DNA of 64,000 nucleotides from Minisyncoccota bacterium (GTDB lineage Bacteria > Patescibacteriota > Minisyncoccia > Phycocordibacterales > UBA2100), in the NCBI GenBank assembly GCA_031291875.1, contig JARLIE010000165.1:1119-65118 (forward strand). Direction: 5' to 3'. The notes beneath the pieces were generated by a model, which was not told the origin of the DNA, ran no database searches, and was given only the letters and a program-made list of their open reading frames with translations. This document shows positions 1 to 64,000 of the stretch, one piece after another (position 1 is the first letter of the stretch; each line of letters starts with the position of its first letter). The translations under genes were made by a program, and so were the position numbers.

Positions 1-610
1 CTTGCGATCCGCCCATAATGAAAACAACGGGCGCGCTCTGGTCGAGCTTGAGGAATTCATACCCGCCTTCTTTGGTAGGCGCTTCGATTTCCTTGCGGAT
101 CGGGTGCCCTGTTTGTGCGATGCGATCTCGAACGCGCTCAGGGAATTTTACCGCTGCTTCTGGATGCGCAACGGCGATCCACCTCGCAAACTTCGCCGAC
201 CAAAGAGAAACACGGCCGGGTGTCGCGTCGGCGTCGTAAATCGCGACGGGGATCTTCAGCAATCGAGCGGCATAGAGTGTTGGAAATGCCGCATAGCCGC
301 CCGTCGAAAAAATAATATCCGGATATAGGCCAAAGAGTTGGAAGGTCGCTCGAATGATGCCGAAAAAGGTAGCGACCATACCGAATACGTTGCCGATGCT
401 TCGGTCGCGGTGCATTTTTCCAGCGGCTGACGGCAGGTACTGAATATCGTGTTCGAGCAACGCTCGTTCGTCGAACGGTGTCGGACCCAAATAGTACAGC
501 TCCGGTTCGAGAAGTTTACGTTCGGTGCAGAGGTCTTGGATCGCTTCCGAGACGGCGATCAACGGATAAAAATGTCCGCCTGTTCCCCCGCCTACGAGCA
601 CGATCTTCAT
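1..610 (-). CDS. murG: UDP-GlcNAc:lipid I N-acetylglucosaminyltransferase MurG. Partial: the C-terminus runs off the window start.
   Basis: Reverse-strand translation from the ATG at 610 gives MKIVLVGGGTGGHFYPLIAVSEA..., the classic MurG glycine-rich N-terminus. The ORF is open to position 1. Confidence 0.85.
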   Translation of the reverse strand, partial: MKIVLVGGGTGGHFYPLIAVSEAIQDLCTERKLLEPELYYLGPTPFDERALLEHDIQYLPSAAGKMHRDRSIGNVFGMVATFFGIIRATFQLFGLYPDIIFSTGGYAAFPTLYAARLLKIPVAIYDADATPGRVSLWSAKFARWIAVAHPEAAVKFPERVRDRIAQTGHPIRKEIEAPTKEGGYEFLKLDQSAPVVFIMGGSQ

Positions 611-634
611 GCGTTCATTGTAGCGCTAAAAACC

Positions 635-1750
635 TCAATTTCCAGCGCCTTTTGTCTTCCCTTGTCGAGAAATGCTCAGGAGGATACCGGCGCTCGCGAG
701 TGAGGCGAGCATGGCGCTCCCGCCCTGGGAGACGAACGTGAGCGGGATACCGGTAAGTGGGGCGACGCCCAGCATTGATGCAATATTGAAGAACGCTTCG
801 AAGGTAAGGTACGTGGATATGCCGATACCCAAAAGTGTACCGAACATGTCCGGCGCATGGGCTGCAATGTAAAATCCACGCAAGCAAAATAGTAGGAACA
901 CGATAATAAGCGCGGTGCAGCCGACAAAGCCAAGTTCCTCACCCGCAACTGCGAAGATAGAGTCGCCCATCGGCTCGGGAAGATAGGTGAATTTTTGCAC
1001 GCCTTGCCCCCACCCTCGACCAAAAAATTCTCCTGAACCAATCGCGATTAGGGACTGTTTGATCTGATAGCCTTGCGTCGTCTGGCCCGTTGAAGGGTCG
1101 ATAAACGTATTTACGCGAGCGCGGATGTACGGAGTCGTAACGAAAAGGATTGCGAGTACCGCCGCAGCGCCGACGGCGACCGTCAACAGATGCAAGGGTT
1201 TTGCGCCGGCAACCCAAAAGACGGCAAATACGGCTGCGCAAAGGATCCCAAGCGTACCGATGTCCGGTTGCGCGACCAAAATGAGTGATGGTAATGCAAT
1301 GATTGCCGCGAATCCACCGAGGCCCCATTGCCAGGTACCCACCTTTGAACGCATGGCGGTAAAGTACGCTGCGGCCATCATGACGGACCCTATTTTCATC
1401 GCCTCAGAAGGTTGGAGATTGATGGGACCCACGACGATCCATCTCCTACCGCCCAAGAGTGTGGCACCCACGTGCGGCACGAAGACTAAGGCGGTCAGAA
1501 AAACAGAGAAACCAAATACGTACGGCGCGTAGCGCCTCCAGATTCGATAGTCGATCACTGCGCAAAAGATGAGCGCGACCAATCCGGCTCCAACGCCTAG
1601 TACGAGGTGGTTGAATACAACGGAAGAGATATTGCTTTGGCCACGCGCGAGCAAGCCGAAAGCCGCCGAGGCAAAAATAAGACAGCCGCCGATCAATAAG
1701 ACAACGAGCAAGAGTACCAACACTTTGTCCACGCGAAATGCTTTCTTCAC
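635..1750 (-). CDS. ftsW: SEDS-family lipid II flippase / peptidoglycan glycosyltransferase (FtsW/RodA).
   Basis: 371 aa polytopic membrane protein. FtsW/RodA-like conserved regions are present (e.g. ...GSGEFFGRGWGQG... and ...FVSQGGSAMLASL...). It sits between mraY and murG as in dcw clusters. Confidence 0.85.
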   Translation of the reverse strand: MKKAFRVDKVLVLLLVVLLIGGCLIFASAAFGLLARGQSNISSVVFNHLVLGVGAGLVALIFCAVIDYRIWRRYAPYVFGFSVFLTALVFVPHVGATLLGGRRWIVVGPINLQPSEAMKIGSVMMAAAYFTAMRSKVGTWQWGLGGFAAIIALPSLILVAQPDIGTLGILCAAVFAVFWVAGAKPLHLLTVAVGAAAVLAILFVTTPYIRARVNTFIDPSTGQTTQGYQIKQSLIAIGSGEFFGRGWGQGVQKFTYLPEPMGDSIFAVAGEELGFVGCTALIIVFLLFCLRGFYIAAHAPDMFGTLLGIGISTYLTFEAFFNIASMLGVAPLTGIPLTFVSQGGSAMLASLASAGILLSISRQGKTKGAGN

Positions 1751-1754
1751 AGTG

Positions 1755-2819
1755 TTATTTTACTGCCAGGATTGCGAGCAGGACGCCGGCAAACGCAAGA
1801 ATGATGGAAAGTACCCAGTAGCGCATGACTACTTTGTAGCCAGGCCAGCCGAGCGCCTCGAAATGATGATGGAGTGGTGCGATTTTGAGCAGTTTGCGAT
1901 GAAAAACGCGCTTCCAGATGATCTGCAAGACGTCGGAAAGAACGGTAATAACCAGAAGACCACCAATAATGGGAAGCACGGCTACTCCCACGCCCGAGGC
2001 GAGCTGGTCGGTCATGAAAGCGATCGAACCGAGCGCGAGGGTAAGTGCCATCGTGCCGGTATCGCTCATATAGAAACGCGCGGGCGGAATGTTAAACCAC
2101 AGGAATGCCAAAAGGCCGCCGACGGTTGCCGCGCAAAATGCCGCGAGATCGATTTGGCCGTAATCGTACGCGATGATTGCGTAGGCGCCGAAAATCGAGG
2201 CGAAAACACCGCCGGAGAGTCCGTCGATGCCGTCGATCACGCCCGAGGCGTACAAGCATAGCGAGATGAACATAAAAACAGGCACGATCCCCCAGCCGAG
2301 TGCAAGCGGGGCGGAAAACGGAATATCAATCGTCGTTACGCCGAGTTTTGCCCAAAACCACCACCCGATGAAAAACGAAAGCAGGCACACGATCAAGAGC
2401 CGATAGCGAAGTTGGATACCGCTCCCCTGGGGTCTGATAACAAGGATGTCGTCGATAAGGCCCACGCCGGCGCCGATTAAGAGCGAGGCGAACGGAATCC
2501 ATGTTTCGTTGCGGCTGAGAAAGTTGAGGCTCATGAGGCCGGAGCTTTTAAGAATGAGCGCGAGTGAGGCGATCAAAACCGTAGTGATAGTAATGCTCGC
2601 CCAAACTATAATTCCTCCCATGCGCGGTGCACGGGTCTCATTGACCTGGTGGAGTCGATTGAATTCTTCTGCTGTCTTGCCGTCGAGTGCTCGTTTGCCC
2701 GCCGTCTTCTTCCAAGCTTTGTATTCGTAGAGATAGTGCGAGAGTATGGGTGTCATCGCGATACCGATCAAGAAGGAGAAGGTTGCCGGGAGCAGCACTC
2801 GTTCAAGCTCGGAAAACAT
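1755..2819 (-). CDS. mraY: Phospho-N-acetylmuramoyl-pentapeptide transferase MraY.
   Basis: 354 aa membrane protein with DGIDGL and HHHFE motifs. dcw cluster context. Confidence 0.9.
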   Translation of the reverse strand: MFSELERVLLPATFSFLIGIAMTPILSHYLYEYKAWKKTAGKRALDGKTAEEFNRLHQVNETRAPRMGGIIVWASITITTVLIASLALILKSSGLMSLNFLSRNETWIPFASLLIGAGVGLIDDILVIRPQGSGIQLRYRLLIVCLLSFFIGWWFWAKLGVTTIDIPFSAPLALGWGIVPVFMFISLCLYASGVIDGIDGLSGGVFASIFGAYAIIAYDYGQIDLAAFCAATVGGLLAFLWFNIPPARFYMSDTGTMALTLALGSIAFMTDQLASGVGVAVLPIIGGLLVITVLSDVLQIIWKRVFHRKLLKIAPLHHHFEALGWPGYKVVMRYWVLSIILAFAGVLLAILAVK

Positions 2820-2833
2820 GGCTTTATTGTACC

Positions 2834-3823
2834 CTATTTCCCCTGCTGTACTGCTTCTTGGGCAGCGGGAATCAGCTGCTCCATATCCGTGAAGCGACCA
2901 TCTTGCGTTGAGCCTAATACAATAGCTACCACCTCATGGCCGCCGGTCGTAAAGACGATCGCGAGATTGCCTCCTGCGAGATCGGTGTATCCCGTTTTGC
3001 CCATTATGATTCCCGGAATTTTATCGAGCACGGTGTCGGTATTGACCCCTGTCGCTACAGTGCCCGTTGTTGAGCGAACGGTCACTTGCGGTTGCGCGGT
3101 TGCTCCGAACGTGCCCGGCGAGGTCGTCGCTGCATAACCGTAGAGGATTGCCATATCGTGCGCGGAACCGTATGCACCGGATTGGGTCGTGGAGAGATCG
3201 AGGCCGCTGTCATTCAAAAAATACGTATTCGTAAGTCCGAGCTGCTGGGCGATGTTGTTCATGCGCCAAACAGTGGCGTTTTGCTGCGGAGATTGCGGGA
3301 ATTGCTGGTGGATGGTGTCGTTGGCAGACGAGGCGAGCAGATCCGCACCGTCGTCGGACGAGGCGGTAAGGGTGAAGCTAATGACATCGCTAAGCGCCCA
3401 CGTTTGTCCGGCCGGTAAGCGAGCGGTGCCTCCACCTGGCGGCGCGTCGTATTTTGCCGGTGTCGCTATCAGAGTGTCAGGTTGCAACGCACCACTCACC
3501 GCAAGGACAAGCGCGACCTTGGTGAGCGACGCGAGCGGGAGCTGCGCATTCGCATTTTGCGAGTACAGGTCTTTGCCCGTCGTGAGGTCGAGCACGTACG
3601 CGCTCTTTGCGATGAGGGTGGTTGAAGCAAATGGATCGGGTTGTTCTTGCGTTTCAATCACCGACGCAGTTTGCGCGGGAGACGGGGCAGGATAGATGAA
3701 TCCGGCGAAGGAATAGGCACAAAAAAACGCTATCGCACCGAGAGAAAGTACCGCAACGGCAGCGCCAGCGAGGCGCAATGAGTCAGTTTCCTTCCGGTTC
3801 TCGTGCGGTTGTTGAGTTTCCAT
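2834..3823 (-). CDS. D-alanyl-D-alanine carboxypeptidase (peptidase S11, PBP5/6-like).
   Basis: SLTK active-site motif (LASLTKVALVL) follows an N-terminal transmembrane anchor. The ORF extends to 3889, but the upstream part overlaps scpB, so the internal Met at 3823 is preferred. Confidence 0.7.
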   Translation of the reverse strand: METQQPHENRKETDSLRLAGAAVAVLSLGAIAFFCAYSFAGFIYPAPSPAQTASVIETQEQPDPFASTTLIAKSAYVLDLTTGKDLYSQNANAQLPLASLTKVALVLAVSGALQPDTLIATPAKYDAPPGGGTARLPAGQTWALSDVISFTLTASSDDGADLLASSANDTIHQQFPQSPQQNATVWRMNNIAQQLGLTNTYFLNDSGLDLSTTQSGAYGSAHDMAILYGYAATTSPGTFGATAQPQVTVRSTTGTVATGVNTDTVLDKIPGIIMGKTGYTDLAGGNLAIVFTTGGHEVVAIVLGSTQDGRFTDMEQLIPAAQEAVQQGK

Positions 3824-4379
3824 GGCCAAACGGCTCGCTCGCCTTCTGTGCTTGTTCGAACGAAGCCAATTCGCCGCGGATTGTATCATATTCTGGCAAT
3901 CCCTGCGCGGAGGTTACGCCCAAATAAGCGAGCAATTCAGCCGTGGGACGGTAGAGGTATTCTCGCGCATCGTCCGGGTTGCCGGCGCGCTCAAGAAGGC
4001 CACGGGCAAGCAAATTGCGAACAGAGGTCGAGGAGTTAACGCCGCGGACATAGTCGATTTGCGCACGGGTCGATGGGCCGCGATACAAAATAATCGCGAG
4101 CACCTCAAGACCCGCCTCCCCTATTTCTTTACCGAGTTCCTTTTGGAAAGCCTTTTCGAGGGATTCGTGCGCCGCCGGCGCGACGGCAAGCGCGATTTCC
4201 GTATCAGTGGTAATCACAGTAATACCTCGTCCCGCAACAGCATCTCGTAAAGTCGTGACGGCAACGTCGAGCTCTTCCGGCTTACATTCTAGAAGCTGGA
4301 GTAATTTCTTTCTCGAGAGCGAACCTCCCTCTGCAAAAAGAAAAGCTTCGAGCTTGATCGCAAGTTCTGAGGTGTTCAT
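3783..4379 (-). CDS. scpB: Segregation and condensation protein B (ScpB).
   Basis: 198 aa with tandem winged-helix ScpB-like sequence (LEAFLFAEGGSLSRKKL ...). It overlaps scpA by 4 nt. Confidence 0.8.
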   Translation of the reverse strand: MNTSELAIKLEAFLFAEGGSLSRKKLLQLLECKPEELDVAVTTLRDAVAGRGITVITTDTEIALAVAPAAHESLEKAFQKELGKEIGEAGLEVLAIILYRGPSTRAQIDYVRGVNSSTSVRNLLARGLLERAGNPDDAREYLYRPTAELLAYLGVTSAQGLPEYDTIRGELASFEQAQKASEPFGHGNSTTAREPEGN

Positions 4380-5116
4380 ACGCCGAATTTTGGAACGCCG
4401 GAGACGTTCTCGAGTTCTATTGTAATATCACTGAATAATTTTTCCTGTGTGACACTTGCGTTGCCGTGACGCACGAGCTCCAGCATGGCCAAGAAGTGCA
4501 CGATCCGTGATTCCTTGTCAGCGCCGTGCGTGAGTTCGCTGAATCGGGTCCTAAATGCGCGCTCGAGACGAGTTTTCAAACTTTCGATTACATCTTCAAG
4601 GGCCAAAACGGGGGCGATGGCTGCCTGTATGAGGGCATCTGGTTTGGGCAATGTATTCAAAATTCTGCGTGCCGCAGAAAGCACTGTTGCGAGCGAGGTT
4701 TCCGACGGTGTAAAAACCGGCTGCCGATCCGGCGCTCGCTTGGGCAGTATGAGCGGCACCCTGCCCCACTCCTTGCGCAACGCCTTTGCCGCTTTACGGA
4801 AAATCGCGTACTGCGCGAGACGTCGTTCGAGTTCTTCCACCGACTCACGCTCCTCTTGTGAGAGCTCAAGAGTGGGCAGAAGCGTTCGGGATTTGATAAG
4901 GAGCAGTGTCGAGGCGACGAGAATAAACTGAGCGGTTTCGCCGAGCGGCAGCTCAGGAAGATTTTCAACGTATGCGAGGTATGCGTCGCAAACTTGCGAG
5001 AGTGAGATTTCGGACACCGGCATCTTTCTCTCCTCGATCAGGTTGAGTAGCGCTTCGAGCGGTCCTTGAAATTTTTCCGTTGCGAGCTCAAACCTGCCCG
5101 CGAAGTTTTCGGTCAT
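4376..5116 (-). CDS. scpA: Segregation and condensation protein A (ScpA, kleisin).
   Basis: 246 aa ScpA-like protein immediately upstream of scpB. Confidence 0.8.
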   Translation of the reverse strand: MTENFAGRFELATEKFQGPLEALLNLIEERKMPVSEISLSQVCDAYLAYVENLPELPLGETAQFILVASTLLLIKSRTLLPTLELSQEERESVEELERRLAQYAIFRKAAKALRKEWGRVPLILPKRAPDRQPVFTPSETSLATVLSAARRILNTLPKPDALIQAAIAPVLALEDVIESLKTRLERAFRTRFSELTHGADKESRIVHFLAMLELVRHGNASVTQEKLFSDITIELENVSGVPKFGV

Positions 5117-6444
5117 GCGTCGGTTCGATTTTCCGAAAGCGGGTAATCGATTCGGTTCATATCGCGTGGGAACATCGTCGCTTCACGAATGTTTTTGAGA
5201 CCGAGAATTTGCATCGTCATGCGCTCTGCGCCGAAGGCAAACCCACCTTCCGGCGGTACCCCGTAGCGAAACGCTTCGAGGAACATAGCGATCTTTTGGG
5301 GATCCATGTTCCAGAGCTGGACGTGCTCCATAAGTTGCTCGTAGTCGTTAATGCGACGGCCGCCCGAGAGCCACTCCACGCCTCGGCATAAAAGGTCCAT
5401 ACCTTCGTTAAACTCAGGCTGCTCGGGATTCGGATACACATAGAAGGGTTTCTGACGCGTCGGGTAGCCATAGACGTAGACGAAGTCCGAACCCGTTTCC
5501 TCTTTTACAAGCTCGCACAACCGACGCTCCTGTTCGGGATTCAGATCTTTGTCTTCAGGGACGCCAAGTTTTTGAAAAACTTCCGTGAGCGAATAGGTCG
5601 GGGTCTTCTCGAGCATTACCGGCACCGTTGTGCCAAGGAACTCGAGTTCTTTTGCACACTGCTCACTTACTCTCTGGAGGATAAAGCGCACGGTGGCTTC
5701 GGACATATCGCGCACATCGGTCCATGAATCGATGAAGCCCATTTCGGCGTCGAGCGAAACGATTTCCGTGAGGTGGCGGGTCGTTGTGCTCGGCTCCGCG
5801 CGAAAAACTTTGTTGACTGAAAATACGCGCTCGAACGCGGTCATAACGATCTGCTTGTAGAGCTGCGGAGATTGCGTGAGGTATGCCTTTTTGTCGAAGT
5901 ACTCTACCTGGAATACTTCCGCACCTCCTTCTGCGGTTGCTGGCGCTATCGCCGGGGCTTGGAATTCGAAGAAGCCTTCTTTCTTCATAAATTCCCGGAA
6001 CGAATCTATGATGACGGCCTGTACCTTGAAGATTGCCTGGAAGCGCGGGTGTCGCAGTGTCAGTGCGCGGTGGTCGAGCTCGGTGGGAAGATCAAGGTTG
6101 AAACCGTCGACCGACATGTCGAACGGAAGCGGCTCTGCCTTGGCGAGCACAGTGATCGAATCGATCGCGAGTTCAATATCTCCGTTTTCAACTTTCGCGT
6201 TTACGTTTTTCTCCGGTCGCGTGTTCACTATACCCTCGATCGAAAGCACGTATTCGACGCGAATATCCTTTGCACTTTCAAACGCGCCGCTTTTGGGTGG
6301 TACAACGGTTTGAATCGTGCCGCTGCGGTCGCGGATATCAAAAAAGACGAGCTTGCCCTGATCGCGACGAACGCTGACCCAGCCCTTGATCGTGACGCTT
6401 TCGCCGAGGTGCTGCTTGAGATCTTTAATGAGTGTTCTTTGCAT
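5113..6444 (-). CDS. aspS: Aspartyl-tRNA synthetase, archaeal/eukaryotic type (class IIb). Possibly non-discriminating.
   Basis: 443 aa with an N-terminal OB fold. Motifs: GGAEVFQVEYFDKKAYLTQSPQLYKQ and FRAEPSTTTRHLTEI. The length is typical of archaeal-type AspRS rather than the bacterial ~590 aa type. Confidence 0.75.
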   Translation of the reverse strand: MQRTLIKDLKQHLGESVTIKGWVSVRRDQGKLVFFDIRDRSGTIQTVVPPKSGAFESAKDIRVEYVLSIEGIVNTRPEKNVNAKVENGDIELAIDSITVLAKAEPLPFDMSVDGFNLDLPTELDHRALTLRHPRFQAIFKVQAVIIDSFREFMKKEGFFEFQAPAIAPATAEGGAEVFQVEYFDKKAYLTQSPQLYKQIVMTAFERVFSVNKVFRAEPSTTTRHLTEIVSLDAEMGFIDSWTDVRDMSEATVRFILQRVSEQCAKELEFLGTTVPVMLEKTPTYSLTEVFQKLGVPEDKDLNPEQERRLCELVKEETGSDFVYVYGYPTRQKPFYVYPNPEQPEFNEGMDLLCRGVEWLSGGRRINDYEQLMEHVQLWNMDPQKIAMFLEAFRYGVPPEGGFAFGAERMTMQILGLKNIREATMFPRDMNRIDYPLSENRTDA

Positions 6445-6445
6445 A

Positions 6446-7393
6446 CTAGTCGTTGAACGAGACGCCGATTTTTTGGCGTACGTCTTTCATTTTTGCCGAT
6501 GCGAGTTCGCGCGCTTTCTCGCTCCCCTCTTTTAGAACGCGAATAACCGTCTCATCCGATATGTTCGCGCGTCTCTCACGAATCGGCGCAACAAACGCCT
6601 CAATGTCCGCAATGAGCGCTTCTTTGCTGGCCTTGTAGTTGCCCTTATTCGCGGTGTACACAGGCGCGAGCTCTTCTCGGCTCTTGAAAAGCAAGTGGAT
6701 ATTGTAAACGTTGCTCGGGCTCTCGCCGCCGGAGTCGGTGATGATCGCCATAACCGCTTTTGTGATCTCGTCTTTTGTCGCAAAAAGCGGAATCGTATTG
6801 CCGTAACTCTTACTCATCTTTCTGCCGTCGGTGCCCGGCACCACGGCGACATCTTTTTGGATCATCTCTTTGGGCTCTTTGAACGTTTCGCCGAATGTCG
6901 TATTGAATTTATGTGCGATTTCACGGGCATATTCGATGTGCTGTCGTTGGTCTTCACCGACCGGGACGACGTCGGTATCGTAGAGAACGATGTCCGCCGC
7001 CATAAGTGTCGGATAGGTAAAGAGTCCGACAGTCGCTTCTTTTCCTTTTCCCGCCGTATCTTTGTACGCGTGTCCAAGTTCGAGTAGTGACATCGGGATG
7101 ATGGCGTTGAAGATCCACGAAAGTTCTGTGTGTTCGGAAACGTCGGATTGCTTGAATATCACGGCCTTTCTCGGGTCTACGCCGACGGCGAGGTAATCCC
7201 TCACGATGTCGATCGTGTTTTCGTGCATGAGCTTAGGGTCGCGGACGGTCGTGAGCGCGTGATAATCCACGGCGCATAGGAAACTCTCGTAGTCTTCATA
7301 CAAGTCCAAAAAGAGCTTCAGCGCGCCAAAATAGTTACCGATGTGAAGGGTACCCGAAGGCTGCAAGCCCGTAAAAAGCCGTTTTCGCGCCAT
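6446..7393 (-). CDS. trpS: Tryptophanyl-tRNA synthetase.
   Basis: N-terminal TGLQPSGTLHIGNY (HIGH region) and KMSKS motif. 315 aa. Confidence 0.9.
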   Translation of the reverse strand: MARKRLFTGLQPSGTLHIGNYFGALKLFLDLYEDYESFLCAVDYHALTTVRDPKLMHENTIDIVRDYLAVGVDPRKAVIFKQSDVSEHTELSWIFNAIIPMSLLELGHAYKDTAGKGKEATVGLFTYPTLMAADIVLYDTDVVPVGEDQRQHIEYAREIAHKFNTTFGETFKEPKEMIQKDVAVVPGTDGRKMSKSYGNTIPLFATKDEITKAVMAIITDSGGESPSNVYNIHLLFKSREELAPVYTANKGNYKASKEALIADIEAFVAPIRERRANISDETVIRVLKEGSEKARELASAKMKDVRQKIGVSFND

Positions 7394-7402
7394 ATTTCAC
7401 CA

Positions 7403-8974
7403 CTATACCGTATGAAGCTCGATTATGAAACGAGATCCCTTGTCCTTACCGTCGGATTCCGCCCAGATTTTGCCGCCCATGCCTTCGATGAAGGTTTTGG
7501 CTAAGTAGAGGCCCAAGCCAGTCCCTAAGAGGTTCATCTTTTGTGCATCAGCTCGCGAGAACTTTTGAAAAAGATTCGAAATGGTTTCCTGCGGAATGCC
7601 CACGCCGGTGTCCGCAACCACAACCCGTGCCATGCCATTGCGCTTTTCGATCGAGACAGTGACACCGCCCGATTTGGTGTATTTAGTGGAATTGTCGATC
7701 AGGTTGCCGACTACTTCACGGAGTTTCGCTTCGTCGGCGTAGGTCATAAGCCCTGGGAAATCTATTTTGACGTCGAGACCCAGCCCTTTTTCGCGCGCGT
7801 GCGCCTTAAAGCCTTCGCCGATGCTCGCGATGGTTTTGCCGAGATCGATTGCGGCGACGTTGTAAGAAATTTGCCCGAGCTCGAGCTTGGATTTGTTGAG
7901 GAATTCTGAAATCAGCGAAAGCACGGTGTCGCCGTTGACCTGGATCTTTTCGGCGATGTCGCGCACTTGGTCGCTCACCTCCCCTGCGGTACCGTCGGCA
8001 AGAAGCGACGCATAGCCGCGCATCGCGGTAATTGGATTGCGGATTTCATGCGAAGCGAAGGACATGAATTCCGATTTTTCGTTGGACAGCCGTTCGATTT
8101 CTTCGCGCTGCTCCACCTCTTTGACGACACTGCGAACCATGAGCACGGAAAACGCGAGCACGAGACAAAAGACGCTCGCGTGGAAAAGTATTTGGGTGCC
8201 GCCAGTGGAGAGTACGACTTCAAGGAGGGTTGCGACGGAAAGCAGGAACGCCACGACCTCGGTCGCAAGTACTTTTACGTTGAGGAGGTGGTAGCGGAAT
8301 ATCGCATAAGCGGTGCAGGCAATAAGCGGGAAAATAAACAGTGCGGAAAGCGGCAAAAAGCGCGCGTCGTTGAATCCGGCAGGCAGAATGATATTGAAGG
8401 TGACGATGCACAGGAACGTGAGAAGTGTTCCGATACACATCATCAAAACTTGTCGTCGCTCGACGTCTTTGCTATTGACGACTTTGCGCACCAAAGTGAC
8501 GATGCCGGCGATAATAAATGCAAGGACAAGGATAGCGAAGAGCGCGATGCCCGGGCCATTTTGAATTTGTGTCACGACACCGGTAGCCGAGGTTGCTTGT
8601 ACCTGATCGAAAACCAGTGGCGTGAGTGTGAGTAGCGAAGTCAGCGCAACGATCGGTATGAGCACGAATTTGTAGGTTTTCGAAAACGGCACTTGGGATT
8701 CGGGAAATACATAGCACAGTTGAAAGAACGTGAACGCGTGCCAACAACCAATGAAAATGATTGCACGTACGATCCAAAGCCCGATGAGAGACGGCGTCGA
8801 TTGGTATTGTGCGTAATTCGCTGCACTCCAGAGGATTGTAATTAGCGAGAATGCGAGAAACGTGCGATTCGTGATACTGGCCTGGTTGTTGAAATAAATC
8901 GTAAAACCTAACAGGCCGATGCCGGCGGCGGTGATCCCCACCGAAAGAAGATCGAGATTGAATGCGAATATCAT
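7403..8974 (-). CDS. Sensor histidine kinase with a polytopic (about 8 TM) N-terminal sensor domain. No adjacent response regulator.
   Basis: H-box FASHEIRNPITAMRGYASLL and a C-terminal HATPase_c region (GGVTVSIEKRNG...DTGVGIP...GTGLGL). The ORF extends to 9073; the Met at 8974 gives a 4-nt overlap with the upstream gene. Confidence 0.85.
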   Translation of the reverse strand: MIFAFNLDLLSVGITAAGIGLLGFTIYFNNQASITNRTFLAFSLITILWSAANYAQYQSTPSLIGLWIVRAIIFIGCWHAFTFFQLCYVFPESQVPFSKTYKFVLIPIVALTSLLTLTPLVFDQVQATSATGVVTQIQNGPGIALFAILVLAFIIAGIVTLVRKVVNSKDVERRQVLMMCIGTLLTFLCIVTFNIILPAGFNDARFLPLSALFIFPLIACTAYAIFRYHLLNVKVLATEVVAFLLSVATLLEVVLSTGGTQILFHASVFCLVLAFSVLMVRSVVKEVEQREEIERLSNEKSEFMSFASHEIRNPITAMRGYASLLADGTAGEVSDQVRDIAEKIQVNGDTVLSLISEFLNKSKLELGQISYNVAAIDLGKTIASIGEGFKAHAREKGLGLDVKIDFPGLMTYADEAKLREVVGNLIDNSTKYTKSGGVTVSIEKRNGMARVVVADTGVGIPQETISNLFQKFSRADAQKMNLLGTGLGLYLAKTFIEGMGGKIWAESDGKDKGSRFIIELHTV

Positions 8975-10017
8975 ACGGCGAGTAGCCCGGGAGGCTTTCT
9001 GTTCGATCGCGCGGTCGCGGGCCGGATCGGTTCCCCTATGCGCAGGAGCATGGCGATCGTCCCCTCTTTGCATTCGAAGGCGTCGTAAATCACGCGACGG
9101 GCTTCAAGAATGCGCGCCTGTACGTCCGGTTCAAGCCTGATGTTCGAACCGAGGCGTAGATACTCGGCAAGGTAGAGTAACCCGGCGAGCGGTTGCGCCG
9201 CGAAGTCATCGTTTACAACTTTGAGCCATGCGCGCTCAAACGCTCTACCTGCGCTAATGTAATCGCGAGATTCTGTTCGATCGATGCTGATCGCGACGAT
9301 CGCGCCAGAGGATGCATAAACTGCGGCATTACTCTTTGCGGCCATGGAGGCGAAGCCAATCGCGTTCAGTGCTCGCATAATCGGCCAATACTTGATGAGT
9401 TTGAAAAGAAACTGGATCGGAGGTGGTAATTCCGTGGTTTTGATATACAAACCGGGCTCGCCATTTTTGTTCTTATGCGCGTCCCATAGAATGCTCTGGA
9501 AGAAAAAATAGTGCAGCTCCTTCGTTCGCAACGCGGCCTCTTCCATCATGCTGACGGCGTTCGCGATCGCTTCAATACGTTTACGATCAGTAACAACGTT
9601 TATGTGTGCACTGCCGACTTCTAGTGCACGCAGCCCATCAAGTATCTCTTCAGAGATCTCCGTTTTATAGGCGCCTCGATTGGTGTGCCGCTTTGCAACG
9701 GCGTCGATCAGTGGATGGTTCGGGCGAATATGACCAACAAATTTCACGATTGCCGCAGCATGCGTGTCGAGCGGCGACGATACATCGCACAAGAGCCCCT
9801 CGTGTTCGGCTGCGATCAATAGGTTTTCGATTACTGCGCCGAGAGAAAGATAGGTTCCTCGAGATTCAACATTGAGGATAGCGTGATCGCGTTCCGGATG
9901 CACGAATATATCGATTTCGTCGTCGTGCGCGCGGAACGACCACGGCTGTGAGTTGTCGCCGGAGGGAGCTTGTACTGCTGCACGAAGGATGCGTTCGAGA
10001 CGATCCTGTTCGATCAT
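8971..10017 (-). CDS. Tandem nitroreductase-fold (FMN-dependent oxidoreductase-like) protein.
   Basis: N-terminal RILRAAVQAPSGDNSQPWSF (nitroreductase signature). A second half begins at KRHTNRGAY. 348 aa, about 1.5-2x the length of a single nitroreductase domain. Confidence 0.65.
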   Translation of the reverse strand: MIEQDRLERILRAAVQAPSGDNSQPWSFRAHDDEIDIFVHPERDHAILNVESRGTYLSLGAVIENLLIAAEHEGLLCDVSSPLDTHAAAIVKFVGHIRPNHPLIDAVAKRHTNRGAYKTEISEEILDGLRALEVGSAHINVVTDRKRIEAIANAVSMMEEAALRTKELHYFFFQSILWDAHKNKNGEPGLYIKTTELPPPIQFLFKLIKYWPIMRALNAIGFASMAAKSNAAVYASSGAIVAISIDRTESRDYISAGRAFERAWLKVVNDDFAAQPLAGLLYLAEYLRLGSNIRLEPDVQARILEARRVIYDAFECKEGTIAMLLRIGEPIRPATARSNRKPPGLLAV

Positions 10018-11126
10018 AATTCGAGACCAATTTTTCCGAGGAAATCTTTGCGAGCAGCTTCGCGATCCGCTCGCCCGTCGGCATAGCTGGGATCCAATAT
10101 CGCGTCGAAATTAACTTCGCATTTTGCGCTCATAAGCGGTCGCTTGAGTGCGAGCTGCTTGAGGGCGTAGGCGATCGCGACGCCAGAGAGCGTGGCGGCG
10201 TCCACCAGTTGCGGCCACGAGTAGATGGTCTTTCCCACTTCGAGCAGTGAAGACATCATACGTGGAACAATAAAACCGGGACCTGCGATTTTCGTAGCTA
10301 GTTTCGGCAGCTCCGTTGGCGGAAACGATTTGAATTCGTCGATAGTGATGTCACCGATCGCTCCGTTGAAAAGCGATGCGTTTTTATCCAGATCAAATCG
10401 ATCGGCTTCAAAGATAATGTTGTCGCCGTTATCTGTTGCCATAATGACCGGAATCCCTCGGGCGCGCGCTTCCAAGCGAAGGCGAATCTTCATCTCGAGG
10501 TTGTCTGTCTCTTCGACAAGCACGTCTATATCCGACAAGAATGCATCCATATTCTCGGCTGAGACACCGTCTGCAAATGCTTCCACGTGCGCGTACGGGT
10601 CGAGCTGATAGATGTATTCGCGCGCAAGATCGCACTTCTTGCGGCCGACGGCGAGAAAGTCAAAGCGAATGCGATTGAGGTTGGAGGGCGAAACAGTGTC
10701 TGGATCGGCGATTTTTATTCGTTGTCCGCCGCCGAGGTGGGCGAACGTAAAGAGTCCGTGGCTGCCGACGGATAATCCTGCGTAGGCGACGCGCAGTCCA
10801 TAGAGTGCCTGCTGCTCTTCGGCAGTGATGATATTTCGATTGCGCGCGGTGCGGAGCTCCAGGTGTTCGGCCTCGGGCAAGTAGTGTGCGAGCACACCGT
10901 TCCAGGGGAAGTAAAACCATTCGCCGAAGGATGGGTTTGCTCGCTTATACTCTTCCGTAAAGGCGGCAAGCTCCGCTTTGTACTCACGGACAAATTTGAA
11001 TCGCGGGTTGCGAATCAAGAAAAGATCTTCCAGTAAATCGTCGTACGCGTCTATGATGTGCGTTGGTTCGGTTCGTTCTTTAAAGGCTTCTAACGATTCC
11101 CCTGAAGGGTTATATCTCTCCGGCAT
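10014..11126 (-). CDS. E1-like adenylyltransferase (ThiF/MoeB/HesA family) with a ~90 aa N-terminal extension.
   Basis: Rossmann motif LRVAYAGLSVGSHG and ADPDTVSPSNLNRI, equivalent to the ThiF VDxDxVxxSNLNRQ region. An RxR..ITAEEQQAL lead-in resembles the MoeB/ThiF start. A C-terminal CxxC is absent. Confidence 0.7.
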   Translation of the reverse strand: MPERYNPSGESLEAFKERTEPTHIIDAYDDLLEDLFLIRNPRFKFVREYKAELAAFTEEYKRANPSFGEWFYFPWNGVLAHYLPEAEHLELRTARNRNIITAEEQQALYGLRVAYAGLSVGSHGLFTFAHLGGGQRIKIADPDTVSPSNLNRIRFDFLAVGRKKCDLAREYIYQLDPYAHVEAFADGVSAENMDAFLSDIDVLVEETDNLEMKIRLRLEARARGIPVIMATDNGDNIIFEADRFDLDKNASLFNGAIGDITIDEFKSFPPTELPKLATKIAGPGFIVPRMMSSLLEVGKTIYSWPQLVDAATLSGVAIAYALKQLALKRPLMSAKCEVNFDAILDPSYADGRADREAARKDFLGKIGLEL

Positions 11127-11153
11127 GCGGAAATTGTAGCATTTGTTTTACCG

Positions 11154-12692
11154 CTACTGAGTACGAATTACCCACTTTTGCTTGATGTCGCGACGAAAGT
11201 ACGTCGGATCCTCGTGCGGCCAAAAGAGTAGGCGGGGTATCGCGCGATCTCCCAGGAAGGTAAAGAGTTCCTGGAACTCGCCATTTTTCTCGCAAAGATT
11301 TTTGACGATCTCACTCGAGAGCTGCGCGCTGAAAGCCTGGCTTGCCTCTTTGCCATCATGCATCTCGATATTGATCTCTAAGTATTGGTCATTCGCATCG
11401 CTGAATTTCGTCATGAGTGTAAAGCGGCCGGTCAGGAATGCAGCGTATGGTTCCTGGAGCAGAGTTTCGCGAATTGTTTCGGGATAAATCTGTAAGCCGT
11501 AGAGGGTCGTGGAAAGATCCGAGCGCTCATACACGTAGACGAACGGAAGTTTCGCGAGTTTCGAATCGATTTTGTTAGCACGCATCTTCTTTTCCAAATC
11601 GATTCCGTGATTCTCGAAGATGTCGGTGATTTGCTTGAATGAAAACACCCCGCCATTATCGCCGATCGAATAGCGGCAAAGCGGCATCGCGCTGTCCCCT
11701 GTCACATACAGCTGCCCATCAACACATTCGAAATGAGTGAATTCCGACGTGTACTGGGCGAGTGTCGGCGTCTTTGAAATATCGCCAAAAAGGGCTTTAA
11801 AGAGCGCCGGTTTCTCTGCTGCGATTCGTCTTATCAAGATAGAGAGCGGCGTTTCGGCGGCCATCGTACCGAGATCAGCACTGCCGTAGATGTTCATCGT
11901 ATCGGTCAGCGGATTTTTGATGTTCGTTTTTGCAATAACGTAGTCGCGGAATTGCTCGGTGAATGCCTCGGCGGCAAATACAATACCGAACTTGTACTTC
12001 GAGAGTGAGATCCCTGTGGCGATTGCGTCGTCGATCACGTCTTTAATGAATGGCGGATAGCCGGCAAGAATAACCTGGTCGTAATTCGGAGCGAGCTGTT
12101 CAAGCGCTTTTAGAATTTCACTCTTGTTGATGCCCGGCGTTATGACGGATATCGGATGGCCTCGCCGACCCAGCAGTTGAAATGCTTGGTAGGTCAATAG
12201 CCCGCCAATCCATACACCCATACCAAAACAGACAATGATAAGCGTTGGTTTCGATTTTGAGAGCGAGCTTTGTAGAAAAAATCGCTCGTGAATTAACGCC
12301 GATTGCTCATCCACGGTAAATGAGCGCGCGAAGTAAAACGGCTTTCCTGTGGAACCTGACGTCGAGGTCATGACGTGCGGTACAGCAAGCGTGCCTCCCC
12401 AAAATAGTTCCTTGTAGGGATACGCGCGCAAGTAGGAGTCCTTACTCATGACCGGCACTCGGTCGAGTTCGGCATCATTCTTTATGGTTGCCGCAACAAT
12501 AGAGCGGCTCTTGAGGAATTTTTTGTATGCCGGCACTTCAGCCGCCATCCGCTTGAAAAGACTCAAAACGGGGGAGGGGCTTTCCTGAAGCGTTTTCGTA
12601 GCGACCGGCTTCTTTTTTGGAGCTAGTGTTCGACTCATACTGACGGAGAAATTATAACACGGATACTGCCTCCTTGTCGAGTACCTGCTCAA
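11154..12692 (-). CDS. Adenylate-forming enzyme of the phenylacetate-CoA ligase / coenzyme F390 synthetase / CapK family.
   Basis: P-loop-like AMP motif MTSTSGSTGKPFYF. PaaK-like N-terminal region (VPAYKKFL...DRVPVMSKDSYLRAYP). 512 aa; the true start may be the internal Met (MAAEV...). Confidence 0.65.
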   Translation of the reverse strand: MSRYSTRRQYPCYNFSVSMSRTLAPKKKPVATKTLQESPSPVLSLFKRMAAEVPAYKKFLKSRSIVAATIKNDAELDRVPVMSKDSYLRAYPYKELFWGGTLAVPHVMTSTSGSTGKPFYFARSFTVDEQSALIHERFFLQSSLSKSKPTLIIVCFGMGVWIGGLLTYQAFQLLGRRGHPISVITPGINKSEILKALEQLAPNYDQVILAGYPPFIKDVIDDAIATGISLSKYKFGIVFAAEAFTEQFRDYVIAKTNIKNPLTDTMNIYGSADLGTMAAETPLSILIRRIAAEKPALFKALFGDISKTPTLAQYTSEFTHFECVDGQLYVTGDSAMPLCRYSIGDNGGVFSFKQITDIFENHGIDLEKKMRANKIDSKLAKLPFVYVYERSDLSTTLYGLQIYPETIRETLLQEPYAAFLTGRFTLMTKFSDANDQYLEINIEMHDGKEASQAFSAQLSSEIVKNLCEKNGEFQELFTFLGDRAIPRLLFWPHEDPTYFRRDIKQKWVIRTQ

Positions 12693-13704
12693 TGGCCCCT
12701 ACAACTGCCGCCATATGCTCCGGTGCCGGGATCGCGAAACGCAGCGTTTCGCGCAGTAGTTCCTTCGCCGTATCGTCCCATGTCTTTCGCTCCCCCGCGC
12801 TCACTCGTATGCCAGCACTTGCCAAGGATTCGCAAATTTCATTTGCACGAGAATGGCGAGTCAAAATAAAATTACAAGACGATGGATAGACGAGCAGGTG
12901 AGGAAAGCGAGCAAGCGCCGTTGCGAAAACAGCACGCTGCTCGATGATGAGTGCTTTGCGCTGCTGGAGCTCACTAACTCGAGAAAGGACTATGTTTGCC
13001 GCATAGACGCTCGGCCCCGGAATGATCCAGGGCAAGGTGCCAAATAGATCTGAACGTAGTTCTTCAGCGATTTCGCGGCTCGTGATGGCGTATCCGACCC
13101 GAATCCCGGGGACGCCGAATGCTTTGGATAATGTACGCAGCACGATAACCGGTTGCTGCGCAACGGCTTGCAGAGCGCTCGAGCCTCCATATTCACCGTA
13201 GGCCTCATCACTAACGACTAACACACCGACCTCACGGGCTGCTGAGAGTATCTGGGAAAACGCACTATCTCCTAACGTGCTGCCGAGCGGATTGTTGGGT
13301 TCGCACAAGAACACAACGTCGACTTCCTTGTTGCGGATGCATTGTAGGGTTTCTTCGAGCGGAAATACGAATGTCCCGTCTTGCTCGCGGTAGTACAAGC
13401 GCACCGTTTCGAGCGGCGTCTCCATCAATACTTTTTCATAGCCGGAAAAGGTCGGCAAAATGAGGAGCGTGCGATAGCGACGCTTCGCGCAATACCGAAC
13501 GGTGGCTCGAATGGCTTCGTCAGAACCAGGTGTTAAGCACACGCTCTCTTGCGGAACGCCGGCGTACGTCGCGATATTTGCCGTGAGCTCGTCGTAGGAT
13601 GGATAGGTGGAGAACGCGGAGCGCGGCATGTTGCGCAAGAGCGCAAGCGTGTCGTCGTCGAGTAACCAATAGCTCTCGTTCAGATCGAGCGGAATGATTT
13701 CCAT
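12652..13704 (-). CDS. PLP-dependent class I/II aminotransferase (HisC/CobD-like).
   Basis: LDLNESYW start region, CEPNNPLG motif, and LRTLSKAFGVPGIRVGY (PLP lysine). The ORF extends to 13836; the Met at 13704 gives a 4-nt overlap with the upstream gene. Confidence 0.75.
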   Translation of the reverse strand: MEIIPLDLNESYWLLDDDTLALLRNMPRSAFSTYPSYDELTANIATYAGVPQESVCLTPGSDEAIRATVRYCAKRRYRTLLILPTFSGYEKVLMETPLETVRLYYREQDGTFVFPLEETLQCIRNKEVDVVFLCEPNNPLGSTLGDSAFSQILSAAREVGVLVVSDEAYGEYGGSSALQAVAQQPVIVLRTLSKAFGVPGIRVGYAITSREIAEELRSDLFGTLPWIIPGPSVYAANIVLSRVSELQQRKALIIEQRAVFATALARFPHLLVYPSSCNFILTRHSRANEICESLASAGIRVSAGERKTWDDTAKELLRETLRFAIPAPEHMAAVVGAIEQVLDKEAVSVL

Positions 13705-13706
13705 GA

Positions 13707-14195
13707 TCACGATCTGGCAAATGCGATACCGATATAGGCAACAATCAGCCACCAGAGCTCGTAGGAGGATCCGAAAATATTCTGTGTTTGCGAGCTGAAG
13801 TGCCAAATGGACGCGAGTGATCCGACCTGCATCCAAATACAGACGAGCACGACCGTCGTTGAAACGCCGACGAGAATTCCTGCAAGCGGAGAGCTCGATT
13901 CGGAAAAGCTCATAGTTGCTCGAATGAAAAGTATGAGCAGGATGATTTCAATCGCTAGGAAGACGAGTGCTTGTGGCAACCCGGCGTGGAATTGGCGCAC
14001 GATTGAGCCGAGCAAAAACGCGTTCGGTGCAACCGAAAAGAGAGTCACCGCTACGGGAAGCGAGAGCGAAAGCGCTGTGGCGATACTGGTGCCGCGCAGC
14101 ATGCTGAAAATAGTAATAAGAATGGCGATCGAACCGATAATGATCCAATCCGAAGGAACCCCGGAGGCAATCTGGGTCATCGACTGAAAATCCAT
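13707..14195 (-). CDS. Small polytopic membrane protein (about 4 TM), unknown function.
   Basis: 162 aa, hydrophobic throughout. It starts 9 nt downstream of the dnaJ stop. Confidence 0.5.
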   Translation of the reverse strand: MDFQSMTQIASGVPSDWIIIGSIAILITIFSMLRGTSIATALSLSLPVAVTLFSVAPNAFLLGSIVRQFHAGLPQALVFLAIEIILLILFIRATMSFSESSSPLAGILVGVSTTVVLVCIWMQVGSLASIWHFSSQTQNIFGSSYELWWLIVAYIGIAFARS

Positions 14196-14204
14196 ATGCG
14201 CGAA

Positions 14205-15278
14205 TTATAACCCCTCCTTTCGTAGCTCTTCGATCGCTTCTTTTGCTTTGCGGGATAACTTCTTCGGGAATTGTATGTCGATGCGAACCATGAGGTCGCC
14301 GCGACTGCCGCGACCGTACGGAATGCCTTTGCCACGCACTCGAATGAGCTCGCCGTGTTCGACGCCTGCTGGTACGTTGATTTTTTCTTCACCGTCCAAT
14401 GTTGGAATAGTGTAGGTGCCGCCCAAAAGCGCGTCGCTGAGCTTGACCGAAAGCGACGTCGTGAGCGTGTTGCCGTCACGGGTGAATCGCGTGTCTTTGC
14501 GAACGTGGAGCTTTACATACAGATCGCCCGCGCTTCCTGCGGAAGTGGCTTCTCCTCTCCCCGGCATGCGAATCATTTCTCCGTCGTCGACACCGGCTGG
14601 AACGACAATGTGAATCTCCTCTTCGCGCTTCGCGATACCCTCTCCGTGGCAATGTTCGCACGGGGTCTCTGGCACCTCGCCCTTGCCTTTGCAGCGCGGA
14701 CACAAGCGCTCTTGGGTGAATGTCCCGAAGAGAGAGTTGCGTGTTTCGCGGATCGAGCCCTTGCCATTGCAGCTGGTGCACGTGGTCATCTTAGAACCCG
14801 ATTTTGCTCCCGTGCCCGCACACACCTGACAAACCCCCATCTTGGAGATAAGTACGCGACGTTCGGTACCGAAAACAGCCTCCTTGAACGAAAGCTCAAT
14901 ATCGATGGATATATCACGTCCGCGATTGGCGCGTTGCCCACCTTGACCGAAGAATTCAGAGAAAATGTCACCGAGATCAAACTCGAACGCTTGACCGTTG
15001 CCGCCAAATCCCGCGCCGAACGGCGCTCCTTGGGAGAAGTCGAAACCTCCGAAGCCTTGCCCGCCGCCTCCGGCGAATGTCTTGCCGTAGGTGTCGTATT
15101 CGGCCCGCTTCTTTTTGTCTGAAAGGACAGCGTAGGCTTCGCTTGCTTCTTTGAACTTTGCCTCGTCGCCACCTTTTTTGTCTGGGTGATATTTTTGAGC
15201 AAGCTTGCGAAATGCTTTCTTGATTTCTTCCTCGGTAGCGCTTTTCGGAACCCCGAGAATGTCGTAGTAGTTTTTCAT
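14205..15278 (-). CDS. dnaJ: Chaperone DnaJ (Hsp40).
   Basis: J-domain (YYDILGV...HPDK), a G/F-rich linker, and four CxxCxGxG zinc-finger repeats. Confidence 0.92.
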
Positions 15279-15350
15279 AGCGAATCAGTATTGTACTGTA
15301 AACCACTTCCAAAGCAAAAGACGCCTCGTTTCGAGACGTCTTTTGCCTTT

Positions 15351-17219
15351 TTATTGTTGCGGGGGCGTTTGGTCTTGGGGCGGCTGCTCGCCTTGGTTAC
15401 CTCCGGTGGAAGAACCACCTTGGCCGGACATCGACTGTCCGATCGTGCTCATTGCGCTTGAGAGCTGTTCGGACGCAGTTTTGATCGCGTTTGCGTCCGT
15501 GCCATTGCGAGCCGCTTTCGCAGCATCAAGCTTTTCCTGCACGTTCTTTTTGATGTCTTCGCTCACTTTATCGCCATATTCGCGGAGCGCTTTCTCTGCC
15601 GCATAGATGTTTTGGTCGGCGCTATTTTGCGCCTCTACCAACTCTTTCTTTTCGCGGTCGGTGTCGGCGTTTTTCTCAGCATCTTGGCGCATTTTTTCGA
15701 TATCGGTTTCCGAGAGACCGGAAGAGCCTTCGATGCGGATGGACTGTTCTTTACCGCTCGTCTTGTCCTTTGCCTTGACGGTGAGGATGCCGTTCGCGTC
15801 GATGTCGAAGGTTACCTCAACCTGCGGAACTCCTCGTGGAGCCGGCGGAATGCCGTCCAAATTGAAACGTCCGAGTGATTTGTTGTCTGCAGCCATCGGG
15901 CGCTCTCCTTGCACGACGTGGATCTCAACAGACGGTTGATTGTCGGCAGCAGTTGAGAAGACCTGTGACTTCGCTGTCGGAATAGTGGTGTTGCGTTCGA
16001 TAAGGCGTGTGGCGACGCCGCCCATCGTCTCGATACCCAGCGAAAGCGGGATCACGTCGAGAAGCAATACGTCCTTTACGTCACCCTGCAAAATGCCGCC
16101 TTGGATTGCCGCGCCGATAGCAACAACTTCATCAGGGTTGACGCTCATGTTGGGCTTTCGGCCGAAGTATTCCTGCACGGCTTTTTGAATCGCGGGCATG
16201 CGAGTCTGTCCACCCACGAGGATGATCTCGTTGAGTTCACCGACCTTAAAAGGCGATGCGTCGATCGCGCGCTTCGTGATCATGAGCGCCCGCTCGACGA
16301 ACTCGCGGGAGAGCTCTTCGAGCTTTGCGCGGGTGAGTTTGACAAGGAGATGCTGAGGACCGGCAGCGGTGGAGGTAATGAACGGAATGTTCACCTCTGT
16401 TTCGAGTGCGCTCGAGAGTTCGATCTTTGCTTTCTCCGCGGCTTCGTCGAGTCGCTGACGCGCGAGAGGATCAGTGCGCACATCGATGCCGGATTCCTTT
16501 TTGAATTCATCGGCGAGCCAATCCATGATCTTTTGGTCGATGTCTTTGCCACCCAAGTGCGCGTCACCGTCGGTCGATCGCACCTCGATCACATCGTCTC
16601 CCACCTCCAAGACGGAAATGTCGAACGTACCACCGCCGAAGTCGAAGACGGCAATCTTTTCGTTCTTCTTTTTGTTGAAACCGTACGCGAGCGCGGCGGC
16701 TGTCGGTTCGTTGATGATGCGCTTAACGTCGAGGCCGGCAATTTTTCCGGCGTCGCGGGTCGCCTGACGCTGGGTGTCGTTGAAGTAGGCAGGGACTGTG
16801 ATCACTGCTTCTGTAACAGTTTCGCCAAGGCGCGCTTCTGCGTCTTGCTTCAGTTTCTGTAAAATCATCGCGGAAACCTCTTCCGGGCGGTACCATTTGT
16901 CCGCCATCTTGACCTCGATACCGCTGTTATCCGTCTTCCTGACTTCAAACGGAATAGATTTGATGTCTTTTTGCACACCCGCCTCGTCAAAGGTGTGCCC
17001 AATGAAGCGCTTTATTTGGTAGATGGTGTTTTGCGGATTGGTCACTGCTTGTCGGCGCGCCAATTGACCAACAAGTCGCTCACCACCCTTAGAGATGGCG
17101 ACGATCGACGGTGTCGTGCGTCCACCCTCTGCGTTTTCGATGATATGAGGCTCACCTCCCGTGACATATGCCACTGCGGAGTTGGTTGTGCCCAGATCGA
17201 TACCGATGATTTTAGCCAT
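15351..17219 (-). CDS. dnaK: Chaperone DnaK (Hsp70).
   Basis: [18 protein letters not shown] and the full 622 aa Hsp70 architecture. Confidence 0.95.
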
Positions 17220-17255
17220 AGCTTTAGAATTAGTGGGTTAATGAAGACATAAATT

Positions 17256-17284
17256 TATATATGCTTCTGAAAATCGCTTGTCAA
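17256..17284 (-). promoter_or_regulatory. Sigma70-like promoter for dnaK (TTGACA, 16-17 nt spacer, TATATA).
   Basis: On the minus strand: cTTGACAagcgattttcagaagcaTATATAaat, about 35 nt upstream of the dnaK ATG. No CIRCE inverted repeat was seen. Confidence 0.45.
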
Positions 17285-17345
17285 GATTTGTCCGTTCGAA
17301 GGGTGCCGCTTGCCACTATATACAATGCGCACCTTTGTAGCTACG

Positions 17346-17888
17346 TTATTTTTTTACGATGACTTGCGCTGGGCGCAGAACACGCTCCCCTATTTTGTAA
17401 CCGTACCGCATGATCCTGAAGACGGTTCCAGGTTCGCCGGGCACTTCTTCGGTCTCTTCGACGGCCTCGTGCTGCCGGTGATCGAACTTCTCTCCAGCTT
17501 TGCCGAATCGTTCTATGCCATTTCGCGCGAGTGCATCCAAAATTTGATTGCGGATGAGATCGACACCGGTTCTCCATTCTGGAGCAACTGACTCCCAAGT
17601 CGGGGAACCTGCCGCCATATCGAATCCGTCGAGGGCCGGCAAAAGGTCTTCGACAAAAGATTCAACTGCACGTTCGCCGGTACGTTTTGCTTGATGTAAA
17701 AGTTCTTGCCGTGAATTTACCATGTCGGCCTTGGCGCGTTGCCAGCCGTCGAGGTATTCCTGGCGCTCCTTCTTCGCTTTCTCGAGCTCGTCCCGGAGTT
17801 TTTTAAGTTTGGCTTTCGCAGCACCGACGTCCCCAAGCTCGTCCTCGGGTTCGAAATCTATATCTTCCCTTTCGAGATCGTCGTTCAT
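17346..17888 (-). CDS. grpE: Nucleotide exchange factor GrpE.
   Basis: 180 aa with a coiled-coil N-terminus and a GrpE C-terminal domain (…VFRIMRYGYKIGERVLRPAQV…). Immediately upstream of dnaK. Confidence 0.85.
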   Translation of the reverse strand: MNDDLEREDIDFEPEDELGDVGAAKAKLKKLRDELEKAKKERQEYLDGWQRAKADMVNSRQELLHQAKRTGERAVESFVEDLLPALDGFDMAAGSPTWESVAPEWRTGVDLIRNQILDALARNGIERFGKAGEKFDHRQHEAVEETEEVPGEPGTVFRIMRYGYKIGERVLRPAQVIVKK

Positions 17889-17972
17889 GAGCGCGAGTAT
17901 AGCATAAGCGCCCTTCGGGCTTCACTTCTCATCCAACTGCTACCAAAAGGCTCCCTTTCGGGAGCCTTCTCG

Positions 17973-18365
17973 TTAGCGCTTACTCCACTGCGGAGCTCGG
18001 CGTGCGCCTTTGAGGCCGAACTTCTTGCGTTCCTTAGCGCGAGGATCGCGTTTGAGGAAACCTTTCACTTTTAAATCTTTTCGTTGTTCAGGAACGAGGG
18101 CGATGATGGCGCGCGAAAGACCGTGACGCACCGCGTCTGCCTGGGCCTTATGACCGCCTCCTTGAACCTTTGCAGTAACGGCGTAGGTGGCACCGAGCGT
18201 TTGCATCGGAGAGAACGCTGTCTTCACCATTTGCTCGAGTGGGAAATATTCCTCAGCCGTCTTGCCGTTGACCATCATCGAGGCGTTCTTCGCTTCCGTA
18301 ATGCGAACGCGCGCCGAGGCTGTTTTGCGACGACCGACTGCTTCTGTGTATCCGTTCTTTGCCAT
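17973..18365 (-). CDS. rpsI: 30S ribosomal protein S9.
   Basis: 130 aa ending ...GLKGARRAPQWSKR. S9 family sequence (GRRKTASARV...). Confidence 0.9.
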   Translation of the reverse strand: MAKNGYTEAVGRRKTASARVRITEAKNASMMVNGKTAEEYFPLEQMVKTAFSPMQTLGATYAVTAKVQGGGHKAQADAVRHGLSRAIIALVPEQRKDLKVKGFLKRDPRAKERKKFGLKGARRAPQWSKR

Positions 18366-18387
18366 AATTGTAGTGAGTATAATCGAA

Positions 18388-18747
18388 CTATTCGGTGATC
18401 GTAAGGTTTTTGAGGCGCGACGTCTTCATCGTGTTGCGCGGAAGCATGCGTGAAACAGCGCGGCGGATTGCTTCTGCATTGCCGCCTTTGCGAGCAACGA
18501 GCTGTGCCATCGATTCGATTCGGAGTCCGCCCGGGTAACCAGAATAGGTCGTATAGGTCTTTTGCGTGCGCTTCTTCTCGCGGGTGTAGATTTTTGAAGC
18601 GTTAACGATGCTCACCTTCACCTTGGAATCGATGTGCGGTGTGTAGTCTGCACGAGTCTTACCCATGAGAGCCTTCGCTGCGGCCGAAGCGACGCGACCA
18701 AGCGTCTGGCCTCCTGCGTCGATCGTGTATGTTTTTTCTTCTGTCAT
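18388..18747 (-). CDS. rplM: 50S ribosomal protein L13.
   Basis: ...YTIDAGGQTLGRVASAAAKAL.... The ORF extends to 18786; the internal Met avoids overlap with rplQ. Confidence 0.85.
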   Translation of the reverse strand: MTEEKTYTIDAGGQTLGRVASAAAKALMGKTRADYTPHIDSKVKVSIVNASKIYTREKKRTQKTYTTYSGYPGGLRIESMAQLVARKGGNAEAIRRAVSRMLPRNTMKTSRLKNLTITE

Positions 18748-18751
18748 AAGA

Positions 18752-19105
18752 TTATTGTACGAATTCGATACGAGCTTGCTCGCCAACGCGCTTGCCGATG
18801 CGACCGAGCTTCACGATGCGAGTATATCCGCCTGCGCGGTTGGCGTAACGAGGGGCGATGGTCTCCTTGAGCTTCTTCGCGGCTTCGCTAGAACCGAGGC
18901 GAGAAACAACGTTGCGCTGCGAGGCGAGCGTACCCTTCTTACTTTCGGTGACAAGACGTTCGACGAACGGGCGAAGTTCCTTTGCCTTCGCGACAGTGGT
19001 CGTAAGACCTTCTTGGAGCACCAAGGAGCGCGCCAAAGAGCGAAGCAGTGCGGTGTACTGCCGCTTGGTTCGATGCAATGTTCGTTTGGCTACATGGTGT
19101 CTCAT
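18752..19105 (-). CDS. rplQ: 50S ribosomal protein L17.
   Basis: 117 aa L17 sequence (MRHHVAKRTLHRTKRQ...). Downstream of rpoA as in the alpha operon. Confidence 0.9.
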   Translation of the reverse strand: MRHHVAKRTLHRTKRQYTALLRSLARSLVLQEGLTTTVAKAKELRPFVERLVTESKKGTLASQRNVVSRLGSSEAAKKLKETIAPRYANRAGGYTRIVKLGRIGKRVGEQARIEFVQ

Positions 19106-19123
19106 AGAGGTAAGGTAAATGAA

Positions 19124-20098
19124 TTACTGGGAACGAAGCGTGAGGCCGAGATTGGAAAGCGCGCGTTTGATGTCCTGCAATCCCTTCTGGCCGAGGCCTT
19201 CGATCGAGAGCAGGTCGTCTTCTCGCTTGCGTACCAAGCCACCAACGGTGCGGATCGATGCGTTGTCGAGCGCAGCCTCAACCCGCTGCGGGAGTTGCAA
19301 TTCCGTGATGCGAGTCTTGAGCATTTCTGCGTCCATTTGGCTCGCGCGGTCTTCGCGGATAGCCGGGTGGTTGACGTCCGTGATTGCGGAAAGTTCAGGA
19401 ACTTCCTCTTCCTTGAAACCGACGATCGACTTGAGCTGATGAATCATGGTCTCGATCGAGGATTCAAGCGCTTCGCGAGGCGTGAGGGATCCGTCGGTCT
19501 CGATAAGAATTCGGAGACGGTTGAAGTCGGTGCGGTCGCCGACGCGCATGTTTTCAACTTCATAGTTGACGCGGCGAATCGGAGAGAAGATCGCATCGAG
19601 CGCAATCATACCGATGTCGACTCGTTCTTTTTGGTGCTGTTCCTTCGGAACGTAGCCAAGGCCGCGTTCGGCTGAAAGCTCCATTTCAAGCGAGCTCTTG
19701 CCGGTGATCTCGGCGATGTGCTGCTCCGGGTTCAGGATTTCTACTTGTCCGGGCAAGTTGAGATCAGCTGCGGTCACGTCTTTCGGGCCCTTCGCGTCGA
19801 GCGTGATCGTTTGCGGCTCGTCACTCGTGAGTCGGAAGCGGATCTTGCGGATATTGAGCAAGATAGTGACAACATCTTCCTTGACACCTTCGATGGTTGA
19901 AAATTCGTGCGCAACTCCAGGAATCTTGACGTGCGTTACAGCCGCGCCTCGAAGTGAGGAGAGGATGATGCGGCGAAGCGAGTTGCCGAGCGTGTAGCCG
20001 TAACCCGGGTACAAGCCGTCGATCTCATACGTACCACTGCGCTCCGATTCGGAGACAACGCGCGGTTTCGATGGAAGTGCGATCACGTAGTCGGACAT
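19124..20098 (-). CDS. rpoA: DNA-directed RNA polymerase alpha subunit.
   Basis: 324 aa with N-terminal dimerization and C-terminal alpha-CTD domains (...GYGYTLGNSLRRILLSSL...). Confidence 0.92.
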   Translation of the reverse strand: MSDYVIALPSKPRVVSESERSGTYEIDGLYPGYGYTLGNSLRRIILSSLRGAAVTHVKIPGVAHEFSTIEGVKEDVVTILLNIRKIRFRLTSDEPQTITLDAKGPKDVTAADLNLPGQVEILNPEQHIAEITGKSSLEMELSAERGLGYVPKEQHQKERVDIGMIALDAIFSPIRRVNYEVENMRVGDRTDFNRLRILIETDGSLTPREALESSIETMIHQLKSIVGFKEEEVPELSAITDVNHPAIREDRASQMDAEMLKTRITELQLPQRVEAALDNASIRTVGGLVRKREDDLLSIEGLGQKGLQDIKRALSNLGLTLRSQ

Positions 20099-20178
20099 AA
20101 AATTTGTATGAAGAATACCGGGTTACTAAATTTGATAAAGCGGCGCAAGCGAGAGATAAAACGCACGCCAGTATACCA

Positions 20179-20784
20179 TCACCTGCTGTAAAATTCAAAT
20201 AGTGTCGAATAATCCAGCCCGGCTTCGACTTGGTTGTAGTGCGGCTCTCCGGTGACTTCGATTGTGAGCAAGTTGGCGTCCACGGTAAGCCACTGCGGCA
20301 CCGGACGTTTATCCTCCTTTTCAGCGAGCGAAGCGTAAAGTGAACTGGAGCGAACTCCTTCGCGAACCTCAACCTTGTCCCCTGCCTTCAAGCGGTGCGA
20401 CGGGCGAGTAATCTTTACCCCGTTTACCTTGACGTGTCCGTGCGAAACGGCTTGGCGTGCTGCGCGGCGAGTCGGCGAGAAGCCAGCGCGATAGAGAACG
20501 GAGTCGGCACGCATCTCGAGCGAGCGGTGCAAGTCTCCGGTCGGGTCCTTGTGCCCGATTGCTGCTTGTGCGTAGTTGGAAAGCTGCTTTTCCGAAAGGC
20601 CGTAGGTGTAGCGAATGCGCTGCTTCTCGAGAAGCTGGCGTCCGAAATCCGAACCTCCGCGGCCGCCGCGGCGCTCCTTCTTCGCGCGCGCTTCGGAAAA
20701 CGCAAACTTTTGCGTTTGGGTTTGCTCGAAGATTCCTGCTCCGAGGCGCTTGGCAATCTTGTATTTTGATTTAACGGGAAGCAT
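20179..20784 (-). CDS. rpsD: 30S ribosomal protein S4.
   Basis: 201 aa S4 with the S4 RNA-binding domain (...RLDSVLYRAGF...). Confidence 0.9.
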   Translation of the reverse strand: MLPVKSKYKIAKRLGAGIFEQTQTQKFAFSEARAKKERRGGRGGSDFGRQLLEKQRIRYTYGLSEKQLSNYAQAAIGHKDPTGDLHRSLEMRADSVLYRAGFSPTRRAARQAVSHGHVKVNGVKITRPSHRLKAGDKVEVREGVRSSSLYASLAEKEDKRPVPQWLTVDANLLTIEVTGEPHYNQVEAGLDYSTLFEFYSR

Positions 20785-20799
20785 ATGAAATTTTGAAAA

Positions 20800-21234
20800 T
20801 TAGACGCGGCGGGCTTTGCGCGGGCGCGGACCGTTGTGCGGAACGGGAGTCTCGTCCGCGATACGGGTTACGTCGATGCCCTTGCTCGCGAACCCACGAA
20901 GCGCTGACTCTCGTCCTGCGCCGACGCCGCGGATAACGACATCCACCTCCTTAAGGCCGATAATGTTCGCTTTGTCACCGAGAAGTTCTCCAACCTTCGC
21001 TGCGGCAAACGGAGTTCCCTTCTTCGCCCCGGAAAAACCAAGCGCACCAGCTGAAGACCAGGCAACGGCGTTGCCACCCTTGTCCGAAAGGAGCGCCTTC
21101 GTGTTGTTGTAGGTGGCGTGAATGTGGAGCGTGCCGGCAACAATGTTCTTCTTGGCAACACGTGCCAAAGATCGAGACTTGAGTCCCTGGTCGACGCTAC
21201 CTCCAGATTTGCGGATGATTCGCTTTTTTCCCAT
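20800..21234 (-). CDS. rpsK: 30S ribosomal protein S11.
   Basis: 144 aa (...GTLHIHATYNNTKALLSD...). Confidence 0.9.
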   Translation of the reverse strand: MGKKRIIRKSGGSVDQGLKSRSLARVAKKNIVAGTLHIHATYNNTKALLSDKGGNAVAWSSAGALGFSGAKKGTPFAAAKVGELLGDKANIIGLKEVDVVIRGVGAGRESALRGFASKGIDVTRIADETPVPHNGPRPRKARRV

Positions 21235-21260
21235 AAGAATTTAGTAGATGTGGATTGATT

Positions 21261-21641
21261 TTATGTCTTCTCAAGCTTGCGGCGACCTGACGTCATCGTG
21301 ACACGCTTGTTGCCTCGGACGGTGCGCGAATTGGTTTTCGTGCGCTGACCGCGGGCTGGCAGGCGTTTGGTGTGACGAGTGCCGCGGTAGGCCTTAATGT
21401 CGCGCAGGCGGCGAATATTGGCACTGATTTCGCGCTTGAGCTCACCTTCGAGAGTAAACTTCTCGATTGCCTCTCGAAGAGAGGTCTCTTCCTTTGCGGA
21501 GAGATCCGCCGGTTTGCGATTGGGCTCGATATTGAGTTCGGTAAGCGTTTGTTCTGCGCGTGATCGTCCGACTCCGTAAATAGAAGTCAAAGCGATATCA
21601 AGGCGCTTTTCAGGTACGGTAACTCCAGCGATACGAAGCAT
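21261..21641 (-). CDS. rpsM: 30S ribosomal protein S13.
   Basis: 126 aa (MLRIAGVTVPEKRLDIALTSIYGVGRS...). Confidence 0.9.
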   Translation of the reverse strand: MLRIAGVTVPEKRLDIALTSIYGVGRSRAEQTLTELNIEPNRKPADLSAKEETSLREAIEKFTLEGELKREISANIRRLRDIKAYRGTRHTKRLPARGQRTKTNSRTVRGNKRVTMTSGRRKLEKT

Positions 21642-21646
21642 AATGA

Positions 21647-21763
21647 TTATCCTTGGCGTTGTTTATGACGAGGGTTGGACGAACAAATGATGCGCAGGCG
21701 ACCGCTCCGGCGTACAAGCCGGCAGTGCATGCAGATCTTCTTAACGGAAGCTTTCACTTTCAT
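21647..21763 (-). CDS. rpmJ: 50S ribosomal protein L36.
   Basis: Internal Met of the 87-aa ORF gives [38 protein letters not shown] (38 aa, a zinc ribbon). Confidence 0.9.
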
Positions 21764-21773
21764 GTTGAAAAAA

Positions 21774-21980
21774 TTAAACTCTCCTGACAATTCGAGCTCT
21801 TCCGCCGTATGGATCCAGTTCAAGTTGAACCTTATCACCGACGAGCACTCGAATGCGGTGCAGACGCATTTTTCCCGCGAGGTACGCAAGCGTAACTTCA
21901 CCGGAATCAAGCTTTACCCGAAATAGCGTGTTTGGAAGCGCCTCTTCGACGATTCCTTCCACAACTTCAGCGGGAGCCAT
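21774..21980 (-). CDS. infA: Translation initiation factor IF-1.
   Basis: ...[52 protein letters not shown].... S1-like OB fold, started from the internal Met. Confidence 0.88.
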
Positions 21981-22033
21981 ATCTGCGCGTCTATGTATAG
22001 CAGCAATCGATTTCCGAGTCAAGAAATCGCGCT

Positions 22034-23494
22034 TTATTGGGAGGCCGCAGGCGGTTCGACGACCACGCTGATGTCTGAAGGATTGGCCGGAAAGGTTGTT
22101 TTCCAGAAAGGCTCGATACGAGCATGGGCCTGCTGGATGCCCGGGAAGCTGCTTGTAATCGTCGTGAAGGCGTTTTGGTCGTGCCCTGCGAGGTCTGAGG
22201 CGAGTGCCACCGTATCGACTTGCCAGACGAGCGTACCGGTACCCGCAAGTTGGAAGCTAAAGGGATCGGTACCGAGCGTCGAGGACGCTTCGGTAATGCC
22301 TTGGGCCGCAAACTTTGCTCCGGGGATGAATGCAAGTGGAACATCCGCAGAGGTTTCCCCGGCATTTGCAGCGAGCGCCTGTGTGAAGGAAGCAAGATCA
22401 AGAACGGGAGTCTGGATAGTTGCTTGTTCATTGATCTGTACGCTGCCGTTCGCTGCAGGTGTGTTGGGTAGGTCTTGATAGGTAATTTGTGTCAATCCCG
22501 GCAGAAGGATCGTTGAAGTGCCATTTTGTGCAGCAAGCGCTGTTTGCGCCTCTTGAGAGAGCTGGCTCTGGAGCGCAGCGCGCGTACTGCTCAAGGTCGT
22601 CGGGTCGACAGCTGCCTGCGTGCCCGAGTAGCCCCCTGTCGTCGAGGCGGTCGATTGTGCGTAGATGTTCGAAAACATAGCCGGTGTCGATTGCAGGCCC
22701 GGGACGGTAAAGCGAGAAACTGCGGAAATGTTGTATTGCTGGCCTGGCTGATCGGCTACGATCGTCGTTGAAATGTGCCCAGGAGTCGTTCCTGACTTGC
22801 CCGGAACAACAACAGCAGTAGGGATGCGGAAAATGAGACCGTTCGGAGTCTCGAAACGAGTATTGGCGATCAATTTGACGGGCCCAGTCGAGTAATCATT
22901 GTAGACAGTGATATTTCCCTGCGCTCTGGTTTCAACATCTTGAGTTCCTTGCGCCTGAACCGTCTTCGATGCTTGGAGGCTGGAGCTTACCAGGGTGTAG
23001 GCGATGGTGTTCGGCGTGTTGTCGGCCGCCGGATAGGCGGTGAATTGAGAGGTTTGATCAAACGTGATGACGTGCGAGCGAGGAATCACCGTAACCGTTG
23101 TCTTTCGAAAGGCAAAGAGTGCGAGGCCGGCAAGCAGCACGATGAGAATGAATGCCACAATCCATGGCCACCAACGGAACGTCTTCGGTCGCTTCGGCTT
23201 GGGCGGAAGCGGCGGAACACCGAAGTCGGATGGATTTCGCTGATCGTTCACCGCAGGTCGTGAGGGTCTCGAAATGCGCTGAGGAGCATTGATATTTCGA
23301 ATACTTCGCTCGGGTGTCGGAACCTCTTCTTCCACTACTTCGTCCTCGGGCTCATCTTGTGGCTCGGGAGACGGAGGCGGGGTTACTTTGCGAGGCGCTG
23401 GTGCTGCGTTTACCCGAACGGCGCGGCGCGGCGCGTCATCCGGCGGTGTGATGTCTTGAAAATAGTCTTTTGCCATAAATCGGAAGTATATCAC
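22034..23494 (-). CDS. Hypothetical membrane-anchored protein with a Pro-rich cytoplasmic N-terminus and a large Ser/Thr/Gln-rich extracytoplasmic domain.
   Basis: 486 aa with a single TM (WWPWIVAFILIVLLAGLALFAF). No recognisable catalytic motifs. It occupies the position usually held by secY/adk/map upstream of infA. Confidence 0.45.
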   Translation of the reverse strand: MIYFRFMAKDYFQDITPPDDAPRRAVRVNAAPAPRKVTPPPSPEPQDEPEDEVVEEEVPTPERSIRNINAPQRISRPSRPAVNDQRNPSDFGVPPLPPKPKRPKTFRWWPWIVAFILIVLLAGLALFAFRKTTVTVIPRSHVITFDQTSQFTAYPAADNTPNTIAYTLVSSSLQASKTVQAQGTQDVETRAQGNITVYNDYSTGPVKLIANTRFETPNGLIFRIPTAVVVPGKSGTTPGHISTTIVADQPGQQYNISAVSRFTVPGLQSTPAMFSNIYAQSTASTTGGYSGTQAAVDPTTLSSTRAALQSQLSQEAQTALAAQNGTSTILLPGLTQITYQDLPNTPAANGSVQINEQATIQTPVLDLASFTQALAANAGETSADVPLAFIPGAKFAAQGITEASSTLGTDPFSFQLAGTGTLVWQVDTVALASDLAGHDQNAFTTITSSFPGIQQAHARIEPFWKTTFPANPSDISVVVEPPAASQ

Positions 23495-23512
23495 GCATGG
23501 AAGCGCGGAGAT

Positions 23513-24649
23513 TTATGAAGAAAGCTCCGTGTTGACAAGATTGCACGCGATGCAAAGATCTGCGTCCGTAAATAACGAAGGCTCGTTTTTTGGAACACCG
23601 GAGAGTTGGCGGACCGTGAATGAGCCCGCAGTGAGCGACCGGGTGGTCGCCGTAAACTGAGTAAAGTCGATGCGGGCAAAGAATCGCGAAAGCCACGGCG
23701 CAAGCGATGGCGGCACAATGAGAATCAGCTCGTCCGGAAGTTTGCGCCCGGCAGTCACCTTCGCCAATGCTTCACCGAAGACGTGGACGAGCTCCGGCTC
23801 CGCCTTTGCAATAGAATCTCGCAACTCTGTGCACGCCGCATCGTCGCACTCATCCTTCTCGAGCATATCCATGAGCGTGATTGTTTCGGCCGCAGGCTTC
23901 CCCTTAGCGAGGGTATCCATGATTTGTCGCACGCCTTGTTCGACGAGCACACGTTGATCGAGCACTCCTTTGTGGACCGAAATCAGATCCGTCGCCTCGC
24001 CATCCATCTCGACGATGAGGTATGAGCCCGAAGGGTCGATTTGTGTTGCCGCGACGAGATCCGCTCTCGCGCTCGAGCGCCAGAGAATGCTTGTTCCCGG
24101 GAACAGTTTCGCGAGCGCTTCTGTCGCACCAGTTTTAATACCCTTGTCACAATCGCTTATAAGTGTAAAAACATCAATTTCTTGGGCGCGCTTCGCGGCG
24201 GGATCGGATGCGGGATAGCCGTTTAGAAGGATCCGAGAGACGCTCGCCTCCATAAAATTTGCCCGGTCTATGTCTTTTTGAGTCTCGAGTGCCTGTTTGG
24301 CTAGTTCGGAAATCATCGCATCCGTAATAGCTGTCGCACGATCTAGTTTCGTACCCGCCGAACCCGAAAAGGACCTGCTCCAGGGCGAACCGACAACGAC
24401 ATAACACGTAGAAATCGCTTTTTTTCCAACCTTGGTATACTCCGCCAAGACCTTTTCGCCCGCGGTAGCAAGCGCCTGTAGCACACCGGAGAGCTGTGCC
24501 TCCTTGCTTCTTACCTCGAGCGCAAGCTCCTCCCTTGCGTGCGCCAGAAGTTCCGGTTGTTGACCGGTTTTGAGAAGCGCGATCCCTGCACTGCCGCTTT
24601 CGATCAGGGCGATCGCCACTACTTGTCCGTTCGAACGCTTGCCGAACAT
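23513..24649 (-). CDS. Hypothetical protein, possibly of the actin-like ATPase fold (FtsA/PilM-like). Assigned from weak motif resemblance only.
   Basis: An internal start MFGKRSNGQVVAIALIESGSAGIALL (phosphate-1-like) and a later YLIVEMDGEATDLISVHKG (phosphate-2-like). The ORF extends to 24880. Confidence 0.3.
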   Translation of the reverse strand: MFGKRSNGQVVAIALIESGSAGIALLKTGQQPELLAHAREELALEVRSKEAQLSGVLQALATAGEKVLAEYTKVGKKAISTCYVVVGSPWSRSFSGSAGTKLDRATAITDAMISELAKQALETQKDIDRANFMEASVSRILLNGYPASDPAAKRAQEIDVFTLISDCDKGIKTGATEALAKLFPGTSILWRSSARADLVAATQIDPSGSYLIVEMDGEATDLISVHKGVLDQRVLVEQGVRQIMDTLAKGKPAAETITLMDMLEKDECDDAACTELRDSIAKAEPELVHVFGEALAKVTAGRKLPDELILIVPPSLAPWLSRFFARIDFTQFTATTRSLTAGSFTVRQLSGVPKNEPSLFTDADLCIACNLVNTELSS

Positions 24650-24662
24650 CGGCTCTATTGTA

Positions 24663-26579
24663 TCAGAGCAAAACGGCCTTAATGCGACGAATGCCCGAGG
24701 CAACGGCCTCCTCCTTTTGAATCTTAAAGACTCCGGCAAGTTCTTTTGTGTTTTGTACGTGCGGGCCGCCGCAGAATTCGATGGAAAACGCGCTTGAGAA
24801 CTCAGGATCTTCAGACGTCGCCTCTTTTGGACCGATTGAATAGACAGAAACCATATCGGGATACTTTGCGCCGAATTCATGCTCTGCGCCGAGCTTCTCA
24901 GCCTCTTCCTTTGGGAGAGTTGAGCGTGTGACTGGCAGCTCTTCTTTAATTTTTTCGTTCACGATTTTCTCAACCTCGGCAATCTGCTCTTTCGTCAGCT
25001 TCGACCCGTACGAAAAGTCGATGCGGAGTCGCTCTTGCGTGATATTGGAGCCCCGTTGGTGTACTTCGGGCCCGAGAACCGTCTGTAGCGCCTTGAGAAG
25101 CAGGTGGTGCGCCGTGTGCAGCCGTGTGGTCTTTTCGGACGTGTCGGCGAGACCGCCCTTAAATTTTTGTTCGGATCCGGCTCGAGAGAGATCGCGATGC
25201 TTCTTCATTTCTCGCTCGAACCCATCGGTATCGACGTCGATGTTGCGCTCGCGAGCCAGTTCCAGCGTCATCTCGAACGGGAATCCGTACGTGGTGAAAA
25301 GGGTGAACGCCTCGGAAGCCTCGATGTGGCCTGTCGCGGCGATCTTTTCGAATTCCCGCATGCCGACCTCAAGCGCCTTGCCGAACTGTTTCTCCTCCTT
25401 CCAGATCTCGCTCGTGATCAGTTCGTACGCCTCCTCGCTCGCGAGCTCCGGATAGGCCTGCTTGTATTTTTCTATAATAAGAATCGCACAGCGATTGAGC
25501 ATACTCTCTTCGTTTTGGTCTTGCGGTATGCCCAGCTTCTGAGCATGTTGTGCCGCTCGACGGATAAGACGCCGCAACACGTACCCCCGCTCGGTGTTTG
25601 ACGGTCGTACGCCGTCGCCGAGCATCATGGTGGCGGCTCGCATATGATCCGCGATTACCCGAAACGATTTTTGGTATCTGCTGTCGTTATATTCCTTGCC
25701 CGAAAAGTGCTCCAGTAAGGTGACTATTTCCGAAAGTGCGTCCACCGCAACGAACACATCCGGATTTCCCTGCGCGGCTGCGGCGAGGCGCTCGAGGCCC
25801 CCGCCAAAATCGACGTTGCGCTGCGCGAGTTTCTCAAAGCCGCTTTCGCGCTTGATGAATTCCATGAATACGTTGTTGCCGATTTCCATAAATCGGCCGC
25901 AATCGCAGTTGGGGTGGCATTGTGCACCGTATTTGGGATCGTGGGGCGTACCGAAGTCGTAAAACATCTCGGAATCCGGTCCACCCGGCTCACCCACCGG
26001 CATGTTGGCTGGCTTCCCTGCACGACTCCACCAATTCTTGCTTACGTCGTACGCGAAAATGCGTCCGCCGCGCATGCCAAGACGATAGCCGTCGGCTTCG
26101 GATCCGATCGAAACGAATTCCGCATCGATACCGACGCTCGCAAACATCTCTTTCCAAATGTCGATCGATTCATCGTCTTGCGGTACGCCGATCGAAGGTT
26201 CTCCGGCAAAAACAGTGACGTACAAATTTTGAGGATCAATACCAAGCTCTTGCGTGAGAAACTCAAACATCCATGGTATCTGCTCGCGCTTGAAGTAGTC
26301 GCCGAGCGACCAGTTGCCGAGCATTTCAAAAAACGTGGTGTGGCGGTTGTCACCAACCTCGTCGATGTCTACCTCACGAAACGATTTTTGACTGTCGGTG
26401 ATACGCGTGCCGAGCGGGTGCCGCTCGCCGAGGAGGTACGGGATCATCGGCTGCATTCCGGAACCCGTAAAAAGCGTGGTCGGATCGTTTTGTGGTACCA
26501 GCGACGCGCTCGGAATAATCGTGTGTCCTTTCTGTTCGAAAAACTTCAGATATTTCGAGCGAATTTCGTTGATGGTCAT
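24663..26579 (-). CDS. alaS: Alanyl-tRNA synthetase, truncated form lacking the C-terminal C-Ala/DHHA1 region.
   Basis: The N-terminal catalytic core (FTGSGMQ..., WSLGDYF) and an editing domain with HTAHHLL and CGGPHV motifs. 638 aa versus ~870 aa for canonical AlaRS. Confidence 0.88.
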   Translation of the reverse strand: MTINEIRSKYLKFFEQKGHTIIPSASLVPQNDPTTLFTGSGMQPMIPYLLGERHPLGTRITDSQKSFREVDIDEVGDNRHTTFFEMLGNWSLGDYFKREQIPWMFEFLTQELGIDPQNLYVTVFAGEPSIGVPQDDESIDIWKEMFASVGIDAEFVSIGSEADGYRLGMRGGRIFAYDVSKNWWSRAGKPANMPVGEPGGPDSEMFYDFGTPHDPKYGAQCHPNCDCGRFMEIGNNVFMEFIKRESGFEKLAQRNVDFGGGLERLAAAAQGNPDVFVAVDALSEIVTLLEHFSGKEYNDSRYQKSFRVIADHMRAATMMLGDGVRPSNTERGYVLRRLIRRAAQHAQKLGIPQDQNEESMLNRCAILIIEKYKQAYPELASEEAYELITSEIWKEEKQFGKALEVGMREFEKIAATGHIEASEAFTLFTTYGFPFEMTLELARERNIDVDTDGFEREMKKHRDLSRAGSEQKFKGGLADTSEKTTRLHTAHHLLLKALQTVLGPEVHQRGSNITQERLRIDFSYGSKLTKEQIAEVEKIVNEKIKEELPVTRSTLPKEEAEKLGAEHEFGAKYPDMVSVYSIGPKEATSEDPEFSSAFSIEFCGGPHVQNTKELAGVFKIQKEEAVASGIRRIKAVLL

Positions 26580-26644
26580 CGAATTAAAATAGCGTGAGCC
26601 GCACTTTTGCGCAATGAGCCTCTGGGCGCTACTATGCCCGAGCT

Positions 26645-27916
26645 ATGAACTACAACACCCACACCCTCAAAAACGGCCTGCGAGTCGTCCTTGCCCCGAT
26701 GCCGGGCACCGAGACCGCAACCGTCGTTATTATGACTGGCACCGGCTCGCGCTATGAGGACGAGCGGGAAAACGGCCTCGCGCACTTTCTCGAGCACATG
26801 TTCTTTAAGGGTACAAAAAAACGACCAAGCGCGAAGGCGATCAGTGAGGAGCTAGATGGCGTCGGCGCGGTTTACAACGCGTTTACGTCCAAGGATCGCA
26901 CAGCGTACTACGCCAAGGTCGGTGCCCAATACGTGGAGGTCGCGCTAGACGTAATTACGGATATCTTTTTGAACTCGACGCTGCCTGAAAAGGAAATCAA
27001 CAAAGAGCGTGGCGCGGTCATTCAGGAAATAGATATGTACGAAGATATTCCGATGCGCATTGTCGACAATGTCTTCGAGGAGCTCCTCTTCGGCAAGGAT
27101 CACCCGCTTGGCCGTACCATTTTGGGGCCAAAAGAAAATATCCGTGCGTTTTCTCGCAAGGATTTCGTGACGTACCGCAAAAAGCATTACAACGCAGCGA
27201 GTTCCGTCGTTTGCGTAGCCGGCAACTTTGACGAGAAGAAGACCTTGGAAAAAATACAGAAGGTGTTCGGCAAATTGCCGAAGGCGAGCGTCTCGAAGCC
27301 GATGCTCTTTGCGGACGCGCAGCGCGGCGCGCGCGTCGCGATCAAGCAAAAGAGCACTGACCAGACGCAGCTCATGCTCGGACTGCCCGCCTATCCCTAC
27401 CTCCACAAGGACGAATACGCGCTTGCGGTGCTTTCGACCTTGCTCGGCGGCAGTATGTCGAGCCGACTCTTCACTGAAGTGCGCGAAAAACGTGGTCTTG
27501 CCTACTCGGTGCAATCCTGGATCGAGAAATACCCCGACACCGGCTATTTTGCGGTGCAGGCGGGCGTCGAACACGGCAAACTCGAAAAGGCCATAGAAAC
27601 CATTATCGCTGAATTCCGCAAAGTGAAGGTGAAAAAAGTTTCTGCTGCGGAACTAAAGAAGGCCAAGGCATACTTGAAAGGAACGACAACGCTCTCACTC
27701 GAAACCAGTGACGAGGTTGCCCAAAACGCGCTCACTTCTCTGCTTGAAATCGGTAGAATTCGTTCGCTCGAAGAGCGCCTGCAGCTGATCGATAAGGTTA
27801 CGGCCGAAGATCTTCAACGCGTCGCCAAGGACATTTTCAAATCTGAGAAGTTGAACCTCGCTATCATCGGGCCGCACCCGGACGAACACAAATTCGTTCC
27901 GCTTCTCAGGATCTAG
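26645..27916 (+). CDS. M16-family zinc peptidase (pitrilysin/insulinase-like).
   Basis: HFLEHMFFKGT (inverted zincin HxxEH) plus the downstream E of the motif. 423 aa. Confidence 0.8.
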   Translation: MNYNTHTLKNGLRVVLAPMPGTETATVVIMTGTGSRYEDERENGLAHFLEHMFFKGTKKRPSAKAISEELDGVGAVYNAFTSKDRTAYYAKVGAQYVEVALDVITDIFLNSTLPEKEINKERGAVIQEIDMYEDIPMRIVDNVFEELLFGKDHPLGRTILGPKENIRAFSRKDFVTYRKKHYNAASSVVCVAGNFDEKKTLEKIQKVFGKLPKASVSKPMLFADAQRGARVAIKQKSTDQTQLMLGLPAYPYLHKDEYALAVLSTLLGGSMSSRLFTEVREKRGLAYSVQSWIEKYPDTGYFAVQAGVEHGKLEKAIETIIAEFRKVKVKKVSAAELKKAKAYLKGTTTLSLETSDEVAQNALTSLLEIGRIRSLEERLQLIDKVTAEDLQRVAKDIFKSEKLNLAIIGPHPDEHKFVPLLRI

Positions 27917-28593
27917 AGCCAGCTGATCGGCTGCTTGCCGTGCGCAAGTAGGTACTGATTTGTTTTGCTGAAGGGCTTGGAGCCGAAAAATCCGTGGTAG
28001 GCGGAGAGCGGCGATGGGTGCGCCGATTGGATAATCTCGTGCTTTGCCCAATCCACCAGGGTTCCTTTGGATTTTGCATAGTTGCCCCAGAGAATAAAAA
28101 CGAGGTTTTCTTTTTTGTCGGAAAGCAGACGAATCACGGCGTCAGTGAACTGCTCCCATCCCTTGCCTTGGTGCGAACCCGCTTTGTGTGCCTGTACGGT
28201 TAGTGTCGCGTTCAGAAGCAAAACTCCCTGCTTGGCCCAACGCTCCAAATCGCCCGTTCGATGCTCGAGCTTTTGCCCGAGATCACTCTCTAGTTCTTTA
28301 AAAATATTTTGGAGTGAGGGCGGAAGCCGCACACCTTCATTTACTGCAAAGCAAAGTCCATTGGCCTGCCCCGGACCGTGATACGGATCCTGGCCGAGAA
28401 TAACAACTTCGACCTTATCGAACGGGCAAAGCTCAAATGCGCGAAAGATATTCTTTGGTGCCGGATACACGATGGCGCTTTTATATTCGCTTTTCACGAA
28501 CGCTCGGAGAGTTGTGAAATAGTCTTTCCCGAACTCCTCTTCAAGAGCACTTTTCCACGACGGCTCCATCTTGACGTCATCCGCGTCAGCCAT
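27913..28593 (-). CDS. ung: Uracil-DNA glycosylase (family 1).
   Basis: VVILGQDPYHGPGQANGLCFAV and a downstream HPSPLS motif. Confidence 0.88.
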   Translation of the reverse strand: MADADDVKMEPSWKSALEEEFGKDYFTTLRAFVKSEYKSAIVYPAPKNIFRAFELCPFDKVEVVILGQDPYHGPGQANGLCFAVNEGVRLPPSLQNIFKELESDLGQKLEHRTGDLERWAKQGVLLLNATLTVQAHKAGSHQGKGWEQFTDAVIRLLSDKKENLVFILWGNYAKSKGTLVDWAKHEIIQSAHPSPLSAYHGFFGSKPFSKTNQYLLAHGKQPISWL

Positions 28594-28596
28594 ATG

Positions 28597-28851
28597 CTAC
28601 CGAACGCCTTCGTCGAAAAGAATCTCGTGTTTTCTTTCAATACCACCGCGATTGTAACCTCGCATACTGCCGTCACTCGCGATGACGCGGTGGCACGGGA
28701 TCGAAGGATCGTAGTTGGAGCGCATAACTGCGCCGACGGCTCGCGCTGCTTTCGGATTACCCGCTCTCGTCGCTACTTCTTTGTAGGTCATCGTCTTCCC
28801 TTTGGGAATTTTTCGGACGATGTCGCGGACTTTGTCTGCAATAGTTTTCAT
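28597..28851 (-). CDS. Stand-alone O6-alkylguanine-DNA alkyltransferase C-terminal (DNA-binding/active-site) domain protein.
   Basis: IPCHRVI active-site motif and an MGMT-type helix-turn-helix. The ~84 aa form starts at the internal Met with a 4-nt overlap; the ORF extends to 28962. Confidence 0.65.
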   Translation of the reverse strand: MKTIADKVRDIVRKIPKGKTMTYKEVATRAGNPKAARAVGAVMRSNYDPSIPCHRVIASDGSMRGYNRGGIERKHEILFDEGVR

Positions 28852-29663
28852 ATACCGAGTGTTGCGCGCTGATCCGGTTGTTCCATCGCCTGCTTCTTTG
28901 CCTTCGCTTGGAATGGGATCAACTTCTTGCCCACTGCTTCGCGGTAGCGGCAGTAATCGCAATCTGCAGACGACTCGGGCAACTCGTCGCTATCTAAACA
29001 AGTCTTAATTGCGACCAGCGTTCCTTCAACCCACGAATCGTCGCCGCTGTACGGAATAAGCGTAAGTTCGAACTCGAGCTTTCCGTCGAACGCCTCTTTG
29101 TCTTTGCTGGCATTTGCATATACCCAGTAGCCTGTATTTGAAACCGTAAATCCATTCTGGCGCAAAAGCCACTGATAGACCTCGATCTGGCGCTTGTAAC
29201 CGTCGTGCCAGGCTTCGTCGAGCGATTCTATTTTTCCATCCTTGCTCGTAGCCTTGTAGTCGACTACGATTAATTCATCGTTGGGCGTTACCCAGATATC
29301 GTCGACGCCGCCGCAGACAGTGAGTCCGGTGTGGTGTTCGCAGACTATGCCGCCGCGCAGCGAGTCGCGCCACTCGTCCATTTGTGTATGGGCGAATGGA
29401 ACGGCGTCGAGCCCGTAGGCTTTCATCAGCGGGTGTGCCGATTTTGCGGCACGATGCGCGTCGAATTCTTTTTTAAGGAGCGCGTCGACTGCCGAGTTGA
29501 GGTTAAAAGGAAAACCCGGCGGCCGAGCCGTGCCGAGCTTGTTGTCGATATAAAAGCAGCGCTTGCAGTCCAAGAAAAGCGAGATTTTCGAACGCGAAAG
29601 ACGGAAATGTTTGCCGCCGTAGTTCCAATTGTGGTTGCGGTCGGGCTTGTAGTAACCACTCAT
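28848..29663 (-). CDS. Cas4-like / RecB-family PD-(D/E)xK nuclease with a predicted 4-Cys iron-sulfur cluster.
   Basis: N-terminal CKRC, central ...VVDYKATSK (D-x-K of PD-(D/E)xK) and a C-terminal CDYCRY. 271 aa. No CRISPR context. Confidence 0.6.
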   Translation of the reverse strand: MSGYYKPDRNHNWNYGGKHFRLSRSKISLFLDCKRCFYIDNKLGTARPPGFPFNLNSAVDALLKKEFDAHRAAKSAHPLMKAYGLDAVPFAHTQMDEWRDSLRGGIVCEHHTGLTVCGGVDDIWVTPNDELIVVDYKATSKDGKIESLDEAWHDGYKRQIEVYQWLLRQNGFTVSNTGYWVYANASKDKEAFDGKLEFELTLIPYSGDDSWVEGTLVAIKTCLDSDELPESSADCDYCRYREAVGKKLIPFQAKAKKQAMEQPDQRATLGI

Positions 29664-30220
29664 CGCGTGAGTATACCACTCCCTCCATTTTGACGCTCAA
29701 AATCACTCTCAATTGAGCCTTCGTGCGCCGCAAACCAATGCTTAAAACGATTTTCTATGTACCACATGCCGGTGAGAACAATGAGCGTTAGCAACGCGGA
29801 AAAGACAGAAACAGAGTACATGCCAAAACCAACCGCCATACCGATTGCCGTTGCAATCCAAAGGCACGCCGCAGTGGTGACTCCATGAACCGTGTCGCCC
29901 CGGAAAATAATCAATCCAGCGCCGATAAAACCGATGCCCGTCACGATACCGGGCGCGAGTTGAAGCGGCTGGATATTGACGACGCCTAGATAAACGCTGT
30001 CGACGTAGTTGGTAATCAGAATGAAAAGGCAGGCGCTCATCGCGACGAGTCCGAACGTGCGCATGCCGGCAGGCTGACGAGCGAATAATGCTCGTTCGGT
30101 ACCTATGATGCCTCCCAAAAAGAGCGCGAGCATCAACTTCACAAACATAACGGCAGTAGGATCGATGAGAAGCGCGGGTCCCGTTATCATAGGCAAAAGT
30201 ATATCATTCAAATACCGCAC
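29660..30220 (-). CDS. mgtC: MgtC/SapB-family membrane protein.
   Basis: 186 aa; 4-5 TM with the MgtC-like N-terminal conserved region (...GGIIGTERALFARQPAGMRTFGLVAMSA...). Confidence 0.7.
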   Translation of the reverse strand: MRYLNDILLPMITGPALLIDPTAVMFVKLMLALFLGGIIGTERALFARQPAGMRTFGLVAMSACLFILITNYVDSVYLGVVNIQPLQLAPGIVTGIGFIGAGLIIFRGDTVHGVTTAACLWIATAIGMAVGFGMYSVSVFSALLTLIVLTGMWYIENRFKHWFAAHEGSIESDFERQNGGSGILTR

Positions 30221-31032
30221 AAGAGGCGTGCCTCATCGAGTACTTTCGGGACCCGATCGGGCTTTACTCCGTATTCTTGCAGGAGGTGCGAGGTCGTCAC
30301 GCTTTTGCAGAGCACAACCTTATTGTCGAGTAATCGTCGTTTCTCGCCCTCACTGAGGGAGGTGAGGCAGGTGATCGGATGCACTTTTCCCTCTTCGATC
30401 ATCGCGAGTAGGCCTCGAGTGCGGGGATAATCCCAGCCCAAGAGAGTGAGGTTTGAACAGCGAGCGTACCGAATTGCATTTCGAGTGAACGTGGTATTCG
30501 TAACCAGCCAGCCTTCGTCGACGCGCGACGAAGCAAGTGGCGCCTGACGGAGGTCGTCGTAGCGCGCTTTGACGTAGAGCGCATCTTTGACGTCAGTCTT
30601 CCCTCCCGGGTCGTTGTGAAATTTTGCCTCGATGCCGATGCGTCTGCCCTGTTTTTCTGCGAGTACATCCACCTCATGAGAAACGCAGCGGCCGGTAAGT
30701 GTTACCTCTGCTTTCGCGCTCCAGCCGTTCGAACGCAGGACTTCGGCAAGAAACGATTCAAACGGGTAGCCAGAGGGGCCCAGCGCGAAGACCGCTCGCT
30801 TGATTGAATAGCGGGCGGCGACCGGCGGAACTTCTTCGTTCTTTAGCGTTTCGAATGCGTGGCGATAGATATCTTCCGTACGTACTCCCGGGTGAATCTC
30901 ACTGAGAACTTTCGCGAGAACACGCGCGCGTGCCGTCGAAGATGCACCGGCGAGCTGCAGTGAGTGTTCAAGCTTTGCCGGATCAAACGGCTCCTGTGTT
31001 CCATCTGCCTTGGTAATAAGAGGATGCGTCAT
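30208..31032 (-). CDS. ATP-cone domain fused to a restriction-endonuclease-like (Mrr_cat-type PD-(D/E)xK) domain.
   Basis: N-terminal ITKADGTQEPFDPAKLEHSL...EDIYRHAFETL is ATP-cone-like. The C-terminal region contains EVDVLAEK...RIGIEAKF (D...E-x-K). The ORF extends to 31194; the internal Met gives a 4-nt overlap. Confidence 0.55.
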   Translation of the reverse strand: MTHPLITKADGTQEPFDPAKLEHSLQLAGASSTARARVLAKVLSEIHPGVRTEDIYRHAFETLKNEEVPPVAARYSIKRAVFALGPSGYPFESFLAEVLRSNGWSAKAEVTLTGRCVSHEVDVLAEKQGRRIGIEAKFHNDPGGKTDVKDALYVKARYDDLRQAPLASSRVDEGWLVTNTTFTRNAIRYARCSNLTLLGWDYPRTRGLLAMIEEGKVHPITCLTSLSEGEKRRLLDNKVVLCKSVTTSHLLQEYGVKPDRVPKVLDEARLLCGI

Positions 31033-31445
31033 AGCGATGATGAAGAAGCAGCGACGTCGGTGATGATGGTTATCGGCAAAGGCTTTCCGTCGAGTGTCGC
31101 TACAAATTGAACGCCTGTTGCCGGCGCAAGCGCAACCGCCTGAAATGCTCGCGGCGCCGGCGCTTTCGGACAATCGATAGAGGGATCTTGCCAACTCTGA
31201 AACGCGAGCAAATATTCGGTATCGGAAACTTTCTGCGTGGCCACACTAAGCTCGTCACAGGAAAGCGGCAATACCAGTATGCCACTCAAACTGTGCGTTC
31301 CCGGAGTTACGATGTCGTGGATAGCGAGTACGCCGGGATTTTGCGCTTGCAAAAGGGCGAAGTTTCCAAGAACAACGAATATCGCAAAGAAGGCCGCGGT
31401 CGCGACGATAGCGAACCAGACGAGTCGTCGGACCGTGTCCATCAT
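31029..31445 (-). CDS. Hypothetical membrane-anchored protein.
   Basis: Single N-terminal TM (LVWFAIVATAAFFAIFVVLG) followed by a soluble domain. Start inferred at MMDTV. Confidence 0.4.
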   Translation of the reverse strand: MMDTVRRLVWFAIVATAAFFAIFVVLGNFALLQAQNPGVLAIHDIVTPGTHSLSGILVLPLSCDELSVATQKVSDTEYLLAFQSWQDPSIDCPKAPAPRAFQAVALAPATGVQFVATLDGKPLPITIITDVAASSSSL

Positions 31446-31476
31446 TGCACCAGTATAAACGGTTGTAGACGCTCGG

Positions 31477-32520
31477 TTACGATAAGCTGTTGATGATGCC
31501 CCCGCCCAAGCAAATTTCGTCTTGATACAGTACGAGTGACTGACCAGGAGCGGCGAGGTGCGCATCGTCGAATGTCACGTCCAATACACCAGCGCTTTCG
31601 TCGATCTTTACCTCAAACGGATGTTCGCGATATCGAGCCTGCGCCTGCAGGGTTGTGCCAGAAAGCGGCACACTTCCGATCCAATGCGGCTGCGCGACGC
31701 TCGCCCGTCGACGATTTGCGTCTTCACGCTTACCAGAAACATGAACAATATTTTTATCGACATCGATGTCGGTAACGAAATGCGTACCAGATCCCGTCGC
31801 GGTAAAGCCATGACGTTCGCCGATCGTATAGAGCGCAGCGCCATCGTGTGAGCCGATACGAGTTCCCTGTTCGTCCATGACATCACCCTTCTTGAGTTCG
31901 ATGAATCGTCCGAGGAACTCTTTGAGTGAGACGTCGCCAACGAAACAGAGACCCTGGCTATCGGGTCGAGATGCGTTCGGTAAGTTGAATTTGTGGGCGA
32001 GTTCGCGCACCTGCGGCTTCTCAAATTCACCAACAGGAAAGAGTGCTCGGGCAAGGTCTTCCTGCGTCAACTGATACAAAAAATAGGATTGATCTTTGTT
32101 TGTATCGAGCCCTCTGAGAAGCTGGTGCGAGCCCTCTTGCGAGCGAATGCGCGCGTAGTGACCTGTTGCGATAGAATCTGCACCGTTTTTGAATGCCCAC
32201 TCGGCAAAATGGCCAAATTTGATCGTGCGGTTGCACAGAACGTCCGGATTGGGAGTTACACCCTGCGAATAGTTAGCGATCATGTCGCCGACCACCTCCT
32301 TTTTATATTCTTCGGAAAGGTCGACCTCGAGAAACGGAATCTGTAGCGCCGCCGCAACGCGCATCGCGTCGAGCCGATCCTCCTTCCAGGTGCATTCAAT
32401 GAACTCCGGGGACCAGATCTTGATGAACGCGCCGACGACAGTGTGGCCGCGCTCTTTTAGGAGCGCTGCTGAAACGGCAGAATCCACGCCTCCTGAAAGC
32501 CCGACAAAAACAGTAGCCAT
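31477..32520 (-). CDS. mnmA: tRNA-specific 2-thiouridylase MnmA.
   Basis: PP-loop SGGVDSAV and the catalytic Cys region. 347 aa from the internal Met. Confidence 0.85.
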   Translation of the reverse strand: MATVFVGLSGGVDSAVSAALLKERGHTVVGAFIKIWSPEFIECTWKEDRLDAMRVAAALQIPFLEVDLSEEYKKEVVGDMIANYSQGVTPNPDVLCNRTIKFGHFAEWAFKNGADSIATGHYARIRSQEGSHQLLRGLDTNKDQSYFLYQLTQEDLARALFPVGEFEKPQVRELAHKFNLPNASRPDSQGLCFVGDVSLKEFLGRFIELKKGDVMDEQGTRIGSHDGAALYTIGERHGFTATGSGTHFVTDIDVDKNIVHVSGKREDANRRRASVAQPHWIGSVPLSGTTLQAQARYREHPFEVKIDESAGVLDVTFDDAHLAAPGQSLVLYQDEICLGGGIINSLS

Positions 32521-32567
32521 ACATGCAGCTTGCCGCCTGCGGCGCTCGGACGCAAGTATGCCGCACC

Positions 32568-33602
32568 CTAAATCCCGAGATACACGTGTTCGTTGTGGAG
32601 CTGCTGCGCCCACGTCTTTGCGTAGTGCGTAACTCCCGTGTGGTCGGCAAGATAGTAGAGATACGGGCTCGACGTGGCCTCCGCGGCGGCGACGATCGAA
32701 TCGAGCGACGGGCTTCCGATTGGCGTCGGCGGCAAACCTTTACGAACGTACGTATTGTACGGAGAATCGCTCTGGAGATCCTGAATCGTCAGTTGAGAAT
32801 CACTTCTTCCGGTCGAATACACGAGCGTCGGGTCCGCCTGCAGCGGATACCCTTGCGCGATCCGGCGCCAGAGAATACCGGCAATCATCTGCCTATCTTG
32901 CGTCGCCGGCGCTTCGTCCTCTACGATCGAGGCCATCGTGACGATGTCAGAAAATGAATGCGTGGAGCTCGCGAGTATCGGTTTAACGGAAGAGACTTGT
33001 AGATCAAAATTTTGACGCATGGCTTGGATGACCATCGCTTCGGTTGCGTTCGGTAGGAAAAAGTACGTGTCTGGGAAAAGATACCCTTCGTCGATACTCG
33101 TTTGTGCGAGGAAGTTGTCGGCGTTGAAGCGCGGCAGCTCCGCTGCAAAGATACTCGACATTTGCTTCATGGTTGCGCCTTCCGGAATCCTGATTCGTAT
33201 GGGAACTAGGCCGTACTCCCCAACCGCGAGTGCATGCGCGACGTAAAAGATATCTTCCGGCTGCTTAAATTCATAATCACCGGCATGCACACCTCGCTCA
33301 CGCCCAAGCACCATGATTAACACTCGAAAAACGAGCGGGCTGCGGATCACGCCATCTTCGTAGAGTGTTTGCGAAATCGTATCGAGCGACGCACCCTCAG
33401 GGACCGTGACGAGTTGGTCCGTCGGAAAATGCACGGGCGGCTGAATGACAAAAATATATGCGGCTGCCGCAAGCGCGCCGGCGAAAAAGATAACCAAGAT
33501 CGTTCGGCGGTTTGCCCGCGGACGCCAGTCCTTTGACAAGCGATCTTGTTCGGACTGCGACCATCTGAAAAACCGTTCTATAAAACGCTCGAGCGAGTTC
33601 AT
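32568..33602 (-). CDS. mltG: Endolytic murein transglycosylase MltG (YceG-like).
   Basis: N-terminal TM and a YceG domain with LQADPTLVY and GLPPTPIGSPS motifs. Confidence 0.85.
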   Translation of the reverse strand: MNSLERFIERFFRWSQSEQDRLSKDWRPRANRRTILVIFFAGALAAAAYIFVIQPPVHFPTDQLVTVPEGASLDTISQTLYEDGVIRSPLVFRVLIMVLGRERGVHAGDYEFKQPEDIFYVAHALAVGEYGLVPIRIRIPEGATMKQMSSIFAAELPRFNADNFLAQTSIDEGYLFPDTYFFLPNATEAMVIQAMRQNFDLQVSSVKPILASSTHSFSDIVTMASIVEDEAPATQDRQMIAGILWRRIAQGYPLQADPTLVYSTGRSDSQLTIQDLQSDSPYNTYVRKGLPPTPIGSPSLDSIVAAAEATSSPYLYYLADHTGVTHYAKTWAQQLHNEHVYLGI

Positions 33603-33611
33603 GAGGGAAGG

Positions 33612-35096
33612 TTATTTGGGAAGATTCGCGGGAGCTGCCGATTTGGTGGACGGAATGCGCTCCAGACCCGGTGCTTGGACTGTTGCGGACGGCGGATGCC
33701 AGAGAGTAGCCAGTTCTTCGACTGTCAAAATCGAGCTTGGGAAAACCCACGGCGTATGGAATCCAGCGCGACGTCGGTAGACATCAAAAAATCTCCTGGG
33801 CATCAATACATTGCGTCTATATCCATGAAAATCCTGCCACGGGTAATCGAAGGGATTGCCCCAACGCTGCGGTCGAAGGTATGACATATACGTTGGGTTG
33901 CCATAGGGCTTCCAGATCCAGCGAAGGCTCGTGAAATACGGGCCCCGCGGCTGACCGGTCGTGATATAGACGCCGTGGCCGATGAACTCAAACGGCAATT
34001 TGCTGACGTTTCGTTCCATCGATTGCATGATCTGATTTTGCATCCAGGACGGTCTTGGTTGCGGTTGTCGTCCGCTTCCCTCGTGAGCTCCGGACGTTTG
34101 CAGTTCGTGTTGGACCGCCTCAAGCGCTTGCTGCGAAACAATCGCGCCGCGCGATCGCCATTTGTCGACTTCGTCTTTGGTCGCTTTGCGCCAGTCGTCG
34201 TCGCGATCACCTGTACTGAGAATGCCGTACTTGCCACCGCGTCGAATGACCAGCGAGATCCAGGCCTGTTCTTGTGGTTGAATCGAGCTCATGAATTCGA
34301 TAATGGTCGAAAGCGGGTCGACCTTGTGCTCTTCTTTCGGGTCTTTATCGAGCTCGTAATCAATGTAAGTACGTAGCGGATAACAGTCGATGCGGTCGAA
34401 CTTGCCATCGCCGTATTTGCCAAATTTTCCCTGGGGCAATTTGCTCCAGTCGGTTGGGAAGCACCAGTGTTTGTCCGGATCATATTTGAATTTGGACGCG
34501 TAATCTTCGACTTCGTACAATTCGACTTCCGGATACTGGCCGTAGATTGCCTGTTCGACGAATTCCTTCATCGATCCCCAGCACCAGATATAAAAATGAA
34601 CATCGCCGCCGAAGCTCGCGATCTCAAAAGCAAAGAAAGGGCGTACCTGTCCCTTCCAGGCGCGGTCCAAAAAGCTCGCCTCACCGGAAGAGAGCCAAAG
34701 GTTGGTGAGTGCAACCTCCATCGCGCGTGGTGATTTCGTAATGTCTCGCGGGACCTTCATCTCGAGCAATACCGGCTTGCGTCCTGCGAGAAAAAGGGAT
34801 TGCACATACCACACCCAGATTCGGAACGCCCCAATAACGAGAACAACCGGCGTCCACACGGGCGCCGTTCCTACCATCCATTCGAACGCAAAGAGCGGCA
34901 AGTTAGGAATCTCAAGCGATAAAATGCTCAAAAGTCCCAAAAAAAGAATAACGAGGATAAGCGCGCGCGAAACTCCCCACTCGCCGAGCCAATCGACGAA
35001 TTCGTGGAGATTAAAAATGTTGAAGCCGACTGTTTTTTTTCCGACTTTTTCACCAAGTTCGCCGAGAAAAGTCTCTTCACCGTGCCCGCCTGACAT
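33612..35096 (-). CDS. Hypothetical protein with N-terminal TM helices and a large Trp/Tyr-rich domain.
   Basis: 494 aa. No motif I can assign. Confidence 0.4.
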   Translation of the reverse strand: MSGGHGEETFLGELGEKVGKKTVGFNIFNLHEFVDWLGEWGVSRALILVILFLGLLSILSLEIPNLPLFAFEWMVGTAPVWTPVVLVIGAFRIWVWYVQSLFLAGRKPVLLEMKVPRDITKSPRAMEVALTNLWLSSGEASFLDRAWKGQVRPFFAFEIASFGGDVHFYIWCWGSMKEFVEQAIYGQYPEVELYEVEDYASKFKYDPDKHWCFPTDWSKLPQGKFGKYGDGKFDRIDCYPLRTYIDYELDKDPKEEHKVDPLSTIIEFMSSIQPQEQAWISLVIRRGGKYGILSTGDRDDDWRKATKDEVDKWRSRGAIVSQQALEAVQHELQTSGAHEGSGRQPQPRPSWMQNQIMQSMERNVSKLPFEFIGHGVYITTGQPRGPYFTSLRWIWKPYGNPTYMSYLRPQRWGNPFDYPWQDFHGYRRNVLMPRRFFDVYRRRAGFHTPWVFPSSILTVEELATLWHPPSATVQAPGLERIPSTKSAAPANLPK

Positions 35097-35189
35097 GGCA
35101 AAAGTATAGCATTGGAATCACAACGAAATATCCTCGGCAAGAAAGCTTGCCGAGGATAGGTCGTACCAAATCTTTTTGGTCAGTACAGG

Positions 35190-36212
35190 TTACTTTGAGA
35201 GCGCGTAGCGTCCGTCCGGAAGTCGAGTGAAGACGCTGCTTTGGAGGTTGACGGCGATAGTCGCGTCTTTGACGTAGCGTTCGCGTTTTACGCGATCAAC
35301 GATGTCTTCGCGAGAAAGCGGACCTTCGCGCTGCAAGATGCCCTTGATAACCTCGCGAACGACACCCGGTTCATAGCCCCATTCTTTGAGCGCGTAGAGA
35401 CCGCGACCGACGAGCACGAAACGGCCGTCCTTGATGAGTTCGTTGTGAGTCGTCGCAGGATGAGCTTCGCGACCGAAGAGCTTTTCAATGCCCTTTGCGA
35501 CTTCCGTAAAGTGCATCGGAGAGCCGTGGCGCTTCAGCGTGAGATACGCAAAGTCACGGGTGTTCTTGATGCGAACGTGTGGCGAATCTTGGCGACCCCA
35601 CTCCCCGAGCGGGTTTTTGCCGATGCGCTTCGAAACGATGAGCCAGCGGCGCATGACTTCCGGTTCGCGCTGCTTCACGCCCTCCTGCTTGAGGTGCTTT
35701 GCAAAAAGCTGCAAAAACTCCTCTTCCGGCGTGAGGCGGTTGGATTCGATAGATTCGTACAAGTTGGTGAGCGCCGATTCGATTGATTCGGCAAGCTGGT
35801 GGTCGATGTGCCAACGGTCTCGGAAATCGGTCGATTCGCGTTTGTCGTTGAAGTGCGTACCGACGGTGAGCAAAAAGATGAGATGGTTCTCATCGGTTGA
35901 AGTTTTCGCGAGTTCTTCGAGAACTGTTTCTTCCGCCAAGAGGCCGCCGAGAGCTGCGATCGCGCGCTTCATTTCTTCAAGTTCGCTCTGATGCTCCGCG
36001 TAGGCATCTGAGTCGCGAACCGAGGCGAGACCATGGTTCTCGATCTGACGGATGCGCTCGCGAGTGATCCCGTATTCCTTACCGATTGCGTCGAGGGTGC
36101 GGGTCTCGCCCTTCGAATTGAGACCGAAACGGTCGACAAGTACCCGGCGCGAGCGATCCGGGAGGTCGGAAAGGAGGTCCTTCGTAATATTTTTGGGCTG
36201 AAATGAAAGCAT
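35190..36212 (-). CDS. DNA-binding protein with an N-terminal sigma-70 region-4-like HTH and a C-terminal HARE-HTH-like domain.
   Basis: RSRRVLVDRFGL...TLDAIGKEYGITRERIRQIENHGL (region 4) plus a C-terminal MHFTEVAKGIEKLF...GRGLYALKEW. Confidence 0.55.
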   Translation of the reverse strand: MLSFQPKNITKDLLSDLPDRSRRVLVDRFGLNSKGETRTLDAIGKEYGITRERIRQIENHGLASVRDSDAYAEHQSELEEMKRAIAALGGLLAEETVLEELAKTSTDENHLIFLLTVGTHFNDKRESTDFRDRWHIDHQLAESIESALTNLYESIESNRLTPEEEFLQLFAKHLKQEGVKQREPEVMRRWLIVSKRIGKNPLGEWGRQDSPHVRIKNTRDFAYLTLKRHGSPMHFTEVAKGIEKLFGREAHPATTHNELIKDGRFVLVGRGLYALKEWGYEPGVVREVIKGILQREGPLSREDIVDRVKRERYVKDATIAVNLQSSVFTRLPDGRYALSK

Positions 36213-36398
36213 GGTGCGAGTGGATTGACTAACCTGTTCTACGTATGGTCTACCTTATAACAAACCTTGTAAATCCTGTCAAATCCCCTCCTAAGGCCTT
36301 GGGCCGTTCCGAGAGCCTTTTACGCTCAAACTATACCGTAGAAGAGCAACGTAAGGCCGCGCGGCAAACATGTGTGCGTAAGAGCGGTAAATTCGTAG

Positions 36399-37250
36399 CT
36401 AGAATTTGATAAGCGAACGCAAATTCGAGAGCACGGTACTGCCTCTGGTGACTAGCGTGCTTCCGAGCCATTGCAGGAGTGATGGCTGCGTCGTCGCGGG
36501 GGAAAAGTTGCTTTGCGGCGACTGACTGGGAGCATACGACCCACTTGTTGTGCTTTGCGACACAACGATCGTAGAAGTTTGTGGGACCGGCATATTCTGC
36601 GGCGTCGAACTCGAGAGCACCGGCGTGCTTGTAGAGATTTTTACCGATACCGAAGAGCTTGCTTGAAACTTATTCGGCGAGGAGGTGGACTGCGTGTAGT
36701 TGATTGGCGCACTGGTGGTTGCAGGCAGCAAGACAGTTGTGCTTGCTATTGTGCTGGAAGCAATGCTAGCACTGGTGTGTAGCACGAACGGTAACGTCTG
36801 CGGTAACGGCGCAATGGCATCCAGAATCCCGATCGACGTTGATGCGGCCGCGTTTATAGCCGGCGATCGAGCTGCCTGCCCTACCTGCAGCAGACTTGTC
36901 AGAAAGCCGATATCACCGGGAGTCGTTGGAAATGCCGCCGTAGCTGCGCTAAAGGTCGTAATACCGCGATCGGTAGAAATAGTAACTATCTGCGAACCAG
37001 ACGCACTAAGACTCGCAATACAGCCCGCAGCGCTTGTTCCTTCACAAACATAGGTAGTTTGCGTCGAGGTACTCTGTGCAAGTTCCGCCGCGACCGCCTG
37101 CGCCGCCAGTGATTCGGGCTGGTAGGCGATGTACGCGCGCATGCCCGCGACACTCGAAAGAATGACGACGGTCGTTACCGCCATGATCCCTGTTGCGATT
37201 TCGAGAATTCGTGCGAGGGCACTTTTTTTCTCCGGTTCCATTACCAGCAT
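36399..37250 (-). CDS. Ser/Thr-rich low-complexity surface protein with an N-terminal membrane anchor.
   Basis: 283 aa; about 40% S/T with a hydrophobic N-terminus. Confidence 0.45.
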   Translation of the reverse strand: MLVMEPEKKSALARILEIATGIMAVTTVVILSSVAGMRAYIAYQPESLAAQAVAAELAQSTSTQTTYVCEGTSAAGCIASLSASGSQIVTISTDRGITTFSAATAAFPTTPGDIGFLTSLLQVGQAARSPAINAAASTSIGILDAIAPLPQTLPFVLHTSASIASSTIASTTVLLPATTSAPINYTQSTSSPNKFQASSSVSVKISTSTPVLSSSTPQNMPVPQTSTIVVSQSTTSGSYAPSQSPQSNFSPATTQPSLLQWLGSTLVTRGSTVLSNLRSLIKF

Positions 37251-37313
37251 TGTACCAACGGATTCATCGCTATTTTGCGTTTATCCCGCAACCGGTATAC
37301 TTTTCGAATTCGA

Positions 37314-37387
37314 GGGCGGTTAGCTCAGTTGGTTAGAGCGCACGCTTCACACGCGTGAGGTCACAGGTTCGATTCCTGTACCGCCCA
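37314..37387 (+). tRNA. tRNA-Val (anticodon CAC).
   Basis: Hand-folded cloverleaf: acceptor GGGCGGT/ACCGCCC, D arm GCTC...GAGC, anticodon loop TTCACAC, T arm ACAGG TTCGATT CCTGT, discriminator A. No encoded CCA. A TATACT -10 box lies ~15 nt upstream. Confidence 0.85.
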
Positions 37388-37430
37388 CAGGACAAAGAGA
37401 CGCCGAGTGTGTATAGTAATCGCTACGTTC

Positions 37431-38153
37431 ATGACACCCGCGCCGATCATCTTTCTTATCGCGATCGCAACCTGCTGCTCAACCTTGCTTGGCGGCTCGT
37501 TCGCTTTGCGTCTCAAGGACCATCTCCATTTGATTTTGGGCTTTAGCGCTGGCGCCGTTATCGGTGTCGCTTTTTTTGATCTGATGCCGGAATCGTTACA
37601 ATTGGCCACGACCTCGTATCCGATATCTGCGATCGTTTCATTGATGGCGCTCGGTTTTCTGACCTACCTCGTCCTCGATCGAATGGTGAGTCTGCATTCG
37701 CATACTGAAGAAGAAAATAGCAGCCGAGAAAATGCTGGCGCAACTACCCTTTCCGTCCACAGTTTCCTCGACGGCGTGGGTATCGGACTAGGCTTCCATG
37801 TATCGGCCGCGATCGGTGCAGTTGTTGCAGCAGCTGTTTTGGCACACGATTTTTCGGACGGTATCAACACGGTAAATATGGTATTGAAAAACGGTGGCGA
37901 CCGATCAAAAGCATTTCGGTGGCTCGTGGTGGACGCTATTGCCCCGGTTGCAGGGGTCGCGATCACCTTCTTTGTCTACGTCGCGCAAGCGGAGCTCGGA
38001 TTATTGCTCGCGCTCTTTGCGGGATTCTTCCTCTATATCGGCGCAAGCGATCTTATTCCTGAGAGTTACCACGAACATCCGGTGCGCCTAACCACGGTGA
38101 TGACAGTGCTCGGTGCGGCGGTGATTTACGCGATCATTGCAATCGCAGGATAA
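37431..38153 (+). CDS. ZIP-family (ZupT-like) divalent metal transporter.
   Basis: HSFLDGVGIG and LAHDFSDG motifs with 8 TM. The ORF opens at 37407. Confidence 0.8.
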   Translation: MTPAPIIFLIAIATCCSTLLGGSFALRLKDHLHLILGFSAGAVIGVAFFDLMPESLQLATTSYPISAIVSLMALGFLTYLVLDRMVSLHSHTEEENSSRENAGATTLSVHSFLDGVGIGLGFHVSAAIGAVVAAAVLAHDFSDGINTVNMVLKNGGDRSKAFRWLVVDAIAPVAGVAITFFVYVAQAELGLLLALFAGFFLYIGASDLIPESYHEHPVRLTTVMTVLGAAVIYAIIAIAG

Positions 38154-38197
38154 AGCGCTGTTACAAAGCGAAATTTTCTGCTAAAATCGCGATTCAA

Positions 38198-38268
38198 CGG
38201 GCTGTAGTATACCGGTAGTACGCACGCTTCGGGTGCGTGTAGACTGGGTTCGATTCCCAGCAGCCCGA
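38198..38268 (+). tRNA. tRNA-Pro (anticodon CGG).
   Basis: Acceptor CGGGCTG/CAGCCCG, anticodon stem CACGC/GCGTG with loop TTCGGGT, T loop TTCGATT, discriminator A. Confidence 0.8.
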
Positions 38269-38310
38269 CATGGCTTAGGTCGCTCTCATCGGAGCGATTC
38301 TTGGCGTGAA

Positions 38311-38381
38311 CGGGCTGTAGTATACCGGCAGTACGCAAGCATGGGGTGCTTGTAGACCGGGTTCGATTCCCGGCAGCCCGA
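38311..38381 (+). tRNA. tRNA-Pro (anticodon GGG).
   Basis: Near-duplicate of the first tRNA-Pro with anticodon arm CAAGC ATGGGGT GCTTG. Confidence 0.8.
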
Positions 38382-38404
38382 AACGATCAGACAGGTATTC
38401 CAAA

Positions 38405-38440
38405 AGCAAAATGACCTCGCCTTGAGCGGGGTCATTTTGC
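38405..38440 (+). terminator. Hairpin terminator-like element after the tRNA-Pro pair.
   Basis: AAAATGACCTCGCC...GCGGGGTCATTTTG inverted repeat. Confidence 0.4.
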
Positions 38441-38739
38441 GAGCGGGTGTGGACACATCGTATATTACTTCGAACCGACTGAAAACCTATCTAGAACGCT
38501 TTTGGGAGTACTATCAGACCAGTCCGGTATTGCAGGAATTGCTTGAAGATGCAAAGCCGTTCGCGGTTCAGTAGGGGCACCATGAGAGTGTAGAAGTATG
38601 CGGTAGGGCGCAACAACTACGACCAGAACCCCACTAACTAGTGGGCATGTAGTGGAAGCCGTCAAATATCGGTGAAATAACGGAGAGATGTGAAAACGGG
38701 ACGCTCCTTCTCTGGCAACTTTCGATCTGTGGCGTGTCG

Positions 38740-39045
38740 CAAAACTCGGAAAACTCACTGCAAGAACTACTCTCGAAACTTCTAGGGGCCATTACAGCGA
38801 CTTTGTCTAAATTTAGAGCCATAATTTAGCACTCTCTCAAAGAAATAAAATGGAGTTTCGCGAGTGGTTTGTGTAGTAAAACCAGCTAGTTTTCCGACAC
38901 AAAAATACGTTCGACTTTCAGAGGTCATACGTGCTCCGGGAACTCCAAAAACTCACTCCGGAAATTGTACAGGAACCCCTGAGTTGGTCGACGCTTTTTA
39001 ATCTATAAATAGAGCCATTTATTGAGCGCAGCTTAGAAAATTGTT
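38740..39045. repeat. Two degenerate ~100-nt direct repeat units in an AT-rich non-coding region.
   Basis: Unit A: aaaactcggaaaactcactgcaag...ctaaatttagagccataatttag. Unit B: aactccaaaaactcactccggaa...ctataaatagagccatttattgag. They are about 195 nt apart. Confidence 0.5.
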
Positions 39046-39102
39046 GTGAGTTTTTTGACAGTTTTCGGAGCGAAAATGTCGAGTTTTTGGAGCAGAAAAT
39101 CC

Positions 39103-39792
39103 TCACTTGGATGGTCGTTTCAGAGGTTTATTCAGTAGGGTCAGTTTCGGCACGTCCCTGCCGTCCCACGCGGTCTTTAAGCGGATCTCCGTCACCTGGC
39201 CGCTTTCTTGGTACAGCTTCACAACGAGCACCGACTCACCGAGTGCGCCGCGTGACAAGGCGGCCACATCGTTGCCCGCAGCAACGGCTAGCCGAAGCGA
39301 CCGATCTGCAAGCATTTCCCGGTCCAGCATGTTGTTGAAGATGTCGAGGTAAACGGTCTGGTGCGGGTAGATGTCTCTCACGGCGGCACCGTCTTTGTTC
39401 AGCTGCCCGTGCGTCCATAAAAGCGGCATCGGGAAAAAGTCCTCACGCCGGTCTCCGCTGTCGATGATGCTTTCTATGTACGCCTCAACCGACCTCGCCG
39501 TGAAAGCTCCTTTGTTTTCGATGATGACTCTGCCGACATGAAGGATCGCCATTGACTCCGAGTCATCGACTTCTGATGGGTCTCGGTGAGGTGTGACGGT
39601 CACTCCTTGAACGACGAGATCGCTTTTCTCGGGCCGTCGCCTCCACCATTCGCTCAAAGGTGGGGACAAAATACCGATCGCGAGGGCGACTACGACTGCC
39701 CAAAACTCAGGCGTGAGATAAAAGAGCGTTGAGAAATGAGCTGCAATACTTTGGAGCGCACCTATCACCGACTGGAGTTGGCCCGGTTGCAT
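39103..39792 (-). CDS. Hypothetical membrane-anchored protein.
   Basis: 229 aa with an N-terminal TM (FWAVVVALAIGILSPP). Confidence 0.4.
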   Translation of the reverse strand: MQPGQLQSVIGALQSIAAHFSTLFYLTPEFWAVVVALAIGILSPPLSEWWRRRPEKSDLVVQGVTVTPHRDPSEVDDSESMAILHVGRVIIENKGAFTARSVEAYIESIIDSGDRREDFFPMPLLWTHGQLNKDGAAVRDIYPHQTVYLDIFNNMLDREMLADRSLRLAVAAGNDVAALSRGALGESVLVVKLYQESGQVTEIRLKTAWDGRDVPKLTLLNKPLKRPSK

Positions 39793-39830
39793 CCTTCAAT
39801 CTTACTCCTCATTGAGATCTCTGCACCAAT

Positions 39831-40346
39831 TTAATTGGTCAAATATGGCGTAGCCAAAGAGACGAAGCCTTCAATTGAAGTGCATTTTTGTCCATTCACC
39901 GTACAGTCGTCTATCGCCGCATCCGCCGCATTTATCGTTCCATCTGGGTTCAAGCCGAATGTCATACTGCCTAGAGTTGCGTTAGCTTCAACATCAACTA
40001 GAAAACGATTGTCAGAAAAGCCCAAATCGCTATTGTTGGACGTAGAGATAACATGGAACTTCCAGTCAACCAAGATAAGACATTTATTAAGCGTGGTGTT
40101 GTAGTGATCTTGATAATTTAATGAGTCTCCCGCGGCGACGTTAACACTAGTCGCGCCCCATTTATTTTGGAAATAAGTTGCGGCATCCTGGGCGCATGAC
40201 CTGCTTAAATTGAAGTTTGTACTTTGCGTTTGTGCTGTCGCTGGTTGGGTTACTGCTGAACGGTCAGAGCTTTGCACAATAACGTATGCACCTACGGCTA
40301 AAATTGCAGCTCCAATACCGATCAAAATGATGTTATTCGAGTTCAT
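39831..40346 (-). CDS. Hypothetical secreted protein (signal peptide/anchor, 4 Cys).
   Basis: MNSNNIILIGIGAAILAVGAYVIV... N-terminus. 171 aa. Confidence 0.4.
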   Translation of the reverse strand: MNSNNIILIGIGAAILAVGAYVIVQSSDRSAVTQPATAQTQSTNFNLSRSCAQDAATYFQNKWGATSVNVAAGDSLNYQDHYNTTLNKCLILVDWKFHVISTSNNSDLGFSDNRFLVDVEANATLGSMTFGLNPDGTINAADAAIDDCTVNGQKCTSIEGFVSLATPYLTN

Positions 40347-40361
40347 AAATATGGCCGCTGC

Positions 40362-41126
40362 TTATTGCGCCTGCATCGTCACCGACGTGCTTGTGCCGTA
40401 TCCAGTGAAAGTCACAGTGTTGGTGCCAGGCTGCGTAAACACGTAATTGAACTCATAGAAAGGATACGTGCCGTAGACTCCGCCAACCGTGAACATGCTT
40501 TCTGATCCCGATCCGTGAAGCACCATGTTTTGGTTGGGATCGGTCGTCGTTATCGTTATGTCGCCGCCGTCGGTCGCGCCGCCCTGTGGTGTAACGACGA
40601 TTACGCCGAGATCGGCATACTGACTGTCTGAAAGGTTACCCGCTTGGTTTAATTCATTTGAGCACGACGCGCCGGTTGGTTCTACGGGCGAGCATCCGTC
40701 CGCAATTGCTTTTATTATCGAAGACGACGCCACAGTGTGCTGAGCGTTTGTATTATACGAATTGGATCCGACCGAATTGTTTACCCCGCTTCCTGAGCTG
40801 TAGCCCACAACCATGAGGCTGTACTGACTCTGCATGATTGTTGAGGTGGCCGATTGCGCCGAAGCTGTGGGGCTGGGCGTACTTGATATCGTTTGCGAGC
40901 TTTGTGGAGCCTGTGGCGCATTTTGTGCGGGTTGCTGAGCCGTTATCGTAGCTGCCGCGCCGATCGGTGAGGTTGAAGCCGCAGCAATTGCTTGGTCGGC
41001 CGATTGGATCGCGTCATTGACTATTGCGTTTGCCTGAGCTCGTAAATCTGCCGGCACGTTTGTTGCCGACTGGAGGAGAATAAGAAGCGCGAGTGCTGTT
41101 TTGAGTAATGCGATGGCCTGAGACAT
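40362..41126 (-). CDS. Hypothetical secreted Ser/Thr/Gln-rich protein.
   Basis: Signal peptide MSQAIALLKTALALLILLQSATNVPA, then low complexity, then a Gly/Thr-rich C-terminal domain. Confidence 0.4.
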   Translation of the reverse strand: MSQAIALLKTALALLILLQSATNVPADLRAQANAIVNDAIQSADQAIAAASTSPIGAAATITAQQPAQNAPQAPQSSQTISSTPSPTASAQSATSTIMQSQYSLMVVGYSSGSGVNNSVGSNSYNTNAQHTVASSSIIKAIADGCSPVEPTGASCSNELNQAGNLSDSQYADLGVIVVTPQGGATDGGDITITTTDPNQNMVLHGSGSESMFTVGGVYGTYPFYEFNYVFTQPGTNTVTFTGYGTSTSVTMQAQ

Positions 41127-41219
41127 ATGCTTGTGCTAAGCGGGTAATGTCTGAGGCGGGAGAAAACACAAAGCCCGCCACCAGGAGGCCTTGCGGCCAC
41201 ATAAGAGTTTCCCCTTATG

Positions 41220-41262
41220 ACGTACAGCACGCCCTGAATGACGGGTTTTCTGTGCTGTACGT
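41220..41262. promoter_or_regulatory. Perfect 11-bp inverted repeat (candidate operator) in a divergent promoter region.
   Basis: ACGTACAGCAC-N21-GTGCTGTACGT between the secreted-protein operon (minus) and the wHTH regulator (plus). Confidence 0.5.
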
Positions 41263-41391
41263 TTTCGCGCCATGCCACCGATTTCTCGATGGTTTAGGCA
41301 CTAGCCTTGCGGCTCGATATTGGTTGTGTGTGATAACGATAGCATAGCGAGCCGTCGGCATAAAGTGCGCTCCGTGATAAAGTCAGCGTTA

Positions 41392-42084
41392 ATGATTGAC
41401 CAGTATCTAGCGCAAAGGGCCATCCTAGAGGCGCTAGAGGGCAAACTTGAGGCCATGAGAGGTTCCGGCGAGCTCGGGGCCGATACTATTGTCGAGCTCT
41501 ATTTCTTTGACGATCTGGTACAAAAGCATAAAACAATTTTTAGAGTTGCGACCGTTGAAGACGTCGCTCTCGCGATCTCAAAAGTTGAGGAAAAATCGGA
41601 CGGTCGTTTTAAACTCCTCTCACTCAATCCCTCCATAGCTGATCGGGACGTAGTAAGAGTTGCCCTAACACACGAGGCGGGTAGGCCGTTGACTGACATT
41701 TCAAATCTCTATTGGAAACTAAAATATAAAGAGGGGTCTAGTGTGACAAATGCGCCTCTCGACTCAAAGATATTTTGGTTGACTCCCCGCGAGATATATT
41801 CGACGATCTCAAATGCCAAGAGGTCATTCTCCTTTCGGCCAGGCGGCGTGCAGTTTCGTCTATTGCGCTGGTTTTCCGAACACAAAGGGTTCACTGGCAG
41901 TAAAGAGCTCGCGCAGGAACTCGATACGACAACGCGAACGATTGCCACAGACATCGCAAAATTGAAACGTAAGGCCGATGACGCTTTTGGTCTCGACGAA
42001 AGTAGTTTTATCGAAAGCAGCCAGGGCGAGGGCTACCGGCTTGCCGCAGCAATAAAAATCAAACTGGATCATGGTACGTCGTAG
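41392..42084 (+). CDS. Transcriptional regulator with a C-terminal OmpR/PhoB-type winged-helix DNA-binding domain. The N-terminal domain is atypical and possibly a degenerate receiver.
   Basis: The C-terminus ...QFRLLRWFSEHKGFTGSKELAQELDTTTRTIATDIAKLKRKADDAFG...GEGYRL matches the trans_reg_C pattern. The ORF opens at 41320. Confidence 0.55.
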   Translation: MIDQYLAQRAILEALEGKLEAMRGSGELGADTIVELYFFDDLVQKHKTIFRVATVEDVALAISKVEEKSDGRFKLLSLNPSIADRDVVRVALTHEAGRPLTDISNLYWKLKYKEGSSVTNAPLDSKIFWLTPREIYSTISNAKRSFSFRPGGVQFRLLRWFSEHKGFTGSKELAQELDTTTRTIATDIAKLKRKADDAFGLDESSFIESSQGEGYRLAAAIKIKLDHGTS

Positions 42085-42193
42085 CTGCTGTTGATAAAGT
42101 CCGCCTGCTCCTCTCAATTTACGACTCCTTTCGGAGAGCGATTGTAGCTATGCCGTATATACGCCGTAGCGTCCTCTCTCGCAAAATTGAGAG

Positions 42194-42427
42194 GTGAAAC
42201 AAGAAGCCCATGCCACAGATGCGAGCGACTTTCCGGTTGCCTTTAGCTCCGAACATGCCCACGATAATACGCGAGGGCCGGTCGTTTCTGTGGCAGAATA
42301 TAGAAAGCTCGCTGCGGACGAAACGAGCAGCGATGATGACATCCGACGGCGATTGCAATACTTGGAAGCGCTGTGTAGGCATGTGATCCGAGAGGAACTC
42401 AAAAAATATGTCGATGAACAAAATTGA
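42194..42427 (+). CDS. Small acidic hypothetical protein upstream of, and overlapping, the recombinase start. A recombination directionality factor role is possible.
   Basis: 77 aa ORF. It overlaps the recombinase ATG by 20 nt. Confidence 0.3.
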   Translation: MKQEAHATDASDFPVAFSSEHAHDNTRGPVVSVAEYRKLAADETSSDDDIRRRLQYLEALCRHVIREELKKYVDEQN

Positions 42428-44189
42428 AAAAGAAATGCAGCAGCTCGTACAGAACGCCAATCGCTATGTTGGCAGAGAAGGCCTTGTTTATGCGCGTGTC
42501 TCGAGTAAACGGCAAGAGTTAGAAGGTCACGGACGCGAAGGGCAGGAGGAACGCTGTAAGCAGGATTTGCGGTCAGTTGGCGTACCCTATTGCCGCACAT
42601 TCCCCGACACTTTCACCGGCGCTGGCGACTTTATGAAGCGTCCAGCAATGCGCGAGATGCTGGCGTACATAGACTCCAATCCGCACAAAAAATACGTAGT
42701 GGTATTCGATGATCTAAAACGATTTGCGCGAGATGTTGAAGCGCATATCAAATTAAGAGCGGCCTTCAAGTTCCGAGATGTTGAATTACGCTGCCCCAAC
42801 TACAATTTCGATGAGACTGAAGAGGGAGAGTTCGCAGAAATTATATTTGCCGCCCAAGCACAGCTTGAGCGCAAGCAAAATCGGCGTCAGGTCATCCAAA
42901 AAATGAAAGCTCGCCTAGAGCTTGGATACTGGCCCTTTGCCGGTCGTAGAGGATACGACATGGTCAAAGACCCTATGCACGGCAGATTGCATGTTCCAAA
43001 CAAGGAGGGCAAAACAATTATGCGGCAGGCACTTGAGGACTTCGCCTCAGGCAATCTGGTACGCAGAGTTGATGTTGCGCGTTTTCTCTTCGATCGCGGC
43101 TTCTGGAAAAAGTCAAAGAGAACTCCCGAGCATTTCATCGACGACGCCACGGCGATGTTGCAGGACGTATTTCACGCGGGCTACGTTGAATATCCTAAGT
43201 GGGGCGTGTCGCGCCGCAAAGGTCGGCATAAAGGAATAATCTCGTTGGATACACACGAGCTCATACAGAAACGATTGAAAAAGGACGTCGCCAGCGCGCG
43301 TATTCGATTGGATATATCGCCAGAGTTTCCCTTGCGCGGATTGCTTGTATGTCCTGACTGCAAAGAAAAGCTCACCGGCGCACCCTGCAAAGGTGGCCCT
43401 AAAAAATACAGCTACTATTACTGCAAAAATAAAAAATGCGCCCTTTATTCCAAGATGTTGCGAAAGGCAGATGTGGAAAGGGACTTCAACAATCTGCTCC
43501 GCCGCAATCGCCTCAAGGCAGATCTAGATGCGGTCGTGGAGCTAACCTATGATCGGGTGTGGAAGCAGGAGGTCGTCGATGTAAGGCGACAACAAGCTCT
43601 CAAGGAGCAGCAACGAGAGGATTTGCAGCAAAAGATACGTGACCTTTCCGAGCTTGCCCGTACGACCACGTCAGCAACAGTAAAAAATGTCTACGAAAGC
43701 CAGATCGAAGAAGCCGCCAACGAGTTGGAACAAAAGGGGCCTGCAAACGCCTCAAAACGCGACCTCAGAGTGCCTTATCGAACTGCACTCGCTAAGTCGA
43801 CTGCTGTGCTGAAAAACCCAATAACCATATGGGAAAAGGTGGATGTGATGGAAAAACATCGCCTCTATTTTTTCCTTTTCGAGGCGCGTTTGCCTTACAC
43901 CAAAGGAGAGGGCTATCGAACTGGCGATTTACTAAGCAGCACAAGGGTTTTTGAGGAGTTTGCCAACGCAAACTCGGATGATGTGGACCTGAGGGGAATC
44001 GAACCCCTGCCTCCGCAATGCGAATGCGGCGTTTTACCACTGAACTACAGGCCCGAGTGTCGCAATATCCTATCAGCACTACCGGATATTTACAATTTAC
44101 TCGAGCCCGTTCGAAAACTCCTTAGCGAGCAGCCACTTTTACTTTCTCTCCGCAGCGCAAACAGCGAGTCTGCGCCAATCTTGTCTTGA
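42408..44189 (+). CDS. Large serine recombinase (resolvase/invertase N-terminal catalytic domain, recombinase domain and zinc ribbon).
   Basis: Catalytic region GLVYARVSSKRQ...; the resolvase fold; a later zinc-ribbon CPDCKEKLTG...YYYCKNKKC; and a coiled-coil. The last ~70 codons overlap an antisense tRNA-Ala and a small minus-strand ORF, so the C-terminus is uncertain. Confidence 0.8.
   Translation: MSMNKIEKEMQQLVQNANRYVGREGLVYARVSSKRQELEGHGREGQEERCKQDLRSVGVPYCRTFPDTFTGAGDFMKRPAMREMLAYIDSNPHKKYVVVFDDLKRFARDVEAHIKLRAAFKFRDVELRCPNYNFDETEEGEFAEIIFAAQAQLERKQNRRQVIQKMKARLELGYWPFAGRRGYDMVKDPMHGRLHVPNKEGKTIMRQALEDFASGNLVRRVDVARFLFDRGFWKKSKRTPEHFIDDATAMLQDVFHAGYVEYPKWGVSRRKGRHKGIISLDTHELIQKRLKKDVASARIRLDISPEFPLRGLLVCPDCKEKLTGAPCKGGPKKYSYYYCKNKKCALYSKMLRKADVERDFNNLLRRNRLKADLDAVVELTYDRVWKQEVVDVRRQQALKEQQREDLQQKIRDLSELARTTTSATVKNVYESQIEEAANELEQKGPANASKRDLRVPYRTALAKSTAVLKNPITIWEKVDVMEKHRLYFFLFEARLPYTKGEGYRTGDLLSSTRVFEEFANANSDDVDLRGIEPLPPQCECGVLPLNYRPECRNILSALPDIYNLLEPVRKLLSEQPLLLSLRSANSESAPILS
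43984..44054 (-). tRNA. tRNA-Ala (anticodon CGC) with the G3:U70 identity pair.
   Basis: The reverse complement folds as GGGCCTG TA GTT CAGTGGTAA AAC G CCGCA TTCGCAT TGCGG AGGC AGGGG TTCGATT CCCCT CAGGTCC A. The acceptor stem has the G3-U70 wobble. Confidence 0.8.
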
Positions 44190-44277
44190 TGTATTTATTG
44201 CCGCATTCGCATACGACGACGGCGATCTCGTTCGGATTATCAATCCACTTACCGTCTTTGAAGAAAGTTTTTCCCAT
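44122..44277 (-). CDS. Small zinc-ribbon protein (51 aa) immediately downstream of the DEAD-box helicase gene.
   Basis: Manual translation gives MGKTFFKDGKWIDNPNEIAVVVCECGNKYIKTRLAQTRCLRCGEKVKVAAR with a CxC...CxxC pattern. It is below the ORF-track length cutoff. Confidence 0.4.
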   Translation of the reverse strand: MGKTFFKDGKWIDNPNEIAVVVCECGNKYIKTRLAQTRCLRCGEKVKVAAR

Positions 44278-44278
44278 A

Positions 44279-45490
44279 TTAGTCGACGAAGGTGAGTGCC
44301 TGCCCCAGCTTCCCTGCGCGGCCGGTTCGGCCGATGCGGTGGACGTAATCCTCGTAGGTTGTCGGGAGATCGTAGTTGATTACGTGCGAGACGTCCGCAA
44401 CGTCGATACCGCGAGCGGCAACGTCGGTTGCGACCAATACACGAACGCGATTGTCCTTGAATTGCGAAAGCGCTTGCTGTCGCTTGCTTTGGTTTTTGTT
44501 GCCGTGGATGGATTCGGCGGCGATGCCACGCTCGCGGAGCATTTTCGAGAGCTTCTCAACACCGTGCTTGGTGCGGCCGAAGACCAAAACCTTGCTGAAA
44601 TCCGGCTGGATAAGAAGGTCATGGAGCATGTCGAGCTTAGCCTTGCCGTCCGTGAGTCGGACGACGCTTTGGCGGACATTGGCAGCCGTGTCGCGTGTTT
44701 TAACAGATACGCGAGCAGGGTTGTTGAGGAAGTCCCCGATCAGCGCTTCGATTTCGCGCGAGAGTGTCGCCGAGAAAAAGAGCGTGTGTCGCTTTTTGGA
44801 CATTCGAGAAAGAATGTACTTCATGTCGTGGATGAATCCCATGTCGAGCATGCGATCGGCCTCGTCCAAAACTACCGTGTTGAAACGAGAGAGGTCGAGT
44901 GCCTTACGCTCCATAAGATCCTTGAGACGTCCCGGCGTGCCAATGACGAACAATGGATCGTAGCGCAACGTGCGGATTTGCGGATTGATGTTGGCACCTC
45001 CGACAGCGCACAAGGAAACGAAACCGGAGTTGGCAGCGAAGTCGTTGAATTCCTCCTGAATCTGTACGGCGAGTTCGCGGGTCGGAACGATGACGAGCAC
45101 GCGCTCGCTGCGATCCTTCACGACCTTGTCGAGAAGCGGGATGAGAAATGCGCCGGTTTTGCCGGTGCCGGTATTCGCAATACCGACGATGTCCCGACCC
45201 TCCAAGATTTGCGGGATCGCCTGATCCTGGATCGGTGTCGGTGTTATGTAGCCTTTTTGGGCGATGTTTTCTTTAATGCGCTCATCGATAGCGAAATCGG
45301 CGAAGCGATGCGTCGGGACGTACGGAGCTTCCGTTTCCGTGACGGGTCGCTCGTTGATAAATCGCGACACGTCGATACCCTGCGTTTTCGCTCTGCGGTG
45401 CGATTGCTGGCCGCCTCGAAACGGACGTCGGCCTGATTGCTGAAAACGCCCGCCGCGGTGTGCTGAATAAGATCTGAATGAATTTGCCAT
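44279..45490 (-). CDS. DEAD-box ATP-dependent RNA helicase.
   Basis: Q motif, AxTGTGKT, PTRELA, the DEAD box (VLDEADRMLDMGF), SAT and HRIGRTGR motifs, after a Gly/Arg-rich N-terminal tail. Confidence 0.9.
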   Translation of the reverse strand: MANSFRSYSAHRGGRFQQSGRRPFRGGQQSHRRAKTQGIDVSRFINERPVTETEAPYVPTHRFADFAIDERIKENIAQKGYITPTPIQDQAIPQILEGRDIVGIANTGTGKTGAFLIPLLDKVVKDRSERVLVIVPTRELAVQIQEEFNDFAANSGFVSLCAVGGANINPQIRTLRYDPLFVIGTPGRLKDLMERKALDLSRFNTVVLDEADRMLDMGFIHDMKYILSRMSKKRHTLFFSATLSREIEALIGDFLNNPARVSVKTRDTAANVRQSVVRLTDGKAKLDMLHDLLIQPDFSKVLVFGRTKHGVEKLSKMLRERGIAAESIHGNKNQSKRQQALSQFKDNRVRVLVATDVAARGIDVADVSHVINYDLPTTYEDYVHRIGRTGRAGKLGQALTFVD

Positions 45491-45670
45491 AATGAACCCG
45501 AAGTACGGGCCTTTTCCGCCGAGGCGGAGCTAAAAGTAATGTGTCGAACGATCTCGGGATTCGCCCTTCTCGTCTCACGGGCGGCCTTGGGTTCCCAAGA
45601 CAAAATCTTATGGAGAATGTTTGACTCGGTGAGTATAGCAGAAGAGAAGGCACTCGTCAAATGATATGCT

Positions 45671-45700
45671 TGACAATAAAAAGAAGACATGATAATCTTA
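45671..45700 (+). promoter_or_regulatory. Sigma70-like promoter for cspA, which has a ~100 nt 5' UTR.
   Basis: gcTTGACAataaaaagaagacatgaTAATCTtag. Confidence 0.4.
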
Positions 45701-45800
45701 GCGAATCAAACCGGGGCCTGATCCAGACGAAGTACGGATCGAGCTTCACTCCAGTCTCCTGTCTTGATGCAATTACACGAAACTATATTCTCTCATTGCC

Positions 45801-46001
45801 ATGCAAGAAGGAACTATCGCCCGTCTCACTGATAAGGGATTCGGGTTCATCAAAGTCGACGGTCGTGAAAAAGATGTCTTTTTCCACTCCAACGAGCTTA
45901 CGAACGTCACGTTCGACGAGCTTCGCGAAGGCGACAAATTGACCTTTGAGATCGCGGAAGGCCCGAAAGGTCCTAACGCAATCAAAATCAACCGCGTCTA
46001 A
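45801..46001 (+). CDS. cspA: Cold-shock protein (CspA family).
   Basis: 66 aa with the RNP1-like KGFGFI and RNP2-like VFFHS motifs. Confidence 0.92.
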   Translation: MQEGTIARLTDKGFGFIKVDGREKDVFFHSNELTNVTFDELREGDKLTFEIAEGPKGPNAIKINRV

Positions 46002-46051
46002 CGCTTGATAGGTTTGCGCAAAACGCCCGAAGCAATTCGGGCGTTTTGCTT

Positions 46052-46354
46052 TTAGGAAGCGAGTCGGGACAAGAGCGTGTCTATTCCTGTCCGCATTTCC
46101 TTCGAGATCCCTGGATCATTCAGAAGATCGTCGATCGTTGCCTTCAGTACGCTATCAATGGTGGTTTCGTTATCGAAAAGATACGTAGGAAACTCGCCGA
46201 ACTGTTCGAAGTATTCAATAAACGAATGCTTACGAACGGAGGCGTCCTTATGCGTGGCCTCGGCCTTCATCTCCTCGAAGTTAAATTTCTTTCTTCTCGG
46301 TTCTTTCTGGAGCGGCACGAGCGGATTTTTCTTCACGACTTTAGTATACCGCAA
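46052..46354 (-). CDS. Hypothetical protein.
   Basis: 100 aa ORF. No motif recognised. Confidence 0.35.
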   Translation of the reverse strand: MRYTKVVKKNPLVPLQKEPRRKKFNFEEMKAEATHKDASVRKHSFIEYFEQFGEFPTYLFDNETTIDSVLKATIDDLLNDPGISKEMRTGIDTLLSRLAS

Positions 46355-46364
46355 ATCGTGCGCT

Positions 46365-46835
46365 TTATTTGATGTTCACGATCTTGTACTTCTGCGAACC
46401 TTTCGGCGTCTCGAACGTAAAGAGGTCGCCTTTCTTTTTGTTCATCAAAGCCGAGCCTAGCGGCGAGAGGTGCGAGATTTTGTGCTCGTGCATGTTTGCC
46501 TCGGCAGACCCGACGATCTCGTACGTGTGCTCTTCCTTTTCGCCCTGCTTTTGGATGGTGACGACGGAGCCAAGGGAAACAGTCGAGCTTCCCTTTCCGT
46601 GCTCAATAATGCGCGCGTGCGCGAGCTGCTCCTCAACATTGCGGATTCGATCTTCTGTCGCAGCCTGGAGGTTGCGCGCTTCTTCGTACTCTGCGTTCTC
46701 GGAAAGATCCCCGAGCGAGCGAGCGTACTCAAGCTGTTCCGCGATTTCGCGGCGACGAACGGTCTTCAAATGCTCAAGCTCTTGGGTAAGTTCGTCGAAC
46801 TTTTCCTTGCTTAAATAGTTGGTTTCTTCATTCAT
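46365..46835 (-). CDS. greA: Transcription elongation factor GreA.
   Basis: N-terminal coiled coil with ...LGDLSENAEY... and a C-terminal FKBP-like domain. Confidence 0.88.
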   Translation of the reverse strand: MNEETNYLSKEKFDELTQELEHLKTVRRREIAEQLEYARSLGDLSENAEYEEARNLQAATEDRIRNVEEQLAHARIIEHGKGSSTVSLGSVVTIQKQGEKEEHTYEIVGSAEANMHEHKISHLSPLGSALMNKKKGDLFTFETPKGSQKYKIVNIK

Positions 46836-46888
46836 ATATGGTGAGTTGCAGCATTATACAGGATTTGCCGCACGCAACAATACTTGCG

Positions 46889-48589
46889 TCAATTCACGTA
46901 TTCGGGATGATTTGCGATAAGCCACTGGAAGAAAGGGATCAAACTCGCCTCGGCGTTGTGGGTCTCGGACGCCGGTCCTTTCTCCAGAACGACGGCAAAC
47001 GCGTATTTGGGATTGTCTGCCGGCCAGTACCCCACAATCCATGAGTTGACCCACTGGTTGTGTGCGCCGATCTGGGCTGTACCTGTTTTGACCGCCAACT
47101 GGATACCCGGGAGATTGAGAACATTGTCGATTGCATCGCTTCGGTTCGAGGTGATAGCGAGCCTCATACCATCGCGAACGATTGCGAGATTCGAATCTGA
47201 AATGGGAATCTGTGTAAATTGCGGACTCGAAGAGGCAAGGAGCTGTGGTGTGAGTAATTTGCCGCCGTTCGCGATAGCTGCGACGAACCTAGCCGCCTGC
47301 AGCGGCGTCACCTGGAATCCGAACTGTCCGATGCCAGTGTGATAGGTGTCGCCAAGTAGCCAAGTCGGATTCGAGGGAAAAACGGAAGCTTTCCATGCTG
47401 GCGATGGGACGAGTCCCGCTTGTTCGCCAGGGAGTTGGATTCCCGTTTTGGTGCCGAGGCCGAACAACTCGGCGTATTTATCCAGTCCGGAGACACCGAG
47501 CCCTTGTTGGCCCTGGTATCCGCCGGCGATGGTGTAGAAATATTCGTCGGAAGAGACGGCGATCGCCGTTTCCATATCGATCGGTCCGTGCACCGTCCAG
47601 TCGTGGAAAATACTCGGTTGACTGGGATTGTAGGGGTTTGGAATCGTGAGCGCGCCGGTCGAGACGAGGATTTTATTCGGCGAAATGATACCAGCGTCGA
47701 GCGCACCTGCAGCGAAGATGGTCTTTACGATCGAACCCGGCGCATACAGGCCGCCGACGGCACGATCGAGGAGCGGTGAGCTCGGATTCTCGGTCGCTGC
47801 AGCGATCGCCGCGTTATCACCCTGAACGAACGCATTGTTGTCGTATTGCGGGAAGCTCGTAAGCGCGTACACCTGTCCGGTACGAACGTCCATAATGACC
47901 CCCGACCCTCCAACGAATCCGTCGACAGAAGCTCCTTGTACGATCGATTTATAGAGCTCTGCTTGCAAATTAGCGTCGATTGAAAGATACAAATTTTCAC
48001 CGTCTTGTGGCGGCGTAACAATATCGGAGCGTATCTGACGGCCGTGCGCGTCTGTCTCGATCATTGTCGCACCATTTTTGCCTTCAAGCAGCGAATTGTA
48101 CTCGAGCTCCAATCCAGAAGTACCCGAATAATCCGTGCGCCACCAGTTGCCCTGCTTATCAACCTGCGGATACGACAAAAAACCAAGGAGGAGTGAGAAT
48201 CCCGGCTGAGCAATGTACTGACGCAGGGCGAAGGGCTTCGTTGAGGAAGCGCTCGTTTGTGGTGCGGCGACGTTCCAGGCGAGTTCGGTCCCATTACGAT
48301 CGTAAATAATGCCGCGTTGGGCAAAGAGAATATTGCTCGAAAGCGTGTTTTGGAGCGAAATTTGCGCGAAGGTCGCGCCTTGTGCGACCTGCAACGTGAA
48401 CGCACGAGCGCTAAAGGCGATCGCAATACAGGCAAATACGACGCCGACGCCGAATATCGCGCGACGAGACATAGGCCGCTCTACGCGTCCCTCAAACTGC
48501 GTGCGGTTGTGCGCCGGCAAATTGGAAGAATCGAGGAAGATCTCCTCAGGCGCTATTTCATGAATCGTGACGCGCTTGCGGCGGAACAT
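46889..48589 (-). CDS. mrdA: Penicillin-binding protein 2 (elongasome transpeptidase).
   Basis: N-terminal TM; SxxK as GSIVKT; KTGTAQ (KTG box). It lies directly downstream of mreBCD. Confidence 0.85.
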   Translation of the reverse strand: MFRRKRVTIHEIAPEEIFLDSSNLPAHNRTQFEGRVERPMSRRAIFGVGVVFACIAIAFSARAFTLQVAQGATFAQISLQNTLSSNILFAQRGIIYDRNGTELAWNVAAPQTSASSTKPFALRQYIAQPGFSLLLGFLSYPQVDKQGNWWRTDYSGTSGLELEYNSLLEGKNGATMIETDAHGRQIRSDIVTPPQDGENLYLSIDANLQAELYKSIVQGASVDGFVGGSGVIMDVRTGQVYALTSFPQYDNNAFVQGDNAAIAAATENPSSPLLDRAVGGLYAPGSIVKTIFAAGALDAGIISPNKILVSTGALTIPNPYNPSQPSIFHDWTVHGPIDMETAIAVSSDEYFYTIAGGYQGQQGLGVSGLDKYAELFGLGTKTGIQLPGEQAGLVPSPAWKASVFPSNPTWLLGDTYHTGIGQFGFQVTPLQAARFVAAIANGGKLLTPQLLASSSPQFTQIPISDSNLAIVRDGMRLAITSNRSDAIDNVLNLPGIQLAVKTGTAQIGAHNQWVNSWIVGYWPADNPKYAFAVVLEKGPASETHNAEASLIPFFQWLIANHPEYVN

Positions 48590-48610
48590 GCGCGTACTAT
48601 ACCAAATTCC

Positions 48611-48865
48611 CTATGACAAAAGTTCTTTGCGCAACGGCTCGAATGCCCATACGACGAGTACTGCGAAAATGGTGAAAAGCGGAAGTCCGTGAAAGCCCGC
48701 TCCGGGCGCGAGCCAAAGCAAATCCATGAATACGCCGAGCGCGATTGCCTCCCACGCGCGAAAGCGCAGCGAGAGTGCAAGGATGCAGATCAGCGGGATG
48801 TACCACGTCCAAAAGATCGCAGCTATAAAGCCGATGACGGCGACAGCAATACGAAGGGCGTTCAT
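48611..48865 (-). CDS. mreD: Small membrane protein in the MreD position (putative MreD-like).
   Basis: 84 aa, 3 TM. It lies between mreC and the PBP2 gene, but is shorter than canonical MreD. Confidence 0.45.
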   Translation of the reverse strand: MNALRIAVAVIGFIAAIFWTWYIPLICILALSLRFRAWEAIALGVFMDLLWLAPGAGFHGLPLFTIFAVLVVWAFEPLRKELLS

Positions 48866-49644
48866 GGGGATACGTAGACGTATTGCAACGACGAGAGTGA
48901 GACTGGGAGCGAGACGTATACCGCCTGCTGCGCGTTCGCAGGATTCGAGTCGACGTGCTGTACGACGCCTACGGGACGATTTCCCATTTGTGGAGAGAGC
49001 ACAGGATCCCCCACTGCTACCGTGACGCCATGAGGAACCTGCGCGATAGCCTGGCCGCCCGAGCCAGCAGCTACGACAGAGGCACTATCGATGGTTACCG
49101 GCGTCTGCTGTCCCGATGCGAAGAGTTCGGTTACGAGCGATTGATGCGCCTGAACTTGCGAAACTTTGCCGACAACGAAATTGCCGGAGGTAAGCGCGAG
49201 CGATCCGACGGAAACTGAATCCGCGCTACCGGCACCGATCGAAAACGTTCCATACGGAGAACTTATGATCGAGGAGATGATTGGAGCCGCAAGACCAGGG
49301 GTCGTTTGTGCCAAATGTTCGAGAGACGAGAGAGATTGATTTTGCTGTTCGAGCGCAGCGTATGCGCCGCTTTGTAACTGCTCTTGCTGCAATTGCGCCT
49401 GGAGTGCCGCGATCTGCGCCTCAAGCGCGCCCCGGGTCGTGAAATAACCGTTTGCGCCAATCGCCTCACCTGCTTTGCCACCGACCGAAGCGATCGGAGC
49501 CGCTATATCACGCGCGAGCGACGAAAGCTTACCGCCGAGCGCAATATTCAAAAGCAACACGACCACCGCGAGGAACGTCGCCAACATAAGCCGCCGCCGG
49601 GCATTCCTGCCGGATGATCCGCTGTTGCGAAACCCGTTCGCCAT
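48862..49644 (-). CDS. mreC: Rod shape-determining protein MreC.
   Basis: N-terminal TM, a coiled-coil (LQAQLQQEQLQ) and a C-terminal beta-rich domain. Internal start MANGF. Confidence 0.75.
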   Translation of the reverse strand: MANGFRNSGSSGRNARRRLMLATFLAVVVLLLNIALGGKLSSLARDIAAPIASVGGKAGEAIGANGYFTTRGALEAQIAALQAQLQQEQLQSGAYAALEQQNQSLSSLEHLAQTTPGLAAPIISSIISSPYGTFSIGAGSADSVSVGSLALTSGNFVVGKVSQVQAHQSLVTELFASGQQTPVTIDSASVVAAGSGGQAIAQVPHGVTVAVGDPVLSPQMGNRPVGVVQHVDSNPANAQQAVYVSLPVSLSSLQYVYVSP

Positions 49645-49645
49645 A

Positions 49646-50716
49646 TTATTCCGTCGGCACCAATTCTTCGTCGCTGCCAAGCAATGTCTCCCGGTACGTA
49701 TCCATGTCGTTGAGAATCGCCGAAGTGCCGCGAACGACTGCGGTAAGCGGGTCCGTAGCGACAGTGACGCTTACACCCAAGTGTCGAGTCAATAATTCTG
49801 GCAACCCCCTGATAAGCGCGCCCCCACCCGCGAGGAAAATTCCCCGCTGCATAACGTCGGAAACAATTTCCGGGGGCGTTGTTTCAAGCACTTCTTTGAT
49901 CGACTCGATCAAATCTTCGATGGAGTGTCCGATCGCGTTGCGGATGTCCTGGTCGCTGATAACGATCTCACGCGGAAGCCCAGTCACGAGGTCGCGTCCA
50001 CGAATGACTGCTTCTCGTACGTCGCGCGAGGGTTGGACGCTCGCGATAGCGATCTTAATCTCTTCGGCGCTTTTTTCTCCTATCAAAAGTTTGAACTCAT
50101 TGCGAATGTGCGCGGAGATATCCTGATTGAAACGATCGCCCGCAATGCGAATGTTGCGCGCATTCACCAAGCCGCCAAGCGAAACGATACCAATGTCGGT
50201 CGTGCCGCCGCCAATGTCGATGATCATGCTACCCGAGGGCGAGTGGATCGGCAGTTCGATACCGATTGCCGCAGCCATCGGCTCTTCGATGATATGCACC
50301 TCACGAGCACCCGCGGCGCGTGCTGCGTCGCGTACGGCGCGAACTTCGACCGAGGTGATACCCGAAGGCACGCCGACCGCAACTCGGGGCCCGAGAAGCT
50401 TTGTGTGACCGGCCTGCGCTTTATTGATGAGATATGAGAGCATTTCGCTCGTGATTTCGAAATCCGAGATCACGCCATCGACGACCGGTTGCACCGCGAC
50501 GATATGACTCGGCGTGCGGCCGAGCATGTCCTTCGCCTGCTGGCCGACAGCAACGATTTGGCCTGTCTTTTGGTTTACCGCGACAATCGACGGCTCGTTG
50601 ATGACGATGCCGCGATCTTTCACCCACACGAGCGTGTTAGCTGTGCCAAGATCGATACCAATATCATTCGAAACGAGGCTGAGTGCCGAATCTCTCCACC
50701 GACGCACCTTGCTCAT
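49646..50716 (-). CDS. mreB: Rod shape-determining protein MreB (actin homologue).
   Basis: ...DIGIDLGTANTLVWV..., DIGGGTTD. The ORF extends upstream to 50905; the start is chosen to avoid overlap with proS. Confidence 0.88.
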   Translation of the reverse strand: MSKVRRWRDSALSLVSNDIGIDLGTANTLVWVKDRGIVINEPSIVAVNQKTGQIVAVGQQAKDMLGRTPSHIVAVQPVVDGVISDFEITSEMLSYLINKAQAGHTKLLGPRVAVGVPSGITSVEVRAVRDAARAAGAREVHIIEEPMAAAIGIELPIHSPSGSMIIDIGGGTTDIGIVSLGGLVNARNIRIAGDRFNQDISAHIRNEFKLLIGEKSAEEIKIAIASVQPSRDVREAVIRGRDLVTGLPREIVISDQDIRNAIGHSIEDLIESIKEVLETTPPEIVSDVMQRGIFLAGGGALIRGLPELLTRHLGVSVTVATDPLTAVVRGTSAILNDMDTYRETLLGSDEELVPTE

Positions 50717-50741
50717 ACCGCTGTCCATACGTGTCTTCATA

Positions 50742-51995
50742 CTATTTTTGTAATTGCTGTACAACTTCCGAATCTTGCACAAAGCCTGTCGAACCGCTTT
50801 GACGATCGACGCGCTCGATTCCACCCTCCGACATAGTCTTTTCTGAAACCACGAGACGAGTCGGGATACCGATGAGATCTGAATCGGCAAACTTTTCACC
50901 GGCACGCACGTCGCGATCGTCGTAGAGCACGTCGATGCCGCTGTCTTTCAAGAGTTCATACAGACGATCTGCTTCCTTTATCACATCCTCGTTACCGCTT
51001 GAGATTGCGACGAGGTGCGCGGAAAACGGCGCGACCGATTCGGGCCAAACAATCCCTTTTTCATCCGCAAACACTTCTACTAGTGCACCAAGCAGGCGCG
51101 AGGTGCCGATTCCGTAGCATCCCATAACAGGCGCCGCTTCGGAGCCGTCTTTTTGCTTGAACTTCAATCCGAGCGCATCCGAAAAACGGGTTCCTAAGCT
51201 GAAAATGTTGCCGACTTCGATCGCTTTTTGCTCGACGAGTTCCTCTTGCGTGACGCCAAGATCGCCCAACACCTCCGGGAGCAGCACTTCTTTGTTGATC
51301 GCAATTTTCTTACCTTCGTGAACGTAGATTGTGTCTTCTCCTATCGGGGAAAGACACTGAAATTCGTGGCTGTACTTGGAGAAAACGCCGCCGGAAGCGA
51401 AGGTGCGGTAGGTGCGATCACCAATACCCAAGCGCTGGAAAATTTTGACATACGCTTCGGCAACTTTTTCGTACACTTTTTCGTGTTCGTCTGCACTCCC
51501 GGCGAAGCTGTACATGTCTTTCATCAAAAATTCTCGGCCGCGCATAATGCCGCTCTTTGCGCGCTCCTCATTGCGATACTTCCACTGGATCTGGTACGCA
51601 AGCTTGGGAAGATCTGCGTACGAGTTGAGGTAATCGCGCATGATGTTCGTAATCGGCTCTTCCGCGGTGAACGCGAGCGATGTGTCGGCACCGTTTTTGA
51701 GCTGAGTCTTGAACCAATTGTCGACAACCTCGTCACTCCAACGACCGGTCTTTTCCCAGAGTTCTTTGTTTTGCAAAACGGACATGGTGAGTTCTTGCCC
51801 GCCGACGGCGTTCATTTCTTCACGCACGATGTCGTTGATCTTATTGAGTACCCGCAGCCCGAGCGGCAAAAACGAATAGACGCCGGCCATTTCTTTGTGA
51901 ATGTATCCGGCGCGAATGAGGAGTTGGGCATTCTTCGCGACCTCGTCCTTAGGAGCGGTCTTTCGAGTCTTTGTGAAAAGCTCCGATTGTCGCAT
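50742..51995 (-). CDS. proS: Prolyl-tRNA synthetase, minimal form without the INS editing domain.
   Basis: The N-terminus MRQSELFTKTRKTAPKDEVAKNAQLLIRAGYI is typical of ProRS. Class II motifs and a C-terminal anticodon-binding domain. 417 aa. Confidence 0.85.
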   Translation of the reverse strand: MRQSELFTKTRKTAPKDEVAKNAQLLIRAGYIHKEMAGVYSFLPLGLRVLNKINDIVREEMNAVGGQELTMSVLQNKELWEKTGRWSDEVVDNWFKTQLKNGADTSLAFTAEEPITNIMRDYLNSYADLPKLAYQIQWKYRNEERAKSGIMRGREFLMKDMYSFAGSADEHEKVYEKVAEAYVKIFQRLGIGDRTYRTFASGGVFSKYSHEFQCLSPIGEDTIYVHEGKKIAINKEVLLPEVLGDLGVTQEELVEQKAIEVGNIFSLGTRFSDALGLKFKQKDGSEAAPVMGCYGIGTSRLLGALVEVFADEKGIVWPESVAPFSAHLVAISSGNEDVIKEADRLYELLKDSGIDVLYDDRDVRAGEKFADSDLIGIPTRLVVSEKTMSEGGIERVDRQSGSTGFVQDSEVVQQLQK

Positions 51996-52012
51996 AGCCG
52001 AGCTATTGTACT

Positions 52013-53104
52013 TTAGGCAAGCAATCGTGCAATGTCGTTATATGTCACAGTGATCATCAGAAGGATGATCAGCGCCACCCCGATCGTATTGAGCAACTGT
52101 ACGGCAAGTTTCGGTGCGCTTTTTCGCATAATCGCCTCGATCGCCAAGATAAAAAGACGGCCGCCGTCAAGCGCGGGAATCGGAATGAGATTGACGATCG
52201 CAAGGTTCACAGAAATGAACGCGGCGAGCTCGATAACCTCCCCAACACCACTTCGCTCCGCTTGTCCTACCTGGGAAACTAATCCGACAGGCCCTTCGAC
52301 GCCTGAGAGGTTCGGCGAACCCTGGAGTGCGGTTTGAATAATTCCCCAAAGCCCTTGTGCGATGAGAACGAAAGAATTGCCGGTTGTGTAAATCGCCTGC
52401 TGCATTGCTTGCAACGGCGAGAGTGCGACGTTGGCGACCATCACTAGCCCGATTCCGATCGCGGGCTGTCCCGCGTTTTGTGTGTTCACCCCATTGGCGG
52501 GGACAACGCTCGAGCTCGTGGTAGCGTTTTGGTGAAGGTACGTTACCGTTAGTGGTACTCCGCCGTGATCCGAAACGAATGCCACCATGGCCGAAGGCGT
52601 GAGCGCAGCGGGCGCGTCGCCGCGCGAATCTTGTATTGAAATGATCTGATCGCCTGCTGCGATGCCTGCAGAATCAGCCGGCGAACCGGGCAATACATCC
52701 GAAACGAACAGTTGTGCGCTCTGATTGGGCTGCAATTGATCGACAACTGCGGGTACTCCCACACCCAATGCGACGGCAAAAAGAACATACGCGGTAATCG
52801 CGTTCATCGCGACTCCTGCAAGGAGAATAATTGCCTGTTTCCAGCGCGGCGCGTCGATGAAGCTTCCCTTACCATGCTCGTTTGCGTCTTCCTGCTCGCC
52901 AAAAAGACGGACGAATCCGCCAAAGGGTATCCAATTGAGCGTGTATTCGGTGCTGTTAATGGTGCCCATCAGCAATGCACGCGGAGGAAATCCGATGCCA
53001 AATTCTTCCACGCGTACGCCAAATAGTTTTGCAGCGGTAAAGTGTCCAAGTTCATGGACCAAAATCAGAAAGACTAGAATGACGACCACTACAACAGCGG
53101 TCAT
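52013..53104 (-). CDS. rseP: Site-2 protease RseP (M50 family) with a PDZ domain.
   Basis: HELGH motif in TM1 (ILVHELGHFTAA); a PDZ-like segment; a C-terminal LDGG motif. Confidence 0.85.
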   Translation of the reverse strand: MTAVVVVVILVFLILVHELGHFTAAKLFGVRVEEFGIGFPPRALLMGTINSTEYTLNWIPFGGFVRLFGEQEDANEHGKGSFIDAPRWKQAIILLAGVAMNAITAYVLFAVALGVGVPAVVDQLQPNQSAQLFVSDVLPGSPADSAGIAAGDQIISIQDSRGDAPAALTPSAMVAFVSDHGGVPLTVTYLHQNATTSSSVVPANGVNTQNAGQPAIGIGLVMVANVALSPLQAMQQAIYTTGNSFVLIAQGLWGIIQTALQGSPNLSGVEGPVGLVSQVGQAERSGVGEVIELAAFISVNLAIVNLIPIPALDGGRLFILAIEAIMRKSAPKLAVQLLNTIGVALIILLMITVTYNDIARLLA

Positions 53105-53652
53105 GAGCTCATCTCTGTCTCTTTTGTTTCGAACATTCCTTCGAGCTCTTCGTTGGCTGTGTCGATTTTTTTCTGCAGCTCGTTCTTAAGCGAGAATTTG
53201 TCGTCCTCAGTGATTTTGGAATCACGCTCAAGCTCCTGGATAAGCTTCCATGCTTCATCGCGCGCAATACGAATCGCGGCACGAGCTTCTTCGAGTTTCG
53301 CCTTCGCCATCTTAAGGAGTTCCGTGCGGCGCTCACCGGTTAAATCCGGAAACGTGACTCGAACAACTTGACCGTCGGAAGAGGTGCCGACACCGAGGTT
53401 GGCTGCGGTTATAGAGCGCTCAACATCTTTTATCGTGGAAGCATCATACGGCTGGACTCGAATCGTACGGGCGTCCTCAACACCGATCTGGGCAACTTGC
53501 TTGAGTGGCATCATCGAGCCGTAGGTCGAAACACTCACACTATCCAAAATGGCCGGATTTGCGCGTCCAGTACGAAAATTGCGGAATTCTTTGCTGAGCC
53601 AGTCTTTGGCCGCAGCTACTTTTGTTTCAAGTGGTTTGAAGTCGAATGGCAT
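53101..53652 (-). CDS. frr: Ribosome recycling factor.
   Basis: 183 aa RRF sequence (...FRNFRTGRANPAILDSVSV...). Confidence 0.9.
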   Translation of the reverse strand: MPFDFKPLETKVAAAKDWLSKEFRNFRTGRANPAILDSVSVSTYGSMMPLKQVAQIGVEDARTIRVQPYDASTIKDVERSITAANLGVGTSSDGQVVRVTFPDLTGERRTELLKMAKAKLEEARAAIRIARDEAWKLIQELERDSKITEDDKFSLKNELQKKIDTANEELEGMFETKETEMSS

Positions 53653-53689
53653 ATGAAATGAGTATAGCTTACTGGTAAAAAGGAGTATA

Positions 53690-54331
53690 TCAGATTAAAA
53701 GTGCGACCTGCTCAAGCAATGCCTTTTGCAGAGATCCTTTATCCCCAAGGTATTTTCGAGCCCGGTACACGGCCTCAAGTGCTGCTCGATTGGCTTCGAT
53801 GTTATTGGACAATGATCGTTCAAGTTCTGCAAGAAATTCGACTGAGCTTGCCACATCCCGCTTATCGTCTTCATCCTTGTCCAAAAGCGGCTTGAGCAAC
53901 TCGAGCCGCTCAGCAGGCTTCGCTGTAATAAACTGATGAGGATCGATTGCAAATTGCGCGACGGCGGAATCAATTGCAAGCAGTTGAGCGCGGGATCGAA
54001 GTGTCGGTAAGAGTATCTGCGGCGATGGAACCACGATAAAAAAGAGTGCGTCGCCGGACGGCTCCTCGAGTGTCTTCAGTAAAGCGTTTTGCGCGTCGAC
54101 AGTAAGGCCTGGCGTAACGATCACGAATACCCGACGACTCGATGCTATCGCTCGTGAGCCGGCTCGCATCGAGAGTTCTCGGGCCTCATCGATACCAAAG
54201 CTCGGATACTCCCGGACATACACATCCGGATTTCCCCGAGGAGCGATTCCCTCTTTTTCTAGCAGGGAAAGAATGGAGTCGATCGTTTGGCCGTTTCCCT
54301 GCACCAGCTGCACGTTGCCGACGAGATTCAT
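53690..54331 (-). CDS. holB: DNA polymerase III delta-prime subunit (clamp-loader AAA+-like).
   Basis: LLKTLEEPS and TLRSRAQ motifs. 213 aa with no Walker A, consistent with delta-prime. Confidence 0.6.
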   Translation of the reverse strand: MNLVGNVQLVQGNGQTIDSILSLLEKEGIAPRGNPDVYVREYPSFGIDEARELSMRAGSRAIASSRRVFVIVTPGLTVDAQNALLKTLEEPSGDALFFIVVPSPQILLPTLRSRAQLLAIDSAVAQFAIDPHQFITAKPAERLELLKPLLDKDEDDKRDVASSVEFLAELERSLSNNIEANRAALEAVYRARKYLGDKGSLQKALLEQVALLI

Positions 54332-54343
54332 GCGCCGAAATGC

Positions 54344-55360
54344 TCAACGCTTTGCGATAATCGCTTTTTTGTACGTATCCAAGTGTTTGAGGGCTTCACC
54401 CGTCCCTTTGGCGACGCAATAGGGCGCATCTTTCGCAAGGCGAGCCTTCACACCAGTGCGGCGGAAGACGAGCTCCGGGAGGTTGCGCAGAAGGCTTGAG
54501 CCGCCTGTCATCGTGATGCCATTGTCGATAATATCAGCGGCCAATTCCGGTGGAGTTTCTTGCAAGACATCTTTGATGGCTTGTACCATGGTACGCAATT
54601 CTTTACCGATGGCGCGCACCACCTCGTTGGTACCGAGCTCGATCGAACGCGGGAGCCCCGTAAGGTGGTCGCGGCCCTTCACGGTCATCATGAGCTCTTC
54701 GTCGACGGGAACGGCCGAGCCGATGTGGATCTTAATTTCCTCAGCCATCTTGTCGCCAATGCCGAGATTGAAGGTCTTCTTGATGTAGTCGGCAATCGCA
54801 TGATCAATGGCATTGCCCGCGCACTTGACCGAAGTAGAAGCGACAATGCCGCCGAGCGAAATGACGGCAACGTCCGTCGTACCACCGCCGATGTCCACAA
54901 TCATGTGTCCACGCGCCTCGTGAATCGGGATGCCAGCGCCGATCGCCGCCAGGATTGGCTCTTTTACGACGTATGCCTCGCGCGCACCCGCTTTCGTTGC
55001 GGCCTCAACGACAGCGCGGCGCTCCGTCGATGTGACACCGGCAGGAACTGACACCATTACTTCAGGTTTGAAAAGATTCCATTTTCCGAGCGACTTGCGG
55101 ATGTAGTAGCGGAGCATCGCTTCGGTCACGCGATAATCGGCGATAACACCGTCCTTCATTGGGCGATACGCGATAATTTCGTCAGGGGTTCGGCCCACCA
55201 TTTCTTTCGCCTCGTTGCCGATCGCGAGGATCTTGTTGTCGCCATGCGAAACAGCAACAACCGAAGGCTCGTTCAAAACGATGCCGGTGCCCGGGACGAA
55301 GACCAGAACGGTCGTGGTACCAAGATCGATACCGAGTTTCGGAGAAAACGAATAGGTCAT
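54344..55360 (-). CDS. Second MreB/Mbl-family actin-like protein.
   Basis: KLGIDLGTTTVLVFV, DIGGGTTD. 338 aa. Confidence 0.85.
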   Translation of the reverse strand: MTYSFSPKLGIDLGTTTVLVFVPGTGIVLNEPSVVAVSHGDNKILAIGNEAKEMVGRTPDEIIAYRPMKDGVIADYRVTEAMLRYYIRKSLGKWNLFKPEVMVSVPAGVTSTERRAVVEAATKAGAREAYVVKEPILAAIGAGIPIHEARGHMIVDIGGGTTDVAVISLGGIVASTSVKCAGNAIDHAIADYIKKTFNLGIGDKMAEEIKIHIGSAVPVDEELMMTVKGRDHLTGLPRSIELGTNEVVRAIGKELRTMVQAIKDVLQETPPELAADIIDNGITMTGGSSLLRNLPELVFRRTGVKARLAKDAPYCVAKGTGEALKHLDTYKKAIIAKR

Positions 55361-55402
55361 AGCTCGGGCATTGTAGCGTGCTTACCCGCTTTCACAAACG
55401 TG

Positions 55403-55537
55403 TTGACAGCAATAAACGACAGCAGTAGTATCCGAAGCAGCTCAATTCACCAATTCGGCTTCCCCAACGCCCCCCCTGATGGAGGCCGAATACCCAGAGG
55501 CCACGCTTTTCCCCCAAGAGCGTGGCCTCATTTTTTT
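55403..55537 (+). ncRNA. Candidate small RNA: a near-consensus sigma70 promoter, a ~100 nt transcript and an intrinsic terminator.
   Basis: TTGACA-17nt-TAGTAT at 55403-55431. Internal hairpin AATTCGGC...GCCGAAT. Terminator hairpin GAGGCCACGC...GCGTGGCCTC followed by TTTTTTT (55490-55537). Confidence 0.4.
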
Positions 55538-55880
55538 ACATACGGTCTTGCTGCCTGCTTGCCGTGCGAGGCGTAACCTTCCCCGCTTTACCTTTCTCTC
55601 TAGGATCTGACGAGTCTGTCTCGTGCTTTTTGGGATTGATCTCCCACCAGAATTTCTTCGAAAAGTTCTGTGAGTCGTCGCAGACTCGTTTGAGATAGTA
55701 CAAATCTTTGGTGGGAATTTTTTCAAGCAATTTCCCCATTCGAGACATGGTTATCTTGGGATAGTTATCACGCATGCGCTGCGCGTTGAGTCGCTGACAA
55801 AAATACTTCATGAGTTCGCCGCGCTCTGTCTCTTTCGACTTCGAAAGTGTACGTTTGATGTGATCCTTGATGTGTTCCAC
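55536..55880 (-). CDS. Hypothetical small basic protein.
   Basis: 114 aa Lys/Arg-rich ORF. Confidence 0.35.
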   Translation of the reverse strand: MEHIKDHIKRTLSKSKETERGELMKYFCQRLNAQRMRDNYPKITMSRMGKLLEKIPTKDLYYLKRVCDDSQNFSKKFWWEINPKKHETDSSDPREKGKAGKVTPRTASRQQDRM

Positions 55881-55924
55881 CTACCCATTGTAGCAAAAGT
55901 CGAAATCTGCTATGGTGCAGGTCC

Positions 55925-56061
55925 GTTGCCTCGCCCCTTGGTACCGCCGCACCGAGGGTGTGAGGCGGGTCGGCGAGAGATGGCGCAATGGTCTCTCGTG
56001 CAGCCGCTCTCGCCGGCCCACATATTGCTCTTAGAGCCGCCCATGCGGCTCTTCTTTTTTT
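55925..56061 (+). promoter_or_regulatory. Structured GC-rich leader or small RNA ending in an intrinsic terminator 15 nt upstream of the def ATG.
   Basis: 13-bp stem GGGTCGGCGAGAG...CTCTCGCCGGCCC (55967-56019) with a nested hairpin GAGAG-N13-CTCTC, then the terminator AGAGCCGC CCAT GCGGCTCT TCTTTTTTT (56033-56061). Confidence 0.4.
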
Positions 56062-56075
56062 GCTATAGTTCCGCT

Positions 56076-56639
56076 ATGCGAGAAATCATACCCAAGGAGC
56101 ACAACCCCGCACTTCGAAAAACGGCCCAACCGCTGTCGCCTGAAGCTATCGTAAGCGATGAGATTCGCGACCTTATTGCACAAATGCAGGCTTTGCTCGC
56201 AAAGGAGAAATACGGCGTTGCCTTGGCGGCACCACAGGTGGGCGAAGCGATACGGCTTTTTATTGTTTCAGGAAAGGCGATCGCGCGGGACTCGAGAAAC
56301 GCTCCTGATGAGCCGGAAAGCGAAAATGAAGTTGACGAGTCGGACGACGAGTCCTCGATTCCGGATCAGGTGTATATCAATCCCGAACTCATCAAGCTGT
56401 CGCGCAAACGCGTCGGCAAACACGAAGGCTGTCTTTCGATACGCGGCAAGTGGGGCATCGTTCCCCGAGCCGAGAAAGCAACCATTCGCGCATACGACGA
56501 GGAGGGCCGGCGTTTTACTCGAGGTGCTTCGGGATTTTTGGCACACGTATTCCAGCATGAGATGGATCACCTCGACGGCGTCCTGTATATCGACAAGGCG
56601 ACGGAACTGTACGACGATGAACCGGACGATGAAAACTAA
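56076..56639 (+). CDS. def: Peptide deformylase.
   Basis: GVALAAPQVG, EGCLS, HEMDHLDG motifs. Start taken at the internal ATG at 56076; the ORF's upstream extension overlaps the terminator structure. Confidence 0.88.
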   Translation: MREIIPKEHNPALRKTAQPLSPEAIVSDEIRDLIAQMQALLAKEKYGVALAAPQVGEAIRLFIVSGKAIARDSRNAPDEPESENEVDESDDESSIPDQVYINPELIKLSRKRVGKHEGCLSIRGKWGIVPRAEKATIRAYDEEGRRFTRGASGFLAHVFQHEMDHLDGVLYIDKATELYDDEPDDEN

Positions 56640-57405
56640 CCCTCGCTTTGTATTTTTTGGTACCGCGCCGCTTGCCTCCGGTGTCCTTTCGGAACTCGCG
56701 CAAGCTGGTTTTGTGCCGGAGCGAATCGTGGAATCCGCCAAAATACAGCCCGAATTCGTCGATGAGCTCTCGAAAGAATCTTGGGATGTTTTCGTTGTCG
56801 CTTCGTTCGGCAAAATCTTGCCCAAGCGGCTCATAGAACTCCCGAAACACGGCACACTCAACGTGCATCCTTCCCTTTTGCCAAGACTGCGCGGTGCTTC
56901 ACCTATGCGCTCAGCGATACTTACCGACGAGCGCGAGACCGGCGTATCGGTCATGCTTTTGGATGAACAAATGGATCACGGCCCGCTCCTCGCTCAAAAA
57001 AAGATCCTCGTTGAGCCTTGGCCGCCGCGCGGACGGGAACTCGACGAACGATTAGCCCACGAGGGTGGCAAATTACTCGCGCAAGTACTGCCGCTTTGGA
57101 TAGAAGGCGCAATCCAACCACAGGAGCAAAATCACGATCTCGCAACCTACTGTGTGAGATTCTCGAAAGAAGACGGTTTGCTGGACCTCAATGACGATCC
57201 GCATAAAAACCTCTTGAAGATTCGGGCTTTTGACGGCTGGCCGGGAACGTACGCGTTTTTTGAACGTTCAGGCAAAAAGATCCGCGTACAAATTCTCGAC
57301 GCGCACATCAAAGACAACGCTCTTGCGATCGATCTCGTGAAGCCAGAGGGCAAACGCGAGATGAGCTACGAAGCCTTTTTAAATTCGGGCGCAAAGCCGC
57401 TATAG
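56629..57405 (+). CDS. fmt: Methionyl-tRNA formyltransferase (short form).
   Basis: MKTNPRFVFFGT start; HPSLLPRLRG motif; overlaps the def stop by 11 nt. The first ~155 codons of the annotated 415-aa ORF are an out-of-frame overlap of def. Confidence 0.85.
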   Translation: MKTNPRFVFFGTAPLASGVLSELAQAGFVPERIVESAKIQPEFVDELSKESWDVFVVASFGKILPKRLIELPKHGTLNVHPSLLPRLRGASPMRSAILTDERETGVSVMLLDEQMDHGPLLAQKKILVEPWPPRGRELDERLAHEGGKLLAQVLPLWIEGAIQPQEQNHDLATYCVRFSKEDGLLDLNDDPHKNLLKIRAFDGWPGTYAFFERSGKKIRVQILDAHIKDNALAIDLVKPEGKREMSYEAFLNSGAKPL

Positions 57406-57420
57406 CCACATCAAGCGCAC

Positions 57421-57786
57421 TTACTCAAGTCGGAGTAAGCGCTTCGCGAGTGCGCCGCCTCGGCGCCACAAGCGGTTGTGCGTCCTCTTTTCCTTGCGAA
57501 GCTGCATGAGCAATTCGTCCTTGGCATTGTCGATTGCCGCGTTAACGGAAGGTTCATGGTTGTGAGCAACAAGTCTCGCCGATCCGGGCCGAACGAGCTG
57601 AATTTCGGCAAAATACTGATATTCACTGTGCTTATGGTGGCCGGTAGCGCGACCGAGCTCGACCTCCAAACGAGACTGGGTGGCGTCTAGGCCCAGCGAC
57701 TTTTCAACCTGCGCAAGCTTATCGTCCAAATAATCGGAAACCTCGGGAGTCATCTGATAATCGGTAGTTTTGACTCGTAGATCCAT
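57421..57786 (-). CDS. hpf: Ribosome hibernation promoting factor / RaiA family.
   Basis: MDLRVKTTDYQMTPEVSDYLDDKL... (YfiA/HPF fold). The ORF extends to 57987. Confidence 0.8.
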   Translation of the reverse strand: MDLRVKTTDYQMTPEVSDYLDDKLAQVEKSLGLDATQSRLEVELGRATGHHKHSEYQYFAEIQLVRPGSARLVAHNHEPSVNAAIDNAKDELLMQLRKEKRTHNRLWRRGGALAKRLLRLE

Positions 57787-57868
57787 AACGACAGTATACC
57801 TGAGAGAATTGCGAGAAACCTGTGAATATGAAAAGCCTCCGCGCGTGCGCGGAGGCCTTCGTGAAAGA

Positions 57869-58279
57869 TCAGAATCGCCAGAAGCGGCGTCCTCTGTGCT
57901 GGCGTTCGCACGACGTCGTCCGAAAGACTTCGCCGAGGAAATCGATGAGATCCATTTCTTGAGGTTTGAGACACGTCTCGTCCTCAAGCACTTCGAGCTC
58001 GACGCGAAAAGTATGAATGTTCGCGTTGCGATTCATTCGCTTGACCTGCAAGAGCCGAACGAAACTGAACGTCAGATCGTCGCCGAGATACCCTTCGTAG
58101 ATGCCGGGCTGCGCCAGGTTGAGTATCTGATTCTCAAGTGCTTTTGCCTGCATCTCCATAGATTTTCCAGCGTCCTGAGCGACGCTCAGAGCGTTCAGTA
58201 GAGCCTGAAGTTCCTTTGCGGTCGGCAATGCATCCTTATCGTGAGAATCGAGACTTGCGAGTGTAGCACTAGGCATCAA
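57869..58279 (-). CDS. Hypothetical protein.
   Basis: 137 aa from the internal Met with an AAAGG RBS-like sequence. The upstream part of the ORF would overlap tRNA-Asn, so it was trimmed. Confidence 0.35.
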   Translation of the reverse strand: MMPSATLASLDSHDKDALPTAKELQALLNALSVAQDAGKSMEMQAKALENQILNLAQPGIYEGYLGDDLTFSFVRLLQVKRMNRNANIHTFRVELEVLEDETCLKPQEMDLIDFLGEVFRTTSCERQHRGRRFWRF

Positions 58280-58385
58280 TAGGTACCTTTCGTTGTTGCC
58301 TCTGTTTACTATACTTTCTACAGCGCCGTTTATTTCAAATCGATGGTGTGGACGGCAATTATCCGCATATCCGCAGCTGACCGAA

Positions 58386-58413
58386 TTGCCCTGCGATTTT
58401 TTTCGGCTATACT
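58386..58413 (+). promoter_or_regulatory. Promoter for tRNA-Asn (TTGCCC-16nt-TATACT).
   Basis: The -10 TATACT lies 11 nt upstream of the tRNA 5' end. A tRNA-Val upstream region carries the same -10. Confidence 0.4.
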
Positions 58414-58424
58414 CTCCCCTACAT

Positions 58425-58496
58425 TCCCCGGTGGCGCAACGGTAGCGCAGCTCCCTGTTAAGGAGTTGGTTGTAGGTTCGAATCCTACCCGGGGAG
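58425..58496 (+). tRNA. tRNA-Asn (anticodon GTT).
   Basis: Acceptor TCCCCGG/CCGGGGA, D arm GCGC AACGGTA GCGC, anticodon loop CTGTTAA, T arm GTAGG TTCGAAT CCTAC, discriminator G. No encoded CCA. Confidence 0.85.
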
Positions 58497-58500
58497 CAAA

Positions 58501-58529
58501 CTTGACAAGATAGATTACGTATTCTACAA
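58501..58529 (+). promoter_or_regulatory. Near-consensus sigma70 promoter (TTGACA-17nt-TACAAT) for the small ORF at 58569.
   Basis: cTTGACAagatagattacgtattcTACAATtac, followed by a GGAGGT RBS 6 nt before the ATG. Confidence 0.45.
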
Positions 58530-58568
58530 TTACATTTACGAGATCTTTCAAGTCTACTGGAGGTAGCA

Positions 58569-58841
58569 ATGGACATATCCATCTTCCTGAAATACCCCGG
58601 ATATAGGAAGGGACTTCGCCTTGTCATCACGGATACGAACAGCTGGCATTTCGTCTACAACACGGAGCGGAAAGAGGGGGACGAATTTTTTGATGGCGGC
58701 CATGCATCGCTCTGTGCACTTCTCAATCGATTCAGGGAAGTATTCGGGCAAGCGTTGGGTGATGAATGGTATTGTCATGTCGTCCAGCAACTATTCCGCT
58801 ATCACGTGCGAAAGGTACGACAGAAAAGAGCACGCGCGTGA
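58569..58841 (+). CDS. Small hypothetical protein (90 aa) with a strong promoter, RBS and terminator.
   Basis: RBS GGAGGT. Downstream terminator CCGCCCAC...GTTGGGCGG TTTTTTT at 58846-58885. Confidence 0.5.
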   Translation: MDISIFLKYPGYRKGLRLVITDTNSWHFVYNTERKEGDEFFDGGHASLCALLNRFREVFGQALGDEWYCHVVQQLFRYHVRKVRQKRARA

Positions 58842-59024
58842 TCGTCGACCCGCCCACGGAGCCGCTCGGCCTCGGTTGGGCGGTTTTTTTATGTTAATTT
58901 CAGTACCTGCAATTCATCGAATGCTTTTATCCAATCCACGGTTCTGAACTTGTCCAACGAAGGGAGCATATTTGACACTACTTATAATACGTGTTATTTT
59001 TAATTTGGAAAGGAGGTGATGTAA

Positions 59025-59210
59025 GTGAAAAAGAATCTTGCTGAAGTTTTGCAGCAGGACGATGTGCAATCTGAGCTTCTGTTTCATCAAGGATGCTCCG
59101 TGTACTACGCGGGCAATAAACAAGAAGCTATTCGGCTCTTTGAAGAGTCGTTGAAACTTTGTCCTGATAACCAAAACGCGAAAAGTGCACTGGAACAACT
59201 AAAAAAATAA
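59025..59210 (+). CDS. Small helical (TPR-like) protein with a GTG start.
   Basis: AGGAGGTG RBS 7 nt upstream of the GTG. 61 aa (...AIRLFEESLKLCPDNQNAKSALEQLKK). A terminator hairpin AACCTCGTCA TCTG ACGAGGTT lies downstream. Confidence 0.45.
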   Translation: MKKNLAEVLQQDDVQSELLFHQGCSVYYAGNKQEAIRLFEESLKLCPDNQNAKSALEQLKK

Positions 59211-59609
59211 ATCACATCACTACATGCGATGAGGAAATCCTTCGTCTGGCCGACCGTAAATCCGGCAAACGGCCTGAAGGGCACCACCTATGAGTGGCTA
59301 TGGCAACCCATCGTAATTTCTTTCCAACCTCGTCATCTGACGAGGTTTACTGTTTTATGAGAAATCTGGAATGCGAAAATAGTAATCTAAATTGATGATA
59401 CGGGTTCTAACGTCGTCAAAGATACGGAGCAAGTGTTTTTAAATCTCAATTGTGTAGTTTATTTTTGATGTCAATTACGGCTTCAAGTCGCGTCTAGCTA
59501 TCTATGGATGTATCTCTTCGCTATTTGGGCGTTTTTTTCCGCAGCTTTCGAGACGTACTACAACAACTCGATGTACAAGTAGGTTCCATTCCTGGTTTAC
59601 AATACAGAG

Positions 59610-59930
59610 ATGAAAACTCACGTGCACCCGCATCAGCGCAATCGCTCCGAACCGTTTCCTTCGGACAACTTCTGGCTTTGGCTGCTTGATGGCATCGTCA
59701 TGGTTGCCGGAGTGCTTGGGCCGCTGTGCACGTTACCGCAAGTTGTAATTATTTACGGAAGCCATCATGCAGCGGGCGTTTCAGTATTGACTTGGGGTCT
59801 TTATGCTATTTTGGACGTCCCGTGGATTCTGTACGGGCTGGCGCATCGACAAAAGCCTATTCTCTATAGCTACCTTTTGTGGTGCACATTTAACTCTCTC
59901 GTCGCAATCGGTGCGATTCTGTACTCGTAA
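59610..59930 (+). CDS. Small 3-TM membrane protein, possibly of the PQ-loop/SemiSWEET family.
   Basis: 106 aa with a PQ motif in TM1 (GPLCTLPQVVIIYGSHHAAGVS) and three hydrophobic helices. Confidence 0.4.
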   Translation: MKTHVHPHQRNRSEPFPSDNFWLWLLDGIVMVAGVLGPLCTLPQVVIIYGSHHAAGVSVLTWGLYAILDVPWILYGLAHRQKPILYSYLLWCTFNSLVAIGAILYS

Positions 59931-59991
59931 GACTAAAAGATAAGGCGGGAGCATTGCTCCCGCCTTGGTTGTGAACGTCCACGCTGGCCGA

Positions 59992-60306
59992 TTACTGGTT
60001 CTGCGCCGTATGATCGTTGTGATCGATCGAACTGTAGCCGGTGACGACGCCGCTGAAGCAGCCGTAACCGTTGCAGCAGGAGCACGGGCCGCCGGGATAT
60101 GTGGGAAAGCCGTAGTAACACGAGCCGATGTTGGTCGAGCAGATCCAGGCTGTCTTGTCGTTGGGATCCACCCGCTTGGGGACGGGCGTAAAATTGCGCG
60201 TCTCCGACGGCGTGAAGTTCGCCTTGATCAAGGACCCTGCTTGAGCCGAAGCCGGACCGAACGCAAACGTCGCGGCAATCAAACAAAGAACTGTCGCCCT
60301 TCTCAT
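59992..60306 (-). CDS. Secreted cysteine-rich small protein (signal peptide plus a ~80 aa mature peptide with 7 Cys).
   Basis: AAGGAG RBS 7 nt upstream of the ATG at 60306. MRRATVLCLIAATFAFGPASAQA followed by ...CSTNIGSCYYGFPTYPGGPCSCCNGYGCFSG.... Confidence 0.55.
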   Translation of the reverse strand: MRRATVLCLIAATFAFGPASAQAGSLIKANFTPSETRNFTPVPKRVDPNDKTAWICSTNIGSCYYGFPTYPGGPCSCCNGYGCFSGVVTGYSSIDHNDHTAQNQ

Positions 60307-60426
60307 TTCAGAACTCCTTATTGCCTTGAATGCGGACAATTCCGCACCCAGCGATCGTAAAGTACGTTTTATCTAAAAAAAGTCAATACCGTCTTTGTGG
60401 ACAAAATCAACGAGTAGGTTAGTCTC

Positions 60427-60993
60427 TTGGACGGTTGCACCTTACCAATGGAGGTTTCTGTGCACGCATTTCGTTGGCTCTTTCTCTCGTGCGTACTTAT
60501 GCTCGGCGGCTGTCTCCAATCTGAAGAGCGGCCGTTCTCTACCCAAGCCGGCGACGCCGTCCAAGCGGCCGGAAAATATAGTTGCAAAAACAACACAAAG
60601 ATACAGTGGCTGATTCAGCTGGAGTCAAACAAGCAGTATCAGTACGTCTGGATCCACGAAGGCGACACTTCGGCGGTCCCGATCACGTTCCACGCAACCG
60701 GAAGCGACGGCGTATACCTCGCTTCCGCGGCAAGTGCGAATACACCAGGTGAAATGTTCGCGCTCGTTAAGATTAAGCAGTCGCAAGTATCCTTCTTCTT
60801 GTTGCTCGAGGAGCAGTACAGCGGCGTTCAGCAGCTCGCGGCTCAGTACAACGTGAAGGTGGATACGAAGAACTCCTGGTCCTTCGTGCGCGGCGCCTTG
60901 AGTGATCAACGCTTGTTCCTCATGGCACTTTCGCACAACGAAAGCCTATGGACCTTCATGGACAAATGCGTTTTGGCGAGTCCGACCGAGTAG
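60427..60993 (+). CDS. Hypothetical lipoprotein.
   Basis: Lipobox LMLGGC within an N-terminal signal. 188 aa. Confidence 0.5.
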   Translation: MDGCTLPMEVSVHAFRWLFLSCVLMLGGCLQSEERPFSTQAGDAVQAAGKYSCKNNTKIQWLIQLESNKQYQYVWIHEGDTSAVPITFHATGSDGVYLASAASANTPGEMFALVKIKQSQVSFFLLLEEQYSGVQQLAAQYNVKVDTKNSWSFVRGALSDQRLFLMALSHNESLWTFMDKCVLASPTE

Positions 60994-61085
60994 CCACCTA
61001 ACGAGCCTGTCGCCATAGGCCATACTTGCTCATTAGAATAAGAACAGCCCCTCCCGGGGCTGTTTTGCTACGGTATACTTTACCC

Positions 61086-61253
61086 ATGAACGCGAAACCT
61101 CTCGTTTGGATCGGTCTCACGGTCGGATCAACGCTCGGCAGCATGATCCCTCTTTTGTGGGGTGCAGGCGAGCTCTCTTTCTCCAGTATTTTTCTCGGCG
61201 GCGTCGGCGGCGTTGCGGGAATACTTCTCGGTTACAAATATTCCGATTTCTAA
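61086..61253 (+). CDS. Small 2-TM membrane protein.
   Basis: MNAKPLVWIGLTVGSTLGSMIPLLWGAG...GGVGGVAGILLGYKY. The ORF opens at 61026. Confidence 0.35.
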   Translation: MNAKPLVWIGLTVGSTLGSMIPLLWGAGELSFSSIFLGGVGGVAGILLGYKYSDF

Positions 61254-61362
61254 CAAAACGCCGTGTTTTCCAGAGACCAGAGAGTAGTCAAATCGAATCT
61301 AGTGAGTGTTATGTGAATATGTCGCCGTATTCTTCCAGAAAATCGCGTGCTATCATCCCGCC

Positions 61363-62208
61363 ATGCTTAGCTTGGTGCAGGCTGTCGTTCTTGGCGTACT
61401 CCAAGGAGTAACGGAGCTCTTTCCGATTTCAAGCCTTGGACATAGCGTTCTCTTGCCGCATCTCTTCAGTTGGCACATCGATCAAACGAATCCACAATTC
61501 CTTGCCTTTCTCGTGGCCACACACTTCGGTACGGCACTCGTCCTGCTTATGTTCTTTTGGCAGGACTGGCTAAAGATTATTTCCGGTATTTTTCGCTCAC
61601 TCTACCAGCGCGAAGTACGCGAAGACGATACCTACGCAAAAATCGGTTGGCTCTTGGTAACCGGAACCATACCCGCCGGCATTCTCGGCATTCTCCTCCA
61701 AACACAACTTCAAGCGCTTTTCGGTTCAGCGCTTCTCGTTGCGGCAGCGCTTGCCGGCAACGGCGTGATGCTGTTTGTCGCGGAGAGACTACGCGCCCGC
61801 ACTACCCAGGAAGCGTCGCACGACGATGCGATCGCTAAACTTTCTTATACGCAGGCCCTTGGCGTGGGCGCCGCACAGGCTATAGCGCTTATTCCAGGAT
61901 TTTCTCGGACGGGCGCCGCGATCGCCGGCGGTCTTTTGGCGGGCCTCTCACACGAAAACGCGGCCCGCTTCGGCTTTCTTCTCGCAACACCGATTATCTT
62001 TGCCGCCGCAGTCTTAAATGCCCCGCAATTGATTTATGGAGGTTCAGATTTCATCAAAACCACTCTTCTGGGGGCGTGCTGCGCCGCGATCGCGGCTTAC
62101 ATCTCGGTTCGTTTTCTAACCGAGTATTTCAAGACAAAAACACTCACCCCCTTTGCTGTCTATTGCTTTCTTGCGGGAGTAGCCGCGTGTATCGCGCTTG
62201 TGCGTTAA
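61363..62208 (+). CDS. uppP: Undecaprenyl-diphosphatase (UppP/BacA).
   Basis: LGVLQGVTELFPISSLGH (N-terminal SxxH region) and PGFSRTG (the PGxSRSG motif). Confidence 0.85.
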   Translation: MLSLVQAVVLGVLQGVTELFPISSLGHSVLLPHLFSWHIDQTNPQFLAFLVATHFGTALVLLMFFWQDWLKIISGIFRSLYQREVREDDTYAKIGWLLVTGTIPAGILGILLQTQLQALFGSALLVAAALAGNGVMLFVAERLRARTTQEASHDDAIAKLSYTQALGVGAAQAIALIPGFSRTGAAIAGGLLAGLSHENAARFGFLLATPIIFAAAVLNAPQLIYGGSDFIKTTLLGACCAAIAAYISVRFLTEYFKTKTLTPFAVYCFLAGVAACIALVR

Positions 62209-62426
62209 GCGCGTTTAGGGCCCGAGGTAAACCAGGCAACCACCAGTAGCGCAAGGCCGAGAATCAGGCTTGCCAATCCATGCTTAAAGTGAGCCACCAA
62301 TACACCGGCCTCATAGCCGGGCATAAAGGTTGCGAGCGATCCTGCCGGTGTCATCCAGTAATAGATAGCAACGGCAATAAAAACGATACCGAGGACTGCC
62401 GAACCCCAAACAAAAGTCTTGTTCAT
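62205..62426 (-). CDS. Small 2-TM membrane protein.
   Basis: 73 aa from the internal Met MNKTFVWGSAVLGIVFIAVAIYYW... Confidence 0.35.
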   Translation of the reverse strand: MNKTFVWGSAVLGIVFIAVAIYYWMTPAGSLATFMPGYEAGVLVAHFKHGLASLILGLALLVVAWFTSGPKRA

Positions 62427-62538
62427 AAAGCGATAATACCACGCAGTGCACCGTTTTTTGCGGTTTTCCACAAGAAAGGAACATTTCCGTACCCCGACCG
62501 CAAGAACCCGAAATATGCCTGCGTGGTACCATGCCTCT

Positions 62539-63948
62539 ATGGCCAAAGAGACCCCGCGGCAGACTAATCCCCTACGTGTACCCCCGCATGATATTGAAAT
62601 GGAGAAAGCGCTGCTCGGCGCCTTGATGCTCTCGCAAAACGCGATGTACGAAACGGCAGATCTGGTTAGTCCAGATTCCTTTTATTCAGGTAAACATAGA
62701 ACGATTTATTCGGCGATGCTCGCCCTCCACGTAAAGAACGATCCGGTAGACGTTGTTGCAGTCACCAGCAAACTGAAAGAGCGCCAGGAACTCAAAGACG
62801 TCGGCGGCGCGGTATATCTCACTGAGATCGTCAACGCAGCCGCGTCACCAGGCAGCGCAAAGCACTACGCCGAAGTGGTGCAAAGCAAGTATGTATTTCG
62901 CACGCTGATTGAGGCGTCGCAAACAATCGGTGAGCTTGGCTTCGAGGAGCAGCGGGATGTCGAGGAAGTGCTTGATGAGGCACAGCAGGCGATCTTTGCC
63001 GTGACCCAGGCTCCCGGCATGCGCGGTTTCAAGGAGCTCAAGGCAGAACTCGGCGGCGCAATGGAGCGCGTCGAGCAATTGCAAAAACACGACGGCGGCT
63101 TGCGCGGTGTACCGACTGGCTTTCAGCAACTCGACAACCTTCTCGCGGGCCTGCAAAAATCCGACCTTATTATTCTTGCGGCTCGACCGAGTATGGGTAA
63201 AACAGCGCTCGCGCTCGATATCGCCCGTCTTACGGCAACCAAGCACAACACTCCTGTCGGCATCTTTTCGCTCGAAATGTCCTCGGATCAGCTGGTAGAC
63301 CGCATGCTCGCCGCACAAGCGGGCGTCAACGCGTGGCGCTTGCGTACCGGCAAGATAAAGAACGACGAGGAATTCGACCGTCTGCAAGACGCGCTCGGTT
63401 CCCTTTCCGAAGCACCTATCTTTATCGACGACAAGCCAGCCACCACCGTGCTCGGTATGCGCTCGGCTGCAAGACGTCTGAAGAGCGAGAGAGGCTTGAA
63501 ACTCATTATCGTAGACTACTTGCAGCTGATTACGCCGACGGCCATGCGCTCGGACACTTCTCTTGTCCAGCAAATCACGGAAATTTCTCGCTCGCTCAAG
63601 GCCATGGCGCGCGAACTTGAAGTCCCAGTCCTTGCGCTCTCGCAGCTCTCTCGCGCCGTCGAGCAGCGTGGCGGTCGTCCGCGCCTCTCAGACCTTCGCG
63701 ACTCCGGTTCGATCGAGCAGGATGCCGACGTCGTTATGTTCATCCACCGCGAGGACATGGTGGGCAACCGTGCTGCAAACGAGAAGAACAATATTGCTGA
63801 GATTTTAGTCGAGAAACACCGTAACGGCCCTATCGGCAAAGTCGATCTGTTCTTCGATGACGAAAAGACGACCTTCAAGCCGATCGACAAGAGCGACTTT
63901 GCCGATTTTGTGACGCAGGGAACCGTCGAGGGCGATGCGCCGTTTTGA
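62539..63948 (+). CDS. dnaB: Replicative DNA helicase DnaB.
   Basis: An N-terminal DnaG-interaction domain (PHDIEMEKALLGALM), Walker A ARPSMGKTALAL, and the RecA-like fold with LIIVDYLQL. The ORF opens at 62446. Confidence 0.9.
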   Translation: MAKETPRQTNPLRVPPHDIEMEKALLGALMLSQNAMYETADLVSPDSFYSGKHRTIYSAMLALHVKNDPVDVVAVTSKLKERQELKDVGGAVYLTEIVNAAASPGSAKHYAEVVQSKYVFRTLIEASQTIGELGFEEQRDVEEVLDEAQQAIFAVTQAPGMRGFKELKAELGGAMERVEQLQKHDGGLRGVPTGFQQLDNLLAGLQKSDLIILAARPSMGKTALALDIARLTATKHNTPVGIFSLEMSSDQLVDRMLAAQAGVNAWRLRTGKIKNDEEFDRLQDALGSLSEAPIFIDDKPATTVLGMRSAARRLKSERGLKLIIVDYLQLITPTAMRSDTSLVQQITEISRSLKAMARELEVPVLALSQLSRAVEQRGGRPRLSDLRDSGSIEQDADVVMFIHREDMVGNRAANEKNNIAEILVEKHRNGPIGKVDLFFDDEKTTFKPIDKSDFADFVTQGTVEGDAPF

Positions 63949-64000
63949 TTTGATCCATGCCGGACCCTATCGAGCGTCTCACAGCTCTCTTTGAAAAGTT

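What the first reader, a model, noticed from the sequence alone, without database searches (positions are those of the whole stretch)
10014..11126. E1-like enzyme with an N-terminal extension and no partner carrier protein nearby
The Rossmann/adenylation core begins around residue 115 (LRVAYAGLSVGSHG ... ADPDTVSPSNLNRI). The first ~90 residues (MPERYNPSGESLEAFKERTEPTHIIDAYDDLLEDLFLIRNPRFKFVREYKAELAAFTEEYKRANPSFGEWFYFPWNGVLAHYLPEAEH) have no counterpart in ThiF/MoeB. Comparable extensions in MccB and TOMM C-proteins bind substrate peptides. There is no terminal rhodanese domain and no C-terminal CxxC, arguing against a MoeZ or Uba4-type sulfurtransferase.
Basis: seen in the sequence. Interest (0 to 1): 0.6.

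Follow-up and report, generated by a model that had tools for sequence, protein, structure and literature searches.

The report
Split oxazolone-synthetase cyclase in a CPR bacterium
The "orphan" E1-like enzyme is the ATP-dependent cyclase half of a split oxazolone synthetase (like M. tuberculosis TrzS/TyzBC), which works on a small molecule and so needs no carrier protein; in ultra-small Patescibacteria it sits in a conserved, undescribed operon with a PaaK-like ligase and a seven-transmembrane sensor kinase.

Summary
ORF 10014..11126(-) encodes a 370-aa ThiF/E1-like protein. About 95 N-terminal residues lie outside the ThiF core. It has no rhodanese domain, no CxxC and no conserved Cys, and the 64-kb window holds no ThiS/MoaD-like gene.

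The interpretation (a peptide-binding extension as in MccB or TOMM C-proteins) is not supported. The protein and the nitroreductase-fold gene that overlaps its stop codon match the two halves of NCBIfam NF005901, the Rv1355c family. Rv1355c is TrzS, a characterised ThiF-cyclase/flavin-oxidase fusion. TrzS adenylates the carboxylate of an N-acyl amino acid, closes an oxazolone ring and desaturates it. TyzB/TyzC is the known split form. The N-terminal extension is a family-wide domain, also found in proteins that pass the NF005901 cut-off. It showed no RRE, PqqD or winged-helix match.

The new part is the context. In 80 species-level Patescibacteria genomes the pair sits in a fixed module: PaaK-like adenylate-forming ligase, ThiF, FDO, then a HisKA_7TM histidine kinase. 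An amino-acid dehydrogenase or aminotransferase often lies upstream. Fusions and rearranged loci keep the same set. The usual OxzA/TyzA-type acyltransferase was not found among the conserved neighbours.

Verdict: known enzyme kind, new pathway variant, possible signal-plus-sensor pair.

The parts
10014..11126 (-). ThiF/E1-like cyclase, 370 aa: the cyclase half of a split OxzB/TrzS-type oxazolone synthetase
   Evidence: NCBIfam NF005901 (Rv1355c family) E 3e-75, residues 12-351 matched to model positions 27-341 of 722. Pfam ThiF E 4.9e-20. AF2 model pLDDT 93.4. Foldseek matches to AclA, ThiF, MoeB, PaaA and MccB cores.
10839..11126 (-). Family-specific N-terminal domain (residues 1-96): alpha12-19, beta23-26, alpha28-39, alpha41-44, alpha50-63, beta69-73, beta78-82, then a helix leading into the R92-x-x-R95-N96 motif
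   Evidence: Conserved in 61 homologues. A profile of it finds 672 cluster representatives, and in the 150 listed the match lies near the N-terminus, or at 899-985 in P0192, where it directly precedes the ThiF domain. In all 10 representatives scanned with Pfam it directly precedes a ThiF domain. Alone it hits NF005901 positions 26-93, E 1e-5. No Pfam, PDB or Foldseek match.
10014..10838 (-). ThiF adenylation core (residues 97-370) with an intact nucleotide site: G117-L-S119-V-G121 loop, D141/D143, S148-N149-x-N151-R152, K164, D208; no catalytic Cys and no Zn site
   Evidence: These residues are 96-100% conserved in 86 diverse representatives. HMMER aligns D208 with the Asp of the 'DN' motif of SUMO E1. 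No conserved Cys or CxxC.
8971..10017 (-). [quoted passage not shown]
   Evidence: NF005901 model positions 373-713 of 722, E 2.4e-47. Acg family NF047509 E 8e-39. Its ATG overlaps the ThiF stop codon as ATGA. Adjacent or fused in 73 of 76 eligible genome loci.
11154..12638 (-). PaaK-like adenylate-forming ligase (likely start at M19 of ORF 11154..12692; 494 aa); proposed to supply the N-acyl amino acid
   Evidence: Family profile against the PDB: phenylacetate-CoA ligase 2y4o E 2e-15. TIGR02155 PaaK E 3e-10. Weak AMP-binding_C_2 and GH3_C hits in some members. Directly upstream of ThiF in 58 of 64 eligible loci and present in 64 of 64. Fused to ThiF in P0192.
12652..13704 (-). HisC/CobD-like class I/II PLP aminotransferase (likely start at M45 of ORF 12652..13836); accessory gene of the module in the Kaiserbacteria-like subset
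   Evidence: Pfam Aminotran_1_2 E 7e-36. TIGR01141 hisC scores 178 bits, below its cut-off of 276. Upstream of the PaaK-like gene in 13 of 55 eligible loci; a ScyB-like amino-acid dehydrogenase holds this position in 19 of 55.
7403..8974 (-). HisKA_7TM sensor histidine kinase (start ATG at 8974 overlaps the FDO stop codon as ATGA)
   Evidence: Pfam HisKA_7TM E 8.8e-14, HisKA, HATPase_c. ATGA overlap read directly. Next to the FDO in 57 of 59 eligible loci. Kept in the rearranged loci L086, L088, L089 and L090.
12651..12680 (-). Promoter-like site (TCGACA-18-TATAAT with TG, 11 of 12) just upstream of the PaaK-like start codon
   Evidence: This is a consensus match only; the total number of such sites in the region is not above the shuffled expectation.

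Best explanation
The 370-aa protein is the ATP-dependent cyclase subunit of a two-gene (split) oxazolone synthetase of the OxzB/TrzS/TyzBC kind. By homology, its ThiF core binds Mg-ATP (Gly loop at 117-121, D141, R152, K164, D208) and adenylates the free carboxylate of a small N-acyl amino acid. The amide oxygen then attacks the acyl-adenylate and closes a 5(4H)-oxazolone (azlactone) ring. The translationally coupled flavin-dependent oxidase encoded next door desaturates the C-alpha/C-beta bond using O2. No ubiquitin-like carrier, thioester or persulfide is involved, so there is no partner carrier gene, no conserved Cys, no CxxC and no rhodanese domain. The N-terminal ~95 residues form a domain specific to this enzyme family. 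It leads directly into the R-x-x-R-N motif at the start of the ThiF fold. By analogy with ThiF/MoeB/MccB dimers, I infer that it sits over the active site of the partner subunit and helps form the pocket for the acyl-amino-acid, or docks the oxidase.

In this lineage the usual acyl-CoA-dependent N-acyltransferase (OxzA/TyzA/TrzA) was not found among the conserved neighbours. I infer that the conserved upstream PaaK-like adenylate-forming ligase makes the N-acyl amino acid by ATP-dependent activation of a carboxylic acid. That acid would often derive from an aromatic amino acid through the accessory aminotransferase, ScyB-like dehydrogenase or MIO enzyme. I also infer that the co-transcribed seven-transmembrane histidine kinase senses the product or a related lipophilic cue.

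Shown here: family membership by sequence, the domain architecture, and conservation of the module. Inferred: the substrate, the role of the ligase, the role of the N-terminal domain, and what the kinase senses.
For: (1) The two adjacent ORFs match the two halves of NF005901 'Rv1355c family protein': residues 12-351 to model positions 27-341 (E 3e-75), and residues 3-342 of the next ORF to positions 373-713 (E 2.4e-47).
(2) Rv1355c is TrzS, shown biochemically to catalyse ATP-dependent cyclisation and then O2-dependent desaturation of N-acyl-Trp; the ThiF Asp variant D217A abolishes it (PMC12856293). TyzB plus TyzC are the characterised split form (PMC10404671). OxzB is the founding member (bioRxiv 10.1101/2020.06.11.147165).
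(3) ThiF and NTR are fused in 3 Patescibacteria loci (L064, L079, L081). L079 scores 452 bits on NF005901. P0136, a 743-aa fusion from the same kind of module, scores 534 bits, above the 476 cut-off.
(4) The window protein is 34-37% identical over about 300-340 residues, starting at residues 12-32, to proteins that pass the cut-off.
(5) The nucleotide-site residues are 96-100% conserved; there is no conserved Cys and no CxxC.
(6) The ThiF/FDO and FDO/HK junctions are ATGA overlaps.
(7) Module conservation in 80 species-representative genomes: FDO 73/76, HK 57/59, PaaK-like adjacent 58/64. The same gene set survives reordering (L086, L088, L089, L090) and occurs as the fusion P0192 = dehydrogenase + PaaK-like + N-domain-ThiF.
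(8) The PaaK-like family profile hits phenylacetate-CoA ligase at E 2e-15.
Against: Each half, and their sum (254 + 162 = 416 bits), lies below NCBI's equivalog cut-off of 476 bits, so this is a diverged subfamily and its substrate and product may differ. The gene that usually accompanies the family, an OxzA/TyzA/TrzA-type N-acyltransferase, was not found: none appears among the module genes or the 10 other window ORFs scanned with Pfam, and no further gene family is conserved in more than 24 of the 80 related loci. However, no TyzA/OxzA sequence was available as a query and the rest of the genome was not searched. Amide formation by the PaaK-like enzyme is not shown; it could simply be a CoA ligase. 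The position and role of the N-terminal domain could not be tested, because no multimer model and no model coordinates were available. No chemistry has been done on any Patescibacteria member.
Confidence: 0.75

Rival explanations
1. RiPP-type E1-like enzyme. The N-terminal extension would be an RRE or peptide clamp that binds a ribosomal peptide, and the ThiF core would adenylate that peptide's C-terminus or a side chain, as in MccB, PaaA, GrcB or IndF. The nitroreductase would act like a TOMM B-protein dehydrogenase.
For: MccB and PaaA also carry an N-terminal add-on of about 90 residues before the ThiF core, and both appear among the structural matches to the core (5ff5 E 1e-10, 3h9g E 2.4e-9). 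The order of secondary-structure elements in the N-domain (alpha-beta-alpha-alpha-alpha-beta-beta) loosely recalls a winged helix. E1-like plus nitroreductase-fold proteins do co-occur in TOMM clusters (my own knowledge).
Against: The N-domain gives no RRE, PqqD, MccB or winged-helix hit by Foldseek against the PDB (best E 2.2, TM < 0.25), by profile against PDB sequences or by Pfam. It instead belongs to the Rv1355c/TrzS family, whose characterised member and relatives act on small molecules. The module has no YcaO gene and no room for a precursor gene (ATGA overlaps and a 27-nt spacer). No small conserved ORF appears among the neighbour clusters. The oxidase is Acg/FDO-type, with no SagB or McbC family among its hits.
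Confidence: 0.05
2. Classical sulfur-carrier or ubiquitin-like-protein activating E1 (ThiF, MoeB, SAMP or TtuC type), with its carrier encoded elsewhere in the genome.
For: Weak matches to ThiF, MoeB and UbaA models (E 1e-17 to 1e-10) and to the ThiF and MoeB structures.
Against: All of these scores lie far below the family cut-offs (for example 61 bits against a cut-off of 159). No Cys is conserved, there are no Zn-binding CxxC pairs and no rhodanese domain. No plausible GG-terminated small ORF lies in the 64-kb window. The best match by more than 50 orders of magnitude is the Rv1355c family. The obligate neighbours are an FDO, a PaaK-like ligase and a kinase, not sulfur-transfer genes.
Confidence: 0.03
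3. Same enzyme pair and same first step (adenylation of a small-molecule carboxylate), but a different outcome from the known 2-alkyl-4-arylidene-oxazolones. The acyl-adenylate could be captured by another nucleophile to give a lactam, ester or amide. Or the substrate could be a pseudo-dipeptide built by the PaaK-like ligase from an arylpyruvate or aryl-acrylate and a second amino acid, giving a new heterocycle class.
For: This is a diverged subfamily below the NF005901 cut-off. The acyltransferase is replaced by a PaaK-like ligase. Three different enzymes acting at the alpha-amino group of (aromatic) amino acids are recruited or fused at the same position: a HisC-like aminotransferase, a ScyB-like dehydrogenase and a MIO lyase/aminomutase. 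Extra genes occur in subsets: a weakly methyltransferase-like gene and an alpha/beta hydrolase.
Against: The cyclase, FDO and N-domain architecture is fully retained, and one module member (P0136) passes the Rv1355c equivalog cut-off. The simplest expectation is therefore an oxazolone core.
Confidence: 0.15

Closest known systems
TrzS (Rv1355c, formerly 'MoeY') of M. tuberculosis / M. smegmatis; N-acyl tryptazolone synthase (PMC12856293)
   Same: Same N-terminal domain, ThiF core and Acg-like FDO, in the same order; both window ORFs have NF005901 as their best or second-best NCBIfam match. Conserved ATP-site Asp (D208 here; D217 in TrzS of M. smegmatis). No carrier protein.
   Different: The window version is split into two translationally coupled genes. 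It is only 34-37% identical to proteins that pass the family cut-off, and its summed score is below that cut-off. It lies next to a PaaK-like ligase and a 7TM histidine kinase, whereas trzS lies next to the TrzA acyltransferase and c-di-GMP genes.
TyzB (Rv2338c, ThiF-like, 318 aa) + TyzC (Rv2337c, FDO) of M. tuberculosis (PMC10404671)
   Same: Precedent for the split arrangement: a separate ThiF cyclase and FDO desaturase in one operon, making an N-acyl tyrazolone.
   Different: TyzB is about 50 residues shorter; I could not obtain its sequence to test whether it has the N-domain. The tyz cluster uses the TyzA acyl-CoA N-acyltransferase, which has a FeeM/AHL-synthase-like fold.
OxzB / OxzA of Pseudoalteromonas rubra (de Rond et al.; bioRxiv 10.1101/2020.06.11.147165)
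   Same: Founding ThiF-nitroreductase oxazolone synthetase; ATP-dependent; small-molecule substrate.
   Different: Fused protein; found in Proteobacteria; paired with the OxzA N-acyltransferase that uses acyl-CoA from beta-oxidation.
MccB / PaaA (RiPP E1-like enzymes with an N-terminal RRE 'peptide clamp')
   Same: An N-terminal add-on domain followed by a ThiF adenylation core that lacks a catalytic Cys and acts on a non-protein-carrier substrate. The cores are structurally similar.
   Different: The N-domain here shows no detectable RRE similarity. There is no precursor peptide. The partner is an FDO.
AclA of Tenacibaculum discolor (PDB 9egb, ThiF-type protein solved with substrate, 2025)
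   Same: Closest solved structure to the ThiF core (Foldseek E 1e-13, TM 0.82 normalised to the target).
   Different: About 250 aa with no N-terminal domain and 18% identity. I could not find a paper describing its function in the held library.
LuxM/LuxN-type synthase plus membrane histidine-kinase receptor pairs (quorum sensing; my own knowledge)
   Same: A small-molecule biosynthetic gene set is co-transcribed with a polytopic membrane histidine kinase that has no large extracytoplasmic domain.
   Different: There is no sequence relationship. A signalling role for the product here is purely inferred from gene linkage.

Membership tests
OxzB/TrzS/TyzBC-type oxazolone synthetase (NCBIfam NF005901 'Rv1355c family') | ThiF-like adenylation domain with an intact Mg-ATP site (Gly-rich loop, Asp of the 'DN' motif, Arg/Lys phosphate ligands) | tested here: met
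   G117, S119, G121, D141, D143, N149, N151, R152, K164 and D208 are 96-100% conserved in 86 representatives. Pfam ThiF E 4.9e-20. D208 aligns with the DN-motif Asp of SUMO E1.
OxzB/TrzS/TyzBC-type oxazolone synthetase (NCBIfam NF005901 'Rv1355c family') | Acg-like tandem nitroreductase-fold flavin-dependent oxidase, fused to or encoded next to the ThiF domain | tested here: met
   ORF 8971..10017 matches NF005901 positions 373-713 (E 2.4e-47) and the Acg family (E 8e-39). ATGA overlap with the ThiF gene. Adjacent or fused in 73/76 loci.
OxzB/TrzS/TyzBC-type oxazolone synthetase (NCBIfam NF005901 'Rv1355c family') | Family-specific N-terminal region preceding the ThiF core (model positions ~10-95) | tested here: met
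   The N-domain alone hits NF005901 positions 26-93 (E 1e-5). Proteins found with the N-domain profile pass the cut-off, at 485-775 bits.
OxzB/TrzS/TyzBC-type oxazolone synthetase (NCBIfam NF005901 'Rv1355c family') | Score at or above the curated equivalog cut-off (476 bits) | tested here: not met
   253.9 bits (ThiF half) plus 161.6 bits (FDO half) give 415.5 bits. The fused Patescibacteria form L079 scores 452. P0136, from the same module type, scores 534 and passes. The window pair is a diverged relative, not an NCBI-defined equivalog.
OxzB/TrzS/TyzBC-type oxazolone synthetase (NCBIfam NF005901 'Rv1355c family') | Adjacent OxzA/TyzA/TrzA-type acyl-CoA N-acyltransferase that supplies the N-acyl amino acid | tested here: not met
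   The module neighbours are a PaaK-like ligase, an aminotransferase and a kinase. Ten other window ORFs scanned with Pfam show no acyltransferase. Unbiased clustering of the 80 loci finds no further gene family in more than 24 loci. Caveats: no TyzA/OxzA sequence was available as a query, TyzA may lack a Pfam model, and the rest of the genome was not searched.
OxzB/TrzS/TyzBC-type oxazolone synthetase (NCBIfam NF005901 'Rv1355c family') | ATP-dependent cyclisation and O2-dependent desaturation of an N-acyl amino acid to an oxazolone | not testable with these tools
   Biochemical property; shown only for OxzB, TyzBC and TrzS (papers cited above).
RiPP E1-like enzymes with RRE (MccB, PaaA, GrcB, TOMM C/F proteins) | N-terminal PqqD-like RRE (peptide clamp) fold | tested here: not met
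RiPP E1-like enzymes with RRE (MccB, PaaA, GrcB, TOMM C/F proteins) | Precursor-peptide gene (and, for TOMMs, a YcaO gene) in the cluster | tested here: not met
   Gene junctions are ATGA overlaps or a 27-nt spacer. No conserved small ORF or YcaO-sized family appears among the neighbour clusters of the 80 loci.
Sulfur-carrier / UBL-activating E1 (ThiF, MoeB, MoeZ, Uba4, UbaA) | Conserved cross-over-loop Cys and/or Zn-binding CxxC pairs; rhodanese domain in the MoeZ/Uba4 type | tested here: not met
   No Cys column above 33% and no CxxC in 61 homologues. ThiF is the only Pfam domain.
Sulfur-carrier / UBL-activating E1 (ThiF, MoeB, MoeZ, Uba4, UbaA) | Beta-grasp carrier protein with a C-terminal Gly-Gly | tested here: inconclusive
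   No plausible GG-ended ORF in the 64-kb window or among the conserved neighbours. The rest of the genome was not examined.
PaaK / ANL adenylate-forming enzymes (for the upstream 494-aa protein) | N-terminal adenylation domain with the Ser/Thr/Gly-rich phosphate-binding loop, homologous to PaaK | tested here: met
   Profile against PaaK 2y4o E 2e-15 over positions 17-266. In the conserved 'TSTSGSTGxPF' loop, S112, G113 and G116 are invariant and T111, S114, T115 and P118 are at least 90% conserved. Scores against PaaK equivalog models are far below cut-off (39 against 646 bits), so it is PaaK-like and not PaaK.

The most novel reading that the evidence does not exclude
The conserved Patescibacteria module is a self-contained small-molecule signalling cassette. 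Its order is (amino-acid dehydrogenase, aminotransferase or MIO enzyme), PaaK-like ligase, ThiF cyclase, FDO, then a 7TM histidine kinase, with CheY-like regulators in some lineages. In this reading, an azlactone/oxazolone-type compound is built without CoA from scavenged aromatic amino acids, and the co-transcribed seven-transmembrane kinase is its receptor. That would be a quorum- or host-sensing system in ultra-small episymbiotic bacteria. It would also give oxazolones, whose physiological role is an acknowledged open question (PMC12856293), a first concrete function.
Probability: 0.3. Interest if true: 0.8.

Novelty: new variant of a known kind. Interest (0 to 1): 0.55.

Why it matters
For the finding as posed, the matter is settled. 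An E1-like enzyme without a carrier is expected for this family, and the 'ThiF family adenylyltransferase' annotations in these genomes can be made more specific.

The wider value is in the context.

1. Genome-reduced Patescibacteria generally lack most biosynthesis. Yet across many lineages (Paceibacterota, and the Kaiser-, Wolfe-, Lipton-, Lloyd-, Magasanik- and Doudnabacteria) they keep a multi-gene pathway of the oxazolone type.

2. The pathway appears to have swapped the acyl-CoA N-acyltransferase for an ATP-dependent PaaK-like ligase. If so, this is a different route to the N-acyl amino acid, and a possible new biocatalyst.

3. The module is linked almost invariably to a 7TM sensor kinase, and the link survives gene reordering. 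This gives a directly testable hypothesis for what oxazolones are for. The groups that characterised the mycobacterial enzymes state that this question is unresolved.

Tried and rejected

2. Carrier protein. The scan for GG-terminated ORFs in all six frames found only short ORFs that I judged by eye to be non-coding.

The same queries did recover receivers in other loci, later confirmed by Pfam.

4. N-acyltransferase in the window. Pfam scans of the module genes and of 10 further ORFs found none. I had no TyzA/OxzA sequence to search with directly.

5. AclA (PDB 9egb), the best structural match. Three literature searches did not find its paper, so its function is not used as evidence.

6. TcdA-like tRNA ct6A dehydratase. 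Only 23 bits against a cut-off of 304; rejected.

7. TyzB. I could not obtain its sequence, so whether the shorter TyzB has the N-domain remains open.

8. I ran no further search on the PaaK-like family. The PDB profile hit already fixes its superfamily.
Full report
**Observation**

An identical protein is on record from a Candidatus Pacebacteria metagenome-assembled genome, annotated only as 'ThiF family adenylyltransferase'.

- Pfam recognises one domain, ThiF, over residues 95-230.
- Structural matches of an AlphaFold2 model (pLDDT 93.4, pTM 0.92) to ThiF, MoeB, PaaA and MccB align only about 260 columns, which is the core.
- The first ~95 residues are therefore an extension with no counterpart in ThiF or MoeB.
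- There is no rhodanese domain. None of 61 homologues has a CxxC motif, and no Cys column exceeds 33%.
- A six-frame scan of the 64-kb window for ORFs ending in Gly-Gly gave five short ORFs. Judged by eye, none looks like a real carrier gene.

**What it is**

NCBIfam gives a decisive match. Residues 12-351 align to positions 27-341 of the 722-position model NF005901, 'Rv1355c family protein' (E 3e-75). The next best model (PRK08223) scores 1e-23, and ThiF, MoeB and UbaA models score 1e-17 or worse.

The downstream ORF 8971..10017 (348 aa, nitroreductase fold) aligns to positions 373-713 of the same model (E 2.4e-47). It also matches the Acg family of FMN oxidoreductases (E 8e-39). Its ATG overlaps the stop codon of the E1-like gene as ATGA. 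The two genes are therefore the two halves of a split Rv1355c-type protein.

**What is known about that family**

Rv1355c was formerly annotated 'MoeY'. Kleetz et al. [quoted passage not shown] They showed the following.

- It carries out ATP-dependent cyclisation and then O2-dependent desaturation of N-acyl-tryptophan, giving N-acyl tryptazolones.
- The D217A variant (ThiF ATP site) and the R540A variant (FDO) lose the respective activities.

Grigg et al. (J Biol Chem 2023, PMC10404671) characterised the split version. TyzB is a 318-aa ThiF homologue and TyzC is the FDO; with the acyltransferase TyzA they make C12:0-tyrazolone. The founding member is OxzB of Pseudoalteromonas rubra, paired with the N-acyltransferase OxzA (de Rond et al., bioRxiv 10.1101/2020.06.11.147165). 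[quoted passage not shown]

This explains why the window enzyme has no carrier protein, no catalytic Cys and no Zn site. Its substrate is the free carboxylate of an N-acyl amino acid.

**The N-terminal extension**

The extension is highly conserved among 61 Patescibacteria homologues. Conserved motifs are LLEDLFLIRNPRFKF, GEWFYFPWN and HYLP..EH.E.RTARN. It folds confidently both in the full model and alone (pLDDT 92; alpha12-19, beta23-26, alpha28-39, alpha41-44, alpha50-63, beta69-73, beta78-82, alpha85-95).

A profile of residues 1-96 was searched against 1.84 billion representative proteins.

- It found 672 proteins at E <= 1e-3.
- Among the best 150, 60 are 301-450 aa (stand-alone ThiF size), 23 are 651-820 aa (ThiF-FDO fusion size), 63 are 300 aa or shorter (probably fragments), 1 is 451-650 aa and 3 are longer than 820 aa.
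- In all 10 representatives scanned with Pfam, the match directly precedes a ThiF domain.
- Six hits tested against NF005901 pass its curated cut-off of 476 bits, at 485-775 bits.
- The 96-residue domain alone matches NF005901 positions 26-93 (E 1e-5).
- D26, P41, G68, W70, P74, W75, R92, R95 and N96 are 93-100% conserved across 86 diverse representatives.

The extension is therefore a hallmark domain of this enzyme family, including proteins that pass the Rv1355c-family cut-off.

It is not detectably an RRE or peptide clamp.

- Foldseek of the isolated domain against the PDB gave nothing better than E 2.2 with TM < 0.25.
- A profile search of PDB sequences gave only noise.
- Pfam gave nothing.

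In ThiF, MoeB and MccB dimers, the N-terminal segment of one subunit completes or covers the active site of the other (PMC12596934). The domain here runs straight into the R-x-x-R-N motif that opens the ThiF fold. From these two facts I infer that it helps build the pocket for the acyl-amino-acid, or docks the oxidase. This is inference, not a result.

**Surroundings**

The window genes run, on the minus strand, in this order:

1. a HisC/CobD-like aminotransferase (12652..13704)
2. a PaaK-like adenylate-forming enzyme (11154..12638)
3. the ThiF-like cyclase (10014..11126)
4. the FDO (8971..10017)
5. a HisKA_7TM histidine kinase (7403..8974)

A 27-nt spacer separates genes 2 and 3. Genes 3/4 and 4/5 share ATGA overlaps. 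A strong promoter-like site lies just before the PaaK-like start codon. It is a consensus match only.

I fetched the 80 best of 192 related loci from species-representative genomes, called ORFs and searched them with the window proteins. Counts are for loci with enough flanking DNA to judge.

| Neighbour | Result |
|---|---|
| FDO adjacent or fused to ThiF | 73 of 76 |
| 7TM kinase next after the FDO | 57 of 59 |
| PaaK-like gene immediately upstream of ThiF | 58 of 64 |
| PaaK-like gene anywhere in the locus | 64 of 64 |
| Dehydrogenase directly upstream of the PaaK-like gene | 19 of 55 |
| HisC-like aminotransferase directly upstream of the PaaK-like gene | 13 of 55 |

- ThiF and FDO are fused in three loci.
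- The dehydrogenase is a Glu/Leu/Phe/Val-type amino-acid dehydrogenase. Its best NCBIfam match is the tryptophan dehydrogenase ScyB, at 283 bits, below the cut-off of 600.
- Thirteen loci carry CheY-like single-domain response regulators, most of them upstream of the module.
- Ten loci have a gene of about 310 aa, weakly methyltransferase-like, between the FDO and the kinase.
- Unbiased clustering of all flanking ORFs found no other gene family in more than 24 loci.

The record titles span Paceibacterota and the Kaiser-, Wolfe-, Lipton-, Lloyd-, Magasanik- and Doudnabacteria.

**Independent support for functional coupling**

- P0192 (1242 aa) is a single polypeptide combining an amino-acid dehydrogenase, the PaaK-like domain (residues 395-875) and the N-domain plus ThiF (908-1237). 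Its locus reads FDO, this fusion, an alpha/beta hydrolase, then the 7TM kinase.
- P0174 (924 aa) fuses the N-domain and ThiF to a MIO-type aromatic amino-acid lyase/aminomutase. It is followed by the PaaK-like gene, the FDO and the 7TM kinase.
- L089 has the order ThiF, PaaK-like, 7TM-GAF kinase, a 279-aa gene, then a response regulator.
- L090 has the order dehydrogenase, PaaK-like, fused ThiF-FDO, kinase, kinase. That fusion (P0136) passes the Rv1355c cut-off at 534 bits.

The same gene set persists through fusion and reordering, which argues for one pathway.

**The PaaK-like protein**

Its family profile matches phenylacetate-CoA ligase (2y4o) at E 2e-15 over the N-terminal adenylation domain. 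That region includes the conserved TSTSGSTGxPF phosphate loop. Some members give weak AMP-binding_C_2 and GH3_C hits. All PaaK equivalog models score far below their cut-offs.

**Proposed mechanism**

Shown here: family membership, domain architecture, conservation of active-site residues, and conservation of the module.

Taken from the literature on homologues: ATP-dependent adenylation of the carboxylate of an N-acyl amino acid, ring closure to a 5(4H)-oxazolone, and FMN/O2-dependent C-alpha/C-beta desaturation.

Inferred:

- The PaaK-like ligase replaces the acyl-CoA-dependent OxzA/TyzA/TrzA acyltransferase. It would activate a carboxylic acid with ATP and couple it to an amino acid.
- The accessory aminotransferase, dehydrogenase or MIO enzyme all act at the alpha-amino group of (aromatic) amino acids. 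They would supply that acid, or the amino acid, from scavenged amino acids.
- The 7TM kinase senses the product or a related membrane-soluble cue.

**Rivals**

There is no RRE signal, no room for a precursor gene, no YcaO, and the oxidase is Acg-type.
- A sulfur-carrier E1 is unlikely. There is no Cys, Zn site or rhodanese, scores are far below cut-offs, and the neighbours are wrong.
- A real alternative remains: same first step, different product. The pair is below the equivalog cut-off and the upstream chemistry differs.

**Comparison and novelty**

The enzyme itself is a diverged, split member of a family characterised between 2021 and 2025, so the finding as posed is explained by existing knowledge.

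The Patescibacteria module is not described in the held literature. Searches combining oxazolone, ThiF or nitroreductase with Patescibacteria or CPR terms listed no paper connecting them. The undescribed features are the PaaK-like ligase in place of the acyltransferase, recurrent recruitment of enzymes that act on amino acids, and near-obligate linkage to a 7TM histidine kinase.

I rate it a new variant of a known kind, with interest 0.55. The most novel reading is a CoA-independent azlactone signal with its own receptor kinase in ultra-small bacteria. I give that reading a probability of about 0.3; it would merit about 0.8 if true.

Noticed in passing
window 42408..44189 (+), within the lower-GC stretch ~38000-44000: A large serine recombinase (Resolvase N-terminal domain plus Zn_ribbon_recom, 593 aa), followed by a 416-aa ORF with no Pfam match. 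GC drops to 0.50 here, against 0.52-0.56 in most of the rest of the window. This may be an integrated mobile element or prophage remnant.
   Followed up: partly
window 12651..12680 (-): A near-consensus sigma-70-like promoter (TCGACA-18-TATAAT with an extended -10 TG, 11 of 12). It lies in the last codons of the aminotransferase gene, about 13 nt before the likely PaaK-like start. The ligase-cyclase-oxidase-kinase genes may therefore be transcribed separately from the aminotransferase.
   Followed up: no
L005 10224-11135; L007 12127-13155; L010 4218-5147 (10 of 80 loci): A gene of about 310 aa is inserted between the FDO and the 7TM kinase in a subset of lineages. Its hits to SAM-methyltransferase Pfam models are weak and below cut-off. 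It may be a tailoring enzyme.
   Followed up: partly
L044 7241-8460 (three in tandem); L040 7953-8381; L052 7996-8388; L070 8030-8479: One to three CheY-like single-domain response regulators lie directly upstream of the PaaK-like gene in Wolfebacteria/Liptonbacteria-type loci. The window itself has no receiver domain detectable with CheY/PhoB queries.
   Followed up: partly
P0192 (locus L086 6001-9729) and P0174 (locus L088 153-2927): Two natural fusions. P0192 combines an amino-acid dehydrogenase, the PaaK-like ligase and the N-domain plus ThiF in 1242 aa. P0174 combines the N-domain, ThiF and a MIO aromatic amino-acid lyase/aminomutase in 924 aa. In L086 an alpha/beta hydrolase sits between the fusion and the kinase.
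   Followed up: partly
window 30208..31194 (-): A 328-aa ORF that combines an ATP-cone domain with an Mrr_cat restriction-endonuclease domain, next to a PD-(D/E)XK nuclease ORF (28848..29663). This pairing is unusual.
   Followed up: no
window 13707..14195 (-): A 162-aa predicted membrane protein with no Pfam or NCBIfam match lies between dnaJ and the aminotransferase. It is conserved at this position in the closest Kaiserbacteria-like loci (L001, L006, L007, L008, L031, L038). Whether it belongs to the module is unknown.
   Followed up: partly
window 49646..50905 (-) and 54344..55360 (-): There may be two MreB-type actin homologues about 4 kb apart in this small genome. The first has a strong Pfam MreB_Mbl match. 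The second was recognised only from its N-terminal sequence.
   Followed up: no

Follow-up and report, generated by a model that had tools for sequence, protein, structure and literature searches.

A conserved, putatively nucleotide-gated nuclease of the AF1548 family in Patescibacteria

The nuclease gene and its neighborhood

The window analyzed here, a 64,000-nucleotide stretch of DNA from a Minisyncoccota bacterium, is ordinary chromosome, with genes for FtsW, MraY, DnaK, AlaRS, PBP2, MreB and DnaB. On its minus strand an open reading frame (30208–31032), running from an ATG at 31032 to a stop codon at 30208–30210, encodes a protein of 274 aa in which an ATP-cone, an Mrr_cat nuclease core and an AF1548-like C-terminal domain follow one another; exactly this protein is on record (P0001) as 'restriction endonuclease [Candidatus Pacebacteria bacterium]', and the motif quoted for it in the first-pass annotation, SHEVDVLAEKQGRRIGIEAKFHN, is present. 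The program-made list of reading frames runs on to a TTG at 31194, but this longer form is an artefact: the ATG at 31032 overlaps the stop codon of the upstream reading frame (ATGA), the close homologues are 274 aa long, and the same 4-nucleotide overlap is found in a 91%-identical relative, and on these three grounds the genuine start is taken to be this ATG. The upstream frame (31029–31445, minus strand; about 138 aa from an MMDTV start), taken from the list of reading frames and the position of its homologues, has no Pfam match and a hydrophobic N-terminal stretch that we read as one predicted transmembrane helix; homologues occupy the equivalent position in most close loci, and the overlap of its stop codon with the nuclease ATG suggests that the two genes are translationally coupled. 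A scan for promoters and terminators gave counts no higher than those in shuffled sequence; its one standout is a terminator-like site with a 13-bp stem after a sigma-like gene, at 35129–35158.

Two conserved neighbors of the nuclease gene lie on its strand. Upstream is mnmA (31477–32520), encoding a tRNA 2-thiouridylase and identified by Pfam and synteny; this conserved gene anchors the syntenic block on the upstream side. Directly downstream is a gene for an MgtC-family membrane protein (29660–30220; Pfam, NCBIfam and synteny), whose true start probably lies slightly inside the reading frame, and which is the neighbor kept furthest into the distant Patescibacteria relatives. Beyond it lies a run of repair genes on the minus strand (27913–29663) encoding a Cas4-like PD-(D/E)xK nuclease (28848–29663), an MGMT consisting of the C-terminal domain only, with its PCHR motif (28597 to about 28851), and a family-1 UNG (27913–28593). 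The operon with nucleic-acid enzymes noted in the first-pass annotation is real in this clade, but the same-strand run also includes MltG, MnmA, the small predicted membrane protein and MgtC, and the Cas4-like, MGMT and UNG genes are kept only in the closer clade, being gone from the neighborhood at 44–46% identity while MgtC stays.

These repair genes raise the main rival to the explanation that we favor below, namely that the gene product is a structure- or lesion-specific endonuclease of DNA repair or recombination, acting in concert with the Cas4-like exonuclease, UNG and MGMT, and that its ATP-cone would tie incision to the availability of dNTPs for repair synthesis; we regard this as rather unlikely. 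The tight same-strand run, present in the window as well as in the closer relatives, favors such a role, as do a UDG-superfamily gene in the place of UNG in two related loci (L093 and L031), a DinB gene adjacent to and convergent with the nuclease gene in two others (L038 and L041), the likeness of the nuclease core to NucS and to modification-dependent DNA endonucleases in Foldseek searches, and the label 'Holliday junction resolvase' that some sources attach to relatives. However, the JGI labels of this kind are COG-level transfers, and the Hjc family (PF01870) has no match in the window protein and a weak one in a single relative (E 0.011; 16.1 bits against a threshold of 21.1). DinB is on the opposite strand, MgtC separates the repair genes from the nuclease and outlasts them, and co-transcription is weak evidence because the run also holds MltG and MnmA. 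We note also that, outside the CPR, the conserved partners come from nucleotide metabolism, joined by a beta-CASP hydrolase that carries an RNA-specificity domain.

Three domains and a putative active site

The fusion of an ATP-cone to an Mrr_cat domain, proposed from the sequence in the first-pass annotation along with a Pfam search to check it, is borne out, as both domains pass their gathering thresholds: the ATP-cone (PF03477) matches residues 6–79 with 32.6 bits against a cut-off of 25.8 (E 1.2e-7), and Mrr_cat (PF04471) matches residues 87–198 with 43 bits against 21 (E 5.7e-11). No NCBIfam model matches the 274-aa protein. For structural comparison we used an AF2 model built from a 62-sequence alignment (pLDDT 96.3, pTM 0.91), the single-sequence model being unusable (pLDDT 40). 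All three domains are conserved to a similar degree.

The ATP-cone, as delimited by Pfam, the AF2 model, Foldseek and conservation, spans residues 5–82 (30787–31020, minus strand) and comprises a beta-hairpin and a helical bundle. Its conserved residues are K8, G11, E14, F16, K20, S24, T52 and Y75; K8, G11 and K20 are invariant in the 62-sequence alignment, and across that alignment, 145 cluster representatives and members from other phyla they are invariant or at least 96% conserved, with E14 and F16 also conserved. The signature V-x-K-[R]-x-G...E-x-F...K-I/L is thereby kept, and its residues are ones that we take, from what is known of RNR and NrdR structures, to be ligand contacts. The position following K8 is an alanine in the bacterial members (KADG) and an arginine in the archaeal ones (KRDG); arginine is usual here in RNR ATP-cones, although E. 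coli NrdR also departs from it. In Foldseek searches the domain matches the ATP-cones of NrdR and RNR, with E. coli NrdR (9fvr_D) superimposing at an rmsd of 1.9 Å over 84 columns and several RNR alpha chains also matching. Because the K..G..E.F...K signature is retained, gating of the nuclease by nucleotides remains the natural mechanistic reading, as far as sequence can indicate it. There is no link to nrd genes in any of the neighborhoods examined.

An invariant GPxGxxFE linker and the PD-(D/E)xK core occupy residues 83–198 (30439–30786, minus strand), as judged by Pfam, alignment to 1Y88 and Foldseek. Four residues are putatively catalytic: E92 (codon 30757–30759), the helix-1 glutamate of the PD-(D/E)xK site; D122 in the HEVDV motif (30667–30669), the equivalent of D38 in AF1548, for which a role was predicted (PMC1821046); and E135 and K137 of the ExK motif IEAKF (codons 135–137, including A136, at 30622–30630), which are equivalent to E51 and K53 of AF1548. 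All four codons are read on the minus strand. These residues do not vary among 62 diverse relatives, nor between family members from Archaea, CPR, Bacteroidota and Chlamydiota, and they are 99–100% conserved in the 145 cluster representatives. Since the set holds throughout the AF1548 family, the objection that the fold might be inactive fails, and the protein is probably an intact nuclease. The structural neighbors of this core are 1Y88, MspJI, AspBHI, NucS and the nuclease domains of Can2 and Cdn1.

Residues 199–274 (30211–30438, minus strand) form a third domain, which the first-pass annotation did not describe, recognized by phmmer and profile matches to 1Y88 that extend through residue 273. 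Here W200, P203 and P219 are invariant and T221, C242 and E267 are conserved. The Pfam model for this domain (PF22357, AF1548-like_C) scores 13.4 bits with the 274-aa protein (E 0.083), short of its threshold of 23.9, and passes that threshold in the relatives P0288 and P0302; the homology is settled by direct alignment to 1Y88, which phmmer matches to residues 94–273 (E 5e-27), the family profile with E 1e-53 and a profile of the C-terminal domain with E 2e-16, 1Y88 being the only match of the latter in the PDB. Foldseek likewise pairs the nuclease and C-terminal parts of the model with 1Y88 (E 6e-16, TM 0.80 on the target). We suspect that the C-terminal domain is helix-hairpin-helix-like.

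The protein in 1Y88, AF1548, is described in the PDB by structural genomics as a 'protein of unknown function' and was predicted to be a restriction endonuclease (PMC1821046). A 99%-identical database relative (P0394) is 265 aa long and has an ATP-cone, which implies that the natural AF1548 protein also begins with one, and that 1Y88, to judge from this relative, is an N-terminally truncated member of the family. The crystallized construct (199 aa) omits most of the ATP-cone; the only crystal structure has thus hidden the sensor domain, and the arrangement of sensor and nuclease has never been seen experimentally.

The NrdR-like sensor might also suggest a regulator that binds DNA or RNA in response to nucleotides and uses the nuclease fold for binding only, controlling, for example, neighboring genes for transport or nucleotide metabolism. 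The ATP-cone has its closest structural match in NrdR, the nuclease gene often stands first in, or overlaps, an operon that it could control, inactive restriction-endonuclease folds are known as binding domains, and there are weak matches to NA-iREase1 (E 0.04–0.1). These last are far under threshold, however, and we consider a non-catalytic role very improbable: invariance of E92, D122, E135 and K137 in both archaea and bacteria is unexpected for a fold that does not catalyze, and the protein has neither an HTH domain nor a Zn-ribbon, its ATP-cone beginning at residue 5, which is not the layout of NrdR. An NrdR-like repressor was rejected on the same grounds of invariant putative catalytic residues and absent Zn-ribbon.

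Distribution and the question of defense

The combination of ATP-cone, Mrr_cat and AF1548-like_C is not new but the normal architecture of a large family; clustering at 90% identity yields more than 4,000 clusters, and at 50% identity there are 420 with E<1e-30. Members are found in Patescibacteria, Archaea, Bacteroidota and Chlamydiota, so the family is old and common to Archaea and Bacteria. Every close relative has the gene at the same place, in the order MnmA-X-MgtC, with synteny seen in 42 genome loci. In an unbiased metagenome sample anchored on MnmA, the nuclease gene is directly downstream of mnmA in 35 of 50 loci overall and in all 19 of the close ones (MnmA at least 55% identical). 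Mean identity is 73% for the nuclease, 73% for AlaRS and 59% for MnmA across 40 loci of that close class with both genes, and by this measure the gene is slowly evolving, on a par with AlaRS. Position and sequence identity together show it to be vertically inherited at a single locus and a core gene of Paceibacteria-type Patescibacteria.

This distribution bears on the role first proposed, that of a defense or abortive-infection nuclease, type IV-like or a toxin, gated by the nucleotide pool and triggered when phage infection perturbs ATP or dATP, which we now consider quite unlikely. There are features in its favor: Mrr_cat domains are frequent in type IV restriction enzymes and defense effectors; a sensor fused to a nuclease is a typical effector layout; MspJI, AspBHI and the cOA-gated Can2 and Cdn1 nucleases are among the Foldseek neighbors; PADLOC reports a local match to the Mrr-like nuclease of ZorD (E 1.2e-5) and, in one relative, another to a CARF-PDDEXK model; and two family members are plasmid-borne. 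However, the ZorD match covers only the generic Mrr-like nuclease module, and among the window neighbors and the cassette partners described below, PADLOC matches only the stand-alone Cas4-like gene. The neighborhoods of the nuclease gene are housekeeping or metabolic, and no DNA methyltransferase, antitoxin or other defense partner occurs among those neighbors that were annotated or tested across some 120 related loci; the search for a methyltransferase partner proposed in the first-pass annotation was equally negative among the scanned reading frames of the window, and the sole adjacent methyltransferase, in locus L031, is of the small-molecule Methyltransf_11 type. A type II restriction-modification system was rejected for want of a cognate DNA methyltransferase in these places, and a type IV enzyme of the Mrr or MspJI kind for want of a fused modified-DNA reader (Mrr_N winged helix or SRA-like), no further Pfam domain being present.

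Nor is there a full-length relative in the viral collections searched (IMG/VR with the family profile, 50,697 phage records, and the BFVD structure library); tblastn against the phages gave two partial nuclease-domain matches and BFVD single-domain matches only. Only two of 72,556 plasmids have full-length matches, both within a metabolic cassette. With a fixed chromosomal position, conservation at the level of AlaRS and no defense partner, the proposed effector or toxin gives way to what that annotation itself named as its refutation, a housekeeping factor conserved in the related genomes. Sensor plus nuclease, as an architecture, is insufficient for calling a defense gene.

A possible physiological role and comparison with known systems

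In unrelated phyla the nuclease gene heads a cassette whose further products are a beta-CASP/RMMBL hydrolase bearing an RNA-specificity domain, a thymidine/AMP-phosphorylase-like enzyme of archaeal type, and a kinase resembling PRPP synthase. This cassette is carried by Pontibacter and Criblamydia plasmids and by three metagenome loci (L133, L131 and L136); in the Criblamydia island it is accompanied by genes for phosphoketolase, acetate kinase, GlgP and a P-type ATPase. The three partners are induced by microoxia in Bradyrhizobium (PMC6515984). A search for the cassette in the window and in related CPR loci was negative, so any transfer of function from it is by homology at 38–44% identity. 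A second association is with cation or Mg2+ transport genes (MgtC, CorA and P-type ATPases), which abut the nuclease gene in four lineages, an enrichment judged by eye over about ten independent contexts; CorA overlaps the nuclease gene in Ferroglobus, and P-type ATPases do so in L131 and L132. The cross-phylum operon offers a concrete and testable functional context.

Given its vertical inheritance and core status within a large family, the gene is better explained as encoding a physiological nuclease than a phage-defense toxin, and a nucleotide-gated nuclease with a role outside defense seems probable. The product would be a cytoplasmic, Mg2+-dependent PD-(D/E)xK endonuclease, with cleavage predicted from its active site. 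Adenine nucleotides bound at the ATP-cone would probably act as the switch: by analogy with RNRs and NrdR, ATP versus dATP, or adenylate charge, would produce an oligomeric or conformational change and so activate or silence cleavage, while the C-terminal helical domain would hold the nucleic acid. The cassette partners and the transport neighbors suggest a regulated role in the turnover or salvage of nucleic acid, whether the cell's own or imported, upon a change in energy, nucleotides or Mg2+; this specific role is plausible but falls somewhat short of an even chance, and we advance the full explanation, an adenylate-gated housekeeping nuclease for turnover or salvage, only tentatively. De novo nucleotide synthesis is generally described as lacking in CPR bacteria of the Paceibacteria type.

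A bolder reading would make the nuclease a gatekeeper that senses adenylates and controls a conserved starvation pathway. A drop in ATP (and Mg2+-ATP) would lead it to open cellular or imported RNA or DNA; the beta-CASP nuclease would trim the fragments to mononucleotides; the AMP/thymidine-phosphorylase-like enzyme and the PRPP-synthase-like kinase would pass ribose phosphate onward; its destination would be energy metabolism or nucleotide resynthesis; and in CPR bacteria and archaea the sensor-nuclease would be wired to the Mg2+ homeostasis genes MgtC and CorA. We think this reading doubtful; were the starvation pathway real, no enzyme outside ribonucleotide reduction would have been found under ATP-cone control before this one. 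In the literature searched, the functional studies of ATP-cones deal with ribonucleotide reductases and NrdR, with no paper on a fusion to a restriction endonuclease and no functional or biochemical study of any family member; the AF1548 family would carry that allosteric switch over to a nuclease.

Among known systems, AF1548 of Archaeoglobus fulgidus is a colinear homologue over the nuclease and C-terminal domains, at about 35% identity, and shares the D/E-x-K residues and conserved cysteines; the archaeal ATP-cone on its side has the canonical KRDG, whereas the window protein has KADG. NrdR and the RNRs have the domain fold and the K..G..E.F...K signature in common with the 274-aa protein. 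In them ATP or dATP sets the oligomeric state and thereby the activity of the attached module (PMC9110341, PMC11226230), a logic that the nuclease probably shares by analogy; the output is a Zn-ribbon DNA binder in NrdR and a reductase in RNR, but a nuclease here. Type IV enzymes of the Mrr and MspJI type share an Mrr_cat domain above the Pfam threshold, with MspJI and AspBHI among the best structural matches to the core; unlike them, the 274-aa protein has an ATP-cone and an AF1548-like C-terminal domain, and its distribution is not patchy. The best analogy for how it works may be provided by Can2, Card1 and Cdn1, the type III CRISPR ancillary nucleases, in which an N-terminal sensor of an adenine-nucleotide-derived ligand is likewise joined to a C-terminal PD-(D/E)xK nuclease; their sensor is a CARF domain and their role accessory to defense, whereas the protein described here senses through an ATP-cone, stands apart from any CRISPR or cOA-synthase context, and is encoded by a conserved core gene.

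Domain architecture and family membership

The nuclease gene (30208–31032, minus strand) ends at 30208, and its ATG at 31032 shares an ATGA with the stop codon of the upstream ORF to give a 274-residue product, the same length as its close homologues. The coordinates in the first-pass annotation are therefore exact, and a longer TTG-initiated ORF (to 31194) is rejected on the same grounds as a mechanical artefact of ORF calling. The product contains the motif SHEVDVLAEKQGRRIGIEAKFHN quoted in that annotation, and the proposed fusion is borne out, as both Pfam domains score above their gathering cut-offs: an ATP-cone at residues 6–79 (32.6 bits versus 25.8) and Mrr_cat at residues 87–198 (43 bits versus 21). 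A third domain (residues 199–274), overlooked previously, shares homology with the AF1548 C-terminal domain (PDB 1Y88); phmmer aligns the 1Y88 chain to residues 94–273 (E = 5e-27), and PF22357 (AF1548-like_C) is sub-threshold here and above threshold in two relatives. In Foldseek comparisons of an AlphaFold2 model built from a 62-sequence alignment (pLDDT 96.3, pTM 0.91), the nuclease and C-terminal part match 1Y88 (E = 6e-16), the nuclease core matches MspJI, AspBHI, NucS, VC1899 and Can2/Cdn1, and the N-terminal domain matches the ATP-cones of NrdR and RNR, with an rmsd of 1.9 Å to E. coli NrdR over 84 columns.

The fusion of ATP-cone and Mrr_cat is not new but already catalogued, and the window protein, present in NCBI in exact form as 'restriction endonuclease [Candidatus Pacebacteria bacterium]', is a member of an uncharacterised family. 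A word-indexed search with it matched 4,423 clusters at 90% identity and a profile search at least 4,623, while exhaustive search of 50%-identity clusters returned 1,154 with E ≤ 1e-3 and 420 with E ≤ 1e-30. The best 150 matches of the exhaustive search are nearly all 265–300 residues long and aligned end to end, so the three-domain architecture is the family norm. With AF1548 as query, the search identified orthologues in Archaeoglobus, Geoglobus, Ferroglobus, Nanoarchaeota, Aenigmarchaeota, Korarchaeota, Bathyarchaeia and Altiarchaeales, together with a 99%-identical protein of 265 residues, P0394, which contains ATP-cone, Mrr_cat and AF1548-like_C domains, starts with a canonical ATP-cone (VRKRDGRLEEF...) and aligns to residues 1–274 of the window protein. 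Because of this longer protein and the three-domain orthologues, including those of 261–268 residues in the complete genomes of Geoglobus and Ferroglobus, the crystallised 199-residue 'AF1548' looks like a gene model from the same family that was truncated at its N-terminus. In the literature searched, we found no study that deals with what the fusion does.

Conservation was examined in 145 full-length representatives of 50%-identity clusters and in an alignment of 62 diverse members (35–61% identity); it is similar in all three domains. No substitution of the putative catalytic residues E92, D122, E135 or K137 occurs in the 62 sequences, and they are 99–100% conserved in the 145; D122, E135 and K137 are the counterparts of AF1548 D38, E51 and K53, the residues predicted in the GOS paper (PMC1821046). 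Further conserved residues on the nuclease side are G85, P86, G88, F91, H119, E120, R157, D160 and T178-N179-T180. In the ATP-cone, conservation of K8, G11 and K20 is complete or no lower than 96%, and E14, F16, S24, T52 and Y75 are conserved. Both the catalytic and the ATP-cone residues are also kept when nine sequences from Archaeoglobi, CPR bacteria, Bacteroidota and Chlamydiota are aligned. The first-pass annotation had allowed for an inactive fold lacking conserved D/E/K residues in homologues; given this near-invariance, and the similar conservation of all three domains, that reading fails. A non-catalytic, NrdR-like regulator is likewise highly improbable because the catalytic residues are invariant, and from these sequences a catalytically competent, ligand-binding protein is the reasonable reading. 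We also note three cysteines invariant from archaea to bacteria, C116 just before the catalytic Asp strand, C192 in the helix after TNT, and C242 in the C-terminal domain (codons 30685–30687, 30457–30459 and 30307–30309), with a possible metal, redox or structural role.

Chromosomal position and the question of defence

The window is ordinary chromosome, encoding FtsW, MraY, Asx-tRNA synthetase, DnaK, AlaRS, MnmA, MltG, PBP2, MreB, RseP, Fmt and DnaB. Gene order is kept in 42 Patescibacteria genome loci, and runs sigma-like gene, DUF8128-like gene, MltG, MnmA, (small membrane ORF), nuclease, MgtC, Cas4-like, MGMT, UNG, M16, AlaRS. To avoid selecting on the nuclease gene itself, we fetched 80 metagenome loci by MnmA and inspected the downstream side: the nuclease directly follows mnmA in 35 of the 50 loci with at least 1.5 kb downstream, and none of the 19 that share at least 55% MnmA identity with the window lacks it, while the loci without it have another order, MnmA then AlaRS. 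Across 40 close loci (genome and metagenome) with both genes, the nuclease has a mean identity of 73%, level with AlaRS (73%) and above MnmA (59%) and MltG (54%); at greater distance (31 loci) the nuclease and MnmA are both at 48%.

The protein had been proposed as a plausible defence or abortive-infection effector or toxin. The neighbours annotated or tested included no DNA methyltransferase, toxin-antitoxin partner or defence-system gene, and PADLOC matches the protein only to the generic Mrr-like nuclease module of ZorD. There are no relatives in IMG/VR, only two partial nuclease-domain matches in 50,697 phage records, and only single-domain structural matches in BFVD. The gene behaves as a conserved housekeeping factor in related genomes, with a fixed position and AlaRS-level conservation, an outcome that the first-pass annotation had itself named as refuting its proposal; the defence interpretation is therefore not supported, and we consider it unlikely. 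Among specific identities, type II restriction-modification is rejected for want of a methyltransferase among these neighbours, a type IV restriction enzyme for want of a modified-DNA reader domain, NrdR for want of a Zn-ribbon, and Hjc because its match is sub-threshold; the protein does not show the defining features of known defence systems.

In the clade of the window the gene lies inside a long same-strand run of overlapping or abutting genes with no convincing internal terminator. The operon with nucleic-acid enzymes suggested earlier is correct in that the Cas4-like, mini-MGMT and UNG genes are real, but MgtC separates them from the nuclease, and MltG and MnmA also belong to the run. 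The Cas4-like gene (28848–29663, minus strand) is stand-alone, with no other cas genes seen among the window ORFs scanned. The mini-MGMT ORF, listed as 28597–28962 (minus strand), overlaps it by 115 nt; initiation at an internal ATG near 28851, which abuts the Cas4-like stop, yields a protein of 84 residues, in agreement with an 87-residue gene in the locus of a 91%-identical relative. The mini-MGMT comprises the C-terminal MGMT domain only and keeps the PCHR active-site motif. These neighbours favour an endonuclease of DNA repair or recombination that is tied to dNTP supply, as do, perhaps, lineages with a UDG-superfamily gene in the UNG position or a DinB gene convergent to the nuclease; relatives at 44–46% identity keep MnmA-nuclease-MgtC while the repair genes have disappeared from their neighbourhood. 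We regard the repair reading as rather doubtful.

Several other features of these loci deserve mention. In two more distant Patescibacteria loci (L093, 6993–7601; L031, 8379–8939) a shorter UDG-superfamily protein, family-4-like by eye in its N-terminal sequence, replaces the family-1 UNG of the window (27913–28593) in a similar position between nuclease and AlaRS, an apparent non-orthologous displacement. A conserved 494-residue ORF upstream of MltG (33612–35096) has no Pfam match at E ≤ 0.01; the ORFs at the corresponding position in L134 and L135 carry the annotation DUF8128. The window ORF is a divergent representative of this unknown family, which occurs CPR-wide and goes together with a sigma70-region-4/HARE-HTH protein (35190–36212 in the window). 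Contig CAZNAA010000001.1 (L038; 772,860 bp) shares the order DUF2079, ATP-cone nuclease, convergent DinB with a Levyibacteriota MAG (L041), and its label 'uncultured Gammaproteobacteria' may be wrong. A lower-GC patch at about 38200–44200 (0.50 versus 0.53–0.56) resembles an integrated mobile element. On one side lie two tRNA-Pro genes (38198–38381), on the other a tRNA-Ala(cgc) (43983–44054) overlapping the 3′ end of the ORF for a large serine recombinase (42408–44189; Resolvase and Zn_ribbon_recom); the patch contains an HTH protein and several ORFs without a Pfam match. The same-strand run at 7403–12692, with a 7TM-type histidine kinase, a nitroreductase-like ORF (short N-terminal match only), a ThiF-family protein and a 512-residue ORF without a Pfam match, is possibly a peptide- or cofactor-modification cluster.

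Associations in other lineages and a possible role

Outside the CPR the nuclease is found in a different and tighter same-strand association, in the order ATP-cone nuclease, beta-CASP/RMMBL metallo-hydrolase (~452 residues), 'thymidine phosphorylase family' protein (~500 residues) and ribose-phosphate pyrophosphokinase. This cassette is present on plasmids of Pontibacter actiniarum (Bacteroidota; NZ_CP021236, L139, 1972–6597) and Criblamydia sequanensis (Chlamydiota; NZ_LK031773, L140, 6995–11602), in metagenome locus L133 with PPK2 in addition (5001–9667), and in L131 with a P-type ATPase inserted (5001–10864); L136 has the first two genes (5001–7215) after two Usp genes. In NCBIfam the L133 phosphorylase is matched by PRK04350/TIGR02645 and narrowly misses the cut-off of the AMP-phosphorylase model, and the L133 kinase is of the PRK07199 subfamily. 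The Criblamydia island further contains genes for a cation P-type ATPase, phosphoketolase, glycogen phosphorylase (GlgP) and acetate kinase. In Bradyrhizobium diazoefficiens, microoxia induces the three partner genes (bll3115-3117; PMC6515984). No PADLOC model matches any partner, and no published function of the cassette was found in the literature searched.

Cation-transport genes are a second recurring neighbour. MgtC (29660–30220, minus strand) lies directly downstream of the nuclease in Patescibacteria, L134 and L135 included; a CorA gene in Ferroglobus placidus (L137, 4958–6001) overlaps the nuclease upstream, and P-type ATPase genes overlap it downstream in two bacterial metagenome loci (L131, 5848–8508; L132, 5855–8014). 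In one CPR locus an F-ATP synthase operon lies downstream. Recurrence in unrelated lineages, in about ten independent contexts, looks by eye like more than chance and is offered as a lead.

The protein has an intact PD-(D/E)xK site, a conserved ATP-cone and a conserved C-terminal helical domain, and it is vertically inherited under housekeeping-level constraint. It is probably a physiological nucleotide-gated nuclease, not one of defence. By analogy with the established RNR/NrdR mechanism (PMC9110341, PMC11226230), adenine nucleotides on the ATP-cone would alter its oligomeric or conformational state and thereby gate the nuclease. The gene contexts suggest regulated turnover or salvage of nucleic acid, tied to energy, nucleotide or Mg2+ status, in which the nuclease may make the opening cut upstream of a route through the beta-CASP nuclease and nucleotide phosphorylase; we put forward this specific role tentatively, at somewhat less than even odds.

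The family, large, ancient and core in CPR bacteria, has no function reported in the literature searched. It would take ATP-cone regulation outside ribonucleotide reduction, and both the truncated 1Y88 model and the cassette shared across phyla provide useful leads. Among known systems, the closest in working would be the Can2/Card1 CARF-nuclease effectors, which combine a ligand sensor with a PD-(D/E)xK nuclease, and the predicted ATP-cone switch may be likened to that of NrdR. The window protein is a member of neither group; it belongs to the AF1548 family, and its ATP-cone and Mrr_cat domains are bona fide.
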